From an uncultured virus (IMG/VR IMGVR_UViG_3300032132_000753) (Duplodnaviria; Heunggongvirae; Uroviricota; Caudoviricetes): 64,000 bases of DNA. The position numbers and the translations under genes were made by a program. Of this stretch, positions 1 to 64,000 are shown piece by piece. The notes beneath the pieces were generated by a model that searched no databases, had not been told where the DNA came from, and saw nothing but the letters and a program-made list of their open reading frames with translations. Location of the stretch: IMG/VR virus record IMGVR_UViG_3300032132_000753; one strand, given 5' to 3'. The first letter of the stretch is position 1, and the number at the start of each line of letters is the position of its first letter.

Positions 1-999
1 TCATATAAGTGCGAATCCATAGACATAAACATCTGCGGTAAGAACGCCACCTGTAGCTGGTGTATCAACTTCCAGGGTTAAGTTACCTCGAAGGACTTTA
101 GTCTTATCTTCTAGAGTCCTTTGGTAAACATCATCAACTGACAAGATGTTGGTTAATTCTACAGGGCTGATGAAATTTTCAAACCCGGTATCATCACCAA
201 TTGAAATTGTTACTGGAGTTGTTGCCCCATCACCAGTGATAACAATGGCAATTCTAGTGATTACAAAAGAATCTGTTCCATTTGGAACAACAATGGCCTG
301 AATCCCAACGGCAAGGTTAACAGGAACAGGTGCAGCTCCTGTGATTAATTCGATCGGGTTTTGAGCATCCATTCCGGTTGGGCCAGTGATGCCATCAGGA
401 CCAGTTGGTCCCGTGGGCCCTGTCGTGCCATCGATGCCGGTTGGGCCGGTTGGTCCCGTAGTGCCATCAACACCAGTTAGTCCTGTAGCGCCAGTGTTAC
501 CATCAGCGCCAGTAGGTCCCGTTGCCCCATCCGGACCGGTTGTACCTAAACCAACCCCTGTTCCACCAGTAGCGCCGTCTGCGCCGTCTGGTCCCGTTGG
601 GCCAGTCCCGCCGCCAGTTCCTCCAGCGCCACTATCTAATAGTATAAAACTGCGTCGAATCGCAGCATCCCAACCTGGAGCGTCAAATGGCAATTGGGTA
701 AAATTACCAACTGTTGTCGGTGTTCCATAAGATCCAGATTTGGTTAATTCACCAATATTACCTGGTCTTGGTTCCCCAAATTCAGCGCCTTCGTCTTCTG
801 TTAAATTGTCTTCAACAATTAACGTAGTTCCTGTGGGCACGCTTACAACGTCGTAGATTGCTCCACGGTCGTCTGCAAGACGTCCTCCAAAGTGGTCTCC
901 TACGGTTATACCTGCGGTGCTGTTGACTGCTAATGTATATCGAGTAGGGCTTCCGCCATCGTTTTGGACGGATATAATTGTGACTAATCCACGCGCCAT
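1..999 (-). CDS. Collagen-like (GPT/GAT) fibre protein
   Basis: About 85 aa of Thr-rich G-X-Y triplets; N-terminal ~120 aa is paralogous to 31231..33054. Confidence 0.8.
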
Positions 1000-1038
1000 T
1001 GCCTTACCTCGAACCTACCGTATGTTTGGAGCTAGAGC

Positions 1039-1371
1039 TTATTTGGCGTTATATATAGCGCCTTCTAAAAACTCTGTAATACTAGTGAGACTATTTGGGT
1101 CATGGATATTTACATCTATTCCATCCAAAACCATGAAAATGCCATTAGGCATCCTCTTCCACCGATCAACATCTAAGTTTTCAGCGTTCAAAAACATTTC
1201 GATAGCATATTCAGCGTTAATGTCGGCGAAGATTTTGCTCAAATCGACGTTAGACCAGTAATAGTAACACATCGGATCGCCAAGGTCTCGTGGTGTTAAC
1301 TTTTCTTTTTTCCTAAATCCTATATCCTCTAGCAAGATACAGATAGCTCCTAAGAAAAGATTACAATGCAT
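1039..1371 (-). CDS. Hypothetical protein
   Basis: 110-aa ORF fills the gap; CAAATATA motif upstream. Confidence 0.55.
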   Translation of the reverse strand: MHCNLFLGAICILLEDIGFRKKEKLTPRDLGDPMCYYYWSNVDLSKIFADINAEYAIEMFLNAENLDVDRWKRMPNGIFMVLDGIDVNIHDPNSLTSITEFLEGAIYNAK

Positions 1372-1422
1372 TGTGTTCCATCAAAATTATATTTGACAGT
1401 TTGCGGCGAGTATATTAAACAT

Positions 1423-1495
1423 AGGCCCGTAACTCAGCGGTCAGAGTGGTTCCTTTACACGGAACTGGTCGGGGGTTCGAATCCCTCCGGGCCTA
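1423..1495 (+). tRNA. tRNA-Val(TAC), CCA not encoded
   Basis: Acceptor AGGCCCG/CGGGCCT, D arm ACTC/GAGT, anticodon arm GTTCC-TTTACAC-GGAAC, T arm GGGGG-TTCGAAT-CCCTC. Confidence 0.95.
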
Positions 1496-2524
1496 ATGAT
1501 CCACGCATTCAGTCAAGACCGATTTTACGCCCCTGAGCGATTCCAGCATTGCCCAACCTTAGCGGCCCTCGATGGCAATACTTTGGTAGCATTCTATGCT
1601 GGAACCAGAGAATGCTCACAAGACCAAAAAGTTAAAATCTTTTACAACTCCCGTAAAAACCCGCACATTCACGAATTAGAAGAAAACACTGGCAATCCAA
1701 TTCTTCTAACTGTTGATGATTACAAAGCTGTCATCATTTATTCAGAATTTACAAAGACCACCGGAAACCCTGGTGCTATGTGGCAATACTGTAAAACGTG
1801 GGTTAGAGAAATTAAAGTTGTCTATGACGATTTAATTGAAATCGGGGGTAGGCGACCTTTAATCGTGACTGAGTCTTTCGACGACAACCCGCCCGAAGAG
1901 ATTGGCTACCTAGCCCGGTGCCATCCAATCGCCTTTGAAGATGGGTGGTTGCTCCCCTTGTACAGGGAACATAGACCGCGATTCCATGGTGTAGTGATGT
2001 TCAGCAAGGATGGACTAAACTGGGAATATAGAGGCACTATCGGCAGAGGAACTTCATGTATTCAGCCAACTATCTGGCTAGAGAATGGTAAGGTCTGCGC
2101 CCTCATGCGAAACTTCGCCAGAAATAGAGACCAAACAGCCTATTATTCTGAATCAGATGATGGCGGAAGAACTTGGTCTGATTTGGAGGGATCACAGTTT
2201 CCAAACTACAATAATAGTATTCTGGCCATCAACTGTCCAAATGGCGATAAGGAAACACAGTTGTTTATTTGGAATGATGATCCTACAGGCCGAAATAACA
2301 TCTCGCTTGGAACTGCCGATAGAAAATTGGTACTACTTGATGGATACGGCAGTTACCCAGCCGCCTGCATACTAGATGACCAATTGCATGTTGCGTATAT
2401 GGGTATTTCTAATCAGATGAAAACCCCACACGCTAAGTCCGTTATTAAGCACAAAGCATATAGTCTACCCGCTTTGATGCGAGAAGCACGTGGTAAACCC
2501 ACATTATGGAGTGGAAAAGCTTAG
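1496..2524 (+). CDS. BNR/Asp-box sialidase-like beta-propeller protein
   Basis: Asp boxes SKDGLNW and SDDGGRTW; H-PTL, GNP, IQPT and SYP motifs typical of the BNR_2 neuraminidase-like family. Confidence 0.8.
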   Translation: MIHAFSQDRFYAPERFQHCPTLAALDGNTLVAFYAGTRECSQDQKVKIFYNSRKNPHIHELEENTGNPILLTVDDYKAVIIYSEFTKTTGNPGAMWQYCKTWVREIKVVYDDLIEIGGRRPLIVTESFDDNPPEEIGYLARCHPIAFEDGWLLPLYREHRPRFHGVVMFSKDGLNWEYRGTIGRGTSCIQPTIWLENGKVCALMRNFARNRDQTAYYSESDDGGRTWSDLEGSQFPNYNNSILAINCPNGDKETQLFIWNDDPTGRNNISLGTADRKLVLLDGYGSYPAACILDDQLHVAYMGISNQMKTPHAKSVIKHKAYSLPALMREARGKPTLWSGKA

Positions 2525-2553
2525 AGATAAGTAACCAAAACTAAACAGAATCG

Positions 2554-3057
2554 ATGGTTAAAATGAACAAGTTAATGTTATTTCTCGTATCTTCTGTTTT
2601 AATGTTAGCTGGTTGTACATCACAGCAGCTACCAGACAATTGGCACCCACTCACTAGAGTTGTAGAAAGAACAAATATCGTTGTTAGTCCTACTGTGGTT
2701 ACAACAGTGTCACCGCTACTTATTACTGGTGATTTAGACTGGTTTAACGAGAGATATCCAGTTGGGTCCGTTGCTCATGAAGCACTAAGACGTCACGAAG
2801 TTCAACACGCTATCGAGCAAGAAGAATATCCGCAAGGTAAAGCTGCGTGGTTTTATCGTTATTTAAGAGATAAAGATTTCCGCTGGGGAGTTGAACAACG
2901 AGGTTATAAAGAAGCGATCCTTTATAAGAGAAGTCAAGGCCAGTGGATAAACGTAGAAGGTTTAGCAGCAACCCTAAGCGGCAATGTTTACAATAATATG
3001 GTTAGTTTCGAAGATGCTCGAAAATGGGTATTGGATGTACTAGCCGGTCGCCAGTAA
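2554..3057 (+). CDS. Lipoprotein with HExxH motif (putative zinc metallopeptidase)
   Basis: Signal peptide with lipobox LAGC; RHEVQH. Confidence 0.6.
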   Translation: MVKMNKLMLFLVSSVLMLAGCTSQQLPDNWHPLTRVVERTNIVVSPTVVTTVSPLLITGDLDWFNERYPVGSVAHEALRRHEVQHAIEQEEYPQGKAAWFYRYLRDKDFRWGVEQRGYKEAILYKRSQGQWINVEGLAATLSGNVYNNMVSFEDARKWVLDVLAGRQ

Positions 3058-3072
3058 CTAACCACAGATATT

Positions 3073-3657
3073 ATGCCGTTAGAAATCAAAACAAGCTCTT
3101 TCTGTGGATTGTCCCGAAGTAAAGATTGGCAAGCATGGTTAGGAGCCGAGGCCCCAGATTTGCTAGCAGATCTTACTAAAACACTAAAATCGGGACAAGG
3201 ATGCAGAGCTAACAGCGACAAGATGATGGAGATCTATTTCGACCTCCAAAAACGCAACAAACAAGATGCTCTAGACGCATTCTTAAAACGACGTTTCCCG
3301 TGGTTGATTAAAGGAGAAGCACCCAAATCACCGCCTCCAAGGACTACCCCACCAGTTCTACCAAAAACCAATAGTAAAGATTGGAACGCATTAAATAAGC
3401 ACGGGGTTTTCAAAACTTACCGCCCTGATATTCTGTCTTTCCCACGAAAGCTTATTATCATTGATCACCATGAAAAACTCTATAATAGAGTCCACCGATT
3501 CATTATAAACAAATTAGCAGTCGATTACTTCATTATCGATAACTATGCATATATTGAATACTTCGAGCCGAAAGATGCCGGTATAGTAGATAAGATCCCA
3601 AAGAATCAACGGGACATTTACAAATACCGACAAAAGATGGCTCAAGATGCGAAATAA
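3073..3657 (+). CDS. Hypothetical protein
   Basis: 194-aa ORF in an operon-like run. Confidence 0.6.
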   Translation: MPLEIKTSSFCGLSRSKDWQAWLGAEAPDLLADLTKTLKSGQGCRANSDKMMEIYFDLQKRNKQDALDAFLKRRFPWLIKGEAPKSPPPRTTPPVLPKTNSKDWNALNKHGVFKTYRPDILSFPRKLIIIDHHEKLYNRVHRFIINKLAVDYFIIDNYAYIEYFEPKDAGIVDKIPKNQRDIYKYRQKMAQDAK

Positions 3658-4762
3658 ATTAGCATTAATTGCTCGCAACGATACAAGAACCAAAGCGCTT
3701 TACGAATTCCTAGCTGGCAATGCATATGCCCAGGTAGAGCTTAATCCTACCTATCCAAAAGACTCCATAGTAGTCTCATCGGAGTTTAATAAATCATTAG
3801 ACCCATCTAACCAATTAGTGCTTCTAGCTAGAGGTGATAAATTAACTTCTAAAGAAAGAATGTTTCTTCCAAACCTCAAAGGAATCATCGCGCACACACA
3901 GTCAGCCGCGTACAAAATTGCTTGGCAAGTTAAAGCCACCGGATTTGCAACTCCCATAATTAGCTTATTGCCATACGTTACCGTCCCAAAGAATATAACA
4001 CCAAATAAGTCAATCTACTATGATAACTTAGGTCCGGTGCCAGATGTATTCTTTAATAAATACAAAATCCAAAACATCAACCCAAATGCTAAACTTCGCA
4101 TTGATTTAAGTGAACCAGAAGGCTTCCCTTATCACATCCTAGAAAGTATGGCTATGGGAGTCCCACCTGTTGTTTGGGACCAACCACCATATTCAGATTT
4201 TATCATCCACGGACATAATGGATATCTGATCCAAAACACAGGCGAATTATCTCCAATTTTAGACGCTAAAGACCATTCTTTAATAGCTATGAACGCTAGA
4301 AATACAATTAATTCAATCTATAACCCTATCAGATATTACAATTCACTAATTAAGAGACCAAACAATTTAAATATCTTAAGCAAGATCAAACTAGAACACG
4401 AAGAACGAAAATGGATTGTAAGAGAACGCATTTTCAAAGGCAACGAAATTGAATTTTTCCCCAAAGATTTCAATCCACTGCTTCAAGAAATAAGTTTAAA
4501 CAACGTTGAAGAAGTGCTAGAGCACTTTTCTGGCCAGAATTTTTCTGATGTATATGTCTTTGGATGTGATTTTCCTACACATCTAGAACCAGAAGACATT
4601 AACAGGATAAGAGGGCTGATAAACCAATTAGGCCCTTATAAATTAAAATTGCACTTCTGCATTGATTACAATCTAATTAAATTATCTGACGAGTGGATTA
4701 GATTATGTAGTAAGTTGAGTTTGATCAGTGTCCAAGAAGGCTTGAAACAGGTATCAAGGTAA
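3647..4762 (+). CDS. GT4-like glycosyltransferase domain protein
   Basis: EGFPYHILESMAMGVPPV...IIHGHNGYL, the GT-B E-x7-E signature. Confidence 0.7.
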   Translation: MRNKLALIARNDTRTKALYEFLAGNAYAQVELNPTYPKDSIVVSSEFNKSLDPSNQLVLLARGDKLTSKERMFLPNLKGIIAHTQSAAYKIAWQVKATGFATPIISLLPYVTVPKNITPNKSIYYDNLGPVPDVFFNKYKIQNINPNAKLRIDLSEPEGFPYHILESMAMGVPPVVWDQPPYSDFIIHGHNGYLIQNTGELSPILDAKDHSLIAMNARNTINSIYNPIRYYNSLIKRPNNLNILSKIKLEHEERKWIVRERIFKGNEIEFFPKDFNPLLQEISLNNVEEVLEHFSGQNFSDVYVFGCDFPTHLEPEDINRIRGLINQLGPYKLKLHFCIDYNLIKLSDEWIRLCSKLSLISVQEGLKQVSR

Positions 4763-4772
4763 AACATAAAAT

Positions 4773-6050
4773 ATGGCGACTCCTGAAGAAATTGCAAAAC
4801 TGATAACTGATGATCCGGACATCTTTAACGAAATGGCCGTTGGTACAGGAGGCATTGCCATGGGTCCAATGCAGGCCCTTGGGACTCCAGCACCCAAAAA
4901 GAAAAAGCGTAAAAGTGTAAAACGCGAAGACGACGGCGACATTGGAATGCAGAAGATGCATAAACAATATTACGCCGATCCAGTTACTGGGCAATCAAAA
5001 TCCAAAGGTAGCGGAAAATCGAATGACGGAGAGGTCCTTTATTCAGACACACAAACCGAAGAACCAGAAAAAGCACTAGGAGAATCATCCGGAGATCAAG
5101 CAAGGATTGCCCAACTAGCTTCTATAACTCTGGAATCCCCACCATTAGACCAATGGTCTCACGGCGAGGAGATGAACGATGGCCTCCGCAAGAAAATTCT
5201 AGGCAGTTTTAGAAAAGCTTTCGGGTCAATGAAACAAATCGTTGATCGCCTTCCTGGTGGGTGCGCATTAGCTCAATCATGGGCTCAACATCTAGAATAT
5301 ATCCAACACCTAAGAAAATCAGACGCCCAACAGACTAGAAACCCTGTCGAATGGGAAGGCAATCCAATCGAGACACCACCTAAAGGCTGGTGGGGTCAGA
5401 AATGGGGAGTTTCAAGTTCACGAAATTACATCCTATCATTCTTTTACGAAGTTTTATACGAATATTTGTCTAAATTCCAAGAACTACAAGACGAGCACCT
5501 AGTATCTTGTGACGACGAACAATGTATGTCCGAAAACCACCAAAAATGGGTGATTAAAGCTCTATGTGCTGATATCGTTGGATTTAGCGATATTTGGGAC
5601 ATTCTTAGGACTGAACGCGCCAAAGCTTTCACCACATACCGGTACTATCAGAAACGTGGTACTAAACAAATACGCCATCAAATGAGTAAAGACGATCAAG
5701 ATCGTCTGGCGCAATGGAAAGCCAAACCTGCTCACGAGCGCGGACCAGTAATGGGTGAATTGCCCGATACTATGTCACAACTTGCCAATTGGTACAAGGA
5801 TCACCCCAAAGGACGCCGTAGCGTATTCTCTTCAGGATTCGGAGAACCAACCTTTAAAAAGGGCGATCGGGTAGAACATGCAAAATACGGCCCTGGTCAG
5901 GTAGTGTCTACTCCTAAAGAGATAGACGTATTTGTCCGAGTGATGTTCGATACAGATCTACAAACAGCATTCGGACAAATTGGACCAGGTGTTGCTCATA
6001 ATGTCAAGGTAAAACGGGTAAGAAAAGCCCACCTTGAAACCCAATACTAA
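4773..6050 (+). CDS. Putative internal head protein with C-terminal PcrA/CarD-like Tudor domain
   Basis: N-terminal [12 protein letters not shown] motif; C-terminal [19 protein letters not shown]. Confidence 0.55.
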
Positions 6051-7318
6051 AATTGTTCTTCTTCGGTCGATCCAGCCATAGCTGTAGTTGACGACCCACC
6101 ACTAGTAACAACCTTCTGAACTTTATCAAAGTATCCAGTTCCAACAAATTGTTGATGCTTGACAGCTTTAAATCCTAGGTTCTGCATGTTGGAATATTCT
6201 TCTTCTTGGACTTCCTGGTAAGCAGCCATACCGCGTTCTTTATAGTCTAGAGATAATTCGAACATGCTGTGGTTTAGTACATGGAAACCAGCCAAAGTGA
6301 TAAACTGGTAAGTATACCCTATTTTAGCTAGCTCGTTTTGGAAATCTTCAACAGGACCAGTCTTGTCCGGGTGTTGGCTCCAACGGAATGATGGCGAGCA
6401 GTTATATGCTAGCATTTTTCCTGGAAATTTAGCGTGGATAGCGTCAGCGAACCTACGAGCTTCATCTAAATCTGGTTTTCCTGTTTCACACCAAAGAAGG
6501 TCAGCGTATGGGGCGTAAGCTAACCCACGTGCGATCGCCATGTCGATGCCACCGGTAACTGGATAGAAGCCTTCTGTCGTCCTTTTAGCACCGGTAAGGA
6601 AAGGAACATCTCTACTATCAACGTCGCTAGTAAGCAATTTAGCACTATTGGCATCAGTTCTAGCGATAATAATAGTGCCTGTGCCAAGAACATCCGCTGC
6701 TAGTCTGGCGGCTTTAAGTTTATTGACAAATTCGCTGGTAGGAACTAGAACTTTGCCGCCTAAATGTCCGCATTTTTTCGCAGAAGACAACTGATCTTCA
6801 AAGTGAACACCGGCAGCGCCAGCCTTGATCATCCACTTCATAAGTTCGTAGGCGTTTAGAAGACCTCCGAACCCAGCTTCTGCGTCTGCTACGATAGGCT
6901 TGAAATAGTCTGTTTTGCCATTTCTACCACCGATTTGATCAGCTCGCTCTAAAGCATTATTAATGCGACGGATTACCTTAGGGACACTATCAGATGGGTA
7001 AAGGCTCTGGTCTGGATACATTTCTCCAGCAAGATTAGCATCGGCGGCAACTTGCCAGCCACTTAGATAAATAGCTTGAAGACCTGCTTGAACTTGTTGT
7101 ACCGCCTGGTTACCAGTTAAAGCCCCAAGGGCACGAACTGCTTTATCAGACTTTTGAGCCTGCTTTAAAGAATCCCACAATTTATCTGCAATCCACTTAG
7201 AGTACGGCAAAGGGAAGAAACGAGAGCCCCTTAAATCCAAAACATCTTCTGATGTATGATCCCTATGTGTGTCTTCCCATCGGTCTTCACAGTCCGATAA
7301 CTCTTTGGCATTGTCCAT
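6047..7318 (-). CDS. aceA: Isocitrate lyase
   Basis: Catalytic [51 protein letters not shown]. Confidence 0.97.
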
Positions 7319-7331
7319 TTGTGCTCCTATA

Positions 7332-8840
7332 TTACATTGGGTTGTGACGTCCAGACAGGACGTAACGCTCGGTTAGTATTCTAGCTTTGCGTAGTGTTTC
7401 TTCACCACCTGGCTCTGATTCCGATTCAACAAGACGCGTGTATTCCTCGTCAAATAACTGGTGAATCACTTGAGGCGTATGATCTGGAAGATGATGCATG
7501 CGTTGCGCGATTTGCAATCTAGCTCCCCTATCAGTTGCTAAATCTTCCATATATCCATCAAGCAAACTTGCACCCTTGCCATTTAGAACACCATTCCGAT
7601 AACGCATAGCAATTCTAATCGATTGCCTAGTGCCATCTAAAGTGACTTTACCACCAACGATTGGTGGTCTAAGATCAGGGTGGGCTGGAAATGGATGCAT
7701 AACACTTAACTGATTTGGGTAAGGAAATTGATCTACAGAAACCTGGTTCTGATCCGGGTGACCGGTCCATGCTCCATCCATTCCCATATTAGCTTCGTTT
7801 TTCTTATCAGCCTCTAATCCTTTAAGAGCACGTTCATTTAACTCTGGGTCTCGACGACTAGGATAAAGTGCCGTCATTCCGCCAATCGCTAAAATCCCGT
7901 GGGAATGACAAGTATTGACCATGTGAACTCTGAGATCCTGAAAAAATGCGACGTCGTGTGGAATGACGTTACGATCAGGAAGAATCATGGTAGAATCCGA
8001 AAGATTTTGCTCCATATAAGAAGCCATATAATCCCAGCGTCCAAGGTTTAATCCAACAATATGATCCCTAAGGATATAAATGAATGGGTCTAGTTGGTGC
8101 GCGAACGAGTGGCACTCTACCAGAGCCATACATTTGATGGGATTTAGTTTCAGCTCCGCAGCAACATCTCCAAATAGCGCGGCCCACCATTCTGCTTCTT
8201 CAGCATATTCTGTCTTAGGAATGTAAAAAGCTAATGGTTGTTCTACTGGCAAATCGTTGCCCTGACTAAATAACCATGCAGACATGCAGACATCAAGCAA
8301 TGAAGCGGATGTAATAGTTTGTCCGATGACTTGGTATAGGTGTAGCCCGCGTGCTCTAACGAACAAAACAGTGTTACTATCGGCAATATGCCTAATCATA
8401 TCTTTCTTTTGATATGACAATGTCCGGTTGAACAATTTTTCTAAGTTACCGTAAGCTCTGAGGAGATTTTCTCTTTCGTTGGCCATCGAGTCTTCGATAT
8501 CGACCATAACTCCTGGGGCACCAGAATTCATCATTTTGACTACTAAAGCAGCGTCATCTAACGGGCCGGTCATCTGGTTTCGTTGATCTTTACACCATTC
8601 CGGGAAATCAACTTTAAATTCTGAATTATGTAGGATTTGTCTAGGCTGTAATTCTTTAGGCCACGATTCGTAACTTTCTGGGTAGCCTACTTTATCATCG
8701 TTTTCGAAAGAATAAGTAGTGCGTTCGATCCGTTTTTTAGCAATAGTCTGTTGCCATTTAGAAAATCTTTCGTGATATGGCATGAAAAATTCTAAGAATT
8801 CTTTTGAAAGATCGGTATCAGAAATAACGTTAGTGTCCAT
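7332..8840 (-). CDS. aceB: Malate synthase (MSA-like, compact)
   Basis: [47 protein letters not shown]; start placed at ATG 8840 after an AGGAG RBS. Confidence 0.92.
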
Positions 8841-8869
8841 AAATGCTCCTTTTATAAGTACGTAAGGAT

Positions 8870-9553
8870 ATGATTCCCTTAAAGTCAACCATTTACATTC
8901 TAGGTTCAGGCGGCTTCGCTAATGAAGTAGCAACCTATATCAGAGAATTGGTTACTACATCTAGCAATCAATCGATGTCCATGCTAAGAGGCCGAACTGG
9001 AATGCTTCCAGACCACCTACAAGCCGATGTTGATATACACTACGTAGATGACCACGCCGCTGGTGAAGGAATATTAACTGTAAGAGGATACCAAAACGCT
9101 TACAGCACATTTAGTACAAAACCAAAATACTCAATTATGGGTTCAGGACAATGCAGCATCAAACTGAAGATGAAAAAGGAAATTATTGAGCCCTACTTCA
9201 GCATGCGCCATCCAAGATCTACTATTAGTGGAAGTTCACAGATCGGTAATGGTTCTGTGACTGCTCCTGGGGCTGTTATAGCCGCTAGAACTATTCTCGG
9301 AGAGCATGTTCTTGTTAATTATAACGCTACTATAGGCCATGACACGAAAATCGGATCTTTTTCTGTTGTGAGTCCTAACGCTGCTGTAGGTGGCTTTTGT
9401 GATATCGGAGAGGCAGTTTATATTGGTTCCGGTGCACAGATTAAAGAAAAGATAACTATTGGCGACGGGGCCATAATCGGCATGGGAGCCATCGTAACTA
9501 AGGATGTCCCACCCGGCGTAACTATTGTGAAAGTCAATGAAAGGCTAAATTAA
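8870..9553 (+). CDS. PglD/NeuD/PerB-family sugar acetyltransferase
   Basis: ILGSGGFANEV N-terminus, hexapeptide repeats, IGHD, GMGAIVTKDVP. Confidence 0.88.
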   Translation: MIPLKSTIYILGSGGFANEVATYIRELVTTSSNQSMSMLRGRTGMLPDHLQADVDIHYVDDHAAGEGILTVRGYQNAYSTFSTKPKYSIMGSGQCSIKLKMKKEIIEPYFSMRHPRSTISGSSQIGNGSVTAPGAVIAARTILGEHVLVNYNATIGHDTKIGSFSVVSPNAAVGGFCDIGEAVYIGSGAQIKEKITIGDGAIIGMGAIVTKDVPPGVTIVKVNERLN

Positions 9554-9555
9554 TT

Positions 9556-9741
9556 ATGAGTGTTGAAGGAAGTAACTGGGCGAAGATTCGCGAACTATTA
9601 GACAAGCACGAAGATGATCGTGATAAGGCTCAAGCAGGTAACAAGTCCGCAGGGACTCGTGCTCGGATTGCTCTAATGGAAATCAAGAAATTAGCGCACG
9701 AAGAACGAGCTGTATTGAACGATTTAAAAAAGGCTAAGTAA
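9556..9741 (+). CDS. Histone H1-like (Hc1 family) small protein
   Basis: GNKSAGTRARIALMEIKKLAHEER motif. Confidence 0.75.
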   Translation: MSVEGSNWAKIRELLDKHEDDRDKAQAGNKSAGTRARIALMEIKKLAHEERAVLNDLKKAK

Positions 9742-10677
9742 ATGTCAAGGAAAGACCTGTCAGGTTCTAAATTTGGCAGACTTTCAGTTCAAGACGAATA
9801 CGAAATCAGGAAACGTCGTAGGACATATTGGCGATGTATATGTGATTGTGGTAAAGAAAAATGGGTGTCCATCTCTTCTCTTAGAGCAGGAACTAAAAGT
9901 TGTGGATGTCTTGCATTAGAACTGAAAAGTTTAGAACCTGGCAAATCTGCTAAAAATCGATTTTTCCGTAGGTACAAAACTGACGCTAAAAAACGAAGTT
10001 TGAATTTTAATTTAAACTTCGAAGAATTTATTTCTTTATGTCATCAAGATTGTTTTTATTGCGGTAATATGCCAACTAAAGTACTAAGAGAGACATCCAA
10101 TGGTGACTTTGTACACAATGGTGTCGATCGTATTGATTCTAATATTGGTTATACAATAAGTAATTGTGTATCGTGCTGTTCTAAATGCAATTTTGCTAAA
10201 GGACGATTAACCCAATCAGAATTTTTTCTGATGATAGAAAGAATATATCGACACCGCATAATTTCTAAAGGTGAAACAAAACACAAAAAACGAGCGGCGT
10301 TTTTTGGTAGATGGCAACCTTTCCACAAAGGACACATGTGGTTAATTAAAAACAAGTTAGATAAAGGTATACCATGCGTCATCTTTGTTAGAGATATACC
10401 ACCAGATAAGAAAAATCCATACACCACCCAAGATACTATAGAAGTAATCAAAAAAGCTTTTAAAAATGAAGATGTTATCGTTCAAGCTTTACCCGATATT
10501 GAATCAATTAACTGGGGTCGTGGTGTTGGATATGAAACCAACGAATTTAAGCCGCCAGAAGACATAAAGAGAATATCTGCCACAGACATCAGAGATAAAA
10601 TCATGTCCAATGACGATTCTTGGAAAGAGTTTGTTACTACACCTGTAGCAGAATGGTTAGAAGAATATTATGGTTGA
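9742..10677 (+). CDS. HNH endonuclease fused to HxGH nucleotidyltransferase
   Basis: DLSGSKFGRL...WRCICDCG...SCGC, CFYCG, GVDRIDSNIGY...NCVSCCSKCN, then FGRWQPFHKGH...ISATDIR. Confidence 0.8.
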   Translation: MSRKDLSGSKFGRLSVQDEYEIRKRRRTYWRCICDCGKEKWVSISSLRAGTKSCGCLALELKSLEPGKSAKNRFFRRYKTDAKKRSLNFNLNFEEFISLCHQDCFYCGNMPTKVLRETSNGDFVHNGVDRIDSNIGYTISNCVSCCSKCNFAKGRLTQSEFFLMIERIYRHRIISKGETKHKKRAAFFGRWQPFHKGHMWLIKNKLDKGIPCVIFVRDIPPDKKNPYTTQDTIEVIKKAFKNEDVIVQALPDIESINWGRGVGYETNEFKPPEDIKRISATDIRDKIMSNDDSWKEFVTTPVAEWLEEYYG

Positions 10678-11413
10678 AACCACCAAGTTAAGGACCATAA
10701 CTAAATCGATAGTGTGGCGAATTTTCGCCACACTTATCACTTTTAGTATGATTTCCTTTATTCTTCCATTATTTCAAGCATTGGCAGCTGCCGCAATGAT
10801 TACAGCAGTCGTCGACGGCGGAGTAAAATTCGTGGCTTATTACGCTTATGAGTCTATATGGGCCAAACTCGATTTTGGTAAAAAAGTGGACAAATCCGAA
10901 GGTTGCGTCATATGGTTGACCGGGTTTTCTTGTGCAGGTAAGACTACTATTGCTATAGAGTTAGAAAAACGTCTGGAAAAACGACTTAAAAGAGTCGAAT
11001 ATCTAGACGGAGACATCTGTAGAAAATCAATGTGCCAAGACCTTGGTTTTACTAAAGCTGACAGAGATGAAAATATCAAACGAATCTCTTTAGTTAGTTC
11101 TTATCTATCCAAAAAAGCTATTACCATTTGTGCTTTTATCTCTCCATATCGAGAAGCTCGTGCTAAAGCTAAGGCCATATGCACCAATTTCATTGAAGTT
11201 TACGTAGATTGTCCTATTGACATATGCGAAGAACGAGATGTCAAAGGGATGTATGCTAAAGCGAGGGCTGGAGAAATTAAAGGATTTACCGGTATTGATG
11301 ATCCATACGAAATCCCAGAAGAACCAGACATCCACCTTTTTACTGATGTAGAATCTGTAACAGAATCAGTAGATTATATCATATGGTACTTAAAGGATAA
11401 AGGACACATCTAA
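10670..11413 (+). CDS. cysC: Adenylylsulfate (APS) kinase with N-terminal DUF2061-like membrane domain
   Basis: WLTGFSCAGKTT, LDGD, LGFTKADRDENIKRI, FISPY, RDVKGMY, FTGIDDPYEIP. Confidence 0.93.
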   Translation: MVETTKLRTITKSIVWRIFATLITFSMISFILPLFQALAAAAMITAVVDGGVKFVAYYAYESIWAKLDFGKKVDKSEGCVIWLTGFSCAGKTTIAIELEKRLEKRLKRVEYLDGDICRKSMCQDLGFTKADRDENIKRISLVSSYLSKKAITICAFISPYREARAKAKAICTNFIEVYVDCPIDICEERDVKGMYAKARAGEIKGFTGIDDPYEIPEEPDIHLFTDVESVTESVDYIIWYLKDKGHI

Positions 11414-11577
11414 TGGCGTTAGATAAAGAAAAATGTGACTATTGCGGGGAAATGAAAGACTTCGTCCTGAGGAATGTGGGGCCCCGTCGTAAGCTTAGAA
11501 TGTGTTTAGAATGCCATTCCAAGACAGAACAAAAAGACCCTAAATATTACGGGACGCATAAAAACCCGAGTAATTAA
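11413..11577 (+). CDS. Small zinc-ribbon protein (54 aa)
   Basis: Read by hand: MALDKEKCDYCGE...MCLECH; start overlaps the cysC stop (TAATG). Confidence 0.6.
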   Translation: MALDKEKCDYCGEMKDFVLRNVGPRRKLRMCLECHSKTEQKDPKYYGTHKNPSN

Positions 11578-11580
11578 AGT

Positions 11581-12702
11581 ATGATTCCTGTATATCAGCC
11601 CTGGCTTACCGATCTAGAAAAGAAATACTTAAACGAAGCGATAGATTCAAGTTGGATCTCATCTACAGGGAAATTTGTAAACAAAGCTGAAGAGATGTTC
11701 GCTGACTTTATCGGCGTGAAACATTGCGTTGTTACAACATCTGGAACCACAGCGCTCCATCTCTGTTTAAGAGCATTAGACTTACCACACTACGATGGCG
11801 ACACAAGATTAAACCCAAGCGGCACAATTGGAATCCCAGACACAACATTCGTCGCAACAGCTTTTGCAGCTTCGTATGACAAACGACCAGTTGAGCTTAT
11901 CCCAACTGATCCGCTAACTTGGAATTTAGACATCGATTGGTTGGAAAAACGTCTAGAAGACGGTTACCGTTACCATGCGATTGTTCCAGTCCACCTTTAT
12001 GGTAACCCATGTGATATGGAACGGCTCCAAGAGCTTGCAAAAACATATAAATTCAAACTAATCGAAGACGCATGTGAAAGTTTAGGAGCCACAATTAGAG
12101 GAAAGAAAACAGGGGCATGGAGTGATGTGGCCTGTTTCTCGTTTTATGGCAACAAATCGTTCACTTGCGGAGAAGGCGGAGCGCTTGTTACAGACGACGA
12201 TGCCCTAGCTCACCGCGCTGCTATGTTGCGAGGTCAAGCCCAAGATCCTTGTAAGCGCTATTGGCACGTAGATGTTGGTTATAATTATCGCATGACTAAC
12301 ATGCAAGCTGCTGTACTATGTGGACAGTTAGAACGTGCTGATGAAATCCTACAAGAGAAAGAACGTGTAGCAAAACGCTATTTAAACGCGCTCCAAGGCC
12401 ATTTCAAATCTCAAAAAATCTTACCAACCCATACGCACTCAAATTGGATTGTCTCATTAGAGCTGCCCGTAGAACAACCAGCAGTGACCGACCTCATGAG
12501 GCAACGTGGAATTGATACTCGTAAAGTCTTCTATCCTTTATCAGCGATGCCACCTTACCAATTCCATGATACACACCCCGTAGCAGAGCACCTTTCTAAA
12601 TACGGAATTTCACTTCCTTCATACCCGCAATTGACAAACGAAGAAGTTGATTTTATCTGTAAGAACCTAATTGAGTGCGTCGATATAGTTAAAGGTTCTT
12701 AA
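11581..12702 (+). CDS. DegT/DnrJ aminotransferase, GDP-perosamine synthase-like
   Basis: MIPVYQP, WISSTG, SGTTALHL, VHLYG, IEDACESLG, FSFYGNK, GYNYRMTNMQAA. Confidence 0.92.
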   Translation: MIPVYQPWLTDLEKKYLNEAIDSSWISSTGKFVNKAEEMFADFIGVKHCVVTTSGTTALHLCLRALDLPHYDGDTRLNPSGTIGIPDTTFVATAFAASYDKRPVELIPTDPLTWNLDIDWLEKRLEDGYRYHAIVPVHLYGNPCDMERLQELAKTYKFKLIEDACESLGATIRGKKTGAWSDVACFSFYGNKSFTCGEGGALVTDDDALAHRAAMLRGQAQDPCKRYWHVDVGYNYRMTNMQAAVLCGQLERADEILQEKERVAKRYLNALQGHFKSQKILPTHTHSNWIVSLELPVEQPAVTDLMRQRGIDTRKVFYPLSAMPPYQFHDTHPVAEHLSKYGISLPSYPQLTNEEVDFICKNLIECVDIVKGS

Positions 12703-12725
12703 TTTCGTATCTAAAGGGGAACTGC

Positions 12726-13544
12726 ATGAAACAAGCTCATATCGCAATTTTCCACGGGTTAGGCGACTGTGTAAACATCACAACTTTCGTTGGAGCAATA
12801 AAACGAAAGCACCCAAATTGTAAGATTACCTGGATTACATATGAAGGGTATAAGGGCATCGCAGAGCACAATCCTAATATCAACAAAATTGTAACTTACA
12901 ATGATAAAGGTGGAATTGCTGGATTCGCTTGTGATAAACATTACAAAACATTAAGATCTAAACACCCTAAACTTATCACCCCAGCGTCCTATATTAGCGG
13001 ATTACAAGACAAAACCCTCCTTGGTGATTTCAAAGTAAAGATTAAAGCTCTAGGGTTAGATCCAAATCCTTTTACCCCGCAGCTATGGATTACGCCGCAG
13101 GAAATTGAAGATGCTAAAATTTGGTTAAACAAAAGAAGTATCAAAGACTTCGTAATGTTAGAAGCTAAATTTGGATCTCAACAGTCTTTCTGGAAAAGAC
13201 AGCACACTATTAAAGTTTTAGAGCAGTGCAAAAAGAAGGGCTTATCAGTCCTTTTAACTCATAGATCTGATCCTGGCCTCGCCGAATTCAATAAAATAAC
13301 TCCAACTTTTTGTATGGATGTTAATTATCGATACTTTATTCCATTCTACAATATGTCTAAAGGGTTTGTTGGGGTTAGTAGTAGCGCTTCTTGTATAGTC
13401 CATACGCACCAATGTATTAATAGCATACCACATCTGGAATTTGTTCGTGGAGACCATTGGAGCACTAGTCATTATAAGAAAACTAATAAGACAATATCCT
13501 TCGATGAAAAACAAGTCTCCAAATTAATCCAAAAGAAGATATAA
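12726..13544 (+). CDS. GT9-like glycosyltransferase
   Basis: HGLGDCV...IKRKHPNCKITWIT...HNPNI; FVGVSS. Confidence 0.78.
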   Translation: MKQAHIAIFHGLGDCVNITTFVGAIKRKHPNCKITWITYEGYKGIAEHNPNINKIVTYNDKGGIAGFACDKHYKTLRSKHPKLITPASYISGLQDKTLLGDFKVKIKALGLDPNPFTPQLWITPQEIEDAKIWLNKRSIKDFVMLEAKFGSQQSFWKRQHTIKVLEQCKKKGLSVLLTHRSDPGLAEFNKITPTFCMDVNYRYFIPFYNMSKGFVGVSSSASCIVHTHQCINSIPHLEFVRGDHWSTSHYKKTNKTISFDEKQVSKLIQKKI

Positions 13545-13547
13545 CAT

Positions 13548-13994
13548 ATGTCCGTTTTATACGTTTACGATTTTGACGACTGTTTAGTTAATACTCGTCA
13601 AGTCTTAGAAGACAATGATTGGTTTACTAGAGAAAACATCTCCAAACTAATCATAGACGATAACCCATTTGGGAGGCAGGTTTCTAATTTAACAACACCT
13701 TTGTCTACTATGGTTAAAGCAATCGAATCTAGCACAACCGGCCATAATATCATTTTATCAGGCCGGAGCGCAGCCCAAATCCAGTACTGGCTTCAAAAAT
13801 TCAGATATGATTTGTACTTCAAAACCGTGATTGGGTTGGCATTATGGGGAGATATATCAGAACACAAGAAAAGCGTAATCGAACGGTATCTAGATAGGTA
13901 CGATCGAGTAGTCTTCTATGATGACAAAATCGAAAATATCGAAGCAGCCCAAACTCTAGATAAGGTAACAACCCACCATGTCCAGCCCTACTAA
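13548..13994 (+). CDS. HAD-superfamily phosphatase
   Basis: YDFDDCL, ILSGR, conserved K, FYDD. Confidence 0.8.
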   Translation: MSVLYVYDFDDCLVNTRQVLEDNDWFTRENISKLIIDDNPFGRQVSNLTTPLSTMVKAIESSTTGHNIILSGRSAAQIQYWLQKFRYDLYFKTVIGLALWGDISEHKKSVIERYLDRYDRVVFYDDKIENIEAAQTLDKVTTHHVQPY

Positions 13995-14916
13995 AGAACA
14001 AACTGTTAAAGCCTTGTCTCGGGGACCTATATACCCGATCCCTCCAGCCTTCAAAAATGGCGTTCTTGATCGCGCAGAAATCCTTCGGTACACAAACTAC
14101 CTCCACGACAACGGTGCTAAAACCATCCTGACTACAGCCGGGACATCACGGTTTAATTTACTAACAACTGATGAAGTACGGCAACTAAATTTCAGTGTTT
14201 CTCTATTTCCAGGAAGAAAAATCGTCGGGTTACAACCACTAGCGGATGTTCATCTTGCTAATGAACTTAATGCTATGAACAGCTTAGACGCTGATGCTGT
14301 ACTATTGTTTTATCCAGATCGTTATTACGATGACGAAACAATAGTAAACTATTTTCACAAAGCAGCAGACATTTCTCCATTACCAGTATTAATTCACGGA
14401 ATGTTTATGCGGCACGCTTTAGGTGGAATGTATAATTTCCAACAAGAGTTGGTTGTAAAGCTAATGGGCCACCCCAACATTGTAGGAATGAAAGAGGAAA
14501 GCTCGACTTATTCCCTGGCCTACAAAATTTCATCTTTAGCTAATAAGGAATTTCTAATTTTCCCAGCAGGTGGTAGTTGCCGACGATATTTATTGACAGG
14601 CCCATCAGGAGCACAAACATTCTTGGGTGGCATAGGAAATATTTTCCCTAAAATTGAAGAAACTTTCTTTAGGGAATTTAAGTTTGGCGACAAAAACACA
14701 GCATATAAAATTGTCACTGATTTCGAAGAATCGCTGTTCGATGTGTTCAGCAAAATTGGTTGGCACAAAGCTTTACAAGAAGCATTAAATTACAAGAAAC
14801 TACTAGTAACTGAAAACAGAGCACCCTTTAGCCTTATGACAAATGATGAGGACAAAGAAGCTATACACAATGTACTAGATACTATAGAACTAAGATGGGA
14901 AACATATTATGGATAA
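13978..14916 (+). CDS. DapA/NanA-family class I aldolase (divergent)
   Basis: IPPAF, GTSRFNLLTTDE, HPNIVGMKEESS Schiff-base Lys. Confidence 0.82.
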   Translation: MSSPTKEQTVKALSRGPIYPIPPAFKNGVLDRAEILRYTNYLHDNGAKTILTTAGTSRFNLLTTDEVRQLNFSVSLFPGRKIVGLQPLADVHLANELNAMNSLDADAVLLFYPDRYYDDETIVNYFHKAADISPLPVLIHGMFMRHALGGMYNFQQELVVKLMGHPNIVGMKEESSTYSLAYKISSLANKEFLIFPAGGSCRRYLLTGPSGAQTFLGGIGNIFPKIEETFFREFKFGDKNTAYKIVTDFEESLFDVFSKIGWHKALQEALNYKKLLVTENRAPFSLMTNDEDKEAIHNVLDTIELRWETYYG

Positions 14917-15673
14917 CGTTTGGATTTTAGGACCCTGCTCTATTGAAAATGAAGAGTTGTATCTCTCAACCGGAGAATATCTTTATAAACACATGCAGGG
15001 GAAAGACTGGTACTACAAAGCTTCCTATGACAAAGCGAATAGAACAGCTCTAGTAGGTAAAAGAGGCCCAGGTCTGGATGAAAGTCTAAAATTGTTCGCG
15101 GAAATTAAGAAACGTTGCCCAGGCATTAAATTGACTACTGATGTTCATGAATGCTGGCAGGTTGAAAAAATTGCACCATACGTCGACGTAGTACAAATTC
15201 CAGCTTTTCTCTGTCGTCAGACTGACCTTCTAGCTGAATGTGGCAAACACTTCGACGTTGTCAACATTAAAAAAGGTCAATGGATCAATCCGGATAGCAC
15301 GAAGCACTTCGTAGGTAAAGTCAAGAGTCAGAATCCGGATTGTAAAGTTTGGATGACTGAACGAGGGACATTCTTTGGATATAACCAACTAATCGTCGAT
15401 TTAGGTGCAGTAGAAGCCATGCTACCTTATTACGATAGAGTTATTTTGGACTGTACTCACTCTACCCAACGTAAAAAGGGTGATTTCACTGGCGGTGACC
15501 GTGAACTAGCTAAGAAATATCTCCTAGCTTCATCAATTTTCGGCTATAACGGTGTTTTCGCTGAATGTCATCCAAGACCACCAGAAGCTTATTCTGATGG
15601 CGATTGCCAACTGTATCTAACTGATGTTCCTGGTGTTCTAGAACAGTTTGAAAAAATTAAAAAGGCAATGTAA
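14909..15673 (+). CDS. kdsA: Kdo-8-phosphate synthase
   Basis: GPCSIE, KASYDKANRT, TDVHE, QIPAFLCRQTDL, KKGQ, ERG, DCTHS, ECHP...SDG. Confidence 0.93.
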   Translation: MDNVWILGPCSIENEELYLSTGEYLYKHMQGKDWYYKASYDKANRTALVGKRGPGLDESLKLFAEIKKRCPGIKLTTDVHECWQVEKIAPYVDVVQIPAFLCRQTDLLAECGKHFDVVNIKKGQWINPDSTKHFVGKVKSQNPDCKVWMTERGTFFGYNQLIVDLGAVEAMLPYYDRVILDCTHSTQRKKGDFTGGDRELAKKYLLASSIFGYNGVFAECHPRPPEAYSDGDCQLYLTDVPGVLEQFEKIKKAM

Positions 15674-16383
15674 TGAAACTCTTATCCATAGTTCCTGCCC
15701 GTGGTGGTTCTAAACGTCTTCCAGGAAAGAATGCTATGGACTTAGGAGATAAACCTTTATTATGGCATACTCTAGATGCTGTAGCTGAACATTCTGATAC
15801 AATCATATTAACGTCGGATTCTCTTGAAATTCTAGAGTTAGGAGAAAGGTGGTATCTGGAAAATACGGATGCTAATATTCTGTTACACAGACGGGATCCA
15901 AGGTTTGCTACTGATACATCTAAAGTTTTAGAAATAGTTTGCCACATCGTTGAAGAACATAATGATTTCGATGCCGTCGGTCTTTTTCTCCCAACAGCAC
16001 CACTACGCAATTCCGAAGATGTCGCTGCTGCTTTAATTCAACTTAGGTCTTCAGATTCTGAAGGAGTTATCAGCACAACACATTATGAATTTCCACCTAC
16101 ATTAGCGCTTGTTAAAGACCCAGACGGGTTTTTACATTGTGCTGATAAGTCTTTGCCATTTATTACAGGGAATACTAGGTCTCAAGACCATCCGGAAATG
16201 CTGCGACCTAACGGGGCTATCTATATAAAATATATGGAAGAGTTTCAACGAGATCAGAATTTTTTCAAAGGGCGAGTAACAAGTTACTTAATGCCGAGAG
16301 AACGTTCTGCTGATATTGATACTGAATTAGACCTTAAAATGGCGGAATTACTTTATGAAAGAACTAACAAAACTCTGGGATAA
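15673..16383 (+). CDS. CMP-ulosonate (acylneuraminate/Kdo) cytidylyltransferase, NeuA-like
   Basis: IVPARGGSKRLPGKN, PTAPLR, RSQD, NGAIY, SADIDTELD. Confidence 0.92.
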   Translation: MKLLSIVPARGGSKRLPGKNAMDLGDKPLLWHTLDAVAEHSDTIILTSDSLEILELGERWYLENTDANILLHRRDPRFATDTSKVLEIVCHIVEEHNDFDAVGLFLPTAPLRNSEDVAAALIQLRSSDSEGVISTTHYEFPPTLALVKDPDGFLHCADKSLPFITGNTRSQDHPEMLRPNGAIYIKYMEEFQRDQNFFKGRVTSYLMPRERSADIDTELDLKMAELLYERTNKTLG

Positions 16384-16978
16384 AAAGGCAACGAAAAGCC
16401 ATAAACACTTTTCGAAACATGTCAAAGGATACAAGTTAAAAGAATTCCAAGATCGCTTCCAGAAACATGTTCTAAACCAATTAAACTTTTCGAAAATTAA
16501 TACCGCCCTTGATTGGGGATGCGGTGGTGGCATTCTAGCCAAAGAAATGTCTAAACATTGCCAAGTAACACTAGCAGACTTATCTAAAGAAAGCCTAGAC
16601 GAGGCCATTAGATATATTGGAAAACCATTAAAACAAATCGTTGTTTCCGATAATTGGAATGAACTAGCAAAGATTAACGTCGACCTAATTCTATGTTATG
16701 ATGTTATCCATCATTTCCCATCTATTGCATACTGGAAACAGGTTGCCTCTACTTGGAATAAAATAGGACCAAAATTCATAGCTGCTAGAATTAAGGTAAA
16801 ACCGAAGATTTCTGAAAACAAGGATTACTTCGAAGGTAGAAATTATCTTGATGGTCTATTCCTAAACAAGAAGGAAATACAAGAAGCCTTCCCAGGATAT
16901 TCAATTACTTATTGGACCGATGACATTACAAAAATTAGCCGCCGACAAGTTGCTCAGCTAATTTTAACTAAAAAATAA
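16355..16978 (+). CDS. Class I SAM-dependent methyltransferase
   Basis: ALDWGCGGG; DLILCYDVIHHFP. Confidence 0.85.
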   Translation: MKELTKLWDKKATKSHKHFSKHVKGYKLKEFQDRFQKHVLNQLNFSKINTALDWGCGGGILAKEMSKHCQVTLADLSKESLDEAIRYIGKPLKQIVVSDNWNELAKINVDLILCYDVIHHFPSIAYWKQVASTWNKIGPKFIAARIKVKPKISENKDYFEGRNYLDGLFLNKKEIQEAFPGYSITYWTDDITKISRRQVAQLILTKK

Positions 16979-17593
16979 TCACTTATTGATTACTACTTTA
17001 TCTTCTTTGCCCCATTTAGCGATTTGTTTCATTTCATTGTTTATATTGTGAAACAACGATGTCGGTGGTCTCGGATGCCAATAATGCGTGCGGCTTAAGC
17101 CAGCTTCTATATCGAACCCGTAAAGATGTGGCTTGAATCCAGCCATGATTAAAATGGTTACAAATGTAAAGCCAATAGTTGGGTTAGTAGTAATGACTCC
17201 CAATTTCTTTCGCATTGCATGAACGGCTAATCCACGCTCTAAAATATTGACATTATTACTTGGATCACAATATTTGTTTCTCTGCTTAACATATGCCCTA
17301 GCAAGTCTATCAACTAACAAATTCTGATTTTTCAACTTCTTTACGAAGTTAATGTCGTCTTTCCAACGCTTCAGTGGCGCGCTGGTGAATGTAGGTTGGT
17401 TAAGAACCCTAACAGTGGTCTTGCTACCTACATGTTTTTCCCAGTTTTCTACAGGCGCTCTATTAAATCTCACAACTTCGGCGTATGTATCGATTTGCTC
17501 GCCGTACATGGTATCCAGTAATCGTCCGGATGATCCTATGACGGCGATGCTTGGATTTAAATTCATAATTGGGTCTGTGAGAGGAACGTGCAT
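16979..17593 (-). CDS. GT29 family sialyltransferase-like protein
   Basis: Sialylmotif L (AVIGSSGRL...GEQID...VVRFNRAP...HVGSKTT), S (PTIG...LYGF), III (HYW) and VS (HNINNE). Confidence 0.88.
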   Translation of the reverse strand: MHVPLTDPIMNLNPSIAVIGSSGRLLDTMYGEQIDTYAEVVRFNRAPVENWEKHVGSKTTVRVLNQPTFTSAPLKRWKDDINFVKKLKNQNLLVDRLARAYVKQRNKYCDPSNNVNILERGLAVHAMRKKLGVITTNPTIGFTFVTILIMAGFKPHLYGFDIEAGLSRTHYWHPRPPTSLFHNINNEMKQIAKWGKEDKVVINK

Positions 17594-17642
17594 ATATTAT
17601 CTTTGGTGTCTAGCAAAATATATAAGAAGGGACATCACACAT

Positions 17643-18473
17643 ATGAAAATATCCGTCGGAATGTTAGTCGTCAATGGGCGACCTTTTATTAAAGCCCAAC
17701 TAGAAAACCTATATGACGTTGCACATGAAATAGTTATTTCTGAAGGTGGTGATCAATTTTGGAGAGAACGCCACGGATTCACAAGATCCAACGATGGCAC
17801 AATAGACATCATCAAAAACTTCCCAGACCCAAAAAACAAGATCAAATTAATCCAACGAGAATGGAAAAACAAAAATGAGATGTCCCACGCCTATAGTAAA
17901 GGCATGACTGGCGACATCATCTACAACGTCGATCTAGATGAGTTTATCCATCCTAAACAGCTAATCTCAGTTTGCAAAAATCTGATGAAATCTAAGAAGA
18001 AAAGCTCTGCAACTATCCCAAATTACGTGTTTTTTGGTGATTTTAACACATTGATGGTTATGGAACACACGGACACCTGGTTCCAGACTCCTCGGATCTT
18101 CAAAAGAAGCCCAAACCACCTGATGCATCACTTGCCTCCTGCGTACTGGAAGAATGGCATCGTCGGCGCTGCTCCGCTACCTGCGTCAGAGAACCCAGGT
18201 GTTTTTATCCATCATTATTCTTGGATTTACAAGAAATCAGTCCATGACAAAATTGGATATTATAATTATAGGATTAAAGGATGTATCAAACCAGGTTTCC
18301 TAAAAATGTTCGACAGTTTTGATGTTGAACGCGAAAATCTAATAAAAACCAGAACAAACATCAGACCTACTCAAGGGAAGAAGCAATTCTTAAAGCCATA
18401 TAAAGGTAAACAACTAGGGCTGGTCGTTCAAAACATTAAAAACGAAATCGCACTCCTAGAATCACAAGGGTAA
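17643..18473 (+). CDS. GT-A (GT2-like) glycosyltransferase
   Basis: EIVISEG, SNDGT, VDLDEF, HHYSW; start moved to ATG 17643. Confidence 0.75.
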   Translation: MKISVGMLVVNGRPFIKAQLENLYDVAHEIVISEGGDQFWRERHGFTRSNDGTIDIIKNFPDPKNKIKLIQREWKNKNEMSHAYSKGMTGDIIYNVDLDEFIHPKQLISVCKNLMKSKKKSSATIPNYVFFGDFNTLMVMEHTDTWFQTPRIFKRSPNHLMHHLPPAYWKNGIVGAAPLPASENPGVFIHHYSWIYKKSVHDKIGYYNYRIKGCIKPGFLKMFDSFDVERENLIKTRTNIRPTQGKKQFLKPYKGKQLGLVVQNIKNEIALLESQG

Positions 18474-18475
18474 AC

Positions 18476-19039
18476 ATGAAAATTATTCCAAGAGTAGAAA
18501 CTAAAGGCGTTATTTATAAAAATGACGATGTCTTATATCACCAAGAAGCATTAAAAACTTCATATTACAACTTTTACCAAAGTTATGGTGCACATTACAA
18601 ACCAAAATCGGTCTACGAAATAGGGGTTAGAGCAGGATATACCGCTTACTACCTATTAAAAGGTTCCGGGGCGACCAAATATCGTGGCATCGACCTAGAA
18701 ACATATAAAATTCATTCTAACGATTTAGCTTTACCATTAGTTCGCAAAGTCTGTAAAGACTCCCAAATCGAATTAGGCAGCAGTCACGCGCTAGAGAAGC
18801 TGGACCAGCTTTATGATTTGATCCATATCGACGGAGACCATAGTTTCCACGGCAAGGTTCAAGACTTAGAGTTATCCTTAGCTTCTCTGGCACCAGGTGG
18901 AGTGATCGTAGTTGATGATTACAACGCTAAATTAGGGATCGAAGTTAAAAAAGCTACTGACGTATTCGCCGAGAAGCACAATTTAAAGCTGATCCCACTT
19001 AAAACCTTCACAGGCCATGCTTTACTAGAACGTCAGTAG
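18476..19039 (+). CDS. SAM-dependent methyltransferase (Methyltransf_24-like)
   Basis: YEIGVRAGYT, DLIHIDGDHS, LAPGGVIVVDDY. Confidence 0.88.
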   Translation: MKIIPRVETKGVIYKNDDVLYHQEALKTSYYNFYQSYGAHYKPKSVYEIGVRAGYTAYYLLKGSGATKYRGIDLETYKIHSNDLALPLVRKVCKDSQIELGSSHALEKLDQLYDLIHIDGDHSFHGKVQDLELSLASLAPGGVIVVDDYNAKLGIEVKKATDVFAEKHNLKLIPLKTFTGHALLERQ

Positions 19040-19047
19040 ATAATGAT

Positions 19048-19980
19048 ATGCACTCAAAATTGGTCAATAAGATATATTCGGAAGAAAGAATCGTCCCAGC
19101 CATGGCTGGATGGTTAAAGCTTCAACCGCATGATCGTAAAATTATCGTTGAGCAAAATCGCAACCTAGGCGATACATTACATCTTATACCAATTATCAGG
19201 CACTACAGGAAATTATATCCTAAGGCCATGATCATATTCTTAGTAGGATCAACTTACTCTGGAGCACATGAATATAATCAAGACTTAGACAGAATCTACA
19301 CTATCAAACCTCTAGGAGTCCGACCTAGAATAGCACTGCGCAAAGAGTTACTAAAACTAGCTGCTAAAACCAAAGACATCCAAGTTATTTCACCATCGAT
19401 TTTCCCTTACGGCGAAATTTGGAAGGAATTGGCTTGGAGCCATGCTGATATTGCCACACAGTACTTTGTAAATGCCGGTATTAACAAGAAAGAACTTAAG
19501 GGATTTGACAGGTCGTTGTTCGTTAATTTAACGCAGGCTGACAGAGATTGGGCTAAAGGGTTTGTTAAAAAACACAAGCTGAAGAAATTTGGCACACTAG
19601 AATATAACAGTTATTCACATCCTACAAATTGGAAAATAGCTCAGTTTGTAAAGCTAGCCACAGAACTTAAGAAAAAAGGTATCCAATGTGTCAGTTTAGC
19701 GGGCCCCAAGGAAAGACCTGTTGGCGGGACGGTAAATGGCACAGGAACAAGTTGGCGTAAAACAGTAGCTCTAATGGAACACGCCACTTTCCATGTGGGT
19801 GTCGGCTCTGGCTTAACAATGTTAGCAGCAACTGTTGACAAGAGTAAACGCCCAAAGATTATTGAAGTTGCAGTTTCTCCTTCAATTTCAATGGACGCAT
19901 GCGGGTATGCAGATAGTATCTCCATTCGTGGCGATGTTTCACCGGCTCGCGTCATTAAACAAGTATGCAAATATGTATAA
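19048..19980 (+). CDS. GT9-like glycosyltransferase
   Basis: NLGDTLHLIPII...YPKAMI; HVGVGSGLTMLA. Confidence 0.8.
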   Translation: MHSKLVNKIYSEERIVPAMAGWLKLQPHDRKIIVEQNRNLGDTLHLIPIIRHYRKLYPKAMIIFLVGSTYSGAHEYNQDLDRIYTIKPLGVRPRIALRKELLKLAAKTKDIQVISPSIFPYGEIWKELAWSHADIATQYFVNAGINKKELKGFDRSLFVNLTQADRDWAKGFVKKHKLKKFGTLEYNSYSHPTNWKIAQFVKLATELKKKGIQCVSLAGPKERPVGGTVNGTGTSWRKTVALMEHATFHVGVGSGLTMLAATVDKSKRPKIIEVAVSPSISMDACGYADSISIRGDVSPARVIKQVCKYV

Positions 19981-20668
19981 AGCTACCGCAATCGTTTCAG
20001 TTTACAACTCTGAAAAATTCATCAGAAACAAGGTAAAAAACCTATTAGAATCTGTTGAACCTATCCAAATTGTTCTGATAGATTGCACTGGTGGTAAAGA
20101 ATTAGCATTAGTAAGGGATCTCACTAACACTAAACAATTCATAAAAGTAATATTCAATAGGCGCATTACAGTGTGGAAAGCTATGAACATAGGGATTAAG
20201 TTAGCAGACACCCAATATGTTGTTCAAGCTAACACTGACGATTATGTCCTACCAGTTGGATATAAAGCACAGATCGAGAAATTAGAAGAAGGAAACGACA
20301 TTGCCTATTTCGACTATAAATTAGCAGCATACGCTAAAACATGGAAAAAAGGCTTCGACAATTCTCACGACTATTATAAATGCTCCCCAAAGGGATACGC
20401 GCCAGGTTGTGGCTTAGGACCATTCCCGATGTGGAGAAAATCGCTCCACGACAAACACGGACTGTTAAATGAAGATTTAGAAATATATAGTGATTCTTTA
20501 TTTTGGGGAGATTTAGCAGCCGACCCAGACACCAGATGGGGACACATTCCAGATTTTTATGGCGTCTACGCCCATAGGACTGACAGTTTGGAAAGAAATG
20601 AACGGCATCGAGTTAAAGACAGAGCAACTCTAAAGAAGATTAAAAAGGATAGAAATGCTATTAACTAA
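19973..20668 (+). CDS. GT2 glycosyltransferase
   Basis: AIVSVYNSEKFI, AMNIGI, ANTDD, GPFPMWRKSLH; start at ATG 19973. Confidence 0.82.
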   Translation: MYKATAIVSVYNSEKFIRNKVKNLLESVEPIQIVLIDCTGGKELALVRDLTNTKQFIKVIFNRRITVWKAMNIGIKLADTQYVVQANTDDYVLPVGYKAQIEKLEEGNDIAYFDYKLAAYAKTWKKGFDNSHDYYKCSPKGYAPGCGLGPFPMWRKSLHDKHGLLNEDLEIYSDSLFWGDLAADPDTRWGHIPDFYGVYAHRTDSLERNERHRVKDRATLKKIKKDRNAIN

Positions 20669-21809
20669 AAAAGACATTAAACGTCATCCACGATCTTCTA
20701 CTACGTTATTTTATTACAAGGATAAACTATATCGAGGTATACATGCTAAAAGGATGGCTGTTCTTCCTCTGATCGACAAATGCGAAAATATCCAACCATA
20801 TATTAAGACTAACCTCAAATTGCAATGGGGCGATGAAGTCCGGCCCGTGATTGAACACCCAATCTTACCGCATTTGGTAAAAGTACAAGAACTTACACCA
20901 AGACAAACTTTAAAAGTCGTTCAGAGTCTCTGTAAAATTAACGCCGAATTAACTAAAAACAAATTCATCCTCTATGATATCCATGAAGGCAACATTGGAT
21001 ATCATAGAGGACAACCATTATGGTTAGATTATGGCGCGATTGTCCAAGTAGACAAGAATTATAAAACATATGCATATTTGAAATTAGCATACATCATTCA
21101 CAAATATGTCATTAAAGATTACAAAGGTGGATATTCCAAGTTCAATGATAAAGCATTGCATAAACTTGGCGGTGGGTTGTCTACACTATATAAATCAGAC
21201 TATGCTAAACCAGAGTCTTGGCTAAAATTGTTAAAATGGGTTAGTGTGTTGAAACTACCCGTCCAAAAGTCACATTGGAACGACAAGTATTCACACAATA
21301 TGGACATTGCGAACCCTGCTAATGTTAACCCGAAAGCTAAAATTGTTTCAAATTTGTTAAATGAAATACAATATAAAACAGTAACAGATATTGCTTGCAA
21401 CAAAGGTTACTATTCGCTATTGTCCGCACATAATAAAGACGTTGATGTTGTCGGGTTCGATTTTGTAGAACCTTGCATTGATTTCGCTGATAGCTTCGAC
21501 CCTAAAGCGCGGGCAACTTTTGGGTGTAGTACTATTGAAAAGTTCTTAAATAATAAGGATGAAGAAATAGAACGATATAGTTCTGATTTAGTAATTGCTT
21601 TGGCTATTGTGCACCACATTACTTTCCCTCAGCCGCATGTTCAATTTGCTAAACTTATGGCTAGTTTAACTAAGAAATATCTTATTTTAGAAGATATTAA
21701 CACTGAGGCAACTTACGAAAAACTTTTACCTAAACATGGGATGAAGCTAGTAAAGCGCATTAATAGTTATCCAGGATCTAGAAAATTATCTCTTTACGAG
21801 AAAGTCTAG
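20655..21809 (+). CDS. Kinase-like plus methyltransferase fusion (NoeA/WbdD-like)
   Basis: YDIHEGN and WLDYG kinase-like motifs; TDIACNKGYYS and LAIVHH methyltransferase motifs. Confidence 0.7.
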   Translation: MLLTKKDIKRHPRSSTTLFYYKDKLYRGIHAKRMAVLPLIDKCENIQPYIKTNLKLQWGDEVRPVIEHPILPHLVKVQELTPRQTLKVVQSLCKINAELTKNKFILYDIHEGNIGYHRGQPLWLDYGAIVQVDKNYKTYAYLKLAYIIHKYVIKDYKGGYSKFNDKALHKLGGGLSTLYKSDYAKPESWLKLLKWVSVLKLPVQKSHWNDKYSHNMDIANPANVNPKAKIVSNLLNEIQYKTVTDIACNKGYYSLLSAHNKDVDVVGFDFVEPCIDFADSFDPKARATFGCSTIEKFLNNKDEEIERYSSDLVIALAIVHHITFPQPHVQFAKLMASLTKKYLILEDINTEATYEKLLPKHGMKLVKRINSYPGSRKLSLYEKV

Positions 21810-21840
21810 AAATTAGTATATACATAAGAAGAGGGTAATC

Positions 21841-22134
21841 ATGGCGGATACAGTAGGCTCATTGGTAGACAAACTTTGTACAGTCGACCTAAAAATGTGG
21901 AACAATCAAGAAATCCTATATGAAATTCGTAGGATGACTTTCAAGGAATTCCAAGAGAAGTACTTATCAACTGAAGAAATGCAGTTAAAATTTTATCAAA
22001 CTATCCAAAAATGCTGCGATCTAAATTATCAACGAAATGCTTTAATCGATGAGATCGATCTAACTATGGTTAAAATTGCCAAAGGTGAGATCGATCCCGC
22101 CGATATGGTACAATTAAAGCATAAGACCTATTAG
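21841..22134 (+). CDS. DUF4254-like helical protein
   Basis: TVGSLVDKL..VDLKMW and LNYQRNALIDEID. Confidence 0.6.
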   Translation: MADTVGSLVDKLCTVDLKMWNNQEILYEIRRMTFKEFQEKYLSTEEMQLKFYQTIQKCCDLNYQRNALIDEIDLTMVKIAKGEIDPADMVQLKHKTY

Positions 22135-22143
22135 GAGGAAATT

Positions 22144-22671
22144 ATGGCTAAGAAAAAACAATCAAATTATACGTACGACGACATTCAAGAGTTCCCATTT
22201 GCTAAAGTAAAATTGAACAAATCCGGACAAGAACGTCGAGAATATCACAAGAAACTAGTTTGGGAATTAGTTGTTTCAGATTTTCTTAAGAAGATCGACC
22301 CCAAAGATTACTTCTGCACTACCGGCGATGCAGTAATCAAGGCTAGAAAACTTGAGCATGATTTGTTCAAGGCCGCTGGAGTAGCCAGAAAATTAGCAAA
22401 CACCCTTGAAAATAAATTAAGGGCTGATAACGTATATATGGAAACTCAATGGCAAAACGGGCGGTTACTCGTTAAAGCTAAAAACCCTCGAAAGAACAAA
22501 GAAGAAAAGGCTCAGGCCCTTAAGGAAAATTTTCTCTATGGCAACAAAAGCAAATCAACGCCCGCAGCAGCGCCCGTTACCGAAACAGAAACCATTACCA
22601 GCGGAGACCAAAATCCCCCTGAGGTATGCGGAAGCAGCGTACCTGTTACAAGTCCTGAACAGTCAGCCTGA
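22144..22671 (+). CDS. Hypothetical protein
   Basis: AGGAGG RBS, 175 aa. Confidence 0.65.
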   Translation: MAKKKQSNYTYDDIQEFPFAKVKLNKSGQERREYHKKLVWELVVSDFLKKIDPKDYFCTTGDAVIKARKLEHDLFKAAGVARKLANTLENKLRADNVYMETQWQNGRLLVKAKNPRKNKEEKAQALKENFLYGNKSKSTPAAAPVTETETITSGDQNPPEVCGSSVPVTSPEQSA

Positions 22672-22807
22672 AGAATCTAAAAACAAGGTCACTCATACTG
22701 ACCTTGTTAAGAAATTAAAGACTATTACCGATTATTGGCTTAGGAAAGAAAACGAACGAAAGACAGTGCAGAATGCCAGACGTGTCCCAAAACGACCTCG
22801 TAAATGA
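22538..22807 (+). CDS. Hypothetical basic protein
   Basis: 89 aa, AAGGA upstream; overlaps both neighbours. Confidence 0.45.
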   Translation: MATKANQRPQQRPLPKQKPLPAETKIPLRYAEAAYLLQVLNSQPEESKNKVTHTDLVKKLKTITDYWLRKENERKTVQNARRVPKRPRK

Positions 22808-23186
22808 AACCTTCGTTAGGAGCCACAGGTTCTTAATGAAATTCTTCAATAATAAAACAGATCTTCTGCTACGCAAGTTTAAAATCCATCCTAAAACGCG
22901 TGAAATAGAACTTACTTTCTATATGTGTCCTCGTGTGATTGATACTCTTGGGGAATCTGAAAAAGTAATCGACAAGTTAGAAATTGAATTCACTGAACAA
23001 GGTGCTAGACCGATGGCATCTTTAAGATTAGATGATTTGTATTTTGATAACATCAGCCAACCATTGGAATTTGATTATTCAGATTCAGAAACTAAAACGA
23101 TCACGGTTTCATATCAGTACAACAAGCTACACTTATATGGCGCTCACGCTGATAACGGTCCTCTAAACCATCCATTGAGTATCTAA
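22773..23186 (+). CDS. Hypothetical protein
   Basis: 137-aa beta-rich ORF. Confidence 0.6.
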   Translation: MPDVSQNDLVNETFVRSHRFLMKFFNNKTDLLLRKFKIHPKTREIELTFYMCPRVIDTLGESEKVIDKLEIEFTEQGARPMASLRLDDLYFDNISQPLEFDYSDSETKTITVSYQYNKLHLYGAHADNGPLNHPLSI

Positions 23187-23191
23187 TAAAC

Positions 23192-23881
23192 ATGAGTGGA
23201 AAATTTATCGTCTTCGAAGGTGTGGACAACAGCGGGAAAACTACTGTTGCTACTAAAGTCACAGAGGTCCTAAAATCGCGAGGTATCGATTCAGTCTTTA
23301 CCAGACATCCAGGGTCAACAGGAATTGGTCAAGAGATCCGCCAAATCCTAAAACACCATCCTGATCCAATTAATGCTAATGCTCAAGCTTTGTTATTTGC
23401 TGCTGACAATAGCTTGTTCATGAACCAAATCTTGAAGCCTAATCTTGATAAAGGCAACTGGGTCATTGGAGATCGAAACAACTTCGTCTCTAGTATGGCT
23501 TATCAAATTGCATCTGGGTGTGATTGGGATGAGCTTGATGCTGTCCACGCGGCAACAAAACAGACCGCCAAGATTGACCTTCTCTTGGTATTCCAATGCA
23601 CCTGGGAGGAGTCCCGACGTCGCAAAGCGCTAGCTATGGACGAAGCGCCGGATCGCTATGAAGACGCTGGTCGTGAGTTCTTCGATAAACTAGCTGGCTG
23701 CTATAATGAAATCTTGTCTAACCAGCAAGATAGGTTGAAGAAGTTCGTCAAGATGGAACGGTGCTCTTCTGGGCAAGATCGTTATCTAACAAGAGTTAAC
23801 GCCCGTTATATTGATGCGACTCAGTCTGTTGATTCAGTCGTTGCAGCAGTTCTGGATGCAATTGAACCACTGCTCCAGTAA
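23192..23881 (+). CDS. tmk: Thymidylate kinase
   Basis: FIVFEGVDNSGKTT, TRHPG, LLFAAD, GDRN..SSMAYQ, DRYE. Confidence 0.92.
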   Translation: MSGKFIVFEGVDNSGKTTVATKVTEVLKSRGIDSVFTRHPGSTGIGQEIRQILKHHPDPINANAQALLFAADNSLFMNQILKPNLDKGNWVIGDRNNFVSSMAYQIASGCDWDELDAVHAATKQTAKIDLLLVFQCTWEESRRRKALAMDEAPDRYEDAGREFFDKLAGCYNEILSNQQDRLKKFVKMERCSSGQDRYLTRVNARYIDATQSVDSVVAAVLDAIEPLLQ

Positions 23882-24227
23882 TGATAGCCAAAATCATTAA
23901 AGCGAACGCGAGATAAGTCCAGTCGAACTGTCGATCTTTTTTAGATCTAAATCGGCTATAATCAACATCAATTTTTGATTCTTTTCCGGTAGGTGGTCTA
24001 GGCCCAGATAGTGGCTTAGGTCCTAAGCCTTTTGGGCGTGGCTTTAATCTATTTCTGAATTTTTTCAGACGATCGATTTCAATTCCACCAGGTGTTAAGT
24101 TAGAAACGCCAATTGGATACAGTCGTTTTTCGACAAGTTGGCGAATAACACTTTTGAAGTCTTCGGCATCAATAGTCCCTCGTACCATTTTTCCATCGCC
24201 ATCAAGTGCTTCATATTCAAACTTCAT
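23796..24227 (-). CDS. Membrane protein with PilC/GspF-like N-terminal domain
   Basis: MKFEYEALDGDGKMVRGTIDAED...VIRQL...LYPIGV plus one C-terminal TM helix. Confidence 0.65.
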   Translation of the reverse strand: MKFEYEALDGDGKMVRGTIDAEDFKSVIRQLVEKRLYPIGVSNLTPGGIEIDRLKKFRNRLKPRPKGLGPKPLSGPRPPTGKESKIDVDYSRFRSKKDRQFDWTYLAFALMILAIITGAVVQLHPELLQRLNQQTESHQYNGR

Positions 24228-24274
24228 ATCTTAGTTACCCTCGGTTGTATATAGTGTATAGCGGGAAGGGTGTT

Positions 24275-24559
24275 ATGTTTCTAGTAATGTATGCAAAAAT
24301 TACAGACCTGAAGAAAAAAGGTCTCAAGATGGATGGTCCTTTTTTCGGAGTAGAGGTTGAAACATTAGATAAAGCCCACAAAGAGTGCCAAAAATTGGTC
24401 ACTTCTTGTAAGGAAACCGTTTTAGTGAAAACTTTCGATCTAGATGAATATGTTGAGATGGAAGCCAAAAAAGAAGCTATTATCTATTTTAGCAGGATAT
24501 ACGACGATATGAAAATCGCGCAAATTTTGTGTGATGCGCCTAAACGACGCCGTAAATAA
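24275..24559 (+). CDS. Hypothetical protein
   Basis: ATG 24275 after a GTATATAG motif and GGGAAGGG. Confidence 0.55.
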   Translation: MFLVMYAKITDLKKKGLKMDGPFFGVEVETLDKAHKECQKLVTSCKETVLVKTFDLDEYVEMEAKKEAIIYFSRIYDDMKIAQILCDAPKRRRK

Positions 24560-24561
24560 CT

Positions 24562-24757
24562 GGATCAGTAGCTTAACCGATGACCAGTCTGGGTATTCTC
24601 TGGGGGTAGAAAGTATTCCGTCAGGGGCCAACATAAAGGACTACGAACACTGGTAAACGTCTTATGGAAACTAGTTCGTGTGGTACGGTCTTTTGGCTAC
24701 GCTTGTGCGATAAACTTGTGAAAGTAGATGATGGAGGTTCGAATCCTCCCTGATCCC
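24562..24757 (+). ncRNA. tRNA-like structured RNA (196 nt) with about 120 nt of extra internal sequence
   Basis: Perfect acceptor stem GGATCAG/CTGATCC, TAGCTTAA after it, perfect T arm GGAGG-TTCGAAT-CCTCC; fills an intergenic gap almost exactly. Confidence 0.75.
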
Positions 24758-25617
24758 TAAGTAATGAAGACGTCCGGATCCTCAGTTAAAAGATCCGCAA
24801 TTCGTTGAACATTTTCGAATGAAAGCATGTCCTTCTCTTCACCCTCTTCTGGTGGAGGTGCAGCTTCCGCTTCTTCTTCCTGGCCTTCTTCGCCAGGTTC
24901 CTCAACTCCAAAGGGACCAAGCTCTGGGTCGGCACCTTCTCCTCCTTCGAGGTCTTCTTCGCCGCCCTCTAAATCACCTTCTAGATCGCCCATAGGCTCG
25001 CCAAAGCCTCCGCCACCTAAACCGCCACCCATGCCCATACCCATGTCATCTTCTGGAGGCATTTGTTCTGTGGGCTCAGGACCACCCTCTGGTTCGGCTC
25101 CCATTGGGTCTTCAAATTCTTCTTCTGGCTCTTCAGCAGTAACTGAAGGTTGAGTGAAGGTAGCCATTGGCATTAATTCAGAAGGATCGTGGCCATCCTC
25201 TGGATTTGTTGATTGGTGAGTGACTTCTAAATTAAGTTCTTCCCTAACTCTGTCAGCGAATTCCCGGTTAATTGCCAAATAGTAATTTACGCGCAAGTTC
25301 TTGCTGAAATTGTGTTTGATGTTATCGTCCCCGGTAGTATCAGCAACACGGGCAACTAGCTCTTTTTTCTTTTGTGGATCAACGCAGTTAAGATAAATAT
25401 TCTTGATGGTTAGACCGGCTGGATTGAATTTGACTTTCAACCGACGGTGGTCTAGCACTAAACCGCTTTTTTCCGCGATTTGTTTTAGAATGCCTACGAT
25501 ATCTCCAAATACTTCTTCGTCCAAAGTAGTGTTTTCAGCGAACTTTTCCTGATAGTCATCGAATATATCAGGGTCCTCTGTAATTAGGGAAGCGATTTTG
25601 AGAATGTCGTCTGACAT
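24757..25617 (-). CDS. Acidic putative head/scaffold-associated protein
   Basis: E/G/P-rich; IAxLxTEDPDxF motif at both ends. Confidence 0.65.
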   Translation of the reverse strand: MSDDILKIASLITEDPDIFDDYQEKFAENTTLDEEVFGDIVGILKQIAEKSGLVLDHRRLKVKFNPAGLTIKNIYLNCVDPQKKKELVARVADTTGDDNIKHNFSKNLRVNYYLAINREFADRVREELNLEVTHQSTNPEDGHDPSELMPMATFTQPSVTAEEPEEEFEDPMGAEPEGGPEPTEQMPPEDDMGMGMGGGLGGGGFGEPMGDLEGDLEGGEEDLEGGEGADPELGPFGVEEPGEEGQEEEAEAAPPPEEGEEKDMLSFENVQRIADLLTEDPDVFIT

Positions 25618-25626
25618 TGATCCGCC

Positions 25627-26148
25627 TTATTCGTCGAAAACGTCAGGGTCATCAGTAAGCATACTGGCAATACGATTAACATCGACGCCTTCGTACACGC
25701 CACCGCATTCTGAAGCGATGCCGCCCATGCCCATACTTTCGCTTTCCAAATCGTCTAAGCCAGGTTCTCCACCAATTTCGTCACCCATACCCATTTCATC
25801 GCCAAGCTCTTCCTCAGCGTTTCCACAGCATGCTTCCCAAGCTTCATCGGCTGATTTAGCACCAGCTTCGACGTCGTCTAAGATTTGACGTAGTGTCTCA
25901 GAATCAACTTCGACCATATCATCACCACCGAGTTCGTCATCAAGACTACCTCCGTCGAGATCAAGGTCATCTTCGCCGCCTAGACCGCCTAGGTCATTAC
26001 CTAAGTCACCGCCTAGATCGTCTCCACCATCAAGGTCGAATTCGTCTTCGCCTAACGGGTCTTGTTCTAGTTGGTCCATGCCTCTAGAAGGACGTTCTCC
26101 ACATGTTGGGCATCCTTCTTCGTCTGGTCTGCGGTTTAAATTGTTCAT
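25627..26148 (-). CDS. Acidic D/G-rich protein
   Basis: GGAG RBS; C-terminal IASMLTDDPDVF; CPTC. Confidence 0.65.
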   Translation of the reverse strand: MNNLNRRPDEEGCPTCGERPSRGMDQLEQDPLGEDEFDLDGGDDLGGDLGNDLGGLGGEDDLDLDGGSLDDELGGDDMVEVDSETLRQILDDVEAGAKSADEAWEACCGNAEEELGDEMGMGDEIGGEPGLDDLESESMGMGGIASECGGVYEGVDVNRIASMLTDDPDVFDE

Positions 26149-26158
26149 TATATCTCCG

Positions 26159-29100
26159 TTATAGTATCTTTGATAGGGCTACATAACCCATATCGTCTTC
26201 TTTAATGGTTGTAAAATATTTATTCTGGTATGATTCTACCAGAGTTTCAGGTGTTTTAAATTCTAAGCTTTCAAACGGGCTAGAAGTCCTCACGATTAGA
26301 TTAACCAATGACTCTAGCCAAACCTCAGATGAAGGTTTGTAAATCTCTAATTCAATTCCTTCATCTTCTAGAAGATTGATGTAAGTTCCAGCATAAGTTA
26401 ACGCTTCCGCCAAGGCTTGGTTAAACAACTCTTCACGTTCTTCGTCATAAATTCTAGTAATGCTGGCGCGGTTGAGGGAGTTACACTCCTGTGCGTATAA
26501 TTTAAGAGCCATATGAGCCCTGTCATTAGCCGACAATCGAGTTTCCTCAATCAATTCGTTATTCAGCATTGCACGAGCGTAAGCTTCTTGTTCTACAGGC
26601 GCTGCTTGCGCTGCGGCTCCACCCTTACCTCGCATTTTATCCCAAGCACCCTTGCCCCATTTTGCAAGACGATCCCAGGCACGAGGTTTCTTTTGTTTAG
26701 GTACCGGACTACCACCTACTGTAGCAGAATGTGACATAGCCTTCTGCAAATATCCCTGCAAAGTTTGCCATTCTTCACCAGACATTTGTGTTAATGCGCT
26801 AGGATCACCACTTTTTAATGTCGGGTTGACATATTTTGTTAGTAGATCTTGATGTTCTGATGGACCTTGACTAACTAGAGCGTTTAACACTTGTTGTAAT
26901 TTCGGATCTTGACGCAACGTTGCCAAAATAGTACCTGCATATTTAGCGTTTTGCGATGTAGGTTTCTGGCCGGTTGACGCTGGGGCTTCAGAAGCCTCTG
27001 GAGCAGGCTGACCACCAGCTGCCCTCGCGAAGTCGGCATCAGTGGGCTCAGAAGCGGCCTTAGGTTCAGGAGGTGATGCTCCAATATATCCCATCTTATC
27101 AACAATGTTGTAAAGTTTTAGCAGCGCATCTTGCCCACCAAGTTTTTCAAGATCGCCGTTTGTTTTAACTTTATTAGTTTGGATTTGCCCAAACAAACCA
27201 GCCAGTTGTCTGTCTTTGCTTAAAATAGGTTTTCCATTGCGGTCACTAAGCAAACTTTTCATTGCTTCATTAGCTTTATCGCCAATTGTTAACGCTTTAA
27301 TTGCACCTAATGTTTGTGAATCTAATGGAGCAGCCGGATCAGCCGGATCAGTATCAGCAGTCTCAGGAGCAGCCGGATCAACAGCTTGTTCCTCTTCTGG
27401 AGCAGCGCTGGATACTTTCTGAATGGCTTGAGCAATACGACCAACAGCCTCCGCATTTTGTGGTTCAAGAGCACCATCAATTGATTGCCCCTTGCTTAGT
27501 CTTGACCACAACCAATGAACAAAACTTTTGTCTCGACCTTCAAGGGAATCAATAACATCTCTGGCGATTTTATCATCACCTAATTTTGGAAGAAGTTCCT
27601 TGACGTTAGGCTGAATTTCGCCTGCATCATCTGGTATATCATCTACAGCCTGACCCATATCTCCTAAAGCGTCCTGCGCGGATGTTTGTTGCATCTCAGC
27701 TTTGCCTTGTTTTTGAGCCATTTTAGCGTTAACGCCGATTTTTTGAAGATTCTGAACGAACAATTGCATATCTGATTTAATCTGGTTAGCCAATTCGTCA
27801 TAAAGAAGTGCTTTTTGAGCTAATTTTACATCTTTCCCAGTTAATCCTGACGCAATGCCCTTACCCATACGACTTAAACGTCGACCCATGCTAGTCATGA
27901 ACGGGCCTTCATTGAACACTTTGGTGTATACGTCGTTTTTATCTTCCATGGGGTTAAAACGACGAGATTCTTTGTCTAACCAGGCATTTATTTGATCTTT
28001 ATCGAAATTAGCACTTTGTCTAGTTCCGTACGCATCCATAAGATCGGATACTTGAGAATCCGTAAGCCCAGCAACAACATCTACTAATTGCGAAGGAACT
28101 TTTACACGTTTAGCGGCATTTAAAAGCATTTCTTTTTGAGATGTTCCAACGATTTGTTGTAAATGCGCATTGAAATTTTTAGGTTTTTGGTCTTGTCCTG
28201 TAGCTTTTTGCAATCTCTCAGTTGCTTGATCTAAATTAGAAACAAGTTGTTTATTAAATTGTTCTGGGTTAGACTTAAATGCATCATAAATGTACTTCCA
28301 CAAATTGCCAACAGACAACTCGCCGTCACCAGTGGCTTGTTCTAGAGTATCAGCATCAACAGTGAAGTACTTATAAATCGCTTTACCAGTTCTTTTGTCT
28401 ATACCACGAACACGAACGCTGGCATTATCACCAGATTGTTTTACAATAGCGATATTTTTAGCGGCTGCAGGATTCACATTCTGATGTTTAGAGGCTCCCG
28501 GTCCAGCTGCAGGTTCTCCTTGATAACCAGCTGGCGCTTCAGGTTCAGCTTCAGGAGCAGCCTGGCCAGGTTCCCCTCCAGTTTCGGCGTCAGCAGCAGC
28601 TTGAATATCCCTAGATACTTCAGCGCCTTGAGCAGCTTGCATATCTTTCCCAAATTCATCCGCTTGGGCAGCTTGAATGTTGCTAGATACCTCAGCACCT
28701 GCCTCAGGATCTGCTGCTGGTTCAGAAATAGCAGGTTCTGGTTCATCATCGTCCATCCCTGCTGCTACCTCCGCAGCATCAGGATCCACAGATTCCTCAT
28801 CGCCTCCACTGCCAAATAGTCCTTTAGTTGGATCATATTCGTCGACCCAATCACCAGGCTCTTCATCGTCCATGCCAGCTGCAACCTCCGCAACACCAGG
28901 ATCCTCTGGCTCTGGAGCAACCTCTGGCTCTGGAGCAACCTCTGGCTCTGGAGCAACCTCTGGCTCTGGAGCAACCTCTGGCTCTGGAGCAACCTCTGGC
29001 TCTGGAGCAACCTCTGGCTCTGGAGCAACCGGGTCATCATCGTCCATCCCCGCTGCTACCTCCGCAACACCAGGATCCGCAGGTTCAGGGGTTGCAGCAA

Positions 29101-29809
29101 CGCCCCGACGCGGAGGCAATTCCTCATCGTTCTCGTCATACGCCCGCATAGGATCAGATCCGACTTCGTCGTCGTCGTCGATACCCGCCAAATCTTCCGG
29201 AGTAGGTTCAGTTTCTTCTTCTACTTCAGCAAGTTTGCTTTCAAGTTTATCTAACCCGCCAGGAACAGCGTCATTTGGCAACTTTTGAGTAGCTTTCATC
29301 GCATCGTTTACGATTTCTTTATAAGGATCATCAGTGAATTTACTATTTTCTAACGTATAAACAATATCACCAATAACGTCATTTTCAGTTAAATCTGGCT
29401 GTTTTAACAATTCTCGTATAAATTCTAAATCTTCAGCAGATTGAATCCCATTATCCACTATGTTGTTATGACGCTCCATATCGATTGGCGTAGATTCAGC
29501 GGCCTCAGGAGCAGCAGCGGCCTCAGGAGCAGCTTTCTTAGCATCTATCTTGGCTTTTCTAGCGGCTTTCGCCTTGGCCTTCGCCGTGGCCCTCTGCTCT
29601 GGGGACATAGCATCTATCTTGGCTTTTCTAGCGGCTTTCGCCTTGGCCTTCGCCGTGGCCCTCTCCTCTGGGGACATAGCATCACGCTTGGCCTTGGCAG
29701 CGGCATTCTTCCTGGCCCTCTGCTCTGGGGTCATCTTACGTTTGGGCTTTTTAGGAGCTTCCTTAAGAATACGCCCAAGGTCTTCGTTTAATCTATCAAG
29801 AAAATCCAT
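26159..29809 (-). CDS. Large low-complexity protein (1216 aa), putative internal virion protein
   Basis: K/A-rich repeats, (PEPEVA)7 tract, acidic regions, many LxE sites. Confidence 0.65.
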   Translation of the reverse strand: MDFLDRLNEDLGRILKEAPKKPKRKMTPEQRARKNAAAKAKRDAMSPEERATAKAKAKAARKAKIDAMSPEQRATAKAKAKAARKAKIDAKKAAPEAAAAPEAAESTPIDMERHNNIVDNGIQSAEDLEFIRELLKQPDLTENDVIGDIVYTLENSKFTDDPYKEIVNDAMKATQKLPNDAVPGGLDKLESKLAEVEEETEPTPEDLAGIDDDDEVGSDPMRAYDENDEELPPRRGVAATPEPADPGVAEVAAGMDDDDPVAPEPEVAPEPEVAPEPEVAPEPEVAPEPEVAPEPEVAPEPEDPGVAEVAAGMDDEEPGDWVDEYDPTKGLFGSGGDEESVDPDAAEVAAGMDDDEPEPAISEPAADPEAGAEVSSNIQAAQADEFGKDMQAAQGAEVSRDIQAAADAETGGEPGQAAPEAEPEAPAGYQGEPAAGPGASKHQNVNPAAAKNIAIVKQSGDNASVRVRGIDKRTGKAIYKYFTVDADTLEQATGDGELSVGNLWKYIYDAFKSNPEQFNKQLVSNLDQATERLQKATGQDQKPKNFNAHLQQIVGTSQKEMLLNAAKRVKVPSQLVDVVAGLTDSQVSDLMDAYGTRQSANFDKDQINAWLDKESRRFNPMEDKNDVYTKVFNEGPFMTSMGRRLSRMGKGIASGLTGKDVKLAQKALLYDELANQIKSDMQLFVQNLQKIGVNAKMAQKQGKAEMQQTSAQDALGDMGQAVDDIPDDAGEIQPNVKELLPKLGDDKIARDVIDSLEGRDKSFVHWLWSRLSKGQSIDGALEPQNAEAVGRIAQAIQKVSSAAPEEEQAVDPAAPETADTDPADPAAPLDSQTLGAIKALTIGDKANEAMKSLLSDRNGKPILSKDRQLAGLFGQIQTNKVKTNGDLEKLGGQDALLKLYNIVDKMGYIGASPPEPKAASEPTDADFARAAGGQPAPEASEAPASTGQKPTSQNAKYAGTILATLRQDPKLQQVLNALVSQGPSEHQDLLTKYVNPTLKSGDPSALTQMSGEEWQTLQGYLQKAMSHSATVGGSPVPKQKKPRAWDRLAKWGKGAWDKMRGKGGAAAQAAPVEQEAYARAMLNNELIEETRLSANDRAHMALKLYAQECNSLNRASITRIYDEEREELFNQALAEALTYAGTYINLLEDEGIELEIYKPSSEVWLESLVNLIVRTSSPFESLEFKTPETLVESYQNKYFTTIKEDDMGYVALSKIL
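28903..29028. repeat. 7 perfect copies of an 18-bp tandem repeat
   Basis: CCTCTGGCTCTGGAGCAA x7, encoding VAPEPE on the minus strand. Confidence 0.95.
29539..29730. repeat. 69-bp tandem repeat (2 full copies plus a degenerate third)
   Basis: Encodes AMSPE(Q/E)RATAKAKAKAARKAKID. Confidence 0.85.
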
Positions 29810-30003
29810 TATTTCTTAGCCTTTTTATTCATCTTATTCAAGAACCTGCCACGATCTTTTTTACCACCTTTTAGAAAACTCATATCGTCAGAATCGCCCT
29901 TGATTTTCTTAGTGGTCCCAGCAGCTTTGGCTTTAGGATCACAATAAAATTCACAAGACGAATCAGCAACAGCATGGCTCTCATAAAGCGAGGTTAATTT
30001 CAT
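29809..30003 (-). CDS. Small basic protein
   Basis: MKLTSLYES N-terminus; coupled to both neighbours. Confidence 0.6.
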   Translation of the reverse strand: MKLTSLYESHAVADSSCEFYCDPKAKAAGTTKKIKGDSDDMSFLKGGKKDRGRFLNKMNKKAKK

Positions 30004-31157
30004 TGTGGTCCTACGAATCCTTCTTTAAGCGGCGCGTAAACACCTTCAGTAATACGAATAGCGCCAGGAGGGTTATTATTTCTCATATATGCTGTTTTAG
30101 CTTGACGAATTCTAGACAGTTCATCCTTACGCTGTGGTGTCATTTCATCATAGCTACATTCTAGAACTACTACACCTTCTTTCCCACGTGCATTTTCCAT
30201 CGGCATTTTGTTTTCAACGACAGAAACGTCATCGCCCTGACTGCCATCACATGATGAAATCTCGAAACCTTGTGGAGATGAAGCGGCTAGTTTGGAAACA
30301 TATGCGCTCATTTGTTCATTAGTCATACCTAATTCGAAACGCAAATCACGATCTAACGTCAGGGTGTACTTCATTGGCTTACCGCCAGAAGCACCAGTTT
30401 TGACATGTGTCAAACAGCCGTCAGCAGATTTATATGTAGTAGAAACACCGAAAGAAATAGTTGGTTGTACACGTCTAGTATCTTCCCAACCTTTAACATA
30501 ATACCCAGTACTAGCAAGTGTATCAGACAGCAACATGCAACCACGAACAATTTCAACTAACCTCATTCGTGCAGAATCACCATCTAACCCATCAACATAG
30601 GCAATAACGGCAAATTCATCACCATGAGGGTGATACATTTTAACATTTTCAATTCTACCTAAGAACTTATTAAACAAATTTCCAACATCCGACAAAACTT
30701 TGTTTGTACCTTCGTGGCCCAACATTTTGTTTAAGTAGGCCATATTATCGACATCACCAGCCACTACGATGTATGGCGATGGTCCTGAACGTTGCAATTC
30801 CCTATGTTGTGATGTTGCCTTATTTGCATCAGAAGAACGTTTAGCAAATTCATGGTGTCCACGCAGCCCACTAATTGGGTTTAATTGTAGTTGATGCATC
30901 AATTGTCTGAATGCATCCTGCGAAGATCTTAGAGCTGAAACAGCTTCATTGTAGTTTGGTGGGTTTTCATCGATAGGATATTTAAAAGCCATCGCTTGAA
31001 GCCGGTCGATTACAGATTCAATATCGACAGGAGCTTTGAAATCAGCAACCTGGTGCTTAGCGATAGAAGGATATCTACTAGGTTCTAAAGGTAGACCAGT
31101 ATCGTTAGCTTCGGCCAAGATTTTAGAGTTGTTGTCAAATAAACGATCTAGGCGCAT
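30000..31157 (-). CDS. Divergent GGDEF-domain protein
   Basis: NPISGL, GDVDNMAYLNKMLGHEGTNKVL, HPHGDEFAVI, TISFGVS, AD. Confidence 0.8.
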   Translation of the reverse strand: MRLDRLFDNNSKILAEANDTGLPLEPSRYPSIAKHQVADFKAPVDIESVIDRLQAMAFKYPIDENPPNYNEAVSALRSSQDAFRQLMHQLQLNPISGLRGHHEFAKRSSDANKATSQHRELQRSGPSPYIVVAGDVDNMAYLNKMLGHEGTNKVLSDVGNLFNKFLGRIENVKMYHPHGDEFAVIAYVDGLDGDSARMRLVEIVRGCMLLSDTLASTGYYVKGWEDTRRVQPTISFGVSTTYKSADGCLTHVKTGASGGKPMKYTLTLDRDLRFELGMTNEQMSAYVSKLAASSPQGFEISSCDGSQGDDVSVVENKMPMENARGKEGVVVLECSYDEMTPQRKDELSRIRQAKTAYMRNNNPPGAIRITEGVYAPLKEGFVGPQ

Positions 31158-31230
31158 AAGATTCCTCAGAGTATATTTGTATGGTATTATCTACGCGAGT
31201 AGGCCCAGGAAAACCGCGACAAATACCATA

Positions 31231-33054
31231 TTATGGTTTCGGTTTAACTTCAACTAAAACTTGGTCAACATGAAACCCTAATGGAACATTCATACCGCCG
31301 GTACGAAAGGCTTGAATAACTAGATTTTGGTTTGCAGCGAAATTAATTCCAGTGAGTATAGTCTGCGGATCACCACCGGCAGCAACTCCTGGGTCCGTAG
31401 TTATGCCTTGAGTTAGCGCATGGCTTGAATTACCCATCAGCCCAATAGCCCTAGCTGTAGTAGAAGTTGTTCGTACGATCATGTAATCGATATACCAGCT
31501 ATCATCAGCTTCAGTATACAATTCTCCGATATTTACGCCATTAAACTTCATTTCTACAAATATCGGAGTAATAGGCGTGTGATTCCTTCCAAACACAGTT
31601 ACTTTTAAAGTATCGCCAGCAACATTCAATGTATTTGCGTCAACTTGGAAAGTAACCAAATCCTCCGCAAATGTGGTATTAGTAGAAGAAGATGTAGCCG
31701 CTTCAGAATTTATGACTTCTGGAGTGCCAGTCAATACTCCAGAACCGGTAGCGCCAGTTGCTCCATCGGTCCCGTCCGCACCAGTCGGTCCCGTCGCTCC
31801 ATCCGTTCCATTTGTGCCTGTAGGACCGGTAGGGCCAGTTGGGCCTGAGTTGCCAGTTGGTCCCAAAGCACCAGCACACTTCCAAACACTGAATGTGGCC
31901 CCAGCAGCTAAAGTAGCGAGCATATTGGGCTCATTCATCTGCCAAGTTAAAATATCGTTAGCTAATAACGAAACAAAAACAGTAATTTCTAAAGAAGTAT
32001 CACCACCGGCTCCAACACCGTGTCCATCTCCTACATTAATTGTTCGTTCTGAGCCATCAACAACAGTAGTGTTGTTTACCCTTAAACGTAAATCTGCATC
32101 TTGACTTGACGGGTTTATATTGCCCGAAAATGTAACGCCGTAAACACCATCTTGGAGTACTTGGATATTATCGTTCCCCAAATGATCTATTTGTAGAACA
32201 TCGGTTTCGATATCGGTAACGGTGAATGATATATCCTGAAAAGTACCAACCGATGTAGTGAAAGTAGTAGTTCTTCTAGCCATTGCAATAGGGCATACAG
32301 AATCAACTCCGTCAGCACCCGTAGGACCAGTTGTACCAGTAGTTCCGGCAATACCAGCACCCGTAGGACCCGTGGACCCATCAGCACCCGTAGGACCAGT
32401 AATTCCGGCAATACCAGCACCCGTAGGACCCGTGGACCCATCAGCACCGTCGGCACCAGTTGGACCAGTTGATCCATCAATGCCGGTAGGGCCTGTTGTA
32501 CCAGTAGGAGCACCTGCGGGGCCTGTTGGCCCATCCATTCCGGTAGGTCCAGTGGTGCCATCTGTACCATTAGTCCCGTTTGTACCATTAGTCCCGTTTG
32601 TACCATCCATGCCGGTTGGGCCAGTAGTACCGTTTAAGCCGTTCGCACCAGCCGCGCCGTCAGCTCCAGTAGAACCGGTCGCTCCCATACCTCCCATTAC
32701 ATTTAAGTCTGTAATTTTAGTATTGCGACGAATCATAGCGTCCCAGCCAGGAGCCGAGAAAGGCAACTGGCCAAGTCCTAAGACTATTTCCGGAGTTCCA
32801 AACGCAGATGGGCCAGTTGTTGGTTCACCGAATTCAGCTAATTCAGCTTCTGTCAAATCATCTTGAATTGTAAGAGTGTTGATACTATCTACAGAAACAA
32901 TTGAATAAGTAGCTCCTTCACCGCCGACAATCCTAGCACCTAAATGGTCACCAGCAGCGATTCCAGAAGTATTTGGAGATACAGTAATTCTATATCGTGA
33001 AGGGACTCCACCTAACGGTGAAACCGAAGTAATATTAAGTAATCCGCGTGCCAT
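31231..33054 (-). CDS. Collagen-like fibre protein with two G-X-T tracts and beta-sandwich domains
   Basis: GPT/GAT/GTT triplets; C1q/BclA-like intervening domain; N-terminus shared with 1..999. Confidence 0.8.
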   Translation of the reverse strand: MARGLLNITSVSPLGGVPSRYRITVSPNTSGIAAGDHLGARIVGGEGATYSIVSVDSINTLTIQDDLTEAELAEFGEPTTGPSAFGTPEIVLGLGQLPFSAPGWDAMIRRNTKITDLNVMGGMGATGSTGADGAAGANGLNGTTGPTGMDGTNGTNGTNGTNGTDGTTGPTGMDGPTGPAGAPTGTTGPTGIDGSTGPTGADGADGSTGPTGAGIAGITGPTGADGSTGPTGAGIAGTTGTTGPTGADGVDSVCPIAMARRTTTFTTSVGTFQDISFTVTDIETDVLQIDHLGNDNIQVLQDGVYGVTFSGNINPSSQDADLRLRVNNTTVVDGSERTINVGDGHGVGAGGDTSLEITVFVSLLANDILTWQMNEPNMLATLAAGATFSVWKCAGALGPTGNSGPTGPTGPTGTNGTDGATGPTGADGTDGATGATGSGVLTGTPEVINSEAATSSSTNTTFAEDLVTFQVDANTLNVAGDTLKVTVFGRNHTPITPIFVEMKFNGVNIGELYTEADDSWYIDYMIVRTTSTTARAIGLMGNSSHALTQGITTDPGVAAGGDPQTILTGINFAANQNLVIQAFRTGGMNVPLGFHVDQVLVEVKPKP

Positions 33055-36000
33055 TATCCACCAAATCCACTTTCTCCAAAGCCGTCTTCGCCAAAATCAC
33101 CACCAACAGGGGTAACAATAAGATCCACACTATCAACAATGTTGTTATCTAAATGATAAACGAACGGATCAAGATAAGTATCATCTCCACAACCAAAAGT
33201 GGTTTGGAACCTTTCAACAATCTGATCACCACCCTCAGCAACAATGATGAAACCAAAATCAGCTACTTTAATGATTTGACGATCAGTAGCGATCATACCA
33301 TCTCTAAACACACGGAACCCGATAACTTCACCGGCTGGATCTTCAGCCCATACGCGAGGATCACGAACTTGTGTAGTGATATCAATAGTGTCACCACTAG
33401 TTTCAAACAACCCAATATGGATCATGCCATATGAGTCGATAAATCGGTAGCTACCTTCTTGTGGTAAATGGTCCTCAAGAGATGTTCCCTCAAGCGTAAA
33501 AATGATCTTATCAAAATCGAAACTGATCATGTTAGGAATAGAGCCATCCATTAAGCATGTTGTGGCCCCATATTGTTCATCCAAAATCATTGTAGGAGTT
33601 AGAACAACCTGGTCGCAATTAAAATCATAAGACCCATCGCGCATTTGGAATTCAACTAATGGACAACGAACAACCTCTAATGGGTTTTCTGGGTCTACAG
33701 AACCAGGTCCGCCACCCGTACCACCGAAGCCGCCAAAACCAAATAACTGTTCGCCAAATCCGTCGGAAGTGCCGACCGTAACTGCTGTTACCACAGCTCC
33801 AGTGTCGTCTGGCTCACAAATGAATTTTTCGCAGCCACAATCTAAACGATGTGGCTCAAAATGGCGATGTTGCAAGTCAGACTCAACCAACCTAATTCCG
33901 CTACCAACTTTGAAACGCAAAGTCTGGATGCGCCCGCCGTTGAAAAGAAGAGGAATACCCAAGGCGATGGCCGGACCAATTATTTCCATACTTCCTAAAG
34001 CGCCATAAATGCCAAATCCGTAGAACGAGAACCCGTAACCTTCAACTAACTCTCTCGGAAAATCGAAGTCAGTAAGGTCCACGATATATGGACCGAATTC
34101 AGCTGGGTATCCATCAATGAAATCTGCACCAAGACTGGCCGTGGGATCCATAGCAGTTGGTTCAGTACCAGTTCCAGTACCTCCAAAAGTCACTTCAGTA
34201 CCAACGCTCTGCGCAACTAAAACGTTTTCGCCTTCAGGACACGGACATGTTTCGTCAGCAGACTTGTAAATTTTTTCGATATCATCCGTGAAACAAATAA
34301 TGTCCTTTTGAACCCCCAAAGCCTCTACTGGAAATCTCAAACCATTAGAATCTTGGTCAATGACATAATTTATTTCCCCACCAGTACGTTGGAAAGATAG
34401 TCCAGCACCAGAGGATGACCAAATAGAATGTGTTACTAGATGTTCAGGGATAGCAGATTGCGTGTGGTCACTCATCACAGGGATGTCAGCGGCCAGGCCG
34501 TTGCCATAATAAATTAATTGCACCGGATCGAATTCGAGGTATTCTTGACCATCAGTTCCAATAACGATCCTTGGATTTAATTCTGGTATTGTGACACCAT
34601 CCGGGATATCCTCAGCGCATAGGAAGTCGAAAATGTAATCCCATGGTCTGAAGTTATAATCTGGGTGTAAGAAATCGAACTCCAAGTGAGCCATCGAAAT
34701 AAATCGATGACCCGGCATAAACATGTTATCTTTTTGAACTTCGAGAGATGGCTTCCGTGTGGCGAAATACCTATTGTTGACATGATCGTCAAGATCATCA
34801 ACGAACTCTCGGTCCGAATAATGGATTTGTGGATTGTCGAAGGCCATTATTCGAGAATATCCTCGATCATGGTAGCTTCTACGATAGTTAATGATACTAG
34901 TTAAGTCAGCGGCGTTTGTACCAGGATCACCACCGGAAAATTCATTCTGCTTCTTTAGGCCGGTCATAAAATATGAACCAATACCGCCACCTAACGTACA
35001 TGGTTTACAACGAGAAATCTCGTCGAAAGTCATAATTCGATCAACAACTATGTCTTGCTCGACACGACCTTTATAGCAGTAATCTTTATCATTTCCCTCT
35101 AAATCACAAAGCTTGTCACGGTTGTCAACTTCGTGGTCGAAATCTTTATTTCCGGAATCAATAATGCGGTCTTGACCAAATTGAGTGAAAGCACACGGCT
35201 CTTCATCTTTCGGCCTAATCATAATTCTTGATAGAGATTGTAATAACGGCAATTGTTCTGGTGGAACGTCATGAGTATTATCAAGACGCTTCCATGCTCT
35301 GTGTTCCTCGTCCAATAGCCGCAACAGTTTACTGCGGAAAGCAACATCCTCTGGCTTCGTACTAGCATTGATTAAATCAGAATCGCATAATTCAATTGCG
35401 TTAGATAGATTAACTTCTGGTGGAATTACCGGAGGTGGTATTTGTAGAGAACCAGCATCGGTATTAGGATCTTGAGAACGTATTCCACCAGCGCAGAAAT
35501 CAATTACATTGTAGACAGCATTTAGTTCTACTGTAAAACTGATTTTTCTGAGAAGAGAATGGAAAGCTTTAAATCGAAATAAGAATTCCAACAAGAAAGA
35601 GAAGATGTCTGATGATGGCTGTTCGCCATCCTTGAAAATCAGAACGTTAATGTCAAAACGGTTGCTTCGAAGGTCAGCTAAAGTTGGCGGAAGAACAATT
35701 TTAGTTCTTTCATAAGTTGCGAACACATAAAGTTTTTGGTTACGATTGAAGTTTAAGAATCTATCGAAAGTAATATTGAGACTATTACGATCTTTGTTGA
35801 AAGTTACTCCTTCAATACCTAGTGGTTTTCCTAGTCCAACCTGGGCTTCGGCAATTCCACCCTGTTCTTGGTTAACCAAAATCATCGAATGCCCTAAAGC
35901 GCCCGACGGAATGGCGGCTTGAAGTTCAGTAGATAGTTGGAAACCATCTAAAGTAACACCGCAATTGTCTGTAGTAAACGCTTCTACATCAGCAGCGGTG

Positions 36001-37241
36001 GCATTAACTGCTGCTTGTAGTGCAACATCTACAGGTGATCCATCGGTTACTAACCAGGCGTCTACTGTAATATTCTCGTGGGGTCTAAAGAGAAGCGGTA
36101 CTTCTACTTGCCCGAACCCTGGGGTGTTATATGCATTCAAAGCAGGTTCAGAATGACATACTTGTTCTGTGGTAATCTCTTGATCTTCTATATCAGAAGG
36201 GAGCTGCTCACCTGGAGCGATAAATCTGGTACCGTCTTTGCTAAACCATAAGTTAGCCACATCGATAGTGAACCCGAAAATCTCAAACAATTCACGAATC
36301 GCTCTACGTGAACCTTTTAACTGTTGAAGACGACGTCCATTTCTTAGAAGGGCCCTTCTAATCTCATCTGTAGTAGATGGGAAATATGGCATATCCAAAC
36401 CGAGAAGGTTAGCCAAATACGGAATATATTGAACAGGAATACTGTCAATGAAGTTAACTCCTTTAATTAACTCCTGTTCATCGAAAATGTCTTGAAGAGC
36501 GTCAGCAAATGGGCGGTAGAACGCAATAGTAGCGTCTTGATCTTTAGATTGACCTTCAAAATAGAACGCTGGCGAGTTGTAAACCATCGCCTCGTGGATA
36601 TCGCCAGGGTGATTTATATAATTGGCGAAACGGGCCAGAGGTTTTGGAGAATTAGTATCGATGCAGACGAATTCATTGTCTGGCGAAATGACGCGATTGA
36701 AATATCTTGCTTGCCATACGAAATTATATTTCCCGACCGGCAAATCAATAGTCTCGATAACAAAAGGAGAAAGATCGTAATAATCAGCGTCTGCGAAATA
36801 TGGAACAGTGTCTCTAGGGCCTGGACCGCTCTGCCCAAACGCCCCTAAAGGTCCACGGAGTTGAGTATATGCCATGAGGTCGCCTTCAGAAACCTCGTCA
36901 AATGTCTTTTCGTTTCCTTCAGCATCAAAAAATTGCTGCCCAGTTGGATCAATGCGAACTTCAGCTAGTTGTTGTGAGTTGATTGTGATAGAAAACCGCT
37001 CGAAAGTCGGTACGAATACACCAATATTAGTATGGCCAGCCACAGGGGATTTACCAGGCGCATCTTCAATGAAAAAACGAAGTTCACAAACATTAGCGCT
37101 GGCAATTGGAATCCCAGTTACTGATCGTGCGAATGGAACGACCATAACTAGAGGGATATTAACTGGCTGCCAGCCCGTTCTATTGTTATTTAACGGGAAT
37201 AATGAGAAGCTAGGTTGGAACCTGTTATTGAGCTTGGCCAT
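33054..37241 (-). CDS. Baseplate wedge-like protein (P2 gpI/T4 gp7-type domain)
   Basis: IDSIPVQYIPYLANLLG...RRALL...LKGSRRAIRELFEIFG; GFG/YG repeats. Confidence 0.72.
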   Translation of the reverse strand: MAKLNNRFQPSFSLFPLNNNRTGWQPVNIPLVMVVPFARSVTGIPIASANVCELRFFIEDAPGKSPVAGHTNIGVFVPTFERFSITINSQQLAEVRIDPTGQQFFDAEGNEKTFDEVSEGDLMAYTQLRGPLGAFGQSGPGPRDTVPYFADADYYDLSPFVIETIDLPVGKYNFVWQARYFNRVISPDNEFVCIDTNSPKPLARFANYINHPGDIHEAMVYNSPAFYFEGQSKDQDATIAFYRPFADALQDIFDEQELIKGVNFIDSIPVQYIPYLANLLGLDMPYFPSTTDEIRRALLRNGRRLQQLKGSRRAIRELFEIFGFTIDVANLWFSKDGTRFIAPGEQLPSDIEDQEITTEQVCHSEPALNAYNTPGFGQVEVPLLFRPHENITVDAWLVTDGSPVDVALQAAVNATAADVEAFTTDNCGVTLDGFQLSTELQAAIPSGALGHSMILVNQEQGGIAEAQVGLGKPLGIEGVTFNKDRNSLNITFDRFLNFNRNQKLYVFATYERTKIVLPPTLADLRSNRFDINVLIFKDGEQPSSDIFSFLLEFLFRFKAFHSLLRKISFTVELNAVYNVIDFCAGGIRSQDPNTDAGSLQIPPPVIPPEVNLSNAIELCDSDLINASTKPEDVAFRSKLLRLLDEEHRAWKRLDNTHDVPPEQLPLLQSLSRIMIRPKDEEPCAFTQFGQDRIIDSGNKDFDHEVDNRDKLCDLEGNDKDYCYKGRVEQDIVVDRIMTFDEISRCKPCTLGGGIGSYFMTGLKKQNEFSGGDPGTNAADLTSIINYRRSYHDRGYSRIMAFDNPQIHYSDREFVDDLDDHVNNRYFATRKPSLEVQKDNMFMPGHRFISMAHLEFDFLHPDYNFRPWDYIFDFLCAEDIPDGVTIPELNPRIVIGTDGQEYLEFDPVQLIYYGNGLAADIPVMSDHTQSAIPEHLVTHSIWSSSGAGLSFQRTGGEINYVIDQDSNGLRFPVEALGVQKDIICFTDDIEKIYKSADETCPCPEGENVLVAQSVGTEVTFGGTGTGTEPTAMDPTASLGADFIDGYPAEFGPYIVDLTDFDFPRELVEGYGFSFYGFGIYGALGSMEIIGPAIALGIPLLFNGGRIQTLRFKVGSGIRLVESDLQHRHFEPHRLDCGCEKFICEPDDTGAVVTAVTVGTSDGFGEQLFGFGGFGGTGGGPGSVDPENPLEVVRCPLVEFQMRDGSYDFNCDQVVLTPTMILDEQYGATTCLMDGSIPNMISFDFDKIIFTLEGTSLEDHLPQEGSYRFIDSYGMIHIGLFETSGDTIDITTQVRDPRVWAEDPAGEVIGFRVFRDGMIATDRQIIKVADFGFIIVAEGGDQIVERFQTTFGCGDDTYLDPFVYHLDNNIVDSVDLIVTPVGGDFGEDGFGESGFGG

Positions 37242-37539
37242 TAACCCTCAGTACTGTGAATGATGCTCTTGGGATATTTACCCAAAGAGTATTGAAATCT
37301 GGATATTTCTGACCATTCAATTCCCATTTATTATCTTTTGGTGATTGTTTAGTAGCAATCAATGGCTTTGGAATATTGCGACGACGAGTTTGAGGTACCG
37401 GTCCTTTAGGAGTTCCTCTACGAGTCGGAATACATTTAGGTTTGGTACATATAGGCGAGGCTACCGGGAGTAACCCGGAGCCTTGCAACTGATTGAATTT
37501 AGTTTTCTTAGTATCGTGTTTCCGAACAATGATGGCCAT
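37225..37539 (-). CDS. Hypothetical basic protein
   Basis: 104 aa; CAAACATA motif 4 nt upstream. Confidence 0.55.
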   Translation of the reverse strand: MAIIVRKHDTKKTKFNQLQGSGLLPVASPICTKPKCIPTRRGTPKGPVPQTRRRNIPKPLIATKQSPKDNKWELNGQKYPDFNTLWVNIPRASFTVLRVNGQAQ

Positions 37540-37555
37540 ATTTTATGTTTGGCTA

Positions 37556-38032
37556 TTACACTGTTGCAGAACCGTCCCCAGTACCTTTGGCCATTTTACT
37601 TTTAAGAGCTTCCTTGGCGGCAGTGGTTGGGACATATGCCGCACCTAATGCTAGCATGATTTCCCACCATGCTAATGGGTTTGGAGAGTCTTCATTTTTA
37701 GACTTGATCTCACGAAGCAATTCAAGAGATTCAGCGCCACTAACGCGGCCATCTTGGTTAGTATCAAAATCGTCTACGCGCACACCGATAGTTTCCAGCT
37801 TGCCTTCAAGTTTGGCTTCTAAACCATCAATTTGGGTCACAGTCCTAGCAAGAAGTTCTTGGCGAGCGTCTGTGATTGCAGTGTCGAATTCTTCCTGAAG
37901 CGCTGGACGCCATTCATCCGCCCATTTTAAAGCAATATGGTCTTGAGCTGTATCGATAGCACCACGAACGGCTGAGCTAACGCAACCATTCAAGAAAACA
38001 ACTAATAATATAGCTAAAATGAAGTGTCTCAT
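37556..38032 (-). CDS. Lipoprotein with EF-hand-like loop and C-terminal hydrophobic segment
   Basis: Lipobox LNGC; coiled coil; DTNQDGRVSGAE. Confidence 0.65.
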   Translation of the reverse strand: MRHFILAILLVVFLNGCVSSAVRGAIDTAQDHIALKWADEWRPALQEEFDTAITDARQELLARTVTQIDGLEAKLEGKLETIGVRVDDFDTNQDGRVSGAESLELLREIKSKNEDSPNPLAWWEIMLALGAAYVPTTAAKEALKSKMAKGTGDGSATV

Positions 38033-38072
38033 AACAATCTTTTCTTTTCTTTTGTAGAGTTTGCGTTCAACA

Positions 38073-38450
38073 CTATTCGCTAGCGTTCATCAACTCTTCT
38101 AGGTCCTCTAAAGTACGCTCTTCATCGGCATAATGAAAAAGAGGTTTACCAAGAAGCTTAACAAACTGGTAATATGTCCAAGCCATAGACTTAGCAGCCC
38201 ATCTCTTATACCATGGAAGAGAGTCAGCGTTCTCCCACATAGACTCATAAAACTGATAATCAGCTTTTAATCTATCTGCTTCATTATGTCCTAACCAATA
38301 ATTGAAATCGTGGTGATCACAGTTTGTCGTGAATATCCAATCGGGGATTGGGATCCATTTAGTCTTAGGCCCGCAGCCGTTTAGTTCGCCGTTTTCTTGA
38401 AGAAAGATATACTGTTCTGGTGTAAGGTCATCAAATCGAATTCTTGCCAT
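38073..38450 (-). CDS. Phospholipase A2-like fold protein
   Basis: NGCGP, CDHHDFNY, RLKADYQF, YYQFV; GGAG RBS. Confidence 0.6.
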   Translation of the reverse strand: MARIRFDDLTPEQYIFLQENGELNGCGPKTKWIPIPDWIFTTNCDHHDFNYWLGHNEADRLKADYQFYESMWENADSLPWYKRWAAKSMAWTYYQFVKLLGKPLFHYADEERTLEDLEELMNASE

Positions 38451-38483
38451 GTCATCTCCTTAAAACAATTGTTAAATTATTTT

Positions 38484-39641
38484 TTATGGAGAATCTGACT
38501 CTACAGCGTAGAATGTAATTGTAGCTCTTTCGCCACCAAATTCTACGCCATCCTTCAACCAAGCTCGTAATTCCTGACCTAATGCACTATCTAACTCAAC
38601 TGGAGTAGAATAATCCCATCTTAGAATAAGAGTGTCCTCAGATACTCCACGAACAGGGCCTCCGAAAGCAGGGATGATTGGAAAAGCGCCAAGAGTATAA
38701 TCGAAGAAAGCACCAACTCGACGATACTCTACATGCATTGGAAAATACGGAGCATCGTTTACGAAAATATTTTGGCAAATAGTGTCATTCATGATGACAT
38801 TCTTAGAAAACTGGGCCTCAGCAGAATCAATTTCGATTTTCTTACCTGGTTTTGGTTTAGTAATAAGAGTGCCAACGGCATCTTCCGGGACAATCCAGTA
38901 ATTCGCCAAAACCAATTCCCCAGATCCTGGGGCAGTGAAAAAGGTGATTAGACCGTTGTCGTAGTCCACTTCAAAATCACCACCCTTATTATCGTAAGAG
39001 CGCCTTTCTTCTTTCAAAGTAGGAGTCGGAGTGCCAACTAAGACATTGACTTTATAACCACCAGGATAACCTAACGGGTAGTAAATGCTATCTTCACCAA
39101 ACAAAAATTGCTCGTCTGTAACATGACCATTGTTTAAATTAAGGATGGAATCACCGTTTGTAATTCCATAACCTGCGGTAGTACCTCCCCAATCTAAAGC
39201 GAAAGTTTTCTGGCTTCCATTGCCAATCCCAAGTAATTCATTGTTGATATATACAGCATCGTTATACCAAGTTTCTCGTTTAGTCCAATCGATTGAAAAA
39301 GTATAAGTTCTAACAACACCATCAGACGCATGCGGCTTTCCTGGAATTACATGAGGCACTCCTACGATTTCAACAGATGCTACTTCATTGACTAACCAAT
39401 TCCATCCAAGTAAAGGTTCAAGGATGTCGACGTCGTCAATATCCAAAACGATAACATCTCCGCTACTCACTAAGTCAAACAGTTGTGTACTTTGTTTAAT
39501 CGTACGTTCTTCATTTAGTAAAGTAGTAAAATCGCCGCCGCCGGTATCACCTTCTGCTTTTAAAATAAGACTACCAACGTCACTAAAATCGACAAGATGA
39601 ATGTCAGAAAGCGTGTTGTTTCTAATTTTTCTAGTTGCCAT
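38484..39641 (-). CDS. Putative virion structural protein
   Basis: GNGSQKTF and DFEVDYDNGLITFFTAP beta-domain motifs; N-terminus resembles 40026 and 41631. Confidence 0.6.
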   Translation of the reverse strand: MATRKIRNNTLSDIHLVDFSDVGSLILKAEGDTGGGDFTTLLNEERTIKQSTQLFDLVSSGDVIVLDIDDVDILEPLLGWNWLVNEVASVEIVGVPHVIPGKPHASDGVVRTYTFSIDWTKRETWYNDAVYINNELLGIGNGSQKTFALDWGGTTAGYGITNGDSILNLNNGHVTDEQFLFGEDSIYYPLGYPGGYKVNVLVGTPTPTLKEERRSYDNKGGDFEVDYDNGLITFFTAPGSGELVLANYWIVPEDAVGTLITKPKPGKKIEIDSAEAQFSKNVIMNDTICQNIFVNDAPYFPMHVEYRRVGAFFDYTLGAFPIIPAFGGPVRGVSEDTLILRWDYSTPVELDSALGQELRAWLKDGVEFGGERATITFYAVESDSP

Positions 39642-40029
39642 GTTTCACTCCATCAGCAATGGGCAAACGACGCACTTTTTTAAGCGGGTGCTGTTTACCA
39701 AGTTTTTCAGTAACAATTCTTAAAGATTCTTTTAATTTCTTATTCACTTTTATAGTTTTGGTCGTATCTCTAGCTATAATTTCATGGCCAGACAAAATTG
39801 GTAAAGCATAAAAAATGACTCCGACCTTATCCGGTCTTAGTTTTTTAGGAATAAACCCACGAGTAAAGAAACATTCAAAGTTTTTACACTCATCAGGTCT
39901 AGTTTCATAAATTCCACAACCATCTTTAGTTAAATGCTCACACGGCACTCCTGCCGGTTTATTAAACGTTCGTATTGCCATAGCAGTACAACATTCCGTA
40001 CAATCTTTACACTTCCTAGTTTGCATCAT
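39631..40029 (-). CDS. YkgJ-like CxxCxxCC cysteine-cluster protein
   Basis: CKDCTECC, CEHL, GCGIYETRPDECKNFEC. Confidence 0.8.
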   Translation of the reverse strand: MMQTRKCKDCTECCTAMAIRTFNKPAGVPCEHLTKDGCGIYETRPDECKNFECFFTRGFIPKKLRPDKVGVIFYALPILSGHEIIARDTTKTIKVNKKLKESLRIVTEKLGKQHPLKKVRRLPIADGVKHGN

Positions 40030-40862
40030 GCCCCTTCTTGAACAATAGAGAAGAAAGGCAATGCTGATTTGTTGTTAGCATCGAAAATTGGTGTGGTTAA
40101 ATTGGCGAAATCTATATCGCCATATCCAGATATAATTGCATAGATAAGATCGCCCCATCCTTCTTCATATTCATGGGACGAAGAAGATACTTCAACAGGA
40201 TTAGATCTAGATTTCATACCTATCCAAAAATATCCAGCTTCAGTAACCACAAGTTCAGACGTAAAAGGAACTCTTACCAATTCATAAACACCTAAGTTCA
40301 CAGCTTGCTTACCATCGGCTAAGATTGAACCAGTAGGTCTAGGCGGAGTGGCTCCATCATCGGCATAAACCGCGAAATTAACATCGGCTGCAGCTTCATC
40401 TTTATCATCAACAAAAATATATTCACAAGCTATATAAGTACCTACGCTTAACCAAATGCGCCCGAAAAAGGCGTTGGTATCAGAAACTCCAGTGCTGTTA
40501 TTCCAAGCTGAGAAACTTCCAAGATATGGTAGACGACCTGGCATGACTTGAGATTCTGCAGTGTTCCGTGCTCCACCTTCTGAAGTACCATCCCCTCCAG
40601 TACTATGACTATTTAAAAACGCAAGAACATCCTCATCAGAAATATCGTTAACTCCATCATTTAAAATAAGAGAATTTCCAGCAGTAGCAAAAGCCCCATC
40701 TAGAACTAGTGTCCGAACGTCATCGGAATTTCCTACGTCAATACGTTCACCGCGAATCGTAAAAGACTGTATGCCTCCGCCAAATGGGACTTCAATCCCT
40801 AAATCAGGGATAGAAATATTGGCAAGAGATGATGGGTTGGATTTTAAAACTAGAGTAGCCAT
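40026..40862 (-). CDS. Putative virion protein
   Basis: Shared IPDLGI...GG N-terminal module. Confidence 0.6.
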   Translation of the reverse strand: MATLVLKSNPSSLANISIPDLGIEVPFGGGIQSFTIRGERIDVGNSDDVRTLVLDGAFATAGNSLILNDGVNDISDEDVLAFLNSHSTGGDGTSEGGARNTAESQVMPGRLPYLGSFSAWNNSTGVSDTNAFFGRIWLSVGTYIACEYIFVDDKDEAAADVNFAVYADDGATPPRPTGSILADGKQAVNLGVYELVRVPFTSELVVTEAGYFWIGMKSRSNPVEVSSSSHEYEEGWGDLIYAIISGYGDIDFANLTTPIFDANNKSALPFFSIVQEGA

Positions 40863-41593
40863 TAAATTGTAACCTCTACATTAACTAAAAGTTTTTTAAA
40901 CGTAGAATCGCCAGAACCAGAAGCCAAAGTAATTCGTACTCCCCAGGTAACAGCAGCACCAATTGCCACAGCCAGATCACGCCGAGAATTAGTCAAAGTC
41001 GATGTGGCTAAATTAAGAGTCCCAAGAATTGCAGGAGATCCAGCAGGGTCACTAATTACTTCAACATCATATGAACGAGCAGCATCTAATTCATCTACTG
41101 AAACAGAAATACCCAACAAGGTACCAGCGGCAGTTAAAAGATGGCCTACTTGATTAGAATTAACTTTGTTAGACGCAAATAAATATTGAACGCCGCCTCC
41201 ACCTGGCACTCCTTTATCATGTCCAAAAGTGAACATGAAGTGAGAAACAACTGGGCCAGTGGGTCCAGTCGGGCCAGTGGCACCAACGCTAGAAGGTCCA
41301 GTTGGCCCAGTCGACCCAACTCCTGTAGCTCCATCAGCTCCTGTAGGCCCGGTTGGGCCAGTCGAACCCGCTCCTGTAGGCCCTGTCGCTCCTGTAGGCC
41401 CGCCGCCACCACCAGGCGCGGCTACCCAATCTGCATTTGTGAGGCCATCAGCAATATATAATCCTCCAGTGTCTACATCAAAGTAGAACTGCCCAGTGAT
41501 TCCGGGAGTTACAACACCGTTCGGGGCTCCAGATCCTGCCTGTGATCGAGCAATGTGTAAATCCGCGCCAACTAAATCTTTATGAAATGACAT
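40862..41593 (-). CDS. Short collagen-like fibre protein
   Basis: GSGAPNG...GQFYFD motif, GPT repeats, C-terminal domain shared with 42098. Confidence 0.72.
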   Translation of the reverse strand: MSFHKDLVGADLHIARSQAGSGAPNGVVTPGITGQFYFDVDTGGLYIADGLTNADWVAAPGGGGGPTGATGPTGAGSTGPTGPTGADGATGVGSTGPTGPSSVGATGPTGPTGPVVSHFMFTFGHDKGVPGGGGVQYLFASNKVNSNQVGHLLTAAGTLLGISVSVDELDAARSYDVEVISDPAGSPAILGTLNLATSTLTNSRRDLAVAIGAAVTWGVRITLASGSGDSTFKKLLVNVEVTI

Positions 41594-41630
41594 TTATTCG
41601 CCCAATTGCCAATATATATTTGGTAACAAA

Positions 41631-42098
41631 TCAACACCCCTTAAAAACAAGATTGCCATTATTATCAATCACAATTCGACAAGTTAAACAACTTGTTAAA
41701 ACATCATCTAAATTATTAGCACTACCAGCAGGACCAGTTGGGCCAGTAGCACCACCACCAGGGCCGGTAGGCCCAGTAGAACCAGTAGCCCCACCACCAG
41801 GGCCAGTTGGGCCAGTAGCGCCAATCGTCCCGACTGTGTTAATCCCCAGTTCACTATTTAAAGCGTTGATAACATCAATTATTTCTTCAGTTCCGAGGAA
41901 CATGATAAGAGTTGATCCATCGGTACCGTAAAAATCGTCTGTTAAGAAATTTAATAAATCATTAGAATCTCTGGCTTCAGCAATGATTTCTCGATTGTCT
42001 AAGGTCTCAAAACCTCCATTGCCAGGAATGATAATGCCAAGATCTCTAATAAGAACTTCAGTAGTACGCAAATTATTAGAATAGATTTCGATCGCCAT
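41631..42098 (-). CDS. Short collagen-like protein
   Basis: GATGPTGP repeats. Confidence 0.68.
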   Translation of the reverse strand: MAIEIYSNNLRTTEVLIRDLGIIIPGNGGFETLDNREIIAEARDSNDLLNFLTDDFYGTDGSTLIMFLGTEEIIDVINALNSELGINTVGTIGATGPTGPGGGATGSTGPTGPGGGATGPTGPAGSANNLDDVLTSCLTCRIVIDNNGNLVFKGC

Positions 42099-42937
42099 TA
42101 TCCAACCTGCACGATCACATTAATGTCTCTAAAAGTGGAAGAACCACCACCAGCAGTTCTTATAATTCTAGCGCCAATTTCTGTCGGCGCTGTAATAAAA
42201 ACAGCCAAGTCGTTACGACCTTCACTAGAAAATCCAGCAGGCAAATCCAAAGTTGCCACTACTGTAGTTGGACCGGAAACGCCAGATGGGTCAGTAACCA
42301 CCTGTACTTGAAAATCACGAATAGCATCAATAGTATCTACACGAATTGAAATGCCTGTAACATTGATATCGGAAACAAGTCGATCACCCGCCGACGAACA
42401 AGCAAACCCGCTTCCAGTTTCTAAATATCTAAGACCGCCCCCTGGAATACCAGAAGATGCAGTATATCGGAAGGAACCGCCGAACCCGTCTGTTCCAGGA
42501 CCAGTCGAGGAAATGCTAAGAACATCCCAATTATCGTCTTCGCCATGAAGAATTATTGCGGAATCTGCTACGGAAATTGTAGCTAGAAGAATGCCGTTTT
42601 GGTCTTCTACAGATAATTCGCCATTGGCCGGAAGACCAGCTTGCCCACTGTTTTTGAAAAAGTAAAAACGGCCATCTTCAGCGTCATTCGTCGCTATTAA
42701 TCCGCTTGGCATTCGAATAGTGGCGGCAGTAGCTTGGAAAGTTTCTACAAATACAGGACTTTCCTGCAATAATTGAATGGTACGACCTGCTGTTGATGGG
42801 ACGGTGCGAAACACACCTGATTCACCTGGCGCGTATGGGCCAGTTGGTGCAATAATGAATTCTGATTCAATTAGCGGCTCATACTCGCCAGCAAAGCCTG
42901 CTTTAGCTGCTACAGTTTCAAAGAAGTCTTTTCCCAT
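42098..42937 (-). CDS. Putative virion/fibre protein
   Basis: C-terminal domain paralogous to 40862..41593. Confidence 0.62.
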   Translation of the reverse strand: MGKDFFETVAAKAGFAGEYEPLIESEFIIAPTGPYAPGESGVFRTVPSTAGRTIQLLQESPVFVETFQATAATIRMPSGLIATNDAEDGRFYFFKNSGQAGLPANGELSVEDQNGILLATISVADSAIILHGEDDNWDVLSISSTGPGTDGFGGSFRYTASSGIPGGGLRYLETGSGFACSSAGDRLVSDINVTGISIRVDTIDAIRDFQVQVVTDPSGVSGPTTVVATLDLPAGFSSEGRNDLAVFITAPTEIGARIIRTAGGGSSTFRDINVIVQVG

Positions 42938-42956
42938 AGCGTATTTTTACGCTATG
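42935..42956 (-). promoter_or_regulatory. Perfect 9-bp hairpin sequestering the start codon
   Basis: Minus strand CATAGCGTA-AAAA-TACGCTATG ends on the ATG of 42098..42937. Confidence 0.55.
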
Positions 42957-42958
42957 AC

Positions 42959-43138
42959 TTAAAAGTCTTTTAATTCTTGCTCAAGTTCCGTAGACAGCTT
43001 ATCTACGTTACTTTGTCTTTTGGCGTTTTGAGCTTTAAGCTGTTTGATCTGTTCAATTTGCTGTAAAAGCTCCTTCTCCTTATTTACTAAATAGGCAGAT
43101 TGAGCTTTTAATTTTTTATAGACTTCGTTAGCATCCAT
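42959..43138 (-). CDS. Small coiled-coil protein (59 aa)
   Basis: Read by hand: MDANEVYKKIKAQ...ELKDF; GGAG RBS. Confidence 0.65.
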   Translation of the reverse strand: MDANEVYKKLKAQSAYLVNKEKELLQQIEQIKQLKAQNAKRQSNVDKLSTELEQELKDF

Positions 43139-43150
43139 TTTAATCTCCTA

Positions 43151-43849
43151 TTAGTCAGCAACGCCGACCAAGATTACACGACCAGCAAAGTCTGTTCCAT
43201 TACCCTTTTTGGACAATGTAACGTTACCATTTACTGGATTAACCTCGACTGGAATACCAACTTGTGCGTTATCTGAATCTCGGAAAACCTGTACAAGATA
43301 AGAACTGGCAATGGCGCATGCGTGAGGGCCGATTTCGCCAGCGCCTGGGACACCAGTTTGGACAATAACGATTTCGTTGTTGTTAGTGCCAGCATCCCAA
43401 TCAACAGCCGCGAAAGTAGAGCGGTGAACACAAGCAGCAGTTGGAATAGTAAGTTGCTGAACATAAGCGCGCCAAGTGCCGCCGCTTTCGTGAACGAAGA
43501 TGTAGTCTTGAGCTGAATTAACAACTAAACTAGCGCCGCCGCCATTGATGTCAGTAGTAGCTGAAATAGTTAGACTATTAGTTGTAATGTCAGAATTTCG
43601 AACTGAAAGGAAGAAAAAACGACCTTCTTGTTCAATTCCTGTAATGTCAACTTCACGAGCACCACCTAAGGCACCAGAAGAAATCAAGTTTACAGGAGCG
43701 TCAATTTGTAGTAAAGACGCGGCGGTACCACCACTAGCGGTAAGCAGCACATCCAAAACGTCTGTCTCTGCTGGACCCTGGGTAAGATCGAATACCTGAC
43801 CGGCGAATCCACCCTGACCGATAATCGCTTCGTAAAAAGTTTTAGCCAT
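43151..43849 (-). CDS. Putative virion protein
   Basis: GGAG RBS; C-terminal domain paralogous to 44222..44854. Confidence 0.65.
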   Translation of the reverse strand: MAKTFYEAIIGQGGFAGQVFDLTQGPAETDVLDVLLTASGGTAASLLQIDAPVNLISSGALGGAREVDITGIEQEGRFFFLSVRNSDITTNSLTISATTDINGGGASLVVNSAQDYIFVHESGGTWRAYVQQLTIPTAACVHRSTFAAVDWDAGTNNNEIVIVQTGVPGAGEIGPHACAIASSYLVQVFRDSDNAQVGIPVEVNPVNGNVTLSKKGNGTDFAGRVILVGVAD

Positions 43850-43901
43850 AACTTGCTCCCTGAGATGGTTACATGTTATATTTGGCTGAAAAAATTAGAA
43901 T

Positions 43902-44222
43902 TTAGTCTACAAACATCCACAAATTGCGAGCGTGTGCTAACGTAAGAGAAATATCATCTAAACATGTTTCAGGAATAGGTCTAGCTTTAAACTCAACGTC
44001 CTCGTTCATCAATTTAATAATTTCTATATTAAATTGACTATGATTATCTACGTATGTTTTAATCAATTCCATTTTCAATTTCTTAAAATCTGAAATATGG
44101 ATTTTCATCTCGTCTAAAATTTCACCAAGACGCACAGCAGCTTTAGCTGGAAGTTGAACACTAGTCAATTCAACTAGTTTGTTATATTGTTCGGCAATTT
44201 CAGCGCGTTTCATTTTAATCAT
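43902..44222 (-). CDS. Hypothetical helical protein
   Basis: 106 aa, translationally coupled. Confidence 0.6.
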   Translation of the reverse strand: MIKMKRAEIAEQYNKLVELTSVQLPAKAAVRLGEILDEMKIHISDFKKLKMELIKTYVDNHSQFNIEIIKLMNEDVEFKARPIPETCLDDISLTLAHARNLWMFVD

Positions 44223-44854
44223 TAACTAATAATTACTCTGCCATCAAAAGGTTTGGCCAAAGGCGCTTTCCGAAGTGTAAGAAGACCTGTATCGAAATTA
44301 ACTTCAAGTTCCGTATCAACCCCAATAACAACTGGAGACCCATCTTCGCGCCATACAGTAACGTGATAAATCCTGTTAATGCCACACCCATGAGGACCAA
44401 TCTGTCCAGGAGTAATAATTGGCCCAAGATTTGGGATTTCAATAGTATCTTTAGTAACTGCTGCCCAGTCCGCTTCAACAAATTGGAATTGTTTGGCTAA
44501 TCCAGCGGTAAGTTCCAAAATCGAAACACGCCGGTTTAAATCAGAACATTGAAGTAACCAATCAACCATATCACAAACGCACTGCGACACGATGTTTTCA
44601 TAAACTAATTGTGCTCTAGGACCACACAAAGTGACATCGAAAAGTCCACCGGAGGCAATATCAGGGTCTGGTCGAAACCCAAAAACATATTCAACGGTTA
44701 CACCATCTGAGAATGTGATAGTTCCGCCACCACCACGAATAAGAATATCTGTAACACGTACGCCTGGTTTTACAGGTAGTTCTGCGTTATTAAATCCACC
44801 AAAATATTTGGCAGTCGTAGAAAATTTGATGGCATCTTCCGGGCAAGGTTGCAT
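44222..44854 (-). CDS. Putative virion protein
   Basis: F...DW...GQIGPHGC C-terminal module. Confidence 0.62.
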   Translation of the reverse strand: MQPCPEDAIKFSTTAKYFGGFNNAELPVKPGVRVTDILIRGGGGTITFSDGVTVEYVFGFRPDPDIASGGLFDVTLCGPRAQLVYENIVSQCVCDMVDWLLQCSDLNRRVSILELTAGLAKQFQFVEADWAAVTKDTIEIPNLGPIITPGQIGPHGCGINRIYHVTVWREDGSPVVIGVDTELEVNFDTGLLTLRKAPLAKPFDGRVIIS

Positions 44855-44869
44855 AACATTACTCCCGGA

Positions 44870-45244
44870 TTACTTACTAATGAGATCGATTAACGCAGTA
44901 ATTAGCTGCATTACCTCTCTGTTAGTAGCTGGACGCTCTTCCTCTTTAATCGGCTGTAAGCCTTGAACACCAACCTGTTTAAGGCCGTTGACTAGCTTAT
45001 TCACCCATTCCGGATTTTCAAAGTTTCCGATCTCTTTAGCTTTATCAAGAAACTCATTTTTAGCTTCTTGGGTAATTTTTACGCCGCCGTCATCATTATC
45101 ATCTATAATTTCAGTGGTTACAATTACTCTTTTTGCCTCGCTCAACACTTGAGGCTTACTACGAGATTTAAGTTTACGCAATTCGGAGACATATTCTCTT
45201 AATACGTCTGCATCAGATTCAAAATGTAGGTGATTTAATTTCAT
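44870..45244 (-). CDS. Hypothetical protein with MKLxxL..E N-terminus
   Basis: MKLNHLHFES...VLSEA. Confidence 0.6.
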   Translation of the reverse strand: MKLNHLHFESDADVLREYVSELRKLKSRSKPQVLSEAKRVIVTTEIIDDNDDGGVKITQEAKNEFLDKAKEIGNFENPEWVNKLVNGLKQVGVQGLQPIKEEERPATNREVMQLITALIDLISK

Positions 45245-45259
45245 CTTCTATATATTTAC

Positions 45260-48200
45260 CTAAGTAGTAGATGGGAACAAAATGAACGGAATGTCCAATT
45301 CTGGACGACCTATTTTACGTACAATGTCGTTAGCTTTAATCTTATTCAAGAGAATAGTTGACAAAGCTTCGTCTTTTACTAAGTTTGCAAATCCGCTAGT
45401 AGGGATTCCAAGGAATTCTTCTCCTGAACCACCTGGCAAACCATCATCTGGAAATTGAATTGCAGGCCACGCGATAGCAGGATGTCCCTCTCCAATGCTG
45501 ATGAATTGAGAAATACAAATCGTTGATTCGCTTTCACCACCGCCACAGCTAGTATCGGTACCAATTGACCTCTTAACTACGATATAATGGATTCCGCCCT
45601 CTTCAACTAACGCCCCGCAGCATGCGCCAATTCTCCAGCCACGCTCATACCATTGAACTTGCTTATAATGCATCTGGCAAGAGTTGCCTGGAATCAATTT
45701 TGAAAGAATCACAGAATCTGGGTTGCCAGCAAGGCCACCAGATGACACTTCACTATTCCAAACGCTGTTGGTAGGGACAGATGCAGAAAGCGGATCTCCT
45801 GAACCGTCACCGTTAACAGGAACCTTAAGCTCTGCAATTTCTACCAACCTTACATTGGCAGACCCTGCTGGAGTTTGTAATGTAGAAAGCAATGCGTAAA
45901 GCACTTGATTTTTAGTAGTTGGGTCTGTTGGAACTGAAACGCCAAAAGTAATGCCGAAAATGCCTTCAGAACCTTGTGCAGATAACAAAGCACTCTTTGC
46001 ACTGCCAGCTTCATAAACAGTTTTAATTGACAACAATCCAGTGGTACCATCAACTTTATCGATGTCTACACGCTTAATAGTTGTTCCAGAGCTAGGTGTT
46101 GTACCACGGTTGTTAGTGATATAATAAACGTCTTTGGTTGTTGGGTGAACTCTAACACCAAAGGCTTGTTCCTCAAGGTCTCTAAAGAGGGTTCTAGTGC
46201 CGCCAGGTAGAGCTACTTTGTAAAGCTTTGTACCTTCAATAGAGAAATACTCGAATTGGTTAAAGCTTGCATCTAATTCACCTTGGATCGTTGATACCAA
46301 AGGGCCAATATGTTTCACGCTAGTTGGTAATGTTGGTTGAGGATTAGATGGAGCGCTTGTATCTACGGAGTTTCCACCAGGGCTACTGCCTAATGAAACA
46401 ACTGGGCGATTGGCCGGGAAGACAGCCTGAATTCTTCTGTTTCCAGTGCCTAAGCCAGTACCATTGCCGAAACAACATCTCTGAGTTGTTACATCGTTTC
46501 TATATGCGTTACCGTTAGGGAAGAAAACAGCATCAGCGCCCTGAATCGTAAACCATTGTCCACCAAAATTGACAGTAAGATCATGAATGATGTTAGGGCC
46601 TACCTGGTTGAGTTTTCCAATTGTAATGGTAGCGGTAGGTGATTTTGGTAGCCCTGATGCAATTTTATAGTAAAGGTTTGTACCATCTTGATGCGCATCG
46701 ACGTGAGTAGTGTTATTAATTTGTCCGTTTTGGGCGAATACTGCGTAAACTTCTCCAGCAGGACCATCAGCAACATAAACAACACCGAAAGCATCCACAG
46801 CAACAGCGTCTCCAGCAACATTTCCGCTGCCTGGAGTAGTGTTAATAAGAAACGGGCCAGTCTTTAGATTTCCAAAGCCTTGTGCTCCTGTAATCCTAGT
46901 GATGAGCTGGTTTCCGTGGGTATTAATAGTAAAGAAATTGTTTCCGTTAAAGTCTACGCCAACCTTGTTGAATACATCAAAACCAGTATAATCACCAAAA
47001 TAGTTATCAATCCCAGAGTAAGCTAAACCAGGGCCGCTCTGAGTAGCAACTACACGCTTAATTTCGCCAATGAACTCAGGATCAGGCTCCGGAACTGGTG
47101 GGCTAGCTGGGGCTTCGAAATCATCTAGCAGAATTTCAGTTACAGCACCAGGCAATCCAACTTTGAGAACGACCTCACCAATATCGACGGTGCTAACAGG
47201 CATGTTCTGGAATTGAATCTCAATATCTGTAATGTTGTTGGCATCTGGCAAATTGTCGATTGGAAGTCCAAGCAGTTCTTGGATATATGTCAATCTAACA
47301 ATTCCATTAAGATTGCTGGCAATTTCAACTTGCTCAGAAGTTAATTTATTTGCAACATCAGCGACAGCAATGTTCTTACCGTTGATTACAGCTGGTGTAA
47401 ATTCTGGCGGAGGACTCAGAATTTTAATAGGAGCACTCAAATCAACATTTTGGAAACTTCCAGTTAATCCTGGGTCAGTTGTAACAAATGCCGAGTAGAA
47501 CTTATTGCCCATTTTGTCTGTGAAGATATATCGGAAACTCTGAATGACATCGGTACGCATTGTGATGCACATTCCGACAATACATGGGTCTTGAGGTGAT
47601 CCTGGCGCACCACGTTCAGTAGTTACGAAAGAAGAACTAGAAGCTTTAACGCTGGAAAAATCTTCCGGAGTGCTAACAGGAAGCTCCGGAACACCTCCGA
47701 CGACGATTGCCCCTCCATTGCTAGTATCTCCAGCTGGGATGATAAGAGGCGGTGGCGGTGGCGGAGGCGGTACAGGCTTCAAAGATGGCGGGCAATTAGC
47801 ATCAACCGCTTGACTAAAATAGTTTACAGGAACAGGGTTCTGAGGATCATTAATAACCCCAGTATTTGTATCATAATCAACAATCCTACGATCATTGAAT
47901 TGCGGAGGTGGCTCACATACAGGCAGCGCATGCAATTTGCCATAGGGCAATGCGCCTGTACTACCAGGTCCGAAATATGATTTGCTAGGTCTGGTGTAAT
48001 AAATAGTCGAAAGAGGAGCCGTTGGGGCTGGCGCAGGAGGCGTTGGAGGACTTGGAACAATAAGGCCGGTAGTTGGACTTACAACAGTGGTTGCCTGAGG
48101 ATCATAAGTATCAGGGACATCAATATCGACAGGGCGATAAACTGTTACGTCATTACCGCTAGTCTCATTTCTGATCTGCAGACCACGACTATTGCCGCCA

Positions 48201-50449
48201 CCAAATTCTTCAGGCACTGATTCAATATCGAAGAGCGGCGCTGAATTCATTTGGACAACCGAGATATTGCCACCAATGCCTTCACTGCCGCCTTGGGCGA
48301 GAATTAAACTTTCCCCAGAGTCTGGATTAGCTGCAATCCACGTTCTCATTGTCGATAGGTTGATAGGCTTGATAGTAATAGAGAAATTGCTGTTAGGATC
48401 TAATTCACCAAGAGCAAATCCAGCCGAATCACCATCAATAGTCATAGAAACCATGAAATTGCCAGGAGACGTCTGGATTACACTAGTGCCAGAATCATTA
48501 GCCCTTAAAGAAACTGGATATGTATTGTTAGTAATTTCAATTTCTAATTGAATATTAGCTTGTTGATCGTTGCCAATCGCTGCAGGCTCACCAGCAACAA
48601 AGAATAGACTTAAACCATCAGAACCATCGTAAAAGAATACTGAAGCCTGATCTTTAAATAAATCTGGGCCAGAAATTAAGCTGATTTCTTCTGGAGTAGC
48701 ACCTAAATTATCCTGGGCTGAAATTCCACCAGCAAATGATGGTATCCTGCCGACAAGATTATTAAATGATACATCGTTGCGATAAACAAAGGTTAATCCG
48801 ACTGCGGATTCCAAGTCTGTAGCAGTTCCCAAAGTGTCCTGGTTGACAACACGAATGATTACTTTACCGTCGTTGTTTTCTATAAACCCGTCAGGATCCG
48901 CTAACCAAACCGAAATATCACCTCCATCATGTTCGAAAGTAATTGTCTGGCCAAGATATGCGTTACGACCAGCAGCCTCTGTTTCGAAAGTTCCAAGATT
49001 AGGGAAAAACGAAGTATCTGTGGTAACAGAACGTACAGAACCGGCTTCGGTGATTTTTCGGTGTAATACTGCAGCCCTACCAGAGAACGAGTTGGAAATC
49101 GAACTAGTGTTAAAATTGGCGCAGCATTCAATGACTTCGGCTTGATAACTACCGGCTGGCAGATAATAAGATAAAGATTGCGCCGCGTTATTATCACGAG
49201 GATCTTTAATATGGATTTTAGAATCTAAGCAGAATGTTACGCCACCTGAAAATGGTATGATTGAATCCGCTGGAGTTGCCGGGATGGGGCAGTCTTTATG
49301 ACCGTCTAAGTCGAGACCTTTTCTGTTCTCTTCTCCATCAATTAGAAGACTGAAATCAGCTTGGGCAGCCTGGATACGCTGCGTTTCAATATATTGACGT
49401 GTTCTCTCGTTGCGCTTTCTAGATTGGCAATTTTCCAAAGCACAACACAATGCAGCTTTTTGTTCATTAAACAGGCTAACCATAGTAGTTAGCCAAGCCC
49501 GCACAAGATCTTCTTTTTCTGTTTTAAGCTGATTGATACGCTCAACAAACCGATCGTGAATTTGACACAACATCGGTTCCATGTTTAAATGGTGAATAGA
49601 ACTTGCACATACTCTACAAATCAACGCGCAATCGCCACCAGAATTGATCTGTTGGTTCTTGATAAGTTTTCCACCAGCGATGGTGTTTAGAGCAACGATT
49701 AAAGGGCTCTGGAAGTTTGTTGGGGCAACTAATGATGGGCAAGCGTCAGGATTACCAACATTAGCACGCTTGACAACCAAATAATTTTCAGTATCAGAAA
49801 CTTCCTCAGAGGTTATTTCTACAATAGCTCTGTTACTATCCGGATTAATCATCTCGAAAGCAATATTTTCGGTAGTTAAAGACCCTCCGAATGGACTATT
49901 GACTCCAGAAGCACCGGCAACACCGACAGGCCCAGTATCAAGTCTATCCTCCCCAGGCTCACCACGCTCTCCCTTAGCTCCCTGATCGCCTTCTAATTGA
50001 GTTTTCTTAAATCTGTTACGTTCTTCGATTTCAGCGATGATTCGAGCTAACGGGACCCTAAAATCGAAACCTGCTGTATTACGGTGAATTGACCATGGGT
50101 CAGAACGATCTTCGCCAGGTATAGATGGATTAACCAGATTTAGTTTACTGTTGATATCCAAAGATTCATCGAAAGAGTATAGGCCAACTGTTCCGGCTTT
50201 GAAAGTCGTATTGCATTCTTCGCCACGAATAGTGGACTGCGGAGGCGGGATCAACAGGTCTTGTAGCTTGTTGAAATCGTCCTTGGACATTAAGCCATCT
50301 GCTAGAGGCGTGGCCAATCCAAGGGAATCAACACCTGGCAATTTAGTCCAACAGTTAGAACCCGCGTTATAACCATAGAATACCCCCGAAACGAGTTCGA
50401 AGATCATGCCGTCTTCTGGATTTGGAGGGAATTTAACTAAACTACTCAT
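45260..50449 (-). CDS. Giant Cys-rich fibre/tail-associated protein (1729 aa)
   Basis: FPPNPEDG start, ATPLADGLMSKDDFNKL fibre motif, short collagen, coiled coil, Pro-rich linkers, propeller-like region. Confidence 0.7.
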   Translation of the reverse strand: MSSLVKFPPNPEDGMIFELVSGVFYGYNAGSNCWTKLPGVDSLGLATPLADGLMSKDDFNKLQDLLIPPPQSTIRGEECNTTFKAGTVGLYSFDESLDINSKLNLVNPSIPGEDRSDPWSIHRNTAGFDFRVPLARIIAEIEERNRFKKTQLEGDQGAKGERGEPGEDRLDTGPVGVAGASGVNSPFGGSLTTENIAFEMINPDSNRAIVEITSEEVSDTENYLVVKRANVGNPDACPSLVAPTNFQSPLIVALNTIAGGKLIKNQQINSGGDCALICRVCASSIHHLNMEPMLCQIHDRFVERINQLKTEKEDLVRAWLTTMVSLFNEQKAALCCALENCQSRKRNERTRQYIETQRIQAAQADFSLLIDGEENRKGLDLDGHKDCPIPATPADSIIPFSGGVTFCLDSKIHIKDPRDNNAAQSLSYYLPAGSYQAEVIECCANFNTSSISNSFSGRAAVLHRKITEAGSVRSVTTDTSFFPNLGTFETEAAGRNAYLGQTITFEHDGGDISVWLADPDGFIENNDGKVIIRVVNQDTLGTATDLESAVGLTFVYRNDVSFNNLVGRIPSFAGGISAQDNLGATPEEISLISGPDLFKDQASVFFYDGSDGLSLFFVAGEPAAIGNDQQANIQLEIEITNNTYPVSLRANDSGTSVIQTSPGNFMVSMTIDGDSAGFALGELDPNSNFSITIKPINLSTMRTWIAANPDSGESLILAQGGSEGIGGNISVVQMNSAPLFDIESVPEEFGGGNSRGLQIRNETSGNDVTVYRPVDIDVPDTYDPQATTVVSPTTGLIVPSPPTPPAPAPTAPLSTIYYTRPSKSYFGPGSTGALPYGKLHALPVCEPPPQFNDRRIVDYDTNTGVINDPQNPVPVNYFSQAVDANCPPSLKPVPPPPPPPPLIIPAGDTSNGGAIVVGGVPELPVSTPEDFSSVKASSSSFVTTERGAPGSPQDPCIVGMCITMRTDVIQSFRYIFTDKMGNKFYSAFVTTDPGLTGSFQNVDLSAPIKILSPPPEFTPAVINGKNIAVADVANKLTSEQVEIASNLNGIVRLTYIQELLGLPIDNLPDANNITDIEIQFQNMPVSTVDIGEVVLKVGLPGAVTEILLDDFEAPASPPVPEPDPEFIGEIKRVVATQSGPGLAYSGIDNYFGDYTGFDVFNKVGVDFNGNNFFTINTHGNQLITRITGAQGFGNLKTGPFLINTTPGSGNVAGDAVAVDAFGVVYVADGPAGEVYAVFAQNGQINNTTHVDAHQDGTNLYYKIASGLPKSPTATITIGKLNQVGPNIIHDLTVNFGGQWFTIQGADAVFFPNGNAYRNDVTTQRCCFGNGTGLGTGNRRIQAVFPANRPVVSLGSSPGGNSVDTSAPSNPQPTLPTSVKHIGPLVSTIQGELDASFNQFEYFSIEGTKLYKVALPGGTRTLFRDLEEQAFGVRVHPTTKDVYYITNNRGTTPSSGTTIKRVDIDKVDGTTGLLSIKTVYEAGSAKSALLSAQGSEGIFGITFGVSVPTDPTTKNQVLYALLSTLQTPAGSANVRLVEIAELKVPVNGDGSGDPLSASVPTNSVWNSEVSSGGLAGNPDSVILSKLIPGNSCQMHYKQVQWYERGWRIGACCGALVEEGGIHYIVVKRSIGTDTSCGGGESESTICISQFISIGEGHPAIAWPAIQFPDDGLPGGSGEEFLGIPTSGFANLVKDEALSTILLNKIKANDIVRKIGRPELDIPFILFPSTT

Positions 50450-52411
50450 TTAACAGTCAATATTTACCTTTTGGATTTTAAGTTTTACAGCACCCGCAAC
50501 ACTGCCAGCAATACCATCAACGTTAGCTTGCACACTTATTTTTCCGCCGTCACCACCTAGCTCAACTGCTAAAGCTTGATTCTGCGGAGAAGACTGAGCG
50601 TACGCAGATTCTAACGAGGTAATGTCGTTAGCGTTATATGATTGGTCAGGTTGTGGAAAAGCATGCTGAGTAACGTTCCCAGTGTCGTCTTCTACAATGA
50701 TAGTAAGTCCGAATGTTGACCAACCGCCTCCAGCGTTATAACCTCCACCATCATAATTGATAACATATCCACCACATGGTAGTAAATGAGTTCCAGTGCC
50801 GCCATCCAAGTAATTTTCCGTCAGCGGATCAGCTACATAATCGGTTAAATTAGGAATCTCGATGAAGATAGATGCTGGCGCAGTTTCAGGGGAAAGAAAA
50901 GGAATTGGATCGGCCAAAGGTGGAACAACAGTATCTCCAAGAGGTACTGCGGTAACTGTTCCTACTTGAGTTCCGAAGAAAATGTTAGCAAATGGGAAAT
51001 TAAATGGAGTTTGGTTCGGTGGAAAATTTTGTTTACAATCGTCTGGCTGAATTCCAATGCAGAAATCGAGTGGCAGTTCAAATTCACATTCAGCGACCTG
51101 CATGGCCAATTCGGCAAGAATTTCACGTGACCTAGAATCTTTATCTTCGATAAAGTCCTTAAGTTCCAAATTATATTGGTTGTTTATTTCAGATAGTTTA
51201 GATTCATAATAAGCAATGACAGCGTCCAAAATTTCTGTTAATTTAACGCGATTGACATTTGTCACCTGAGGTTCGCCACCATTAGATGGCGCTGTATATT
51301 GGTCAGGATATTTTAGAATATCGACGTCACCAACACCGATTGGATCAACAGTCGGTGTAGACAGAGTGTAATTGAAAGATGTCGAATCAGTAAAATTAAC
51401 AGACCGGTTGATAGGTGTTGAAATGATTTTAGTTGCAGGAGTATCGTTATCTGGGGTTTTAACCTTAGCTCTAACAATATTTAGTTTACCTGCGGCAGCG
51501 TCCAATTCTATCGATACTACTGCAGTATCATAAATATCATCAATGTCGATGATTTTTACGCCAGTGAAAGTATGTGGGACGTCTGGGGCTGCATCACCAA
51601 CATCACCGGTTTCGCCCGTAGGGCCATCTCCAGTTCCATCGGCTCCGTCGTCGCCTTTTTCTCCTCTTTTTCCTACAGGCCCTTTACAACCTGGAACCGT
51701 AACGCATAAGCTGTCCAAAAAGTCCTTGTTAAGCTCGAAGTTTAGACCTGGCGGGAGATTGCCGTTTTCATCGCACTGAATATAGTCTAAGTTACAAGCA
51801 CCGTTATTGGCTAATGGTAAACCATCTCCACCAACACAAGTAATATCGATGGTATCGCTTACTAATAGAATATCGCCTAACAACACACCACTTGGGTTGA
51901 AATCGCTGGATTCTACGATTTGGAAACGGTCGTTCTCTTTAGCTGCGGTAGCGTCACCTTGTAAAAATAGATGTTCTTCATCATTAGTAAAGATTAGGAA
52001 GGCTTTTTTGGCAAGGATGCCGCTCAAGAACATCAACATCTTACCGACGAATTGCTCTGGAGAGTATCGTCGGCTATCGACGGTATGTCCTCTGATGCGT
52101 GTTCCGGCCTCTACACGAGCCACTCTTCTAACTTGATCTTTAGCGACAGCCGTCGGATCTTTTTTGAGGGTCAGGAGGGGCTGTGCGATGATCCCGAAGT
52201 GTCCTCCTCCGGGTGGAACGCCGTCTAAGACTTGTTTTAACTTGGCAGACAGTAGACCCGGATTAAGCTCGCTAGCTACCGGGATATCTGGGCATGTTCC
52301 GATGTTGCGCCAACATTTGGCTTTACCATCGAACTGCCATTTAACACGGAACGCATCGATAAAGATCTGTCCGTCGAATGCTTGTGGGGGTAGTGTATTT
52401 TGTTGTGCCAT
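50450..52411 (-). CDS. Fibre/tail-associated protein, paralog of the 1729-aa protein
   Basis: Same order of N-terminal motif, collagen stretch and Cys-flanked coiled coil. Confidence 0.68.
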   Translation of the reverse strand: MAQQNTLPPQAFDGQIFIDAFRVKWQFDGKAKCWRNIGTCPDIPVASELNPGLLSAKLKQVLDGVPPGGGHFGIIAQPLLTLKKDPTAVAKDQVRRVARVEAGTRIRGHTVDSRRYSPEQFVGKMLMFLSGILAKKAFLIFTNDEEHLFLQGDATAAKENDRFQIVESSDFNPSGVLLGDILLVSDTIDITCVGGDGLPLANNGACNLDYIQCDENGNLPPGLNFELNKDFLDSLCVTVPGCKGPVGKRGEKGDDGADGTGDGPTGETGDVGDAAPDVPHTFTGVKIIDIDDIYDTAVVSIELDAAAGKLNIVRAKVKTPDNDTPATKIISTPINRSVNFTDSTSFNYTLSTPTVDPIGVGDVDILKYPDQYTAPSNGGEPQVTNVNRVKLTEILDAVIAYYESKLSEINNQYNLELKDFIEDKDSRSREILAELAMQVAECEFELPLDFCIGIQPDDCKQNFPPNQTPFNFPFANIFFGTQVGTVTAVPLGDTVVPPLADPIPFLSPETAPASIFIEIPNLTDYVADPLTENYLDGGTGTHLLPCGGYVINYDGGGYNAGGGWSTFGLTIIVEDDTGNVTQHAFPQPDQSYNANDITSLESAYAQSSPQNQALAVELGGDGGKISVQANVDGIAGSVAGAVKLKIQKVNIDC

Positions 52412-52443
52412 TTTGTCTTATATATTTTTAATTCGACAAACGG

Positions 52444-52920
52444 TTATACTACCCCGAGAACCCTATGCATGGCCTGCATCTGGGTTAAATAATGGCGCGC
52501 TAACTGGTATCGCTCACGACGTACACGAGTCAATTTCTTGTCTTGTTTTCCGTCATAGTTTAAAGTGGACATGTTATGCTTGATATCAGCCAACTTAACG
52601 TCAATAGCAATCGGATTTCCAGCAACCCTTGCATAATATGCGCCGTAATCTTCACCTTGTTGGTGTGACATGGCCCAAACAGCGTTTCCGATCTTGTCGG
52701 AAAATTCTCTTTTAATATCAGAAACAGTAGCGTCTGTATCTTCTATAGTATCGTGAAGTACCGCTACGATTCTTGCGGTTTCCCCATACATATAGGTATC
52801 AACAAGTTCGGCAACAGCTAATGGGTGAATGATATAAGGCTCGCCACCCCAACGTTTCTGCCCTTCATGCCATTTGGTAGCTAGACGGACAGCCTTATCA
52901 AATAAAGATTCATTATTCAT
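52444..52920 (-). CDS. HD-domain (p)ppGpp hydrolase-like protein (SpoT/Mesh1-type)
   Basis: HEGQKR.GGEPYIIHPLAVA, AVLHDTIEDT, VKLADIKHN. Confidence 0.85.
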   Translation of the reverse strand: MNNESLFDKAVRLATKWHEGQKRWGGEPYIIHPLAVAELVDTYMYGETARIVAVLHDTIEDTDATVSDIKREFSDKIGNAVWAMSHQQGEDYGAYYARVAGNPIAIDVKLADIKHNMSTLNYDGKQDKKLTRVRRERYQLARHYLTQMQAMHRVLGVV

Positions 52921-52932
52921 GCCCTTTAGATA

Positions 52933-53571
52933 CTATTCTTGATTTACCCAACCGGCAAGATTGTCTGATACAAACTTCCAATTAATATCGGCAATCAGAT
53001 CGTCAACATAATCTTCTTTTTTAGATTTATAGTCAACGTAATACGCATGTTCCCATACATCCAAAGCCATCGCTGGATAAATCAGAGGAACACTACAATC
53101 ATGCGAATCGATTAAACTAAGAAAAAGCTTCTTACTTCTAGGATCGAACCCTAGTAAAGCCCAGCCCTTAGAACCCATCAAAGTAGCTTTAAGTAATTTT
53201 TTGAAATGTTTAACGCTGCCAAAATCTCTCTTTAGCAGTTTCTCAAGATCTTTAGGCATATCAGTTGCGCCTAAACTACCGAAATATAGCTCATGAAGCA
53301 CAACGCCATTATAGTTAAAACTTAAGTCGAAAAGTGCGGAACGATAATCGTCTCCGTTATGACTAACACCTTCTAGCGAAGATCGGTTAATCTTTTCCTG
53401 GGCTGCTTCTAAACCTTTTAGATAGCCCTGATAGTGATTATCGAAGTGCTCATCGATCTGTTCTTTAGATAAAAAGCAAGAAGGCTTCTTTGTTTTAGGT
53501 TCTTTACCTTCAGATAAGATAAAGTCTAATTCTCGATCAATGCTCGCGGTAAATTTAGATATTCTGTCCAC
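52933..53571 (-). CDS. sod: Fe/Mn superoxide dismutase
   Basis: EHFDNHYQGY, LHELYF, GWA, DVWEHAYY. Confidence 0.92.
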   Translation of the reverse strand: MDRISKFTASIDRELDFILSEGKEPKTKKPSCFLSKEQIDEHFDNHYQGYLKGLEAAQEKINRSSLEGVSHNGDDYRSALFDLSFNYNGVVLHELYFGSLGATDMPKDLEKLLKRDFGSVKHFKKLLKATLMGSKGWALLGFDPRSKKLFLSLIDSHDCSVPLIYPAMALDVWEHAYYVDYKSKKEDYVDDLIADINWKFVSDNLAGWVNQE

Positions 53572-56125
53572 TAGTAACCAACTTTATTTTTAACTTATGT
53601 CGAGCAGCTTCAGCTACCTTTTCTACCGACATAAAATCAACCATGCATTTGTGGCTATATGGGCACGGTGGTTTTTTATGAACGGCTTTAGTGTTATCTT
53701 CCTTATAACAGGGACTGCATTCTAACTCACTCCACAGATTTGCCGCTGTTTTATATCCAGAACCTAACGGGCTGGTCGAACCGAACATAATCACCGATGG
53801 TATTTCCAAAGCAGCCGCCACATGGTTGAACACACTATCTAAGCCAACAAATAATTTAGACTGTTGCAAAACACTAAATGATTCACGAAGAGTTAACTTA
53901 CCCAACATAGAGTGAGCCCCATCAATTTCAGTTTCCCCAGCAGCCCCAAGTTGAACCCACTGGTATTCTGGGAACAATTTGATAAGTTCTGGCCACCGTT
54001 CTAGAGGCCATTCTTTATATCTCGACCAACCTGTGCGAACAGCGAAAGTAATAACTGGCTTTTTATATTCTAAGTTGATATTGCTATCTGGTAGCAAGTT
54101 AAGGATTGGTTTCCAGTTTTTAGGTAAAGCCACTTCAGCGCACTCAGCAAAATGATGAGCAATATGCTTCCGCAACGCTACATTAGGATATCCTTCATGC
54201 ATTGGATAATTGAACAAAATGGTTTTGTCAGCAAGTTTACTTTCAGTCGCTACTTCATTAATGTCGGCGTTGCCTTCTAACATTGGCAATGAAGTTGGAT
54301 GGGTTACATATCTAATATGCGCAGTCGGATACTTACGACGTAGTTCCTTGACAGCCGCAGTAGTCATCAGAACATCGCCTAGCGCTCCAGGGCGTTGGAC
54401 TTCAATAGTATATTTCCTATCATTTAATTTTTTCAACCTATCTGGATGTCCTTCGGCATATTTCTTAGCCTCATCCATTAACCCAAGATACTCGTAGCAA
54501 AATGATAACCAAAGTTTAGGAGATGAGCCATATAATTCTTTCGATACGAACATCCCAGTTTTAGGCATAGGGAGGCTTAGAGCCAATCCAAAGAAACAAA
54601 CGGCTGTTTTAAACTCTGATTTGTAGAAATAAGCTTGTCCTAACAAATGGAAAGCCTCAGCCCATTTATCGTTGTGTTTAGTGGCGTCATAACAAGTCTT
54701 GATAGTAAGGTCATATTTCTTTTGGTGATAGAAACATGTCGCCTTATAGTAGTGAGCTAAATACAACTCATCTGGGAAATTACCACCTGCGTCGATATAG
54801 TCTTGATAAATCTCAATAGCTTTATCGTGTTCGCCAGATTCTCGATAAGCATTGGCTAGATAAAACATGGTCCGTTTGTTGCCAGGCTCGTTTTGATATT
54901 CTGTTTCAAGAATAGATGTATTCCGACCAATTCTTTCTGGCTTATGATCTGTTAAATGCTCAACAAACCCATCCGCAAATTGCGCAGTCCTACAATTATG
55001 GATAGTTGGGGTCTCATGAACAGCCCCTTTAAAAACGACGCCCCAATTGTTTCTGAAAAATCTGGCGTGATTAAAAGTTGTGTTTCCATATTGAATCCTG
55101 ACATTATAAGCATCCAAATCCGGGGATAGTTTGAATGGTTTTGAATGAAAACGATCATCTGCGTCCATCCAAAAAACCCAATCGCCAGTGGCATATTTTA
55201 GAGCTTCGTTCCTAGCGTTTGCAAAATGGAACTCTTCGGACTTTGTATTAACATTGAATTGTCTAGAGTTCTTGACGGTAGCCCCGGCACGCTTAGCTTC
55301 TCTGATTGTTTTATCAGAAGAACCAGTGTCAAGGACAATAATTTCATCTACGAATGGTTTAACTGTTTGTAGACATTTATAAATGTTCTTTTCTTCGTTT
55401 TTGACAATCATGAAGAGACTAACCGTAGGAGGCTTCTTTTTCAGTATCCACGAAGATTGCCCTGCACCGTGCATATGGTCTTGCCAATGGATATGAAACC
55501 CAGCTTTTTTAGCAGCGTAAGCAAGAGATTCAGTTCCAAATATGCTTGGATGAATGATAGCGTGGCCTTGGGTGTGGTCTCGCTCAATTCCTTTTATGCT
55601 TTTGTTTGGACAACGAACAAACATGAACCCGTCATCATTAAGAATGTCATAAGCTTTTTTCAGACACCCAATAGGATCGGCGAAATGCTCGATAACATGA
55701 ACCATTGAAACCATATCAACGTTTTCATATGGGATTTCATCGTGTTCCCAATCGATAGGGGCAGTGTTAACAGACAATTCATCGTCTTGAATTAAGTCGT
55801 CTTTGTAAGCCCCGTCGAGAGCATAGGCTTCAGCGCCTAAGTCTTTGAAACACTGAGCGAAATAAGGGAACCCACACCCAACATCAACAGTCTTCCTTGG
55901 AAGGTGCCTCGTAAAAATCCAACTGGCAAGAGAACGATTAATAGCACGTTCCCTTTCGTCCATTGGTGCGCCAGAATACCCGTTGTCACGGCCTTCACCA
56001 GGATTCATCCATGCTTTAGGAGGAGGGAGCGGTTGATATGTGTGCTGGCATTTTACACAATTTGAGTAAGTTTGGAATGCATATGGAGTTCGTTCATCGC
56101 TCCCACATAACGGGCAATTTCGCAT
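53555..56125 (-). CDS. Multidomain methyltransferase + GT2/TPR + GT9 protein
   Basis: CPLCG, VDVGCG, HVIEHF; MIVKNEE, DTGSSD, FANARN, MDADD, VHE, TPRs; ALGDVL, FVGLDS..NHVAAAL. Confidence 0.88.
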   Translation of the reverse strand: MRNCPLCGSDERTPYAFQTYSNCVKCQHTYQPLPPPKAWMNPGEGRDNGYSGAPMDERERAINRSLASWIFTRHLPRKTVDVGCGFPYFAQCFKDLGAEAYALDGAYKDDLIQDDELSVNTAPIDWEHDEIPYENVDMVSMVHVIEHFADPIGCLKKAYDILNDDGFMFVRCPNKSIKGIERDHTQGHAIIHPSIFGTESLAYAAKKAGFHIHWQDHMHGAGQSSWILKKKPPTVSLFMIVKNEEKNIYKCLQTVKPFVDEIIVLDTGSSDKTIREAKRAGATVKNSRQFNVNTKSEEFHFANARNEALKYATGDWVFWMDADDRFHSKPFKLSPDLDAYNVRIQYGNTTFNHARFFRNNWGVVFKGAVHETPTIHNCRTAQFADGFVEHLTDHKPERIGRNTSILETEYQNEPGNKRTMFYLANAYRESGEHDKAIEIYQDYIDAGGNFPDELYLAHYYKATCFYHQKKYDLTIKTCYDATKHNDKWAEAFHLLGQAYFYKSEFKTAVCFFGLALSLPMPKTGMFVSKELYGSSPKLWLSFCYEYLGLMDEAKKYAEGHPDRLKKLNDRKYTIEVQRPGALGDVLMTTAAVKELRRKYPTAHIRYVTHPTSLPMLEGNADINEVATESKLADKTILFNYPMHEGYPNVALRKHIAHHFAECAEVALPKNWKPILNLLPDSNINLEYKKPVITFAVRTGWSRYKEWPLERWPELIKLFPEYQWVQLGAAGETEIDGAHSMLGKLTLRESFSVLQQSKLFVGLDSVFNHVAAALEIPSVIMFGSTSPLGSGYKTAANLWSELECSPCYKEDNTKAVHKKPPCPYSHKCMVDFMSVEKVAEAARHKLKIKLVTSGQNI

Positions 56126-56224
56126 ATCTGATCCTCTATCGAGTTTATATACAACCCATATATTGCGCTAACAGCCGCTTCGTATTTTAATGAGTCATGC
56201 CTATTCAACACAACAGGAGAAATC

Positions 56225-57241
56225 GTGGGAAGAAAACTAAAAGTTATCAACGCATCAGAAAGCTCACCACTCATCAGCAAAACAGGGTTTAAAGGTTACG
56301 ATTATTGCACAAATCCATACGTCGGCTGCGGCTTCGGATGCAGTTTCTGCTACGTAAGATTCTTCATAAAAGACCCAGAACATAGCTGGGGAGACTTCGT
56401 AAGAGTCAGAAAACACGTCTTCACCAAACTGACCAAAGAACTCAAAAAACCACAACGAGCACCGCATGTCTTAAAAACAAACAGAAACGGGAAAGAATAT
56501 AAATCGCCAGGACACATTATTAAGAAACTAGACGGGACAAACGAACTGCTATACGCAGGAAAACGGCTAGTCATCGGCACAATGACAGATCCGTACCAAC
56601 CAATCGAACGGAAAAACAGGATCACAAGACAACTTCTCAACAAATTATTAGACACACCAGTCTTCAACAAAGTAGGAATCTTCACAAGATCACCGATTAT
56701 CCTAGAAGACCTAGAATTAATCAAAAAGCTTCCAAGAGCACGCGTACATTACTCAATCTCACCGTTCCCCAAAGAAGCAATGAGAAAGTTAGAACCACTA
56801 GCAATCCAAACTAGCAGACGGCTAGATACCATCAGAAAACTGAAAGAAGCAGGGCTAAGAGTACACGTCAATATTGCACCAGCCATCCCATACTACTCGG
56901 AGGAGATGACAGAACAACTGGCACAAGACCTCGGAAAAATCGGAGTCGACGAATTCTTCGTAGATCCGGTCCAACCATACAACGAAGCATTTAAAAGAAT
57001 GACAGAATGCATGGAAAACGACCCTAACTGGACATACTCATCGTCCATAATGTCCGATAAGGCTGCATATCTAGAATGGAAGCAACGTTATTGGGACGCT
57101 TGGAAGGAAGCCTGGTCACAACACGGTTCTAAGAACACTCTAGCAATCTGGAGTGATCATGAAAACCACGTCTGGAGAAAACTAATCAGCGGCGAGGAGA
57201 TGAACCCTGCGATGTATGGCGATGACTTAGCCCAGGATTAG
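56225..57241 (+). CDS. Radical SAM protein, SplB/Rv2578c-like (DNA repair)
   Basis: NPYVGCGFGCSFCY, GTMTDPYQPIE...ITR, TRSP; AGGAG RBS before GTG. Confidence 0.85.
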   Translation: MGRKLKVINASESSPLISKTGFKGYDYCTNPYVGCGFGCSFCYVRFFIKDPEHSWGDFVRVRKHVFTKLTKELKKPQRAPHVLKTNRNGKEYKSPGHIIKKLDGTNELLYAGKRLVIGTMTDPYQPIERKNRITRQLLNKLLDTPVFNKVGIFTRSPIILEDLELIKKLPRARVHYSISPFPKEAMRKLEPLAIQTSRRLDTIRKLKEAGLRVHVNIAPAIPYYSEEMTEQLAQDLGKIGVDEFFVDPVQPYNEAFKRMTECMENDPNWTYSSSIMSDKAAYLEWKQRYWDAWKEAWSQHGSKNTLAIWSDHENHVWRKLISGEEMNPAMYGDDLAQD

Positions 57242-57928
57242 CCGTCTCTGGGGAGCAGTTAGACTTTCTTGAACTGGTCTTGTAGGCCCTACAACAGTAT
57301 TCGTGACGTCAACATGGCCTTCATAATCTTCTAAACTTGCGTCTAATCCCAGATCCACAAGAATTGCCATAGATTCATTGTCAATAGGATAATCGCCATA
57401 ATGGCCGTAGTTTTCCCACCAAACTTTTAGAGGATCATCATTAAACTCAAAGCTTACTTCTATCCATAGGTTATTAGCAACACTAGCAACACGAATAGTT
57501 GGTCCTTGGCGAGAAGTTAGATAGTACTCATCGTCTTCTTCATATCTGTCAACACTATATGTGAAACCAGCGACCTGCATCGTAACAGCACCCTCAATAG
57601 GGTTGTTTGGATTATTTGCCTTCTCCCACTCTTGATGAACGGAGTAAACAAATCTAGGGTCAGCCACGGCAACAAAGAAAGCGTCTTCTTCTGATCCCAT
57701 CCTAGTTGGTTGAACAGATACTGAATTTAAAACATTATAAGCTAAATCGACAGTATCAAAAGCCTCAATTAACCTAGGCGAACCACTCCTACCATAATGT
57801 GTATGGGTATAAGAAATGACGTAATACCGACCCGTCAAACGTTCAAATTCGGTTAAAAACCGCTTTTTATCTTCAGGAGAGCCAGTAAATTTCCACTTAC
57901 GTTCTAATGCCCTTAACCGTTGATCCAC
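57227..57928 (-). CDS. Hypothetical protein
   Basis: 233 aa; GTG start directly after the upstream stop. Confidence 0.6.
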   Translation of the reverse strand: MDQRLRALERKWKFTGSPEDKKRFLTEFERLTGRYYVISYTHTHYGRSGSPRLIEAFDTVDLAYNVLNSVSVQPTRMGSEEDAFFVAVADPRFVYSVHQEWEKANNPNNPIEGAVTMQVAGFTYSVDRYEEDDEYYLTSRQGPTIRVASVANNLWIEVSFEFNDDPLKVWWENYGHYGDYPIDNESMAILVDLGLDASLEDYEGHVDVTNTVVGPTRPVQESLTAPQRRLILG

Positions 57929-58723
57929 TTAGATGATTTCCATCCGAAATGGTTCACTAATCCTGCTTTCACCATTTGGTAATTCCAGAATTACACGATA
58001 GCGATAAGAACCTTTTAAGAAACCCATAGTTTCTAAGGGGCACTGAACAACATATGGGTTAGTTCTATAAGATCCTTGGCGAAGGCCAATTTTACAAGGG
58101 AACTTTTCAAGTCCTTCAAGGATTTCGCCTTCTTCTGTCGATACTTCAATAAAAGGACAAATTTGAGGAATCATTGGTCCAATTCGTGCCTGGTCCCAAT
58201 CATAAAGAGGTAGTGGCATCAAGCCGACTTCAAGATTTCTTACTTCACCCTTACGGAAACGTTTATCAAGAGGTTCAAATGCGAATCGTGGAGTAATAAG
58301 CCCATCATCTAAGAACCAACCATCCTGGAAGATCCAGAATTTGTTACATTGAGATAACCAAAGCTCTTCATCATCAAAATCGAATGTGGACAGATTTGTG
58401 GGTTCAGAACCAATAAACCGCCAGACATCGAAATAAATGCCCTCTTTAAATGTGTCTGGGACTTGGAATTCGACTACATAAACTCCGGGGCGTGTAGGAT
58501 CAACAATAGCTGGTGCTGGATACCCAGTTAAATCAGGAGTGCCAAACAAAATCTGTGCTACCAAATTGTCATCTTTTACAGATTGATGGTATACATCTAC
58601 TCTACGCAACGCGAATGGATCTTGGGATACTCCATTACGATTAAAAGTGACATTCAAGCCTACAGGCTGCCCAGTGCGGCCCGAAATTCGTGGGTATAAT
58701 CCGTCTGGTCCTGCTGTTGACAT
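57929..58723 (-). CDS. Hypothetical protein (two Ig-like beta domains possible)
   Basis: GVYVVEFQVP..GIYFDVW and GSYRYRV patterns. Confidence 0.6.
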   Translation of the reverse strand: MSTAGPDGLYPRISGRTGQPVGLNVTFNRNGVSQDPFALRRVDVYHQSVKDDNLVAQILFGTPDLTGYPAPAIVDPTRPGVYVVEFQVPDTFKEGIYFDVWRFIGSEPTNLSTFDFDDEELWLSQCNKFWIFQDGWFLDDGLITPRFAFEPLDKRFRKGEVRNLEVGLMPLPLYDWDQARIGPMIPQICPFIEVSTEEGEILEGLEKFPCKIGLRQGSYRTNPYVVQCPLETMGFLKGSYRYRVILELPNGESRISEPFRMEII

Positions 58724-59298
58724 TATGATCCTAAAATCTGGTCTATGATTTCATCGAAATCTTCATCTATAGTTTTGGATACGTACAGAGATTCTTTAGT
58801 ACCCCTCAGTTTGGACATGCCTCTGGCAGCTTGACGGTTTGTTGGAGTTTGATAGTGGTATTTCCCATCCATAGACTGGACATATCGTCCTTTGGCAGGA
58901 TTTTTAATACCAGAATCACTCATGTTTTGTCGCTCATGCTCGCTAGACCCAGGAGGACGCCTAGCTGGAGCAACGACCTGGTCATCGCGCATTTTGGCGT
59001 GTTCTGATTCCTTACGACTAGCATTTTTAGTTGGTGATTCATCAGGAAGTTGAGACCTCTTCCCACCGTTTTGATAAAAAGCAAGAAGAGCTTCATCTGC
59101 CTCGTTGCCATCAGGTGGCGGATCAGGAGCGCCACCACCAGGTTCTACAACTTTACCAGAATCATCACGACCGGCGCGGTGAGATTGGCCCCTAGAATCC
59201 AATGGCTTACCTTGACCTTTAGAGGCCCTAGCTTGTTTAGAAAAGTAATCAAACTGCTTTTTGCTAACAATTTTAGCGATTTCACCTGGTCTAGCCAC
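58723..59298 (-). CDS. Hypothetical low-complexity protein
   Basis: 191 aa, coupled to neighbours. Confidence 0.6.
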   Translation of the reverse strand: MARPGEIAKIVSKKQFDYFSKQARASKGQGKPLDSRGQSHRAGRDDSGKVVEPGGGAPDPPPDGNEADEALLAFYQNGGKRSQLPDESPTKNASRKESEHAKMRDDQVVAPARRPPGSSEHERQNMSDSGIKNPAKGRYVQSMDGKYHYQTPTNRQAARGMSKLRGTKESLYVSKTIDEDFDEIIDQILGS

Positions 59299-59527
59299 GA
59301 TTTAACACATCCCCGTTTATTGGTCCAAAACCTTGAGCAATCAAATTGATATTAGCCAAAACCCTTGCCTCCGCAGTAGGTTGTCTAGCACCGTCTGGTC
59401 TAAGCTGAATGTTGATTGCAACATTTGGCTTAATTATATGAGGGTTTTTGGCCATAGGAGGTGTAGAAATATACCTTCCAATTGGTGGATAGGCACAACG
59501 TCCGCTCTTTTTGGCTTTAATTTGCAT
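59291..59527 (-). CDS. Hypothetical protein
   Basis: Start placed at ATG 59527, just downstream of CAAATATA. Confidence 0.5.
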   Translation of the reverse strand: MQIKAKKSGRCAYPPIGRYISTPPMAKNPHIIKPNVAINIQLRPDGARQPTAEARVLANINLIAQGFGPINGDVLNRG

Positions 59528-59530
59528 ACA

Positions 59531-59554
59531 ATATATTTGGGTCCCCAAACATAT
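59531..59554. promoter_or_regulatory. Back-to-back CAAA(T/C)ATA motifs (divergent promoter pair)
   Basis: ATATATTTGGG-TC-CCCAAACATAT imperfect inverted repeat between divergent genes. Confidence 0.55.
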
Positions 59555-59565
59555 AAATAAGTACT

Positions 59566-59976
59566 ATGGAATATACCAGACCACAACTAAGGCTTCTAAC
59601 CGAAAACAGGCAAGAAAGATTCCTAAGATTCGCCAGAATGATTGAAGCCAATCCAGGCAGTCTATTACAGATCTTAGATGACGCCAGAGGGGCCCGTTTT
59701 AACGAAACTGACCTCATTCAACTTCTAGCTTGGGCACAAAAAAAGAAAATAATTTCATTAAACCAATATAAACAATACTCCGATAGGCTGGGCCAGTCTA
59801 AGACAGGTAGGATCAGACGTACCGGCAAAACTGGTAGACGAGATACCGCTTTATTAAAAGACAAAAGCGATGACGGTGAAGTTACTTGTGCTTTCTGCAA
59901 AGACTCGGTTCCCGCGCACCGGGCTGATTTAGTAAAAGGCGGCGCTTGGATGTGTAATGTCTGCAGCGGAAGTTAA
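59566..59976 (+). CDS. Hypothetical protein with C-terminal zinc ribbon
   Basis: CAFC...CNVC. Confidence 0.62.
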   Translation: MEYTRPQLRLLTENRQERFLRFARMIEANPGSLLQILDDARGARFNETDLIQLLAWAQKKKIISLNQYKQYSDRLGQSKTGRIRRTGKTGRRDTALLKDKSDDGEVTCAFCKDSVPAHRADLVKGGAWMCNVCSGS

Positions 59977-60015
59977 ATCGATTTAACAATTCAAATCTAC
60001 ACCATAGGTTGAACT

Positions 60016-63000
60016 ATGGGTATTATCGTACGTGGAAAAGACTCTGCATCTGGCCAGAATAGAGAAGCTCTATTACCAGATGAACTGCTTACCAAAAGCG
60101 GTGAATCCCTATCGCCGTTATTCAACGACGGAACTTTCCTAGCACGTAGTCAAAGCACTACCGTAACAGGTTCACACACGTTCGCCCAAGGTGAAAACGT
60201 CGTAACTGATGGTACAAACCTCTTCGCGCAAGGGTTTGGAATTGGCATCGGAGCTGATGGCTCAGAAGTTTTCGCTCAGGGTTATAATGTCAACATTGCC
60301 GCTGATTCTGACAACGTTTTCGCTCAAGGTTTTGGAATTAGCGTACAAACTAATGATCCTACTGTAGGTCCAGACGACGTTTTTGCCCAAGGTTCAGCAA
60401 TAAATACAGCTGGGCAAGCCGTGTTTGCCCAAGGTTATAACAACGACGTTTACGGCAATTACAACCTAGCTCAAGGTAAAAATCTAACAATTGGTGGACC
60501 TACTAGCACCGAATGGTTTAATTTAGTACAAGGTCTTGACATCGACGTTCAAGGCAGCCGTGTCTTCGCTCAAGGGCGTGACATCACCGTTGATAAAAGT
60601 CGCGGATTCGCTCAAGGCTCCGACATTACTTTATCCTCGTACCACGGTTTTGCTAGTGGTACTGATATCCGAATCTTAGCTAATAGTTCTGCTGGAATTG
60701 GTAACGACATTTACGTTACTGATTACTTCTCATTCGCCCAAGGGCGTGACATCATCATTAATGATAGTCGAACGCCAACTAACGGCGGAGGCGGAACAGC
60801 CCGTGGAGCGTTCGCCCAAGGATACAAAGTCCACGTCTATGACCCATATGTCTTAGCTCAAGGCTATGATATCACAGTCGGTGAGCCAAACAACGATACT
60901 TCATACTACGTGTTTGCACAAGGCCGTAATATTCAAGCTAGCGGCGATAGCATCTTTATGCAAGGAAGAGACATCTATAGTGTTGGTTCTTCAGATAATG
61001 TGTTCGCGCAAGGTGAAGATATCAGCTTACTTGGGTGCGACTACACTTTAGCGCAAGGAGAAGAAATCACTTGCGCTGATGGTGTCGACTATACTTTGGC
61101 TCAAGGATATGGATTAACTGTCGGATATGACTCAGAAAGAGTCCTAATTCAAGGATATAATAATACTGTTGGTGCTGGAAACGATGATGTTTTCGTTCAA
61201 GGTTATGATGTTGTAACAGCCGATTATGTCAAAGCATCTTTCGCGCAAGGTGACAATGTCGATATGCGCATGGGTAATTCTTTTGCCCAAGGCAGCGACA
61301 TCTATATGGGAACTACCTACCCGTCTGCCGGTTTTCAAAACTTCGCACAAGGTTCCAACATTACTGTACACAATGATTGTGTGCAAGTAATGGCTCAAGG
61401 CGGATTAATCACAGTTGCAACCGATGCTTACGAGATTTTCGCGCAGGGATTTAGTATCAATATTGGAACTCTACCAGTAGGCGCAGGAACATATCTGCAC
61501 AATGTTTTTGCGCAAGGCCGGTTTCTATCTGTTGGCAATGACTCTAACGAAATTTTCGTTCAAGGTAATAACATTACCATGGGCGAGGATAACGATCAAT
61601 TATTCGCGCAAGGCGCGAACATTACAGTTACAGGGTCCAACCAAAACACAAATATGCTACAGGGTTACGACATTACAGTTAGTGATGATGTCATTTTGGC
61701 TCAAGGATGGACTATCAACGTTGCAGGCGATTATGTCCTAGCCCAGGGACGCGACATTGATGTTAATAATGATTATACTTTAGCGCAAGGCTATCACATC
61801 ACTACAAACGGTGATTACTGCTTCGCCCAGGGCTACGAAATCACCACCGCCGCATACGACAACAACTTCGCTCAGGGATACCAAATCGACTTATCATTAG
61901 GTGAAGATGAAGTCTTCGCCCAAGGATGTGATATCACCGTTTATGGTGGCGCTGAAAAAGTCTTCGCCCAAGGCGACAATATCAACATCGGTGGAGATTA
62001 CTGCTTTGGACAAGGCGACGATATTTATCTGCCAGAATTCTCAGATTATTGCCTGGCTCAAGGATACGATATCCGCATCACTAGCCCATCAAAAGCACTA
62101 GACCCTAACGGAATCTCATTAGGACAAGGGTTTAACATTGATATTACCGCGTCACATTGCCTTGCGCAAGGTCGAAACATCCTTATTGAGGCAGACAACT
62201 GCTTCGCACAAGGGTTTGGAAACGACATCGATGCAGCAAACCAAGTCAATAGTTTCGCACAAGGTAACAGCAACTATATTGGCGGTGAAGGATACAACAA
62301 CTTCGTACAAGGCGACAGCAATACAATCTATTATGGATACCACTGCTTCGCCCAAGGATATAGCAATTATGTCGAAGGAAACACAGGAAGCTATGTCTAC
62401 CAAGCTTTCATGCAAGGATACGATAACACAATTTCTTATTCCAACAACAGCATGGCACAAGGGTATACAAACGACATTAGTTCTAATGACGGTCAAAACT
62501 TTGCGCAAGGGTACGAAAACGTTATTACAGGAGAAAGCTGTTTTGTCCAGGGAAATGGCAACTTTATAGACGGAGACAACAACTTCGCACAAGGATCTGA
62601 CATCTCTATAGGCGCTCCATTCTCAACTGATACCGATGCCTGCTTCGCACAAGGATACATGATTACCTTCTCTGATGGGGTTAAATTCTCATTTGTACAA
62701 GGTGCTTATGCCAATGTTACCGCTTCCTACACCATGGCCCAAGGCGCTTATGTTGAAGCTATACGTGAAGGGCAACGTTCGTTCGGATCTAATAGAACTA
62801 CTGGAATTGGCCATGGACAATCTAGTTTCATCGTCAGACATGCCAAAACTACTGACGCAACAGCAACAAATATCATAACGCTAGCTCTAGCTGAAGACAA
62901 GAGTTACATCATCTGGGGTTACGTAATCGCAAGAAACACAACAACAGATGATGAAACAGCATCATTCCGCCTTGGACAGTCTACCGCATATAGGGATACT

Positions 63001-63204
63001 GCCGGGGATGCTGTTTTAATTGGAGCTGGGCCAACGTCACCAATCACTTTCACATCACAAGATTCAGGCGGTGGTAGTGTAGATTGGATAGTTGAAATCT
63101 TGCCGGAAGCTTCATCGGCCAACGTACATATTGAAATCACCGGGGATGCTACTGATACAGTTGAATGGGTAGCACACATTAACTTCTGCGAAGTCGCAGG
63201 ATAA
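60016..63204 (+). CDS. AQG-repeat beta-solenoid fibre/adhesin (YadA-head-like)
   Basis: Dozens of ~14-aa (F/L)AQG-x-x-I repeats; C-terminal TTDATAT domain. Confidence 0.8.
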   Translation: MGIIVRGKDSASGQNREALLPDELLTKSGESLSPLFNDGTFLARSQSTTVTGSHTFAQGENVVTDGTNLFAQGFGIGIGADGSEVFAQGYNVNIAADSDNVFAQGFGISVQTNDPTVGPDDVFAQGSAINTAGQAVFAQGYNNDVYGNYNLAQGKNLTIGGPTSTEWFNLVQGLDIDVQGSRVFAQGRDITVDKSRGFAQGSDITLSSYHGFASGTDIRILANSSAGIGNDIYVTDYFSFAQGRDIIINDSRTPTNGGGGTARGAFAQGYKVHVYDPYVLAQGYDITVGEPNNDTSYYVFAQGRNIQASGDSIFMQGRDIYSVGSSDNVFAQGEDISLLGCDYTLAQGEEITCADGVDYTLAQGYGLTVGYDSERVLIQGYNNTVGAGNDDVFVQGYDVVTADYVKASFAQGDNVDMRMGNSFAQGSDIYMGTTYPSAGFQNFAQGSNITVHNDCVQVMAQGGLITVATDAYEIFAQGFSINIGTLPVGAGTYLHNVFAQGRFLSVGNDSNEIFVQGNNITMGEDNDQLFAQGANITVTGSNQNTNMLQGYDITVSDDVILAQGWTINVAGDYVLAQGRDIDVNNDYTLAQGYHITTNGDYCFAQGYEITTAAYDNNFAQGYQIDLSLGEDEVFAQGCDITVYGGAEKVFAQGDNINIGGDYCFGQGDDIYLPEFSDYCLAQGYDIRITSPSKALDPNGISLGQGFNIDITASHCLAQGRNILIEADNCFAQGFGNDIDAANQVNSFAQGNSNYIGGEGYNNFVQGDSNTIYYGYHCFAQGYSNYVEGNTGSYVYQAFMQGYDNTISYSNNSMAQGYTNDISSNDGQNFAQGYENVITGESCFVQGNGNFIDGDNNFAQGSDISIGAPFSTDTDACFAQGYMITFSDGVKFSFVQGAYANVTASYTMAQGAYVEAIREGQRSFGSNRTTGIGHGQSSFIVRHAKTTDATATNIITLALAEDKSYIIWGYVIARNTTTDDETASFRLGQSTAYRDTAGDAVLIGAGPTSPITFTSQDSGGGSVDWIVEILPEASSANVHIEITGDATDTVEWVAHINFCEVAG

Positions 63205-63229
63205 ACAAAAATAAATCGGAGAACAGATT

Positions 63230-63520
63230 ATGCCACTCGTAGATGTAAAACCCGATCCTAGCCAAGATCCAAACGCTGATGTGTGTGCTGCGAGAGTTCG
63301 TAAACAACTTATTAAAGCACAGCGATCAGCTAAACGCGCATTAAAACAAATTCAAGCTGTTGTTCAAGCTGGTAGCGGCCACGGTATTACTACTGGAAAC
63401 ATCAGGACCAGTTTAGGTGCTGATGATGCCGAAGCACAAACAATACTAACTAAATTAGTCGCACTCGCAAACGATCACGCTAAAACTGGCGATGACGTTC
63501 TGACAAACCCGCTACCGTAA
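63230..63520 (+). CDS. Hypothetical protein
   Basis: GGAG RBS and CAAAAATA upstream. Confidence 0.6.
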   Translation: MPLVDVKPDPSQDPNADVCAARVRKQLIKAQRSAKRALKQIQAVVQAGSGHGITTGNIRTSLGADDAEAQTILTKLVALANDHAKTGDDVLTNPLP

Positions 63521-64000
63521 TTACCCAGCCCAATCTTCTTCCTTGATAAATCCCATGTCGACTAAGAATCGAGATGGGATCGTCCCTATCGGGGTGCTAC
63601 CGTCGACTCTAGTTCCAGACCTTGATAGATAAAGATAATCCCTTGGCCTGGTAACAGCGACATAACAGACTCTGCGCTCCTCCTGGACTTTATTTTCAGC
63701 AATTGATCTCTTATGTGGGAATGTAGATTCCTCTAATCCTGGCACAAATACAACATCGAATTCTAGACCTTTAGCGGCGTGACACGTCATGATTCTAAGA
63801 GCGTCTTCCTCCGACTCTTTGTCACTGTTAGAAATCAACATCACTTCTTGAAGATATTCAGCAACAGAAGGATTACCAGATCGTCGGCAGTAACCGTGGA
63901 ATCCCCTCAAAAGTTCCAAAACATTATCTTCACGGTGTTCATTCTTCTGCTTATCAGTAGACCTAAGATAGTCCAAAAATCCTGATTCCTCAAAAACCGT
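63521..64000 (-). CDS. UvrD/PcrA-family helicase, C-terminal part (frame open to window end)
   Basis: MTCHAAKGLEFDVVF, FPH, EERRVCYVAVTR, PSRFL. Confidence 0.92.
   Translation of the reverse strand, partial: TVFEESGFLDYLRSTDKQKNEHREDNVLELLRGFHGYCRRSGNPSVAEYLQEVMLISNSDKESEEDALRIMTCHAAKGLEFDVVFVPGLEESTFPHKRSIAENKVQEERRVCYVAVTRPRDYLYLSRSGTRVDGSTPIGTIPSRFLVDMGFIKEEDWAG

Follow-up and report, generated by a model that had tools for sequence, protein, structure and literature searches.

Can a gene with the outer half of a tRNA, and with about 150 unrelated bases in place of the decoding part, still be regarded as a tRNA gene, and if not, what kind of RNA might it encode? This question is raised by a 196-base tRNA-shaped gene at 24562-24757 (+) in a stretch of marine megaphage DNA. 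The whole stretch that was analysed (64,000 nt), called here the window, is part of a contig of 311,419 bp from a marine metagenome. It is phage-like and very densely coded, with phage-type matches to Tail_P2_I, tail-fibre PHROGs and collagen repeats, and one of its proteins has 36% identity to a protein of a 595-kb uncultured phage. The parts of the element and its two neighbouring genes are as follows.

24275..24559, plus strand: upstream co-oriented small ORF, 94 aa from a conserved Met, kept in relatives
24562..24568, plus strand: 5' acceptor strand GGATCAG, 7/7 Watson-Crick pairs with CTGATCC at 24750-56
24569..24576, plus strand: tRNA positions 8-15, TAGCTTAA (U8, A9, G10, C11, A14), equal to the Rfam tRNA consensus UAGCuuAa
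24577..24732, plus strand: interior, 156 nt, without an anticodon arm or a recognisable D-stem partner; the Rfam tRNA model matches nothing here
24733..24749, plus strand: T arm GGAGG-TTCGAAT-CCTCC, perfect 5-bp stem and canonical loop UUCGAAU; the sole part matched by RF00005
24750..24757, plus strand: 3' acceptor strand CTGATCC and discriminator C; CCA is not encoded, and TA follows C24757
24757..25617, minus strand: convergent gene of a 286-aa acidic protein, abutting the element; 21 homologues beside the window's own

tRNA-derived ends and a non-tRNA interior

Direct reading of the letters agreed with the sequence-only reading of this DNA as to the acceptor, the T8-A9 stretch, the T arm, the C discriminator and the missing CCA. 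All pairs of the two arms (12/12) and the T loop are intact, and UAGCUUAA in the element is the tRNA consensus for positions 8-15. A convincing 3' D-stem partner for 24569-76 was found neither in relaxed ARAGORN models nor in a deletion scan, both of which are described below. A search on either strand of the window for T arms (5 bp, loop TTCRANNC) followed by the end of a perfect acceptor, whose 7-bp pairing spans 66-400 nt, gave two sites only, the real tRNA-Val at 1423-1495 and the element. As first-order Markov shuffles (n=300) contained 0.0067 such arm pairs per window, and as the only other site is a real tRNA, the ends of the element are truly tRNA-derived and not a product of chance.

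With its default settings ARAGORN reported tRNA-Val only in the window, and so did Rfam 15 at gathering score, the element being neither called by the former nor matched by the latter. Both checks had been proposed together with the description of the element as unclassified, and that description stands after them. RF00005 reaches 14.4 bits on the element (gathering cut-off 29 bits), and this over model positions 44-63, which is the T arm only. A permissive Rfam scan of 24400-24900 (E<=10) gave five weak matches, none of them to tmRNA, group I intron, Y RNA or ribozyme families. The ARAGORN tmRNA search (-m) at an 80% threshold found nothing at the element, and neither did the ARAGORN intron search at default settings. 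When the threshold of the intron search was lowered to 80%, three overlapping weak models appeared, one of them a tRNA-Phe(GAA) with a 126-nt intron at 24593-24718, placed at the non-canonical position 32/33, and with 2/4 D-stem positions paired (1 Watson-Crick, 1 G-U). An anticodon arm (5-bp stem, 7-nt loop) combined with a closed D stem was found neither in the Rfam scan nor in the folds of the element, in agreement with the earlier remark that no clean anticodon arm is present.

A scan of single deletions (1498 variants) yielded 67 variants which passed the ARAGORN default threshold, with at least 12 different anticodons among them, and no single deletion restored a unique convincing cloverleaf. 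Because the perfect arms lift almost any interior past the ARAGORN threshold, no anticodon identity can be assigned. Alanine identity is ruled out because position 3:70 is A:U, so that the absence of G3:U70 had been noted correctly. A His-like identity had been suggested as well; bacterial HisRS identity needs G-1 opposite C73, and base -1 of the element is T, which speaks against this suggestion. Bulge-helix-bulge motifs occur at the chance level (1 seen versus 1.32 expected). A direct repeat of 7 nt, GAAAGTA, is found at 24609 and 24720, 111 nt apart; its occurrence is close to chance level and its interpretation as a target-site duplication was rejected. Removal of the 111 nt between the two copies produced no tRNA at default settings and a weak Asn(ATT) call at 95% (ARAGORN). 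The element is thus no recognisable tRNA, tmRNA or intron-bearing tRNA, and genes of such kind are missed by standard tRNA and Rfam annotation.

The helices that had been drawn on paper in the interior (ACCG-ATG-ACCA with TGGT-A-CGGT, ACGAAC with GTTCGT, and ACTT-GTGA-AAGT) and the frame ANIKDYEHW-stop (9 codons, 24627-56) are all present in the letters, as is a second D-arm-like hairpin preceded by TA, TTCT-CTGGGGGT-AGAA at 24596-24611. The sequence-only reading had further spoken of a "large folded insert". The whole element has a minimum free energy of -56.6 kcal/mol (z -0.70), which is equalled by 49 of 200 shuffles; for the interior (24571-24732, 162 nt), folded with the acceptor and T arm fixed, z is +0.83 against 300 shuffles. 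As the interior folds no better than shuffled sequence, the insert cannot be called folded on grounds of energy. In the constrained ensemble, the closing helix and the ACGAAC/GTTCGT hairpin, both proposed earlier, have pair probabilities of at most about 0.5, while local hairpins with pair probability >0.7 are located at 24598-24626, 24649-24675, 24700-24709 and 24714-24725.

Genomic setting and relatives

The element takes up the entire space between its convergent neighbour genes, with base precision. Its 5' acceptor strand begins 2 nt past the stop codon of the upstream plus-strand ORF (base -1 is T), and base 24757, the 1 nt that it has in common with the other gene, is both the discriminator C and the first base of the stop codon of the minus-strand gene 24757-25617. 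No promoter-like or terminator-like site was found beside the element, nor any promoter-like site between it and the small ORF; the small ORF and the element are probably co-transcribed. The element is solitary and lies 23 kb from the only tRNA of the window, tRNA-Val (1423-1495), which is packed likewise: its CCA is not encoded, and the ATG of the next ORF directly follows its discriminator. This tRNA-Val has a sigma-70-like promoter of its own, TTGACA-N17-TATATT, directly upstream (window 1394-1422).

Scanning of 61 ORFs of the window revealed neither an SmpB domain nor a TROVE-domain protein, and no integrase was found near the element among the scanned ORFs. Besides the phage-type matches, the window holds many sugar/LPS genes, isocitrate lyase, malate synthase, superoxide dismutase and thymidylate kinase. 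A bacterial host is indicated by a GT9 heptosyltransferase, a GGDEF protein and a DAHP_synth_1-family gene, which we take to be KDO-8-phosphate synthase (our own reading and not the name given by the tool). Code 11 suits the ORFs of the window well. Isocitrate lyase (PF00463, E 3e-108) and malate synthase (PF01274, E 7e-46) lie side by side at 6047-8888 (-), and this glyoxylate-shunt pair would be an unusual set of auxiliary metabolic genes for a tailed phage. The long sugar/LPS block (window 9742-20668 and 53555-56125) includes APS kinase, DegT aminotransferase, the DAHP_synth_1-family gene, cytidylyltransferase-type genes, several methyltransferases, a GT29 sialyltransferase-like ORF (16979-17593, E 3.5e-20) and a GT2-GT9 fusion.

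Relatives of this locus were found through the convergent gene. Its 286-aa product has no Pfam or PHROG family match, and its homologues are 55-81% identical over residues 1-150, the closest ones (71-81%) being encoded on contigs of up to 112 kb; the protein carries an IA-L-(I/L)TEDPD(I/V)F motif at both the N- and C-termini, separated by a long acidic middle rich in Gly, Glu and Pro. Alignment of the homologues led to four metagenome loci (JGI metagenomes) and one IMG/VR record, G001 (IMGVR_UViG_3300030385_002649, 370,804 bp, with terminal repeats); scans of IMG/VR with neighbour proteins found nothing when single proteins were used, and only G001 when alignments were used. The small ORF is 46% identical to its counterpart in locus L003 (E 7e-33) and 43% identical to that in L002 (E 3e-26). 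The overlap of the convergent genes is about 11 nt in L003, where nothing separates them, and 26 nt in L002 and G001; in L001 a co-directional gene follows after 3 nt. The element is therefore absent in all three relatives (3/3) in which that gene end is visible. As the two genes overlap without any spacer in L002 and L003, the unit that was gained or lost corresponds exactly to tRNA positions 1 to 73 (196 nt). No T-arm motif occurs in the first four relative loci; across all five, the longest match to the element is 10 nt, and G001 has the same short matches to it as L002.

A homologue of the element was sought in phage records, IMG/VR, GTDB genomes and the relatives' loci, and none was found. 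Blastn of 24400-24900 against 50,697 phage records gave no match, and exact patterns in IMG/VR (three patterns in all) gave 0 matches for the 3' 24-mer and 0 for an interior 20-mer. The 3' 21-mer matched twice in GTDB (185,579 species genomes). We consider these two matches as chance, because neither lies in a tRNA according to ARAGORN and both are in GC-rich stretches which, when read by eye, look like transporter-like coding sequence. Of the sequencing runs listed for this DNA none is an RNA run; the only one that covers it in full is probably the source sample, and a second run matched in pieces of 151 nt and 37 nt only, both outside the element. The literature on T4 species 1 RNA, phage tRNA introns and tRNA-like RNAs, as far as it was covered by our search (1970s papers in subscription journals lay outside it), describes no element of this kind.

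Oversized tRNA-shaped genes in a related phage and among known RNAs

The complete related phage G001 carries 38 tRNA-model matches, most of which form one minus-strand array. At the end of this array lie three oversized units of 157, 114 and 93 nt, 0-4 nt apart (217126-217493; L009 327-694, -). In the 93-nt and 114-nt units, the 7 and 9 anticodon-loop positions aligned by the model are taken up by 32 and 52 nt, respectively. The acceptor and T arm of the 157-nt unit are perfect, and its match is confined to model positions 10-63 (21 bits). All three fold well (z -3.24 and -2.74 for the 93-nt and 114-nt units, -3.10 for the 157-nt unit), and as read from the folds, their anticodon-type loops are of 6 or 8 nt or hold large inserts. 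With these tRNA-shaped genes of 93, 114 and 157 nt in G001, the clade appears to make oversized tRNA-like RNAs. Like the element, the units belong to the same phage clade and have perfect acceptor and T arms around extra sequence. Unlike the element, however, they lie in a tRNA array, have retained D and anticodon-like arms and are well folded (z -2.7 to -3.2). The interior of the element shows no similarity to the 157-nt unit (alignment z 1.22), and the acceptor GGATC-G, which is common to the element and two G001 genes, was judged a chance resemblance.

The closest known system is the T4 RNAC (together with RNAD). Roles of both RNAs are described as unknown in passages of two papers (PMC3014915; PMC9697503). 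As read from the annotated T4 record, RNAC (species 1 RNA, rnaC; NC_000866.4 70908-71046) is 139 nt long, with a 7-position acceptor-type pairing at its ends (5 pairs and 2 U-U), the T arm CCGGG-TTCGAAT-CCCGG next to it, and an interior of about 100 nt which is strongly structured (z -4.57); CCA is not encoded. It has nothing in Rfam 15 at gathering score, the best being a weak 17.5-bit tRNA-Sec alignment. RNAC thus resembles the element in its acceptor-type end pairing beside a canonical T arm, its long non-tRNA interior, the lack of an encoded CCA, and in that Rfam sees little past the T arm and has no gathering-score match. On the other hand, the two have no sequence similarity (alignment of the interior, z 0.36), the element is longer and less structured (196 nt, z -0.70, versus 139 nt, z -4.57), and it is solitary between convergent protein genes while RNAC is a member of a tRNA array. 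The element also keeps tRNA nucleotides 8-15 and a perfect acceptor, in contrast to the two U-U mismatches in the acceptor of RNAC. If the element is called a "T4 RNAC-like phage stable RNA", this names an informal kind and not a curated family.

Other known RNAs are more distant. The tRNA-like domain of tmRNA (RF00023 and its clan) has the same topology, with an acceptor and T arm around a long interior and no anticodon arm, but the element has no G3:U70 and no tmRNA-type tag, and neither Rfam nor ARAGORN finds a tmRNA in it. Bacterial tRNA genes with group I introns, such as cyanobacterial tRNA-Leu(UAA), have a tRNA frame split by more than 100 nt; they keep a full cloverleaf, and a group I core takes about 200 nt or more. 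The element, in contrast, has no cloverleaf and no Intron_gpI match at E<=10. As for the bacterial Y RNA-like YrlA, its tRNA-like module is said to be internal, the ends of the RNA forming the Ro60-binding stem. A passage in one paper describes YrlA as a non-coding RNA with a tRNA-mimicking module (PMC4201824), and to this extent it may be likened to the element. In the latter, however, the acceptor is the terminal helix, and there is neither an Rfam match nor a TROVE protein among the 61 ORFs.

Possible nature of the element

The element has no cloverleaf, fits exactly between two genes and is absent from the relatives. The best explanation, which we rate at roughly an even chance, is that it encodes a small RNA of tRNA descent which does not decode and which is released by the enzymes of tRNA processing. 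The top half of a tRNA is read by RNase P, 3'-trimming nucleases, the CCA-adding enzyme and T-loop modification enzymes. In the element, this top half (acceptor stem, T arm and nucleotides 8-15) is kept, and some 150 nt of unrelated sequence stand in place of the D-stem partner and the anticodon arm. It would be transcribed together with the small ORF ending 2 nt upstream, RNase P would cut at G24562, and trimming to C24757 would be followed by addition of CCA by the host. These steps would yield a stable RNA of about 199 nt with the shape of a tRNA and, for the upstream mRNA, a defined 3' end. The intact top half would then be the handle by which RNase P, the 3'-trimming nucleases and the CCA-adding enzyme act on the RNA, with any role in trans being conjectural. 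Bacterial RNase P prefers U at -1, and base -1 of the element, U in the RNA, was counted in favour of this explanation.

Several observations argue for this explanation as a whole, which stays at about even chances: arms beyond chance expectation, the retained positions 8-15, the exact fit into the gap, the similar packing of tRNA-Val, the layout of T4 RNAC and the oversized genes of G001. Against it stands the lack of any homologue, and thus of support from conservation or covariation. Also against it, the interior is unstructured, whereas T4 RNAC (z -4.57) and the 157-nt unit of G001 (z -3.10) are structured, and the element is solitary, outside a tRNA array, with no promoter or terminator found beside it.

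The main rival, possible but clearly less likely, is that the element is a tRNA gene in decay. It would have been acquired by this phage lineage and then broken up through an insertion or through recombination among tRNA genes, recently enough for its arms to be still perfect, and its RNA would have no function. An interior without excess structure and without homologues speaks for this scenario, the absence of the element from all three relatives with a visible site agrees with it, and the second D-arm-like hairpin would fit a mosaic of tRNA pieces. Yet decay by point mutations should strike the arms as well, and these are intact in all 12 pairs and in the T loop; no single deletion gives a unique good tRNA (67/1498 pass, with at least 12 anticodons), and the GAAAGTA repeat, being close to chance, offers no better route, since deletion between its copies gives no tRNA at default settings. 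Moreover, useless 196 nt would not be expected in a tightly packed region, nor would their exact fit between genes. Absence from the relatives at the same spot would also agree with a scar of site-specific integration, or with a small mobile cassette at a tRNA gene, the element supplying the tRNA 3' end. We find this very improbable, as neither the T arm nor the acceptor 3' strand has a second copy within the element or next to it, no integrase lies nearby among the scanned ORFs, the 3' 21-mer is in no tRNA of the 185,579 species genomes and the 3' 24-mer in no IMG/VR contig, and the element is unique so far.

A tRNA gene with one or more large introns, for instance the tRNA-Phe(GAA) with a 126-nt intron at 24593-24718 which ARAGORN draws at 80%, finds a parallel in the G001 tRNA-model matches that carry 32 and 52 nt at 7 and 9 anticodon-loop positions. 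This reading, which the sequence-only reading had listed among its options, is nevertheless improbable. The intron search was empty at default settings, and in the relaxed model the D stem has 2/4 pairs and the intron is at the non-canonical 32/33. There is no group I match at E<=10 (and 126 nt are too short for a group I core), bulge-helix-bulge motifs do not exceed expectation (1 versus 1.32), and the deletions give no unique cloverleaf. In addition, neither the tRNA-splicing endonuclease (PF01974) nor RtcB (PF01139) was found in the complete relative G001, and the gene content suggests a bacterial host; we know of no protein-based tRNA splicing in bacteria. The other option listed there, a reduced tmRNA, combining a tRNA-like domain with a short tag frame for phage trans-translation, is close to refuted. 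It has in its favour the tmRNA-like topology and the short frame ANIKDYEHW-stop at 24627-56, but A3:U70 stands where the alanine determinant G3:U70 is needed, the ARAGORN tmRNA search was empty at 80%, no Rfam tmRNA family appeared at E<=10, the end of the tag is neither hydrophobic nor Ala-rich and does not form a tmRNA-like C-terminus, and the 61 scanned ORFs include none with an SmpB domain. What holds of the earlier description of an unclassified tRNA mimic is hence the tRNA origin of the element, its absence from all detectors and from the families of Rfam 15, and that decoding by it cannot be demonstrated; the tmRNA, intron and His readings attached to it are not supported.

The explanation as a non-decoding tRNA-derived RNA may be carried further. 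The element could be an expressed, RNase P-processed and CCA-tailed "top-half" tRNA mimic with a cargo of about 150 nt, which acts in trans and belongs, with T4 RNAC, to a broad uncatalogued class of non-decoding RNAs with tRNA shape in large marine phages; in this full form, we regard the proposal as unlikely. Such an RNA might, for example, sequester defence toxins or host factors which recognise tRNAs by the acceptor/T-arm end, or else its interior might be delivered into tRNA pathways. If large marine phages make repeated use of the acceptor/T-arm half as a scaffold for RNAs, this half would be either a portable handle for processing and stability or a bait for tRNA-binding host factors, and more natural examples would make the choice between handle and bait testable. 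To these the element adds a case outside a tRNA array, whose borders are tRNA positions 1 and 73; as an orphan, it is of limited value by itself until relatives or RNA data come to light.

Two further observations concern tRNA genes of G001. At about 220.8-222.3 kb (L009), there are four units of about 85-88 nt in which a T-loop motif is combined with acceptor pairing over 7 bp and with a mismatch in the first pair of the T stem. None of these units is called by the tRNA model at E<=0.001; they may be tRNAs with an unusual acceptor/T-stem split. At 235071-235142 (L010), ARAGORN at a 95% threshold reports a 72-nt tRNA with the anticodon TCA, reading UGA, which may be an opal suppressor.
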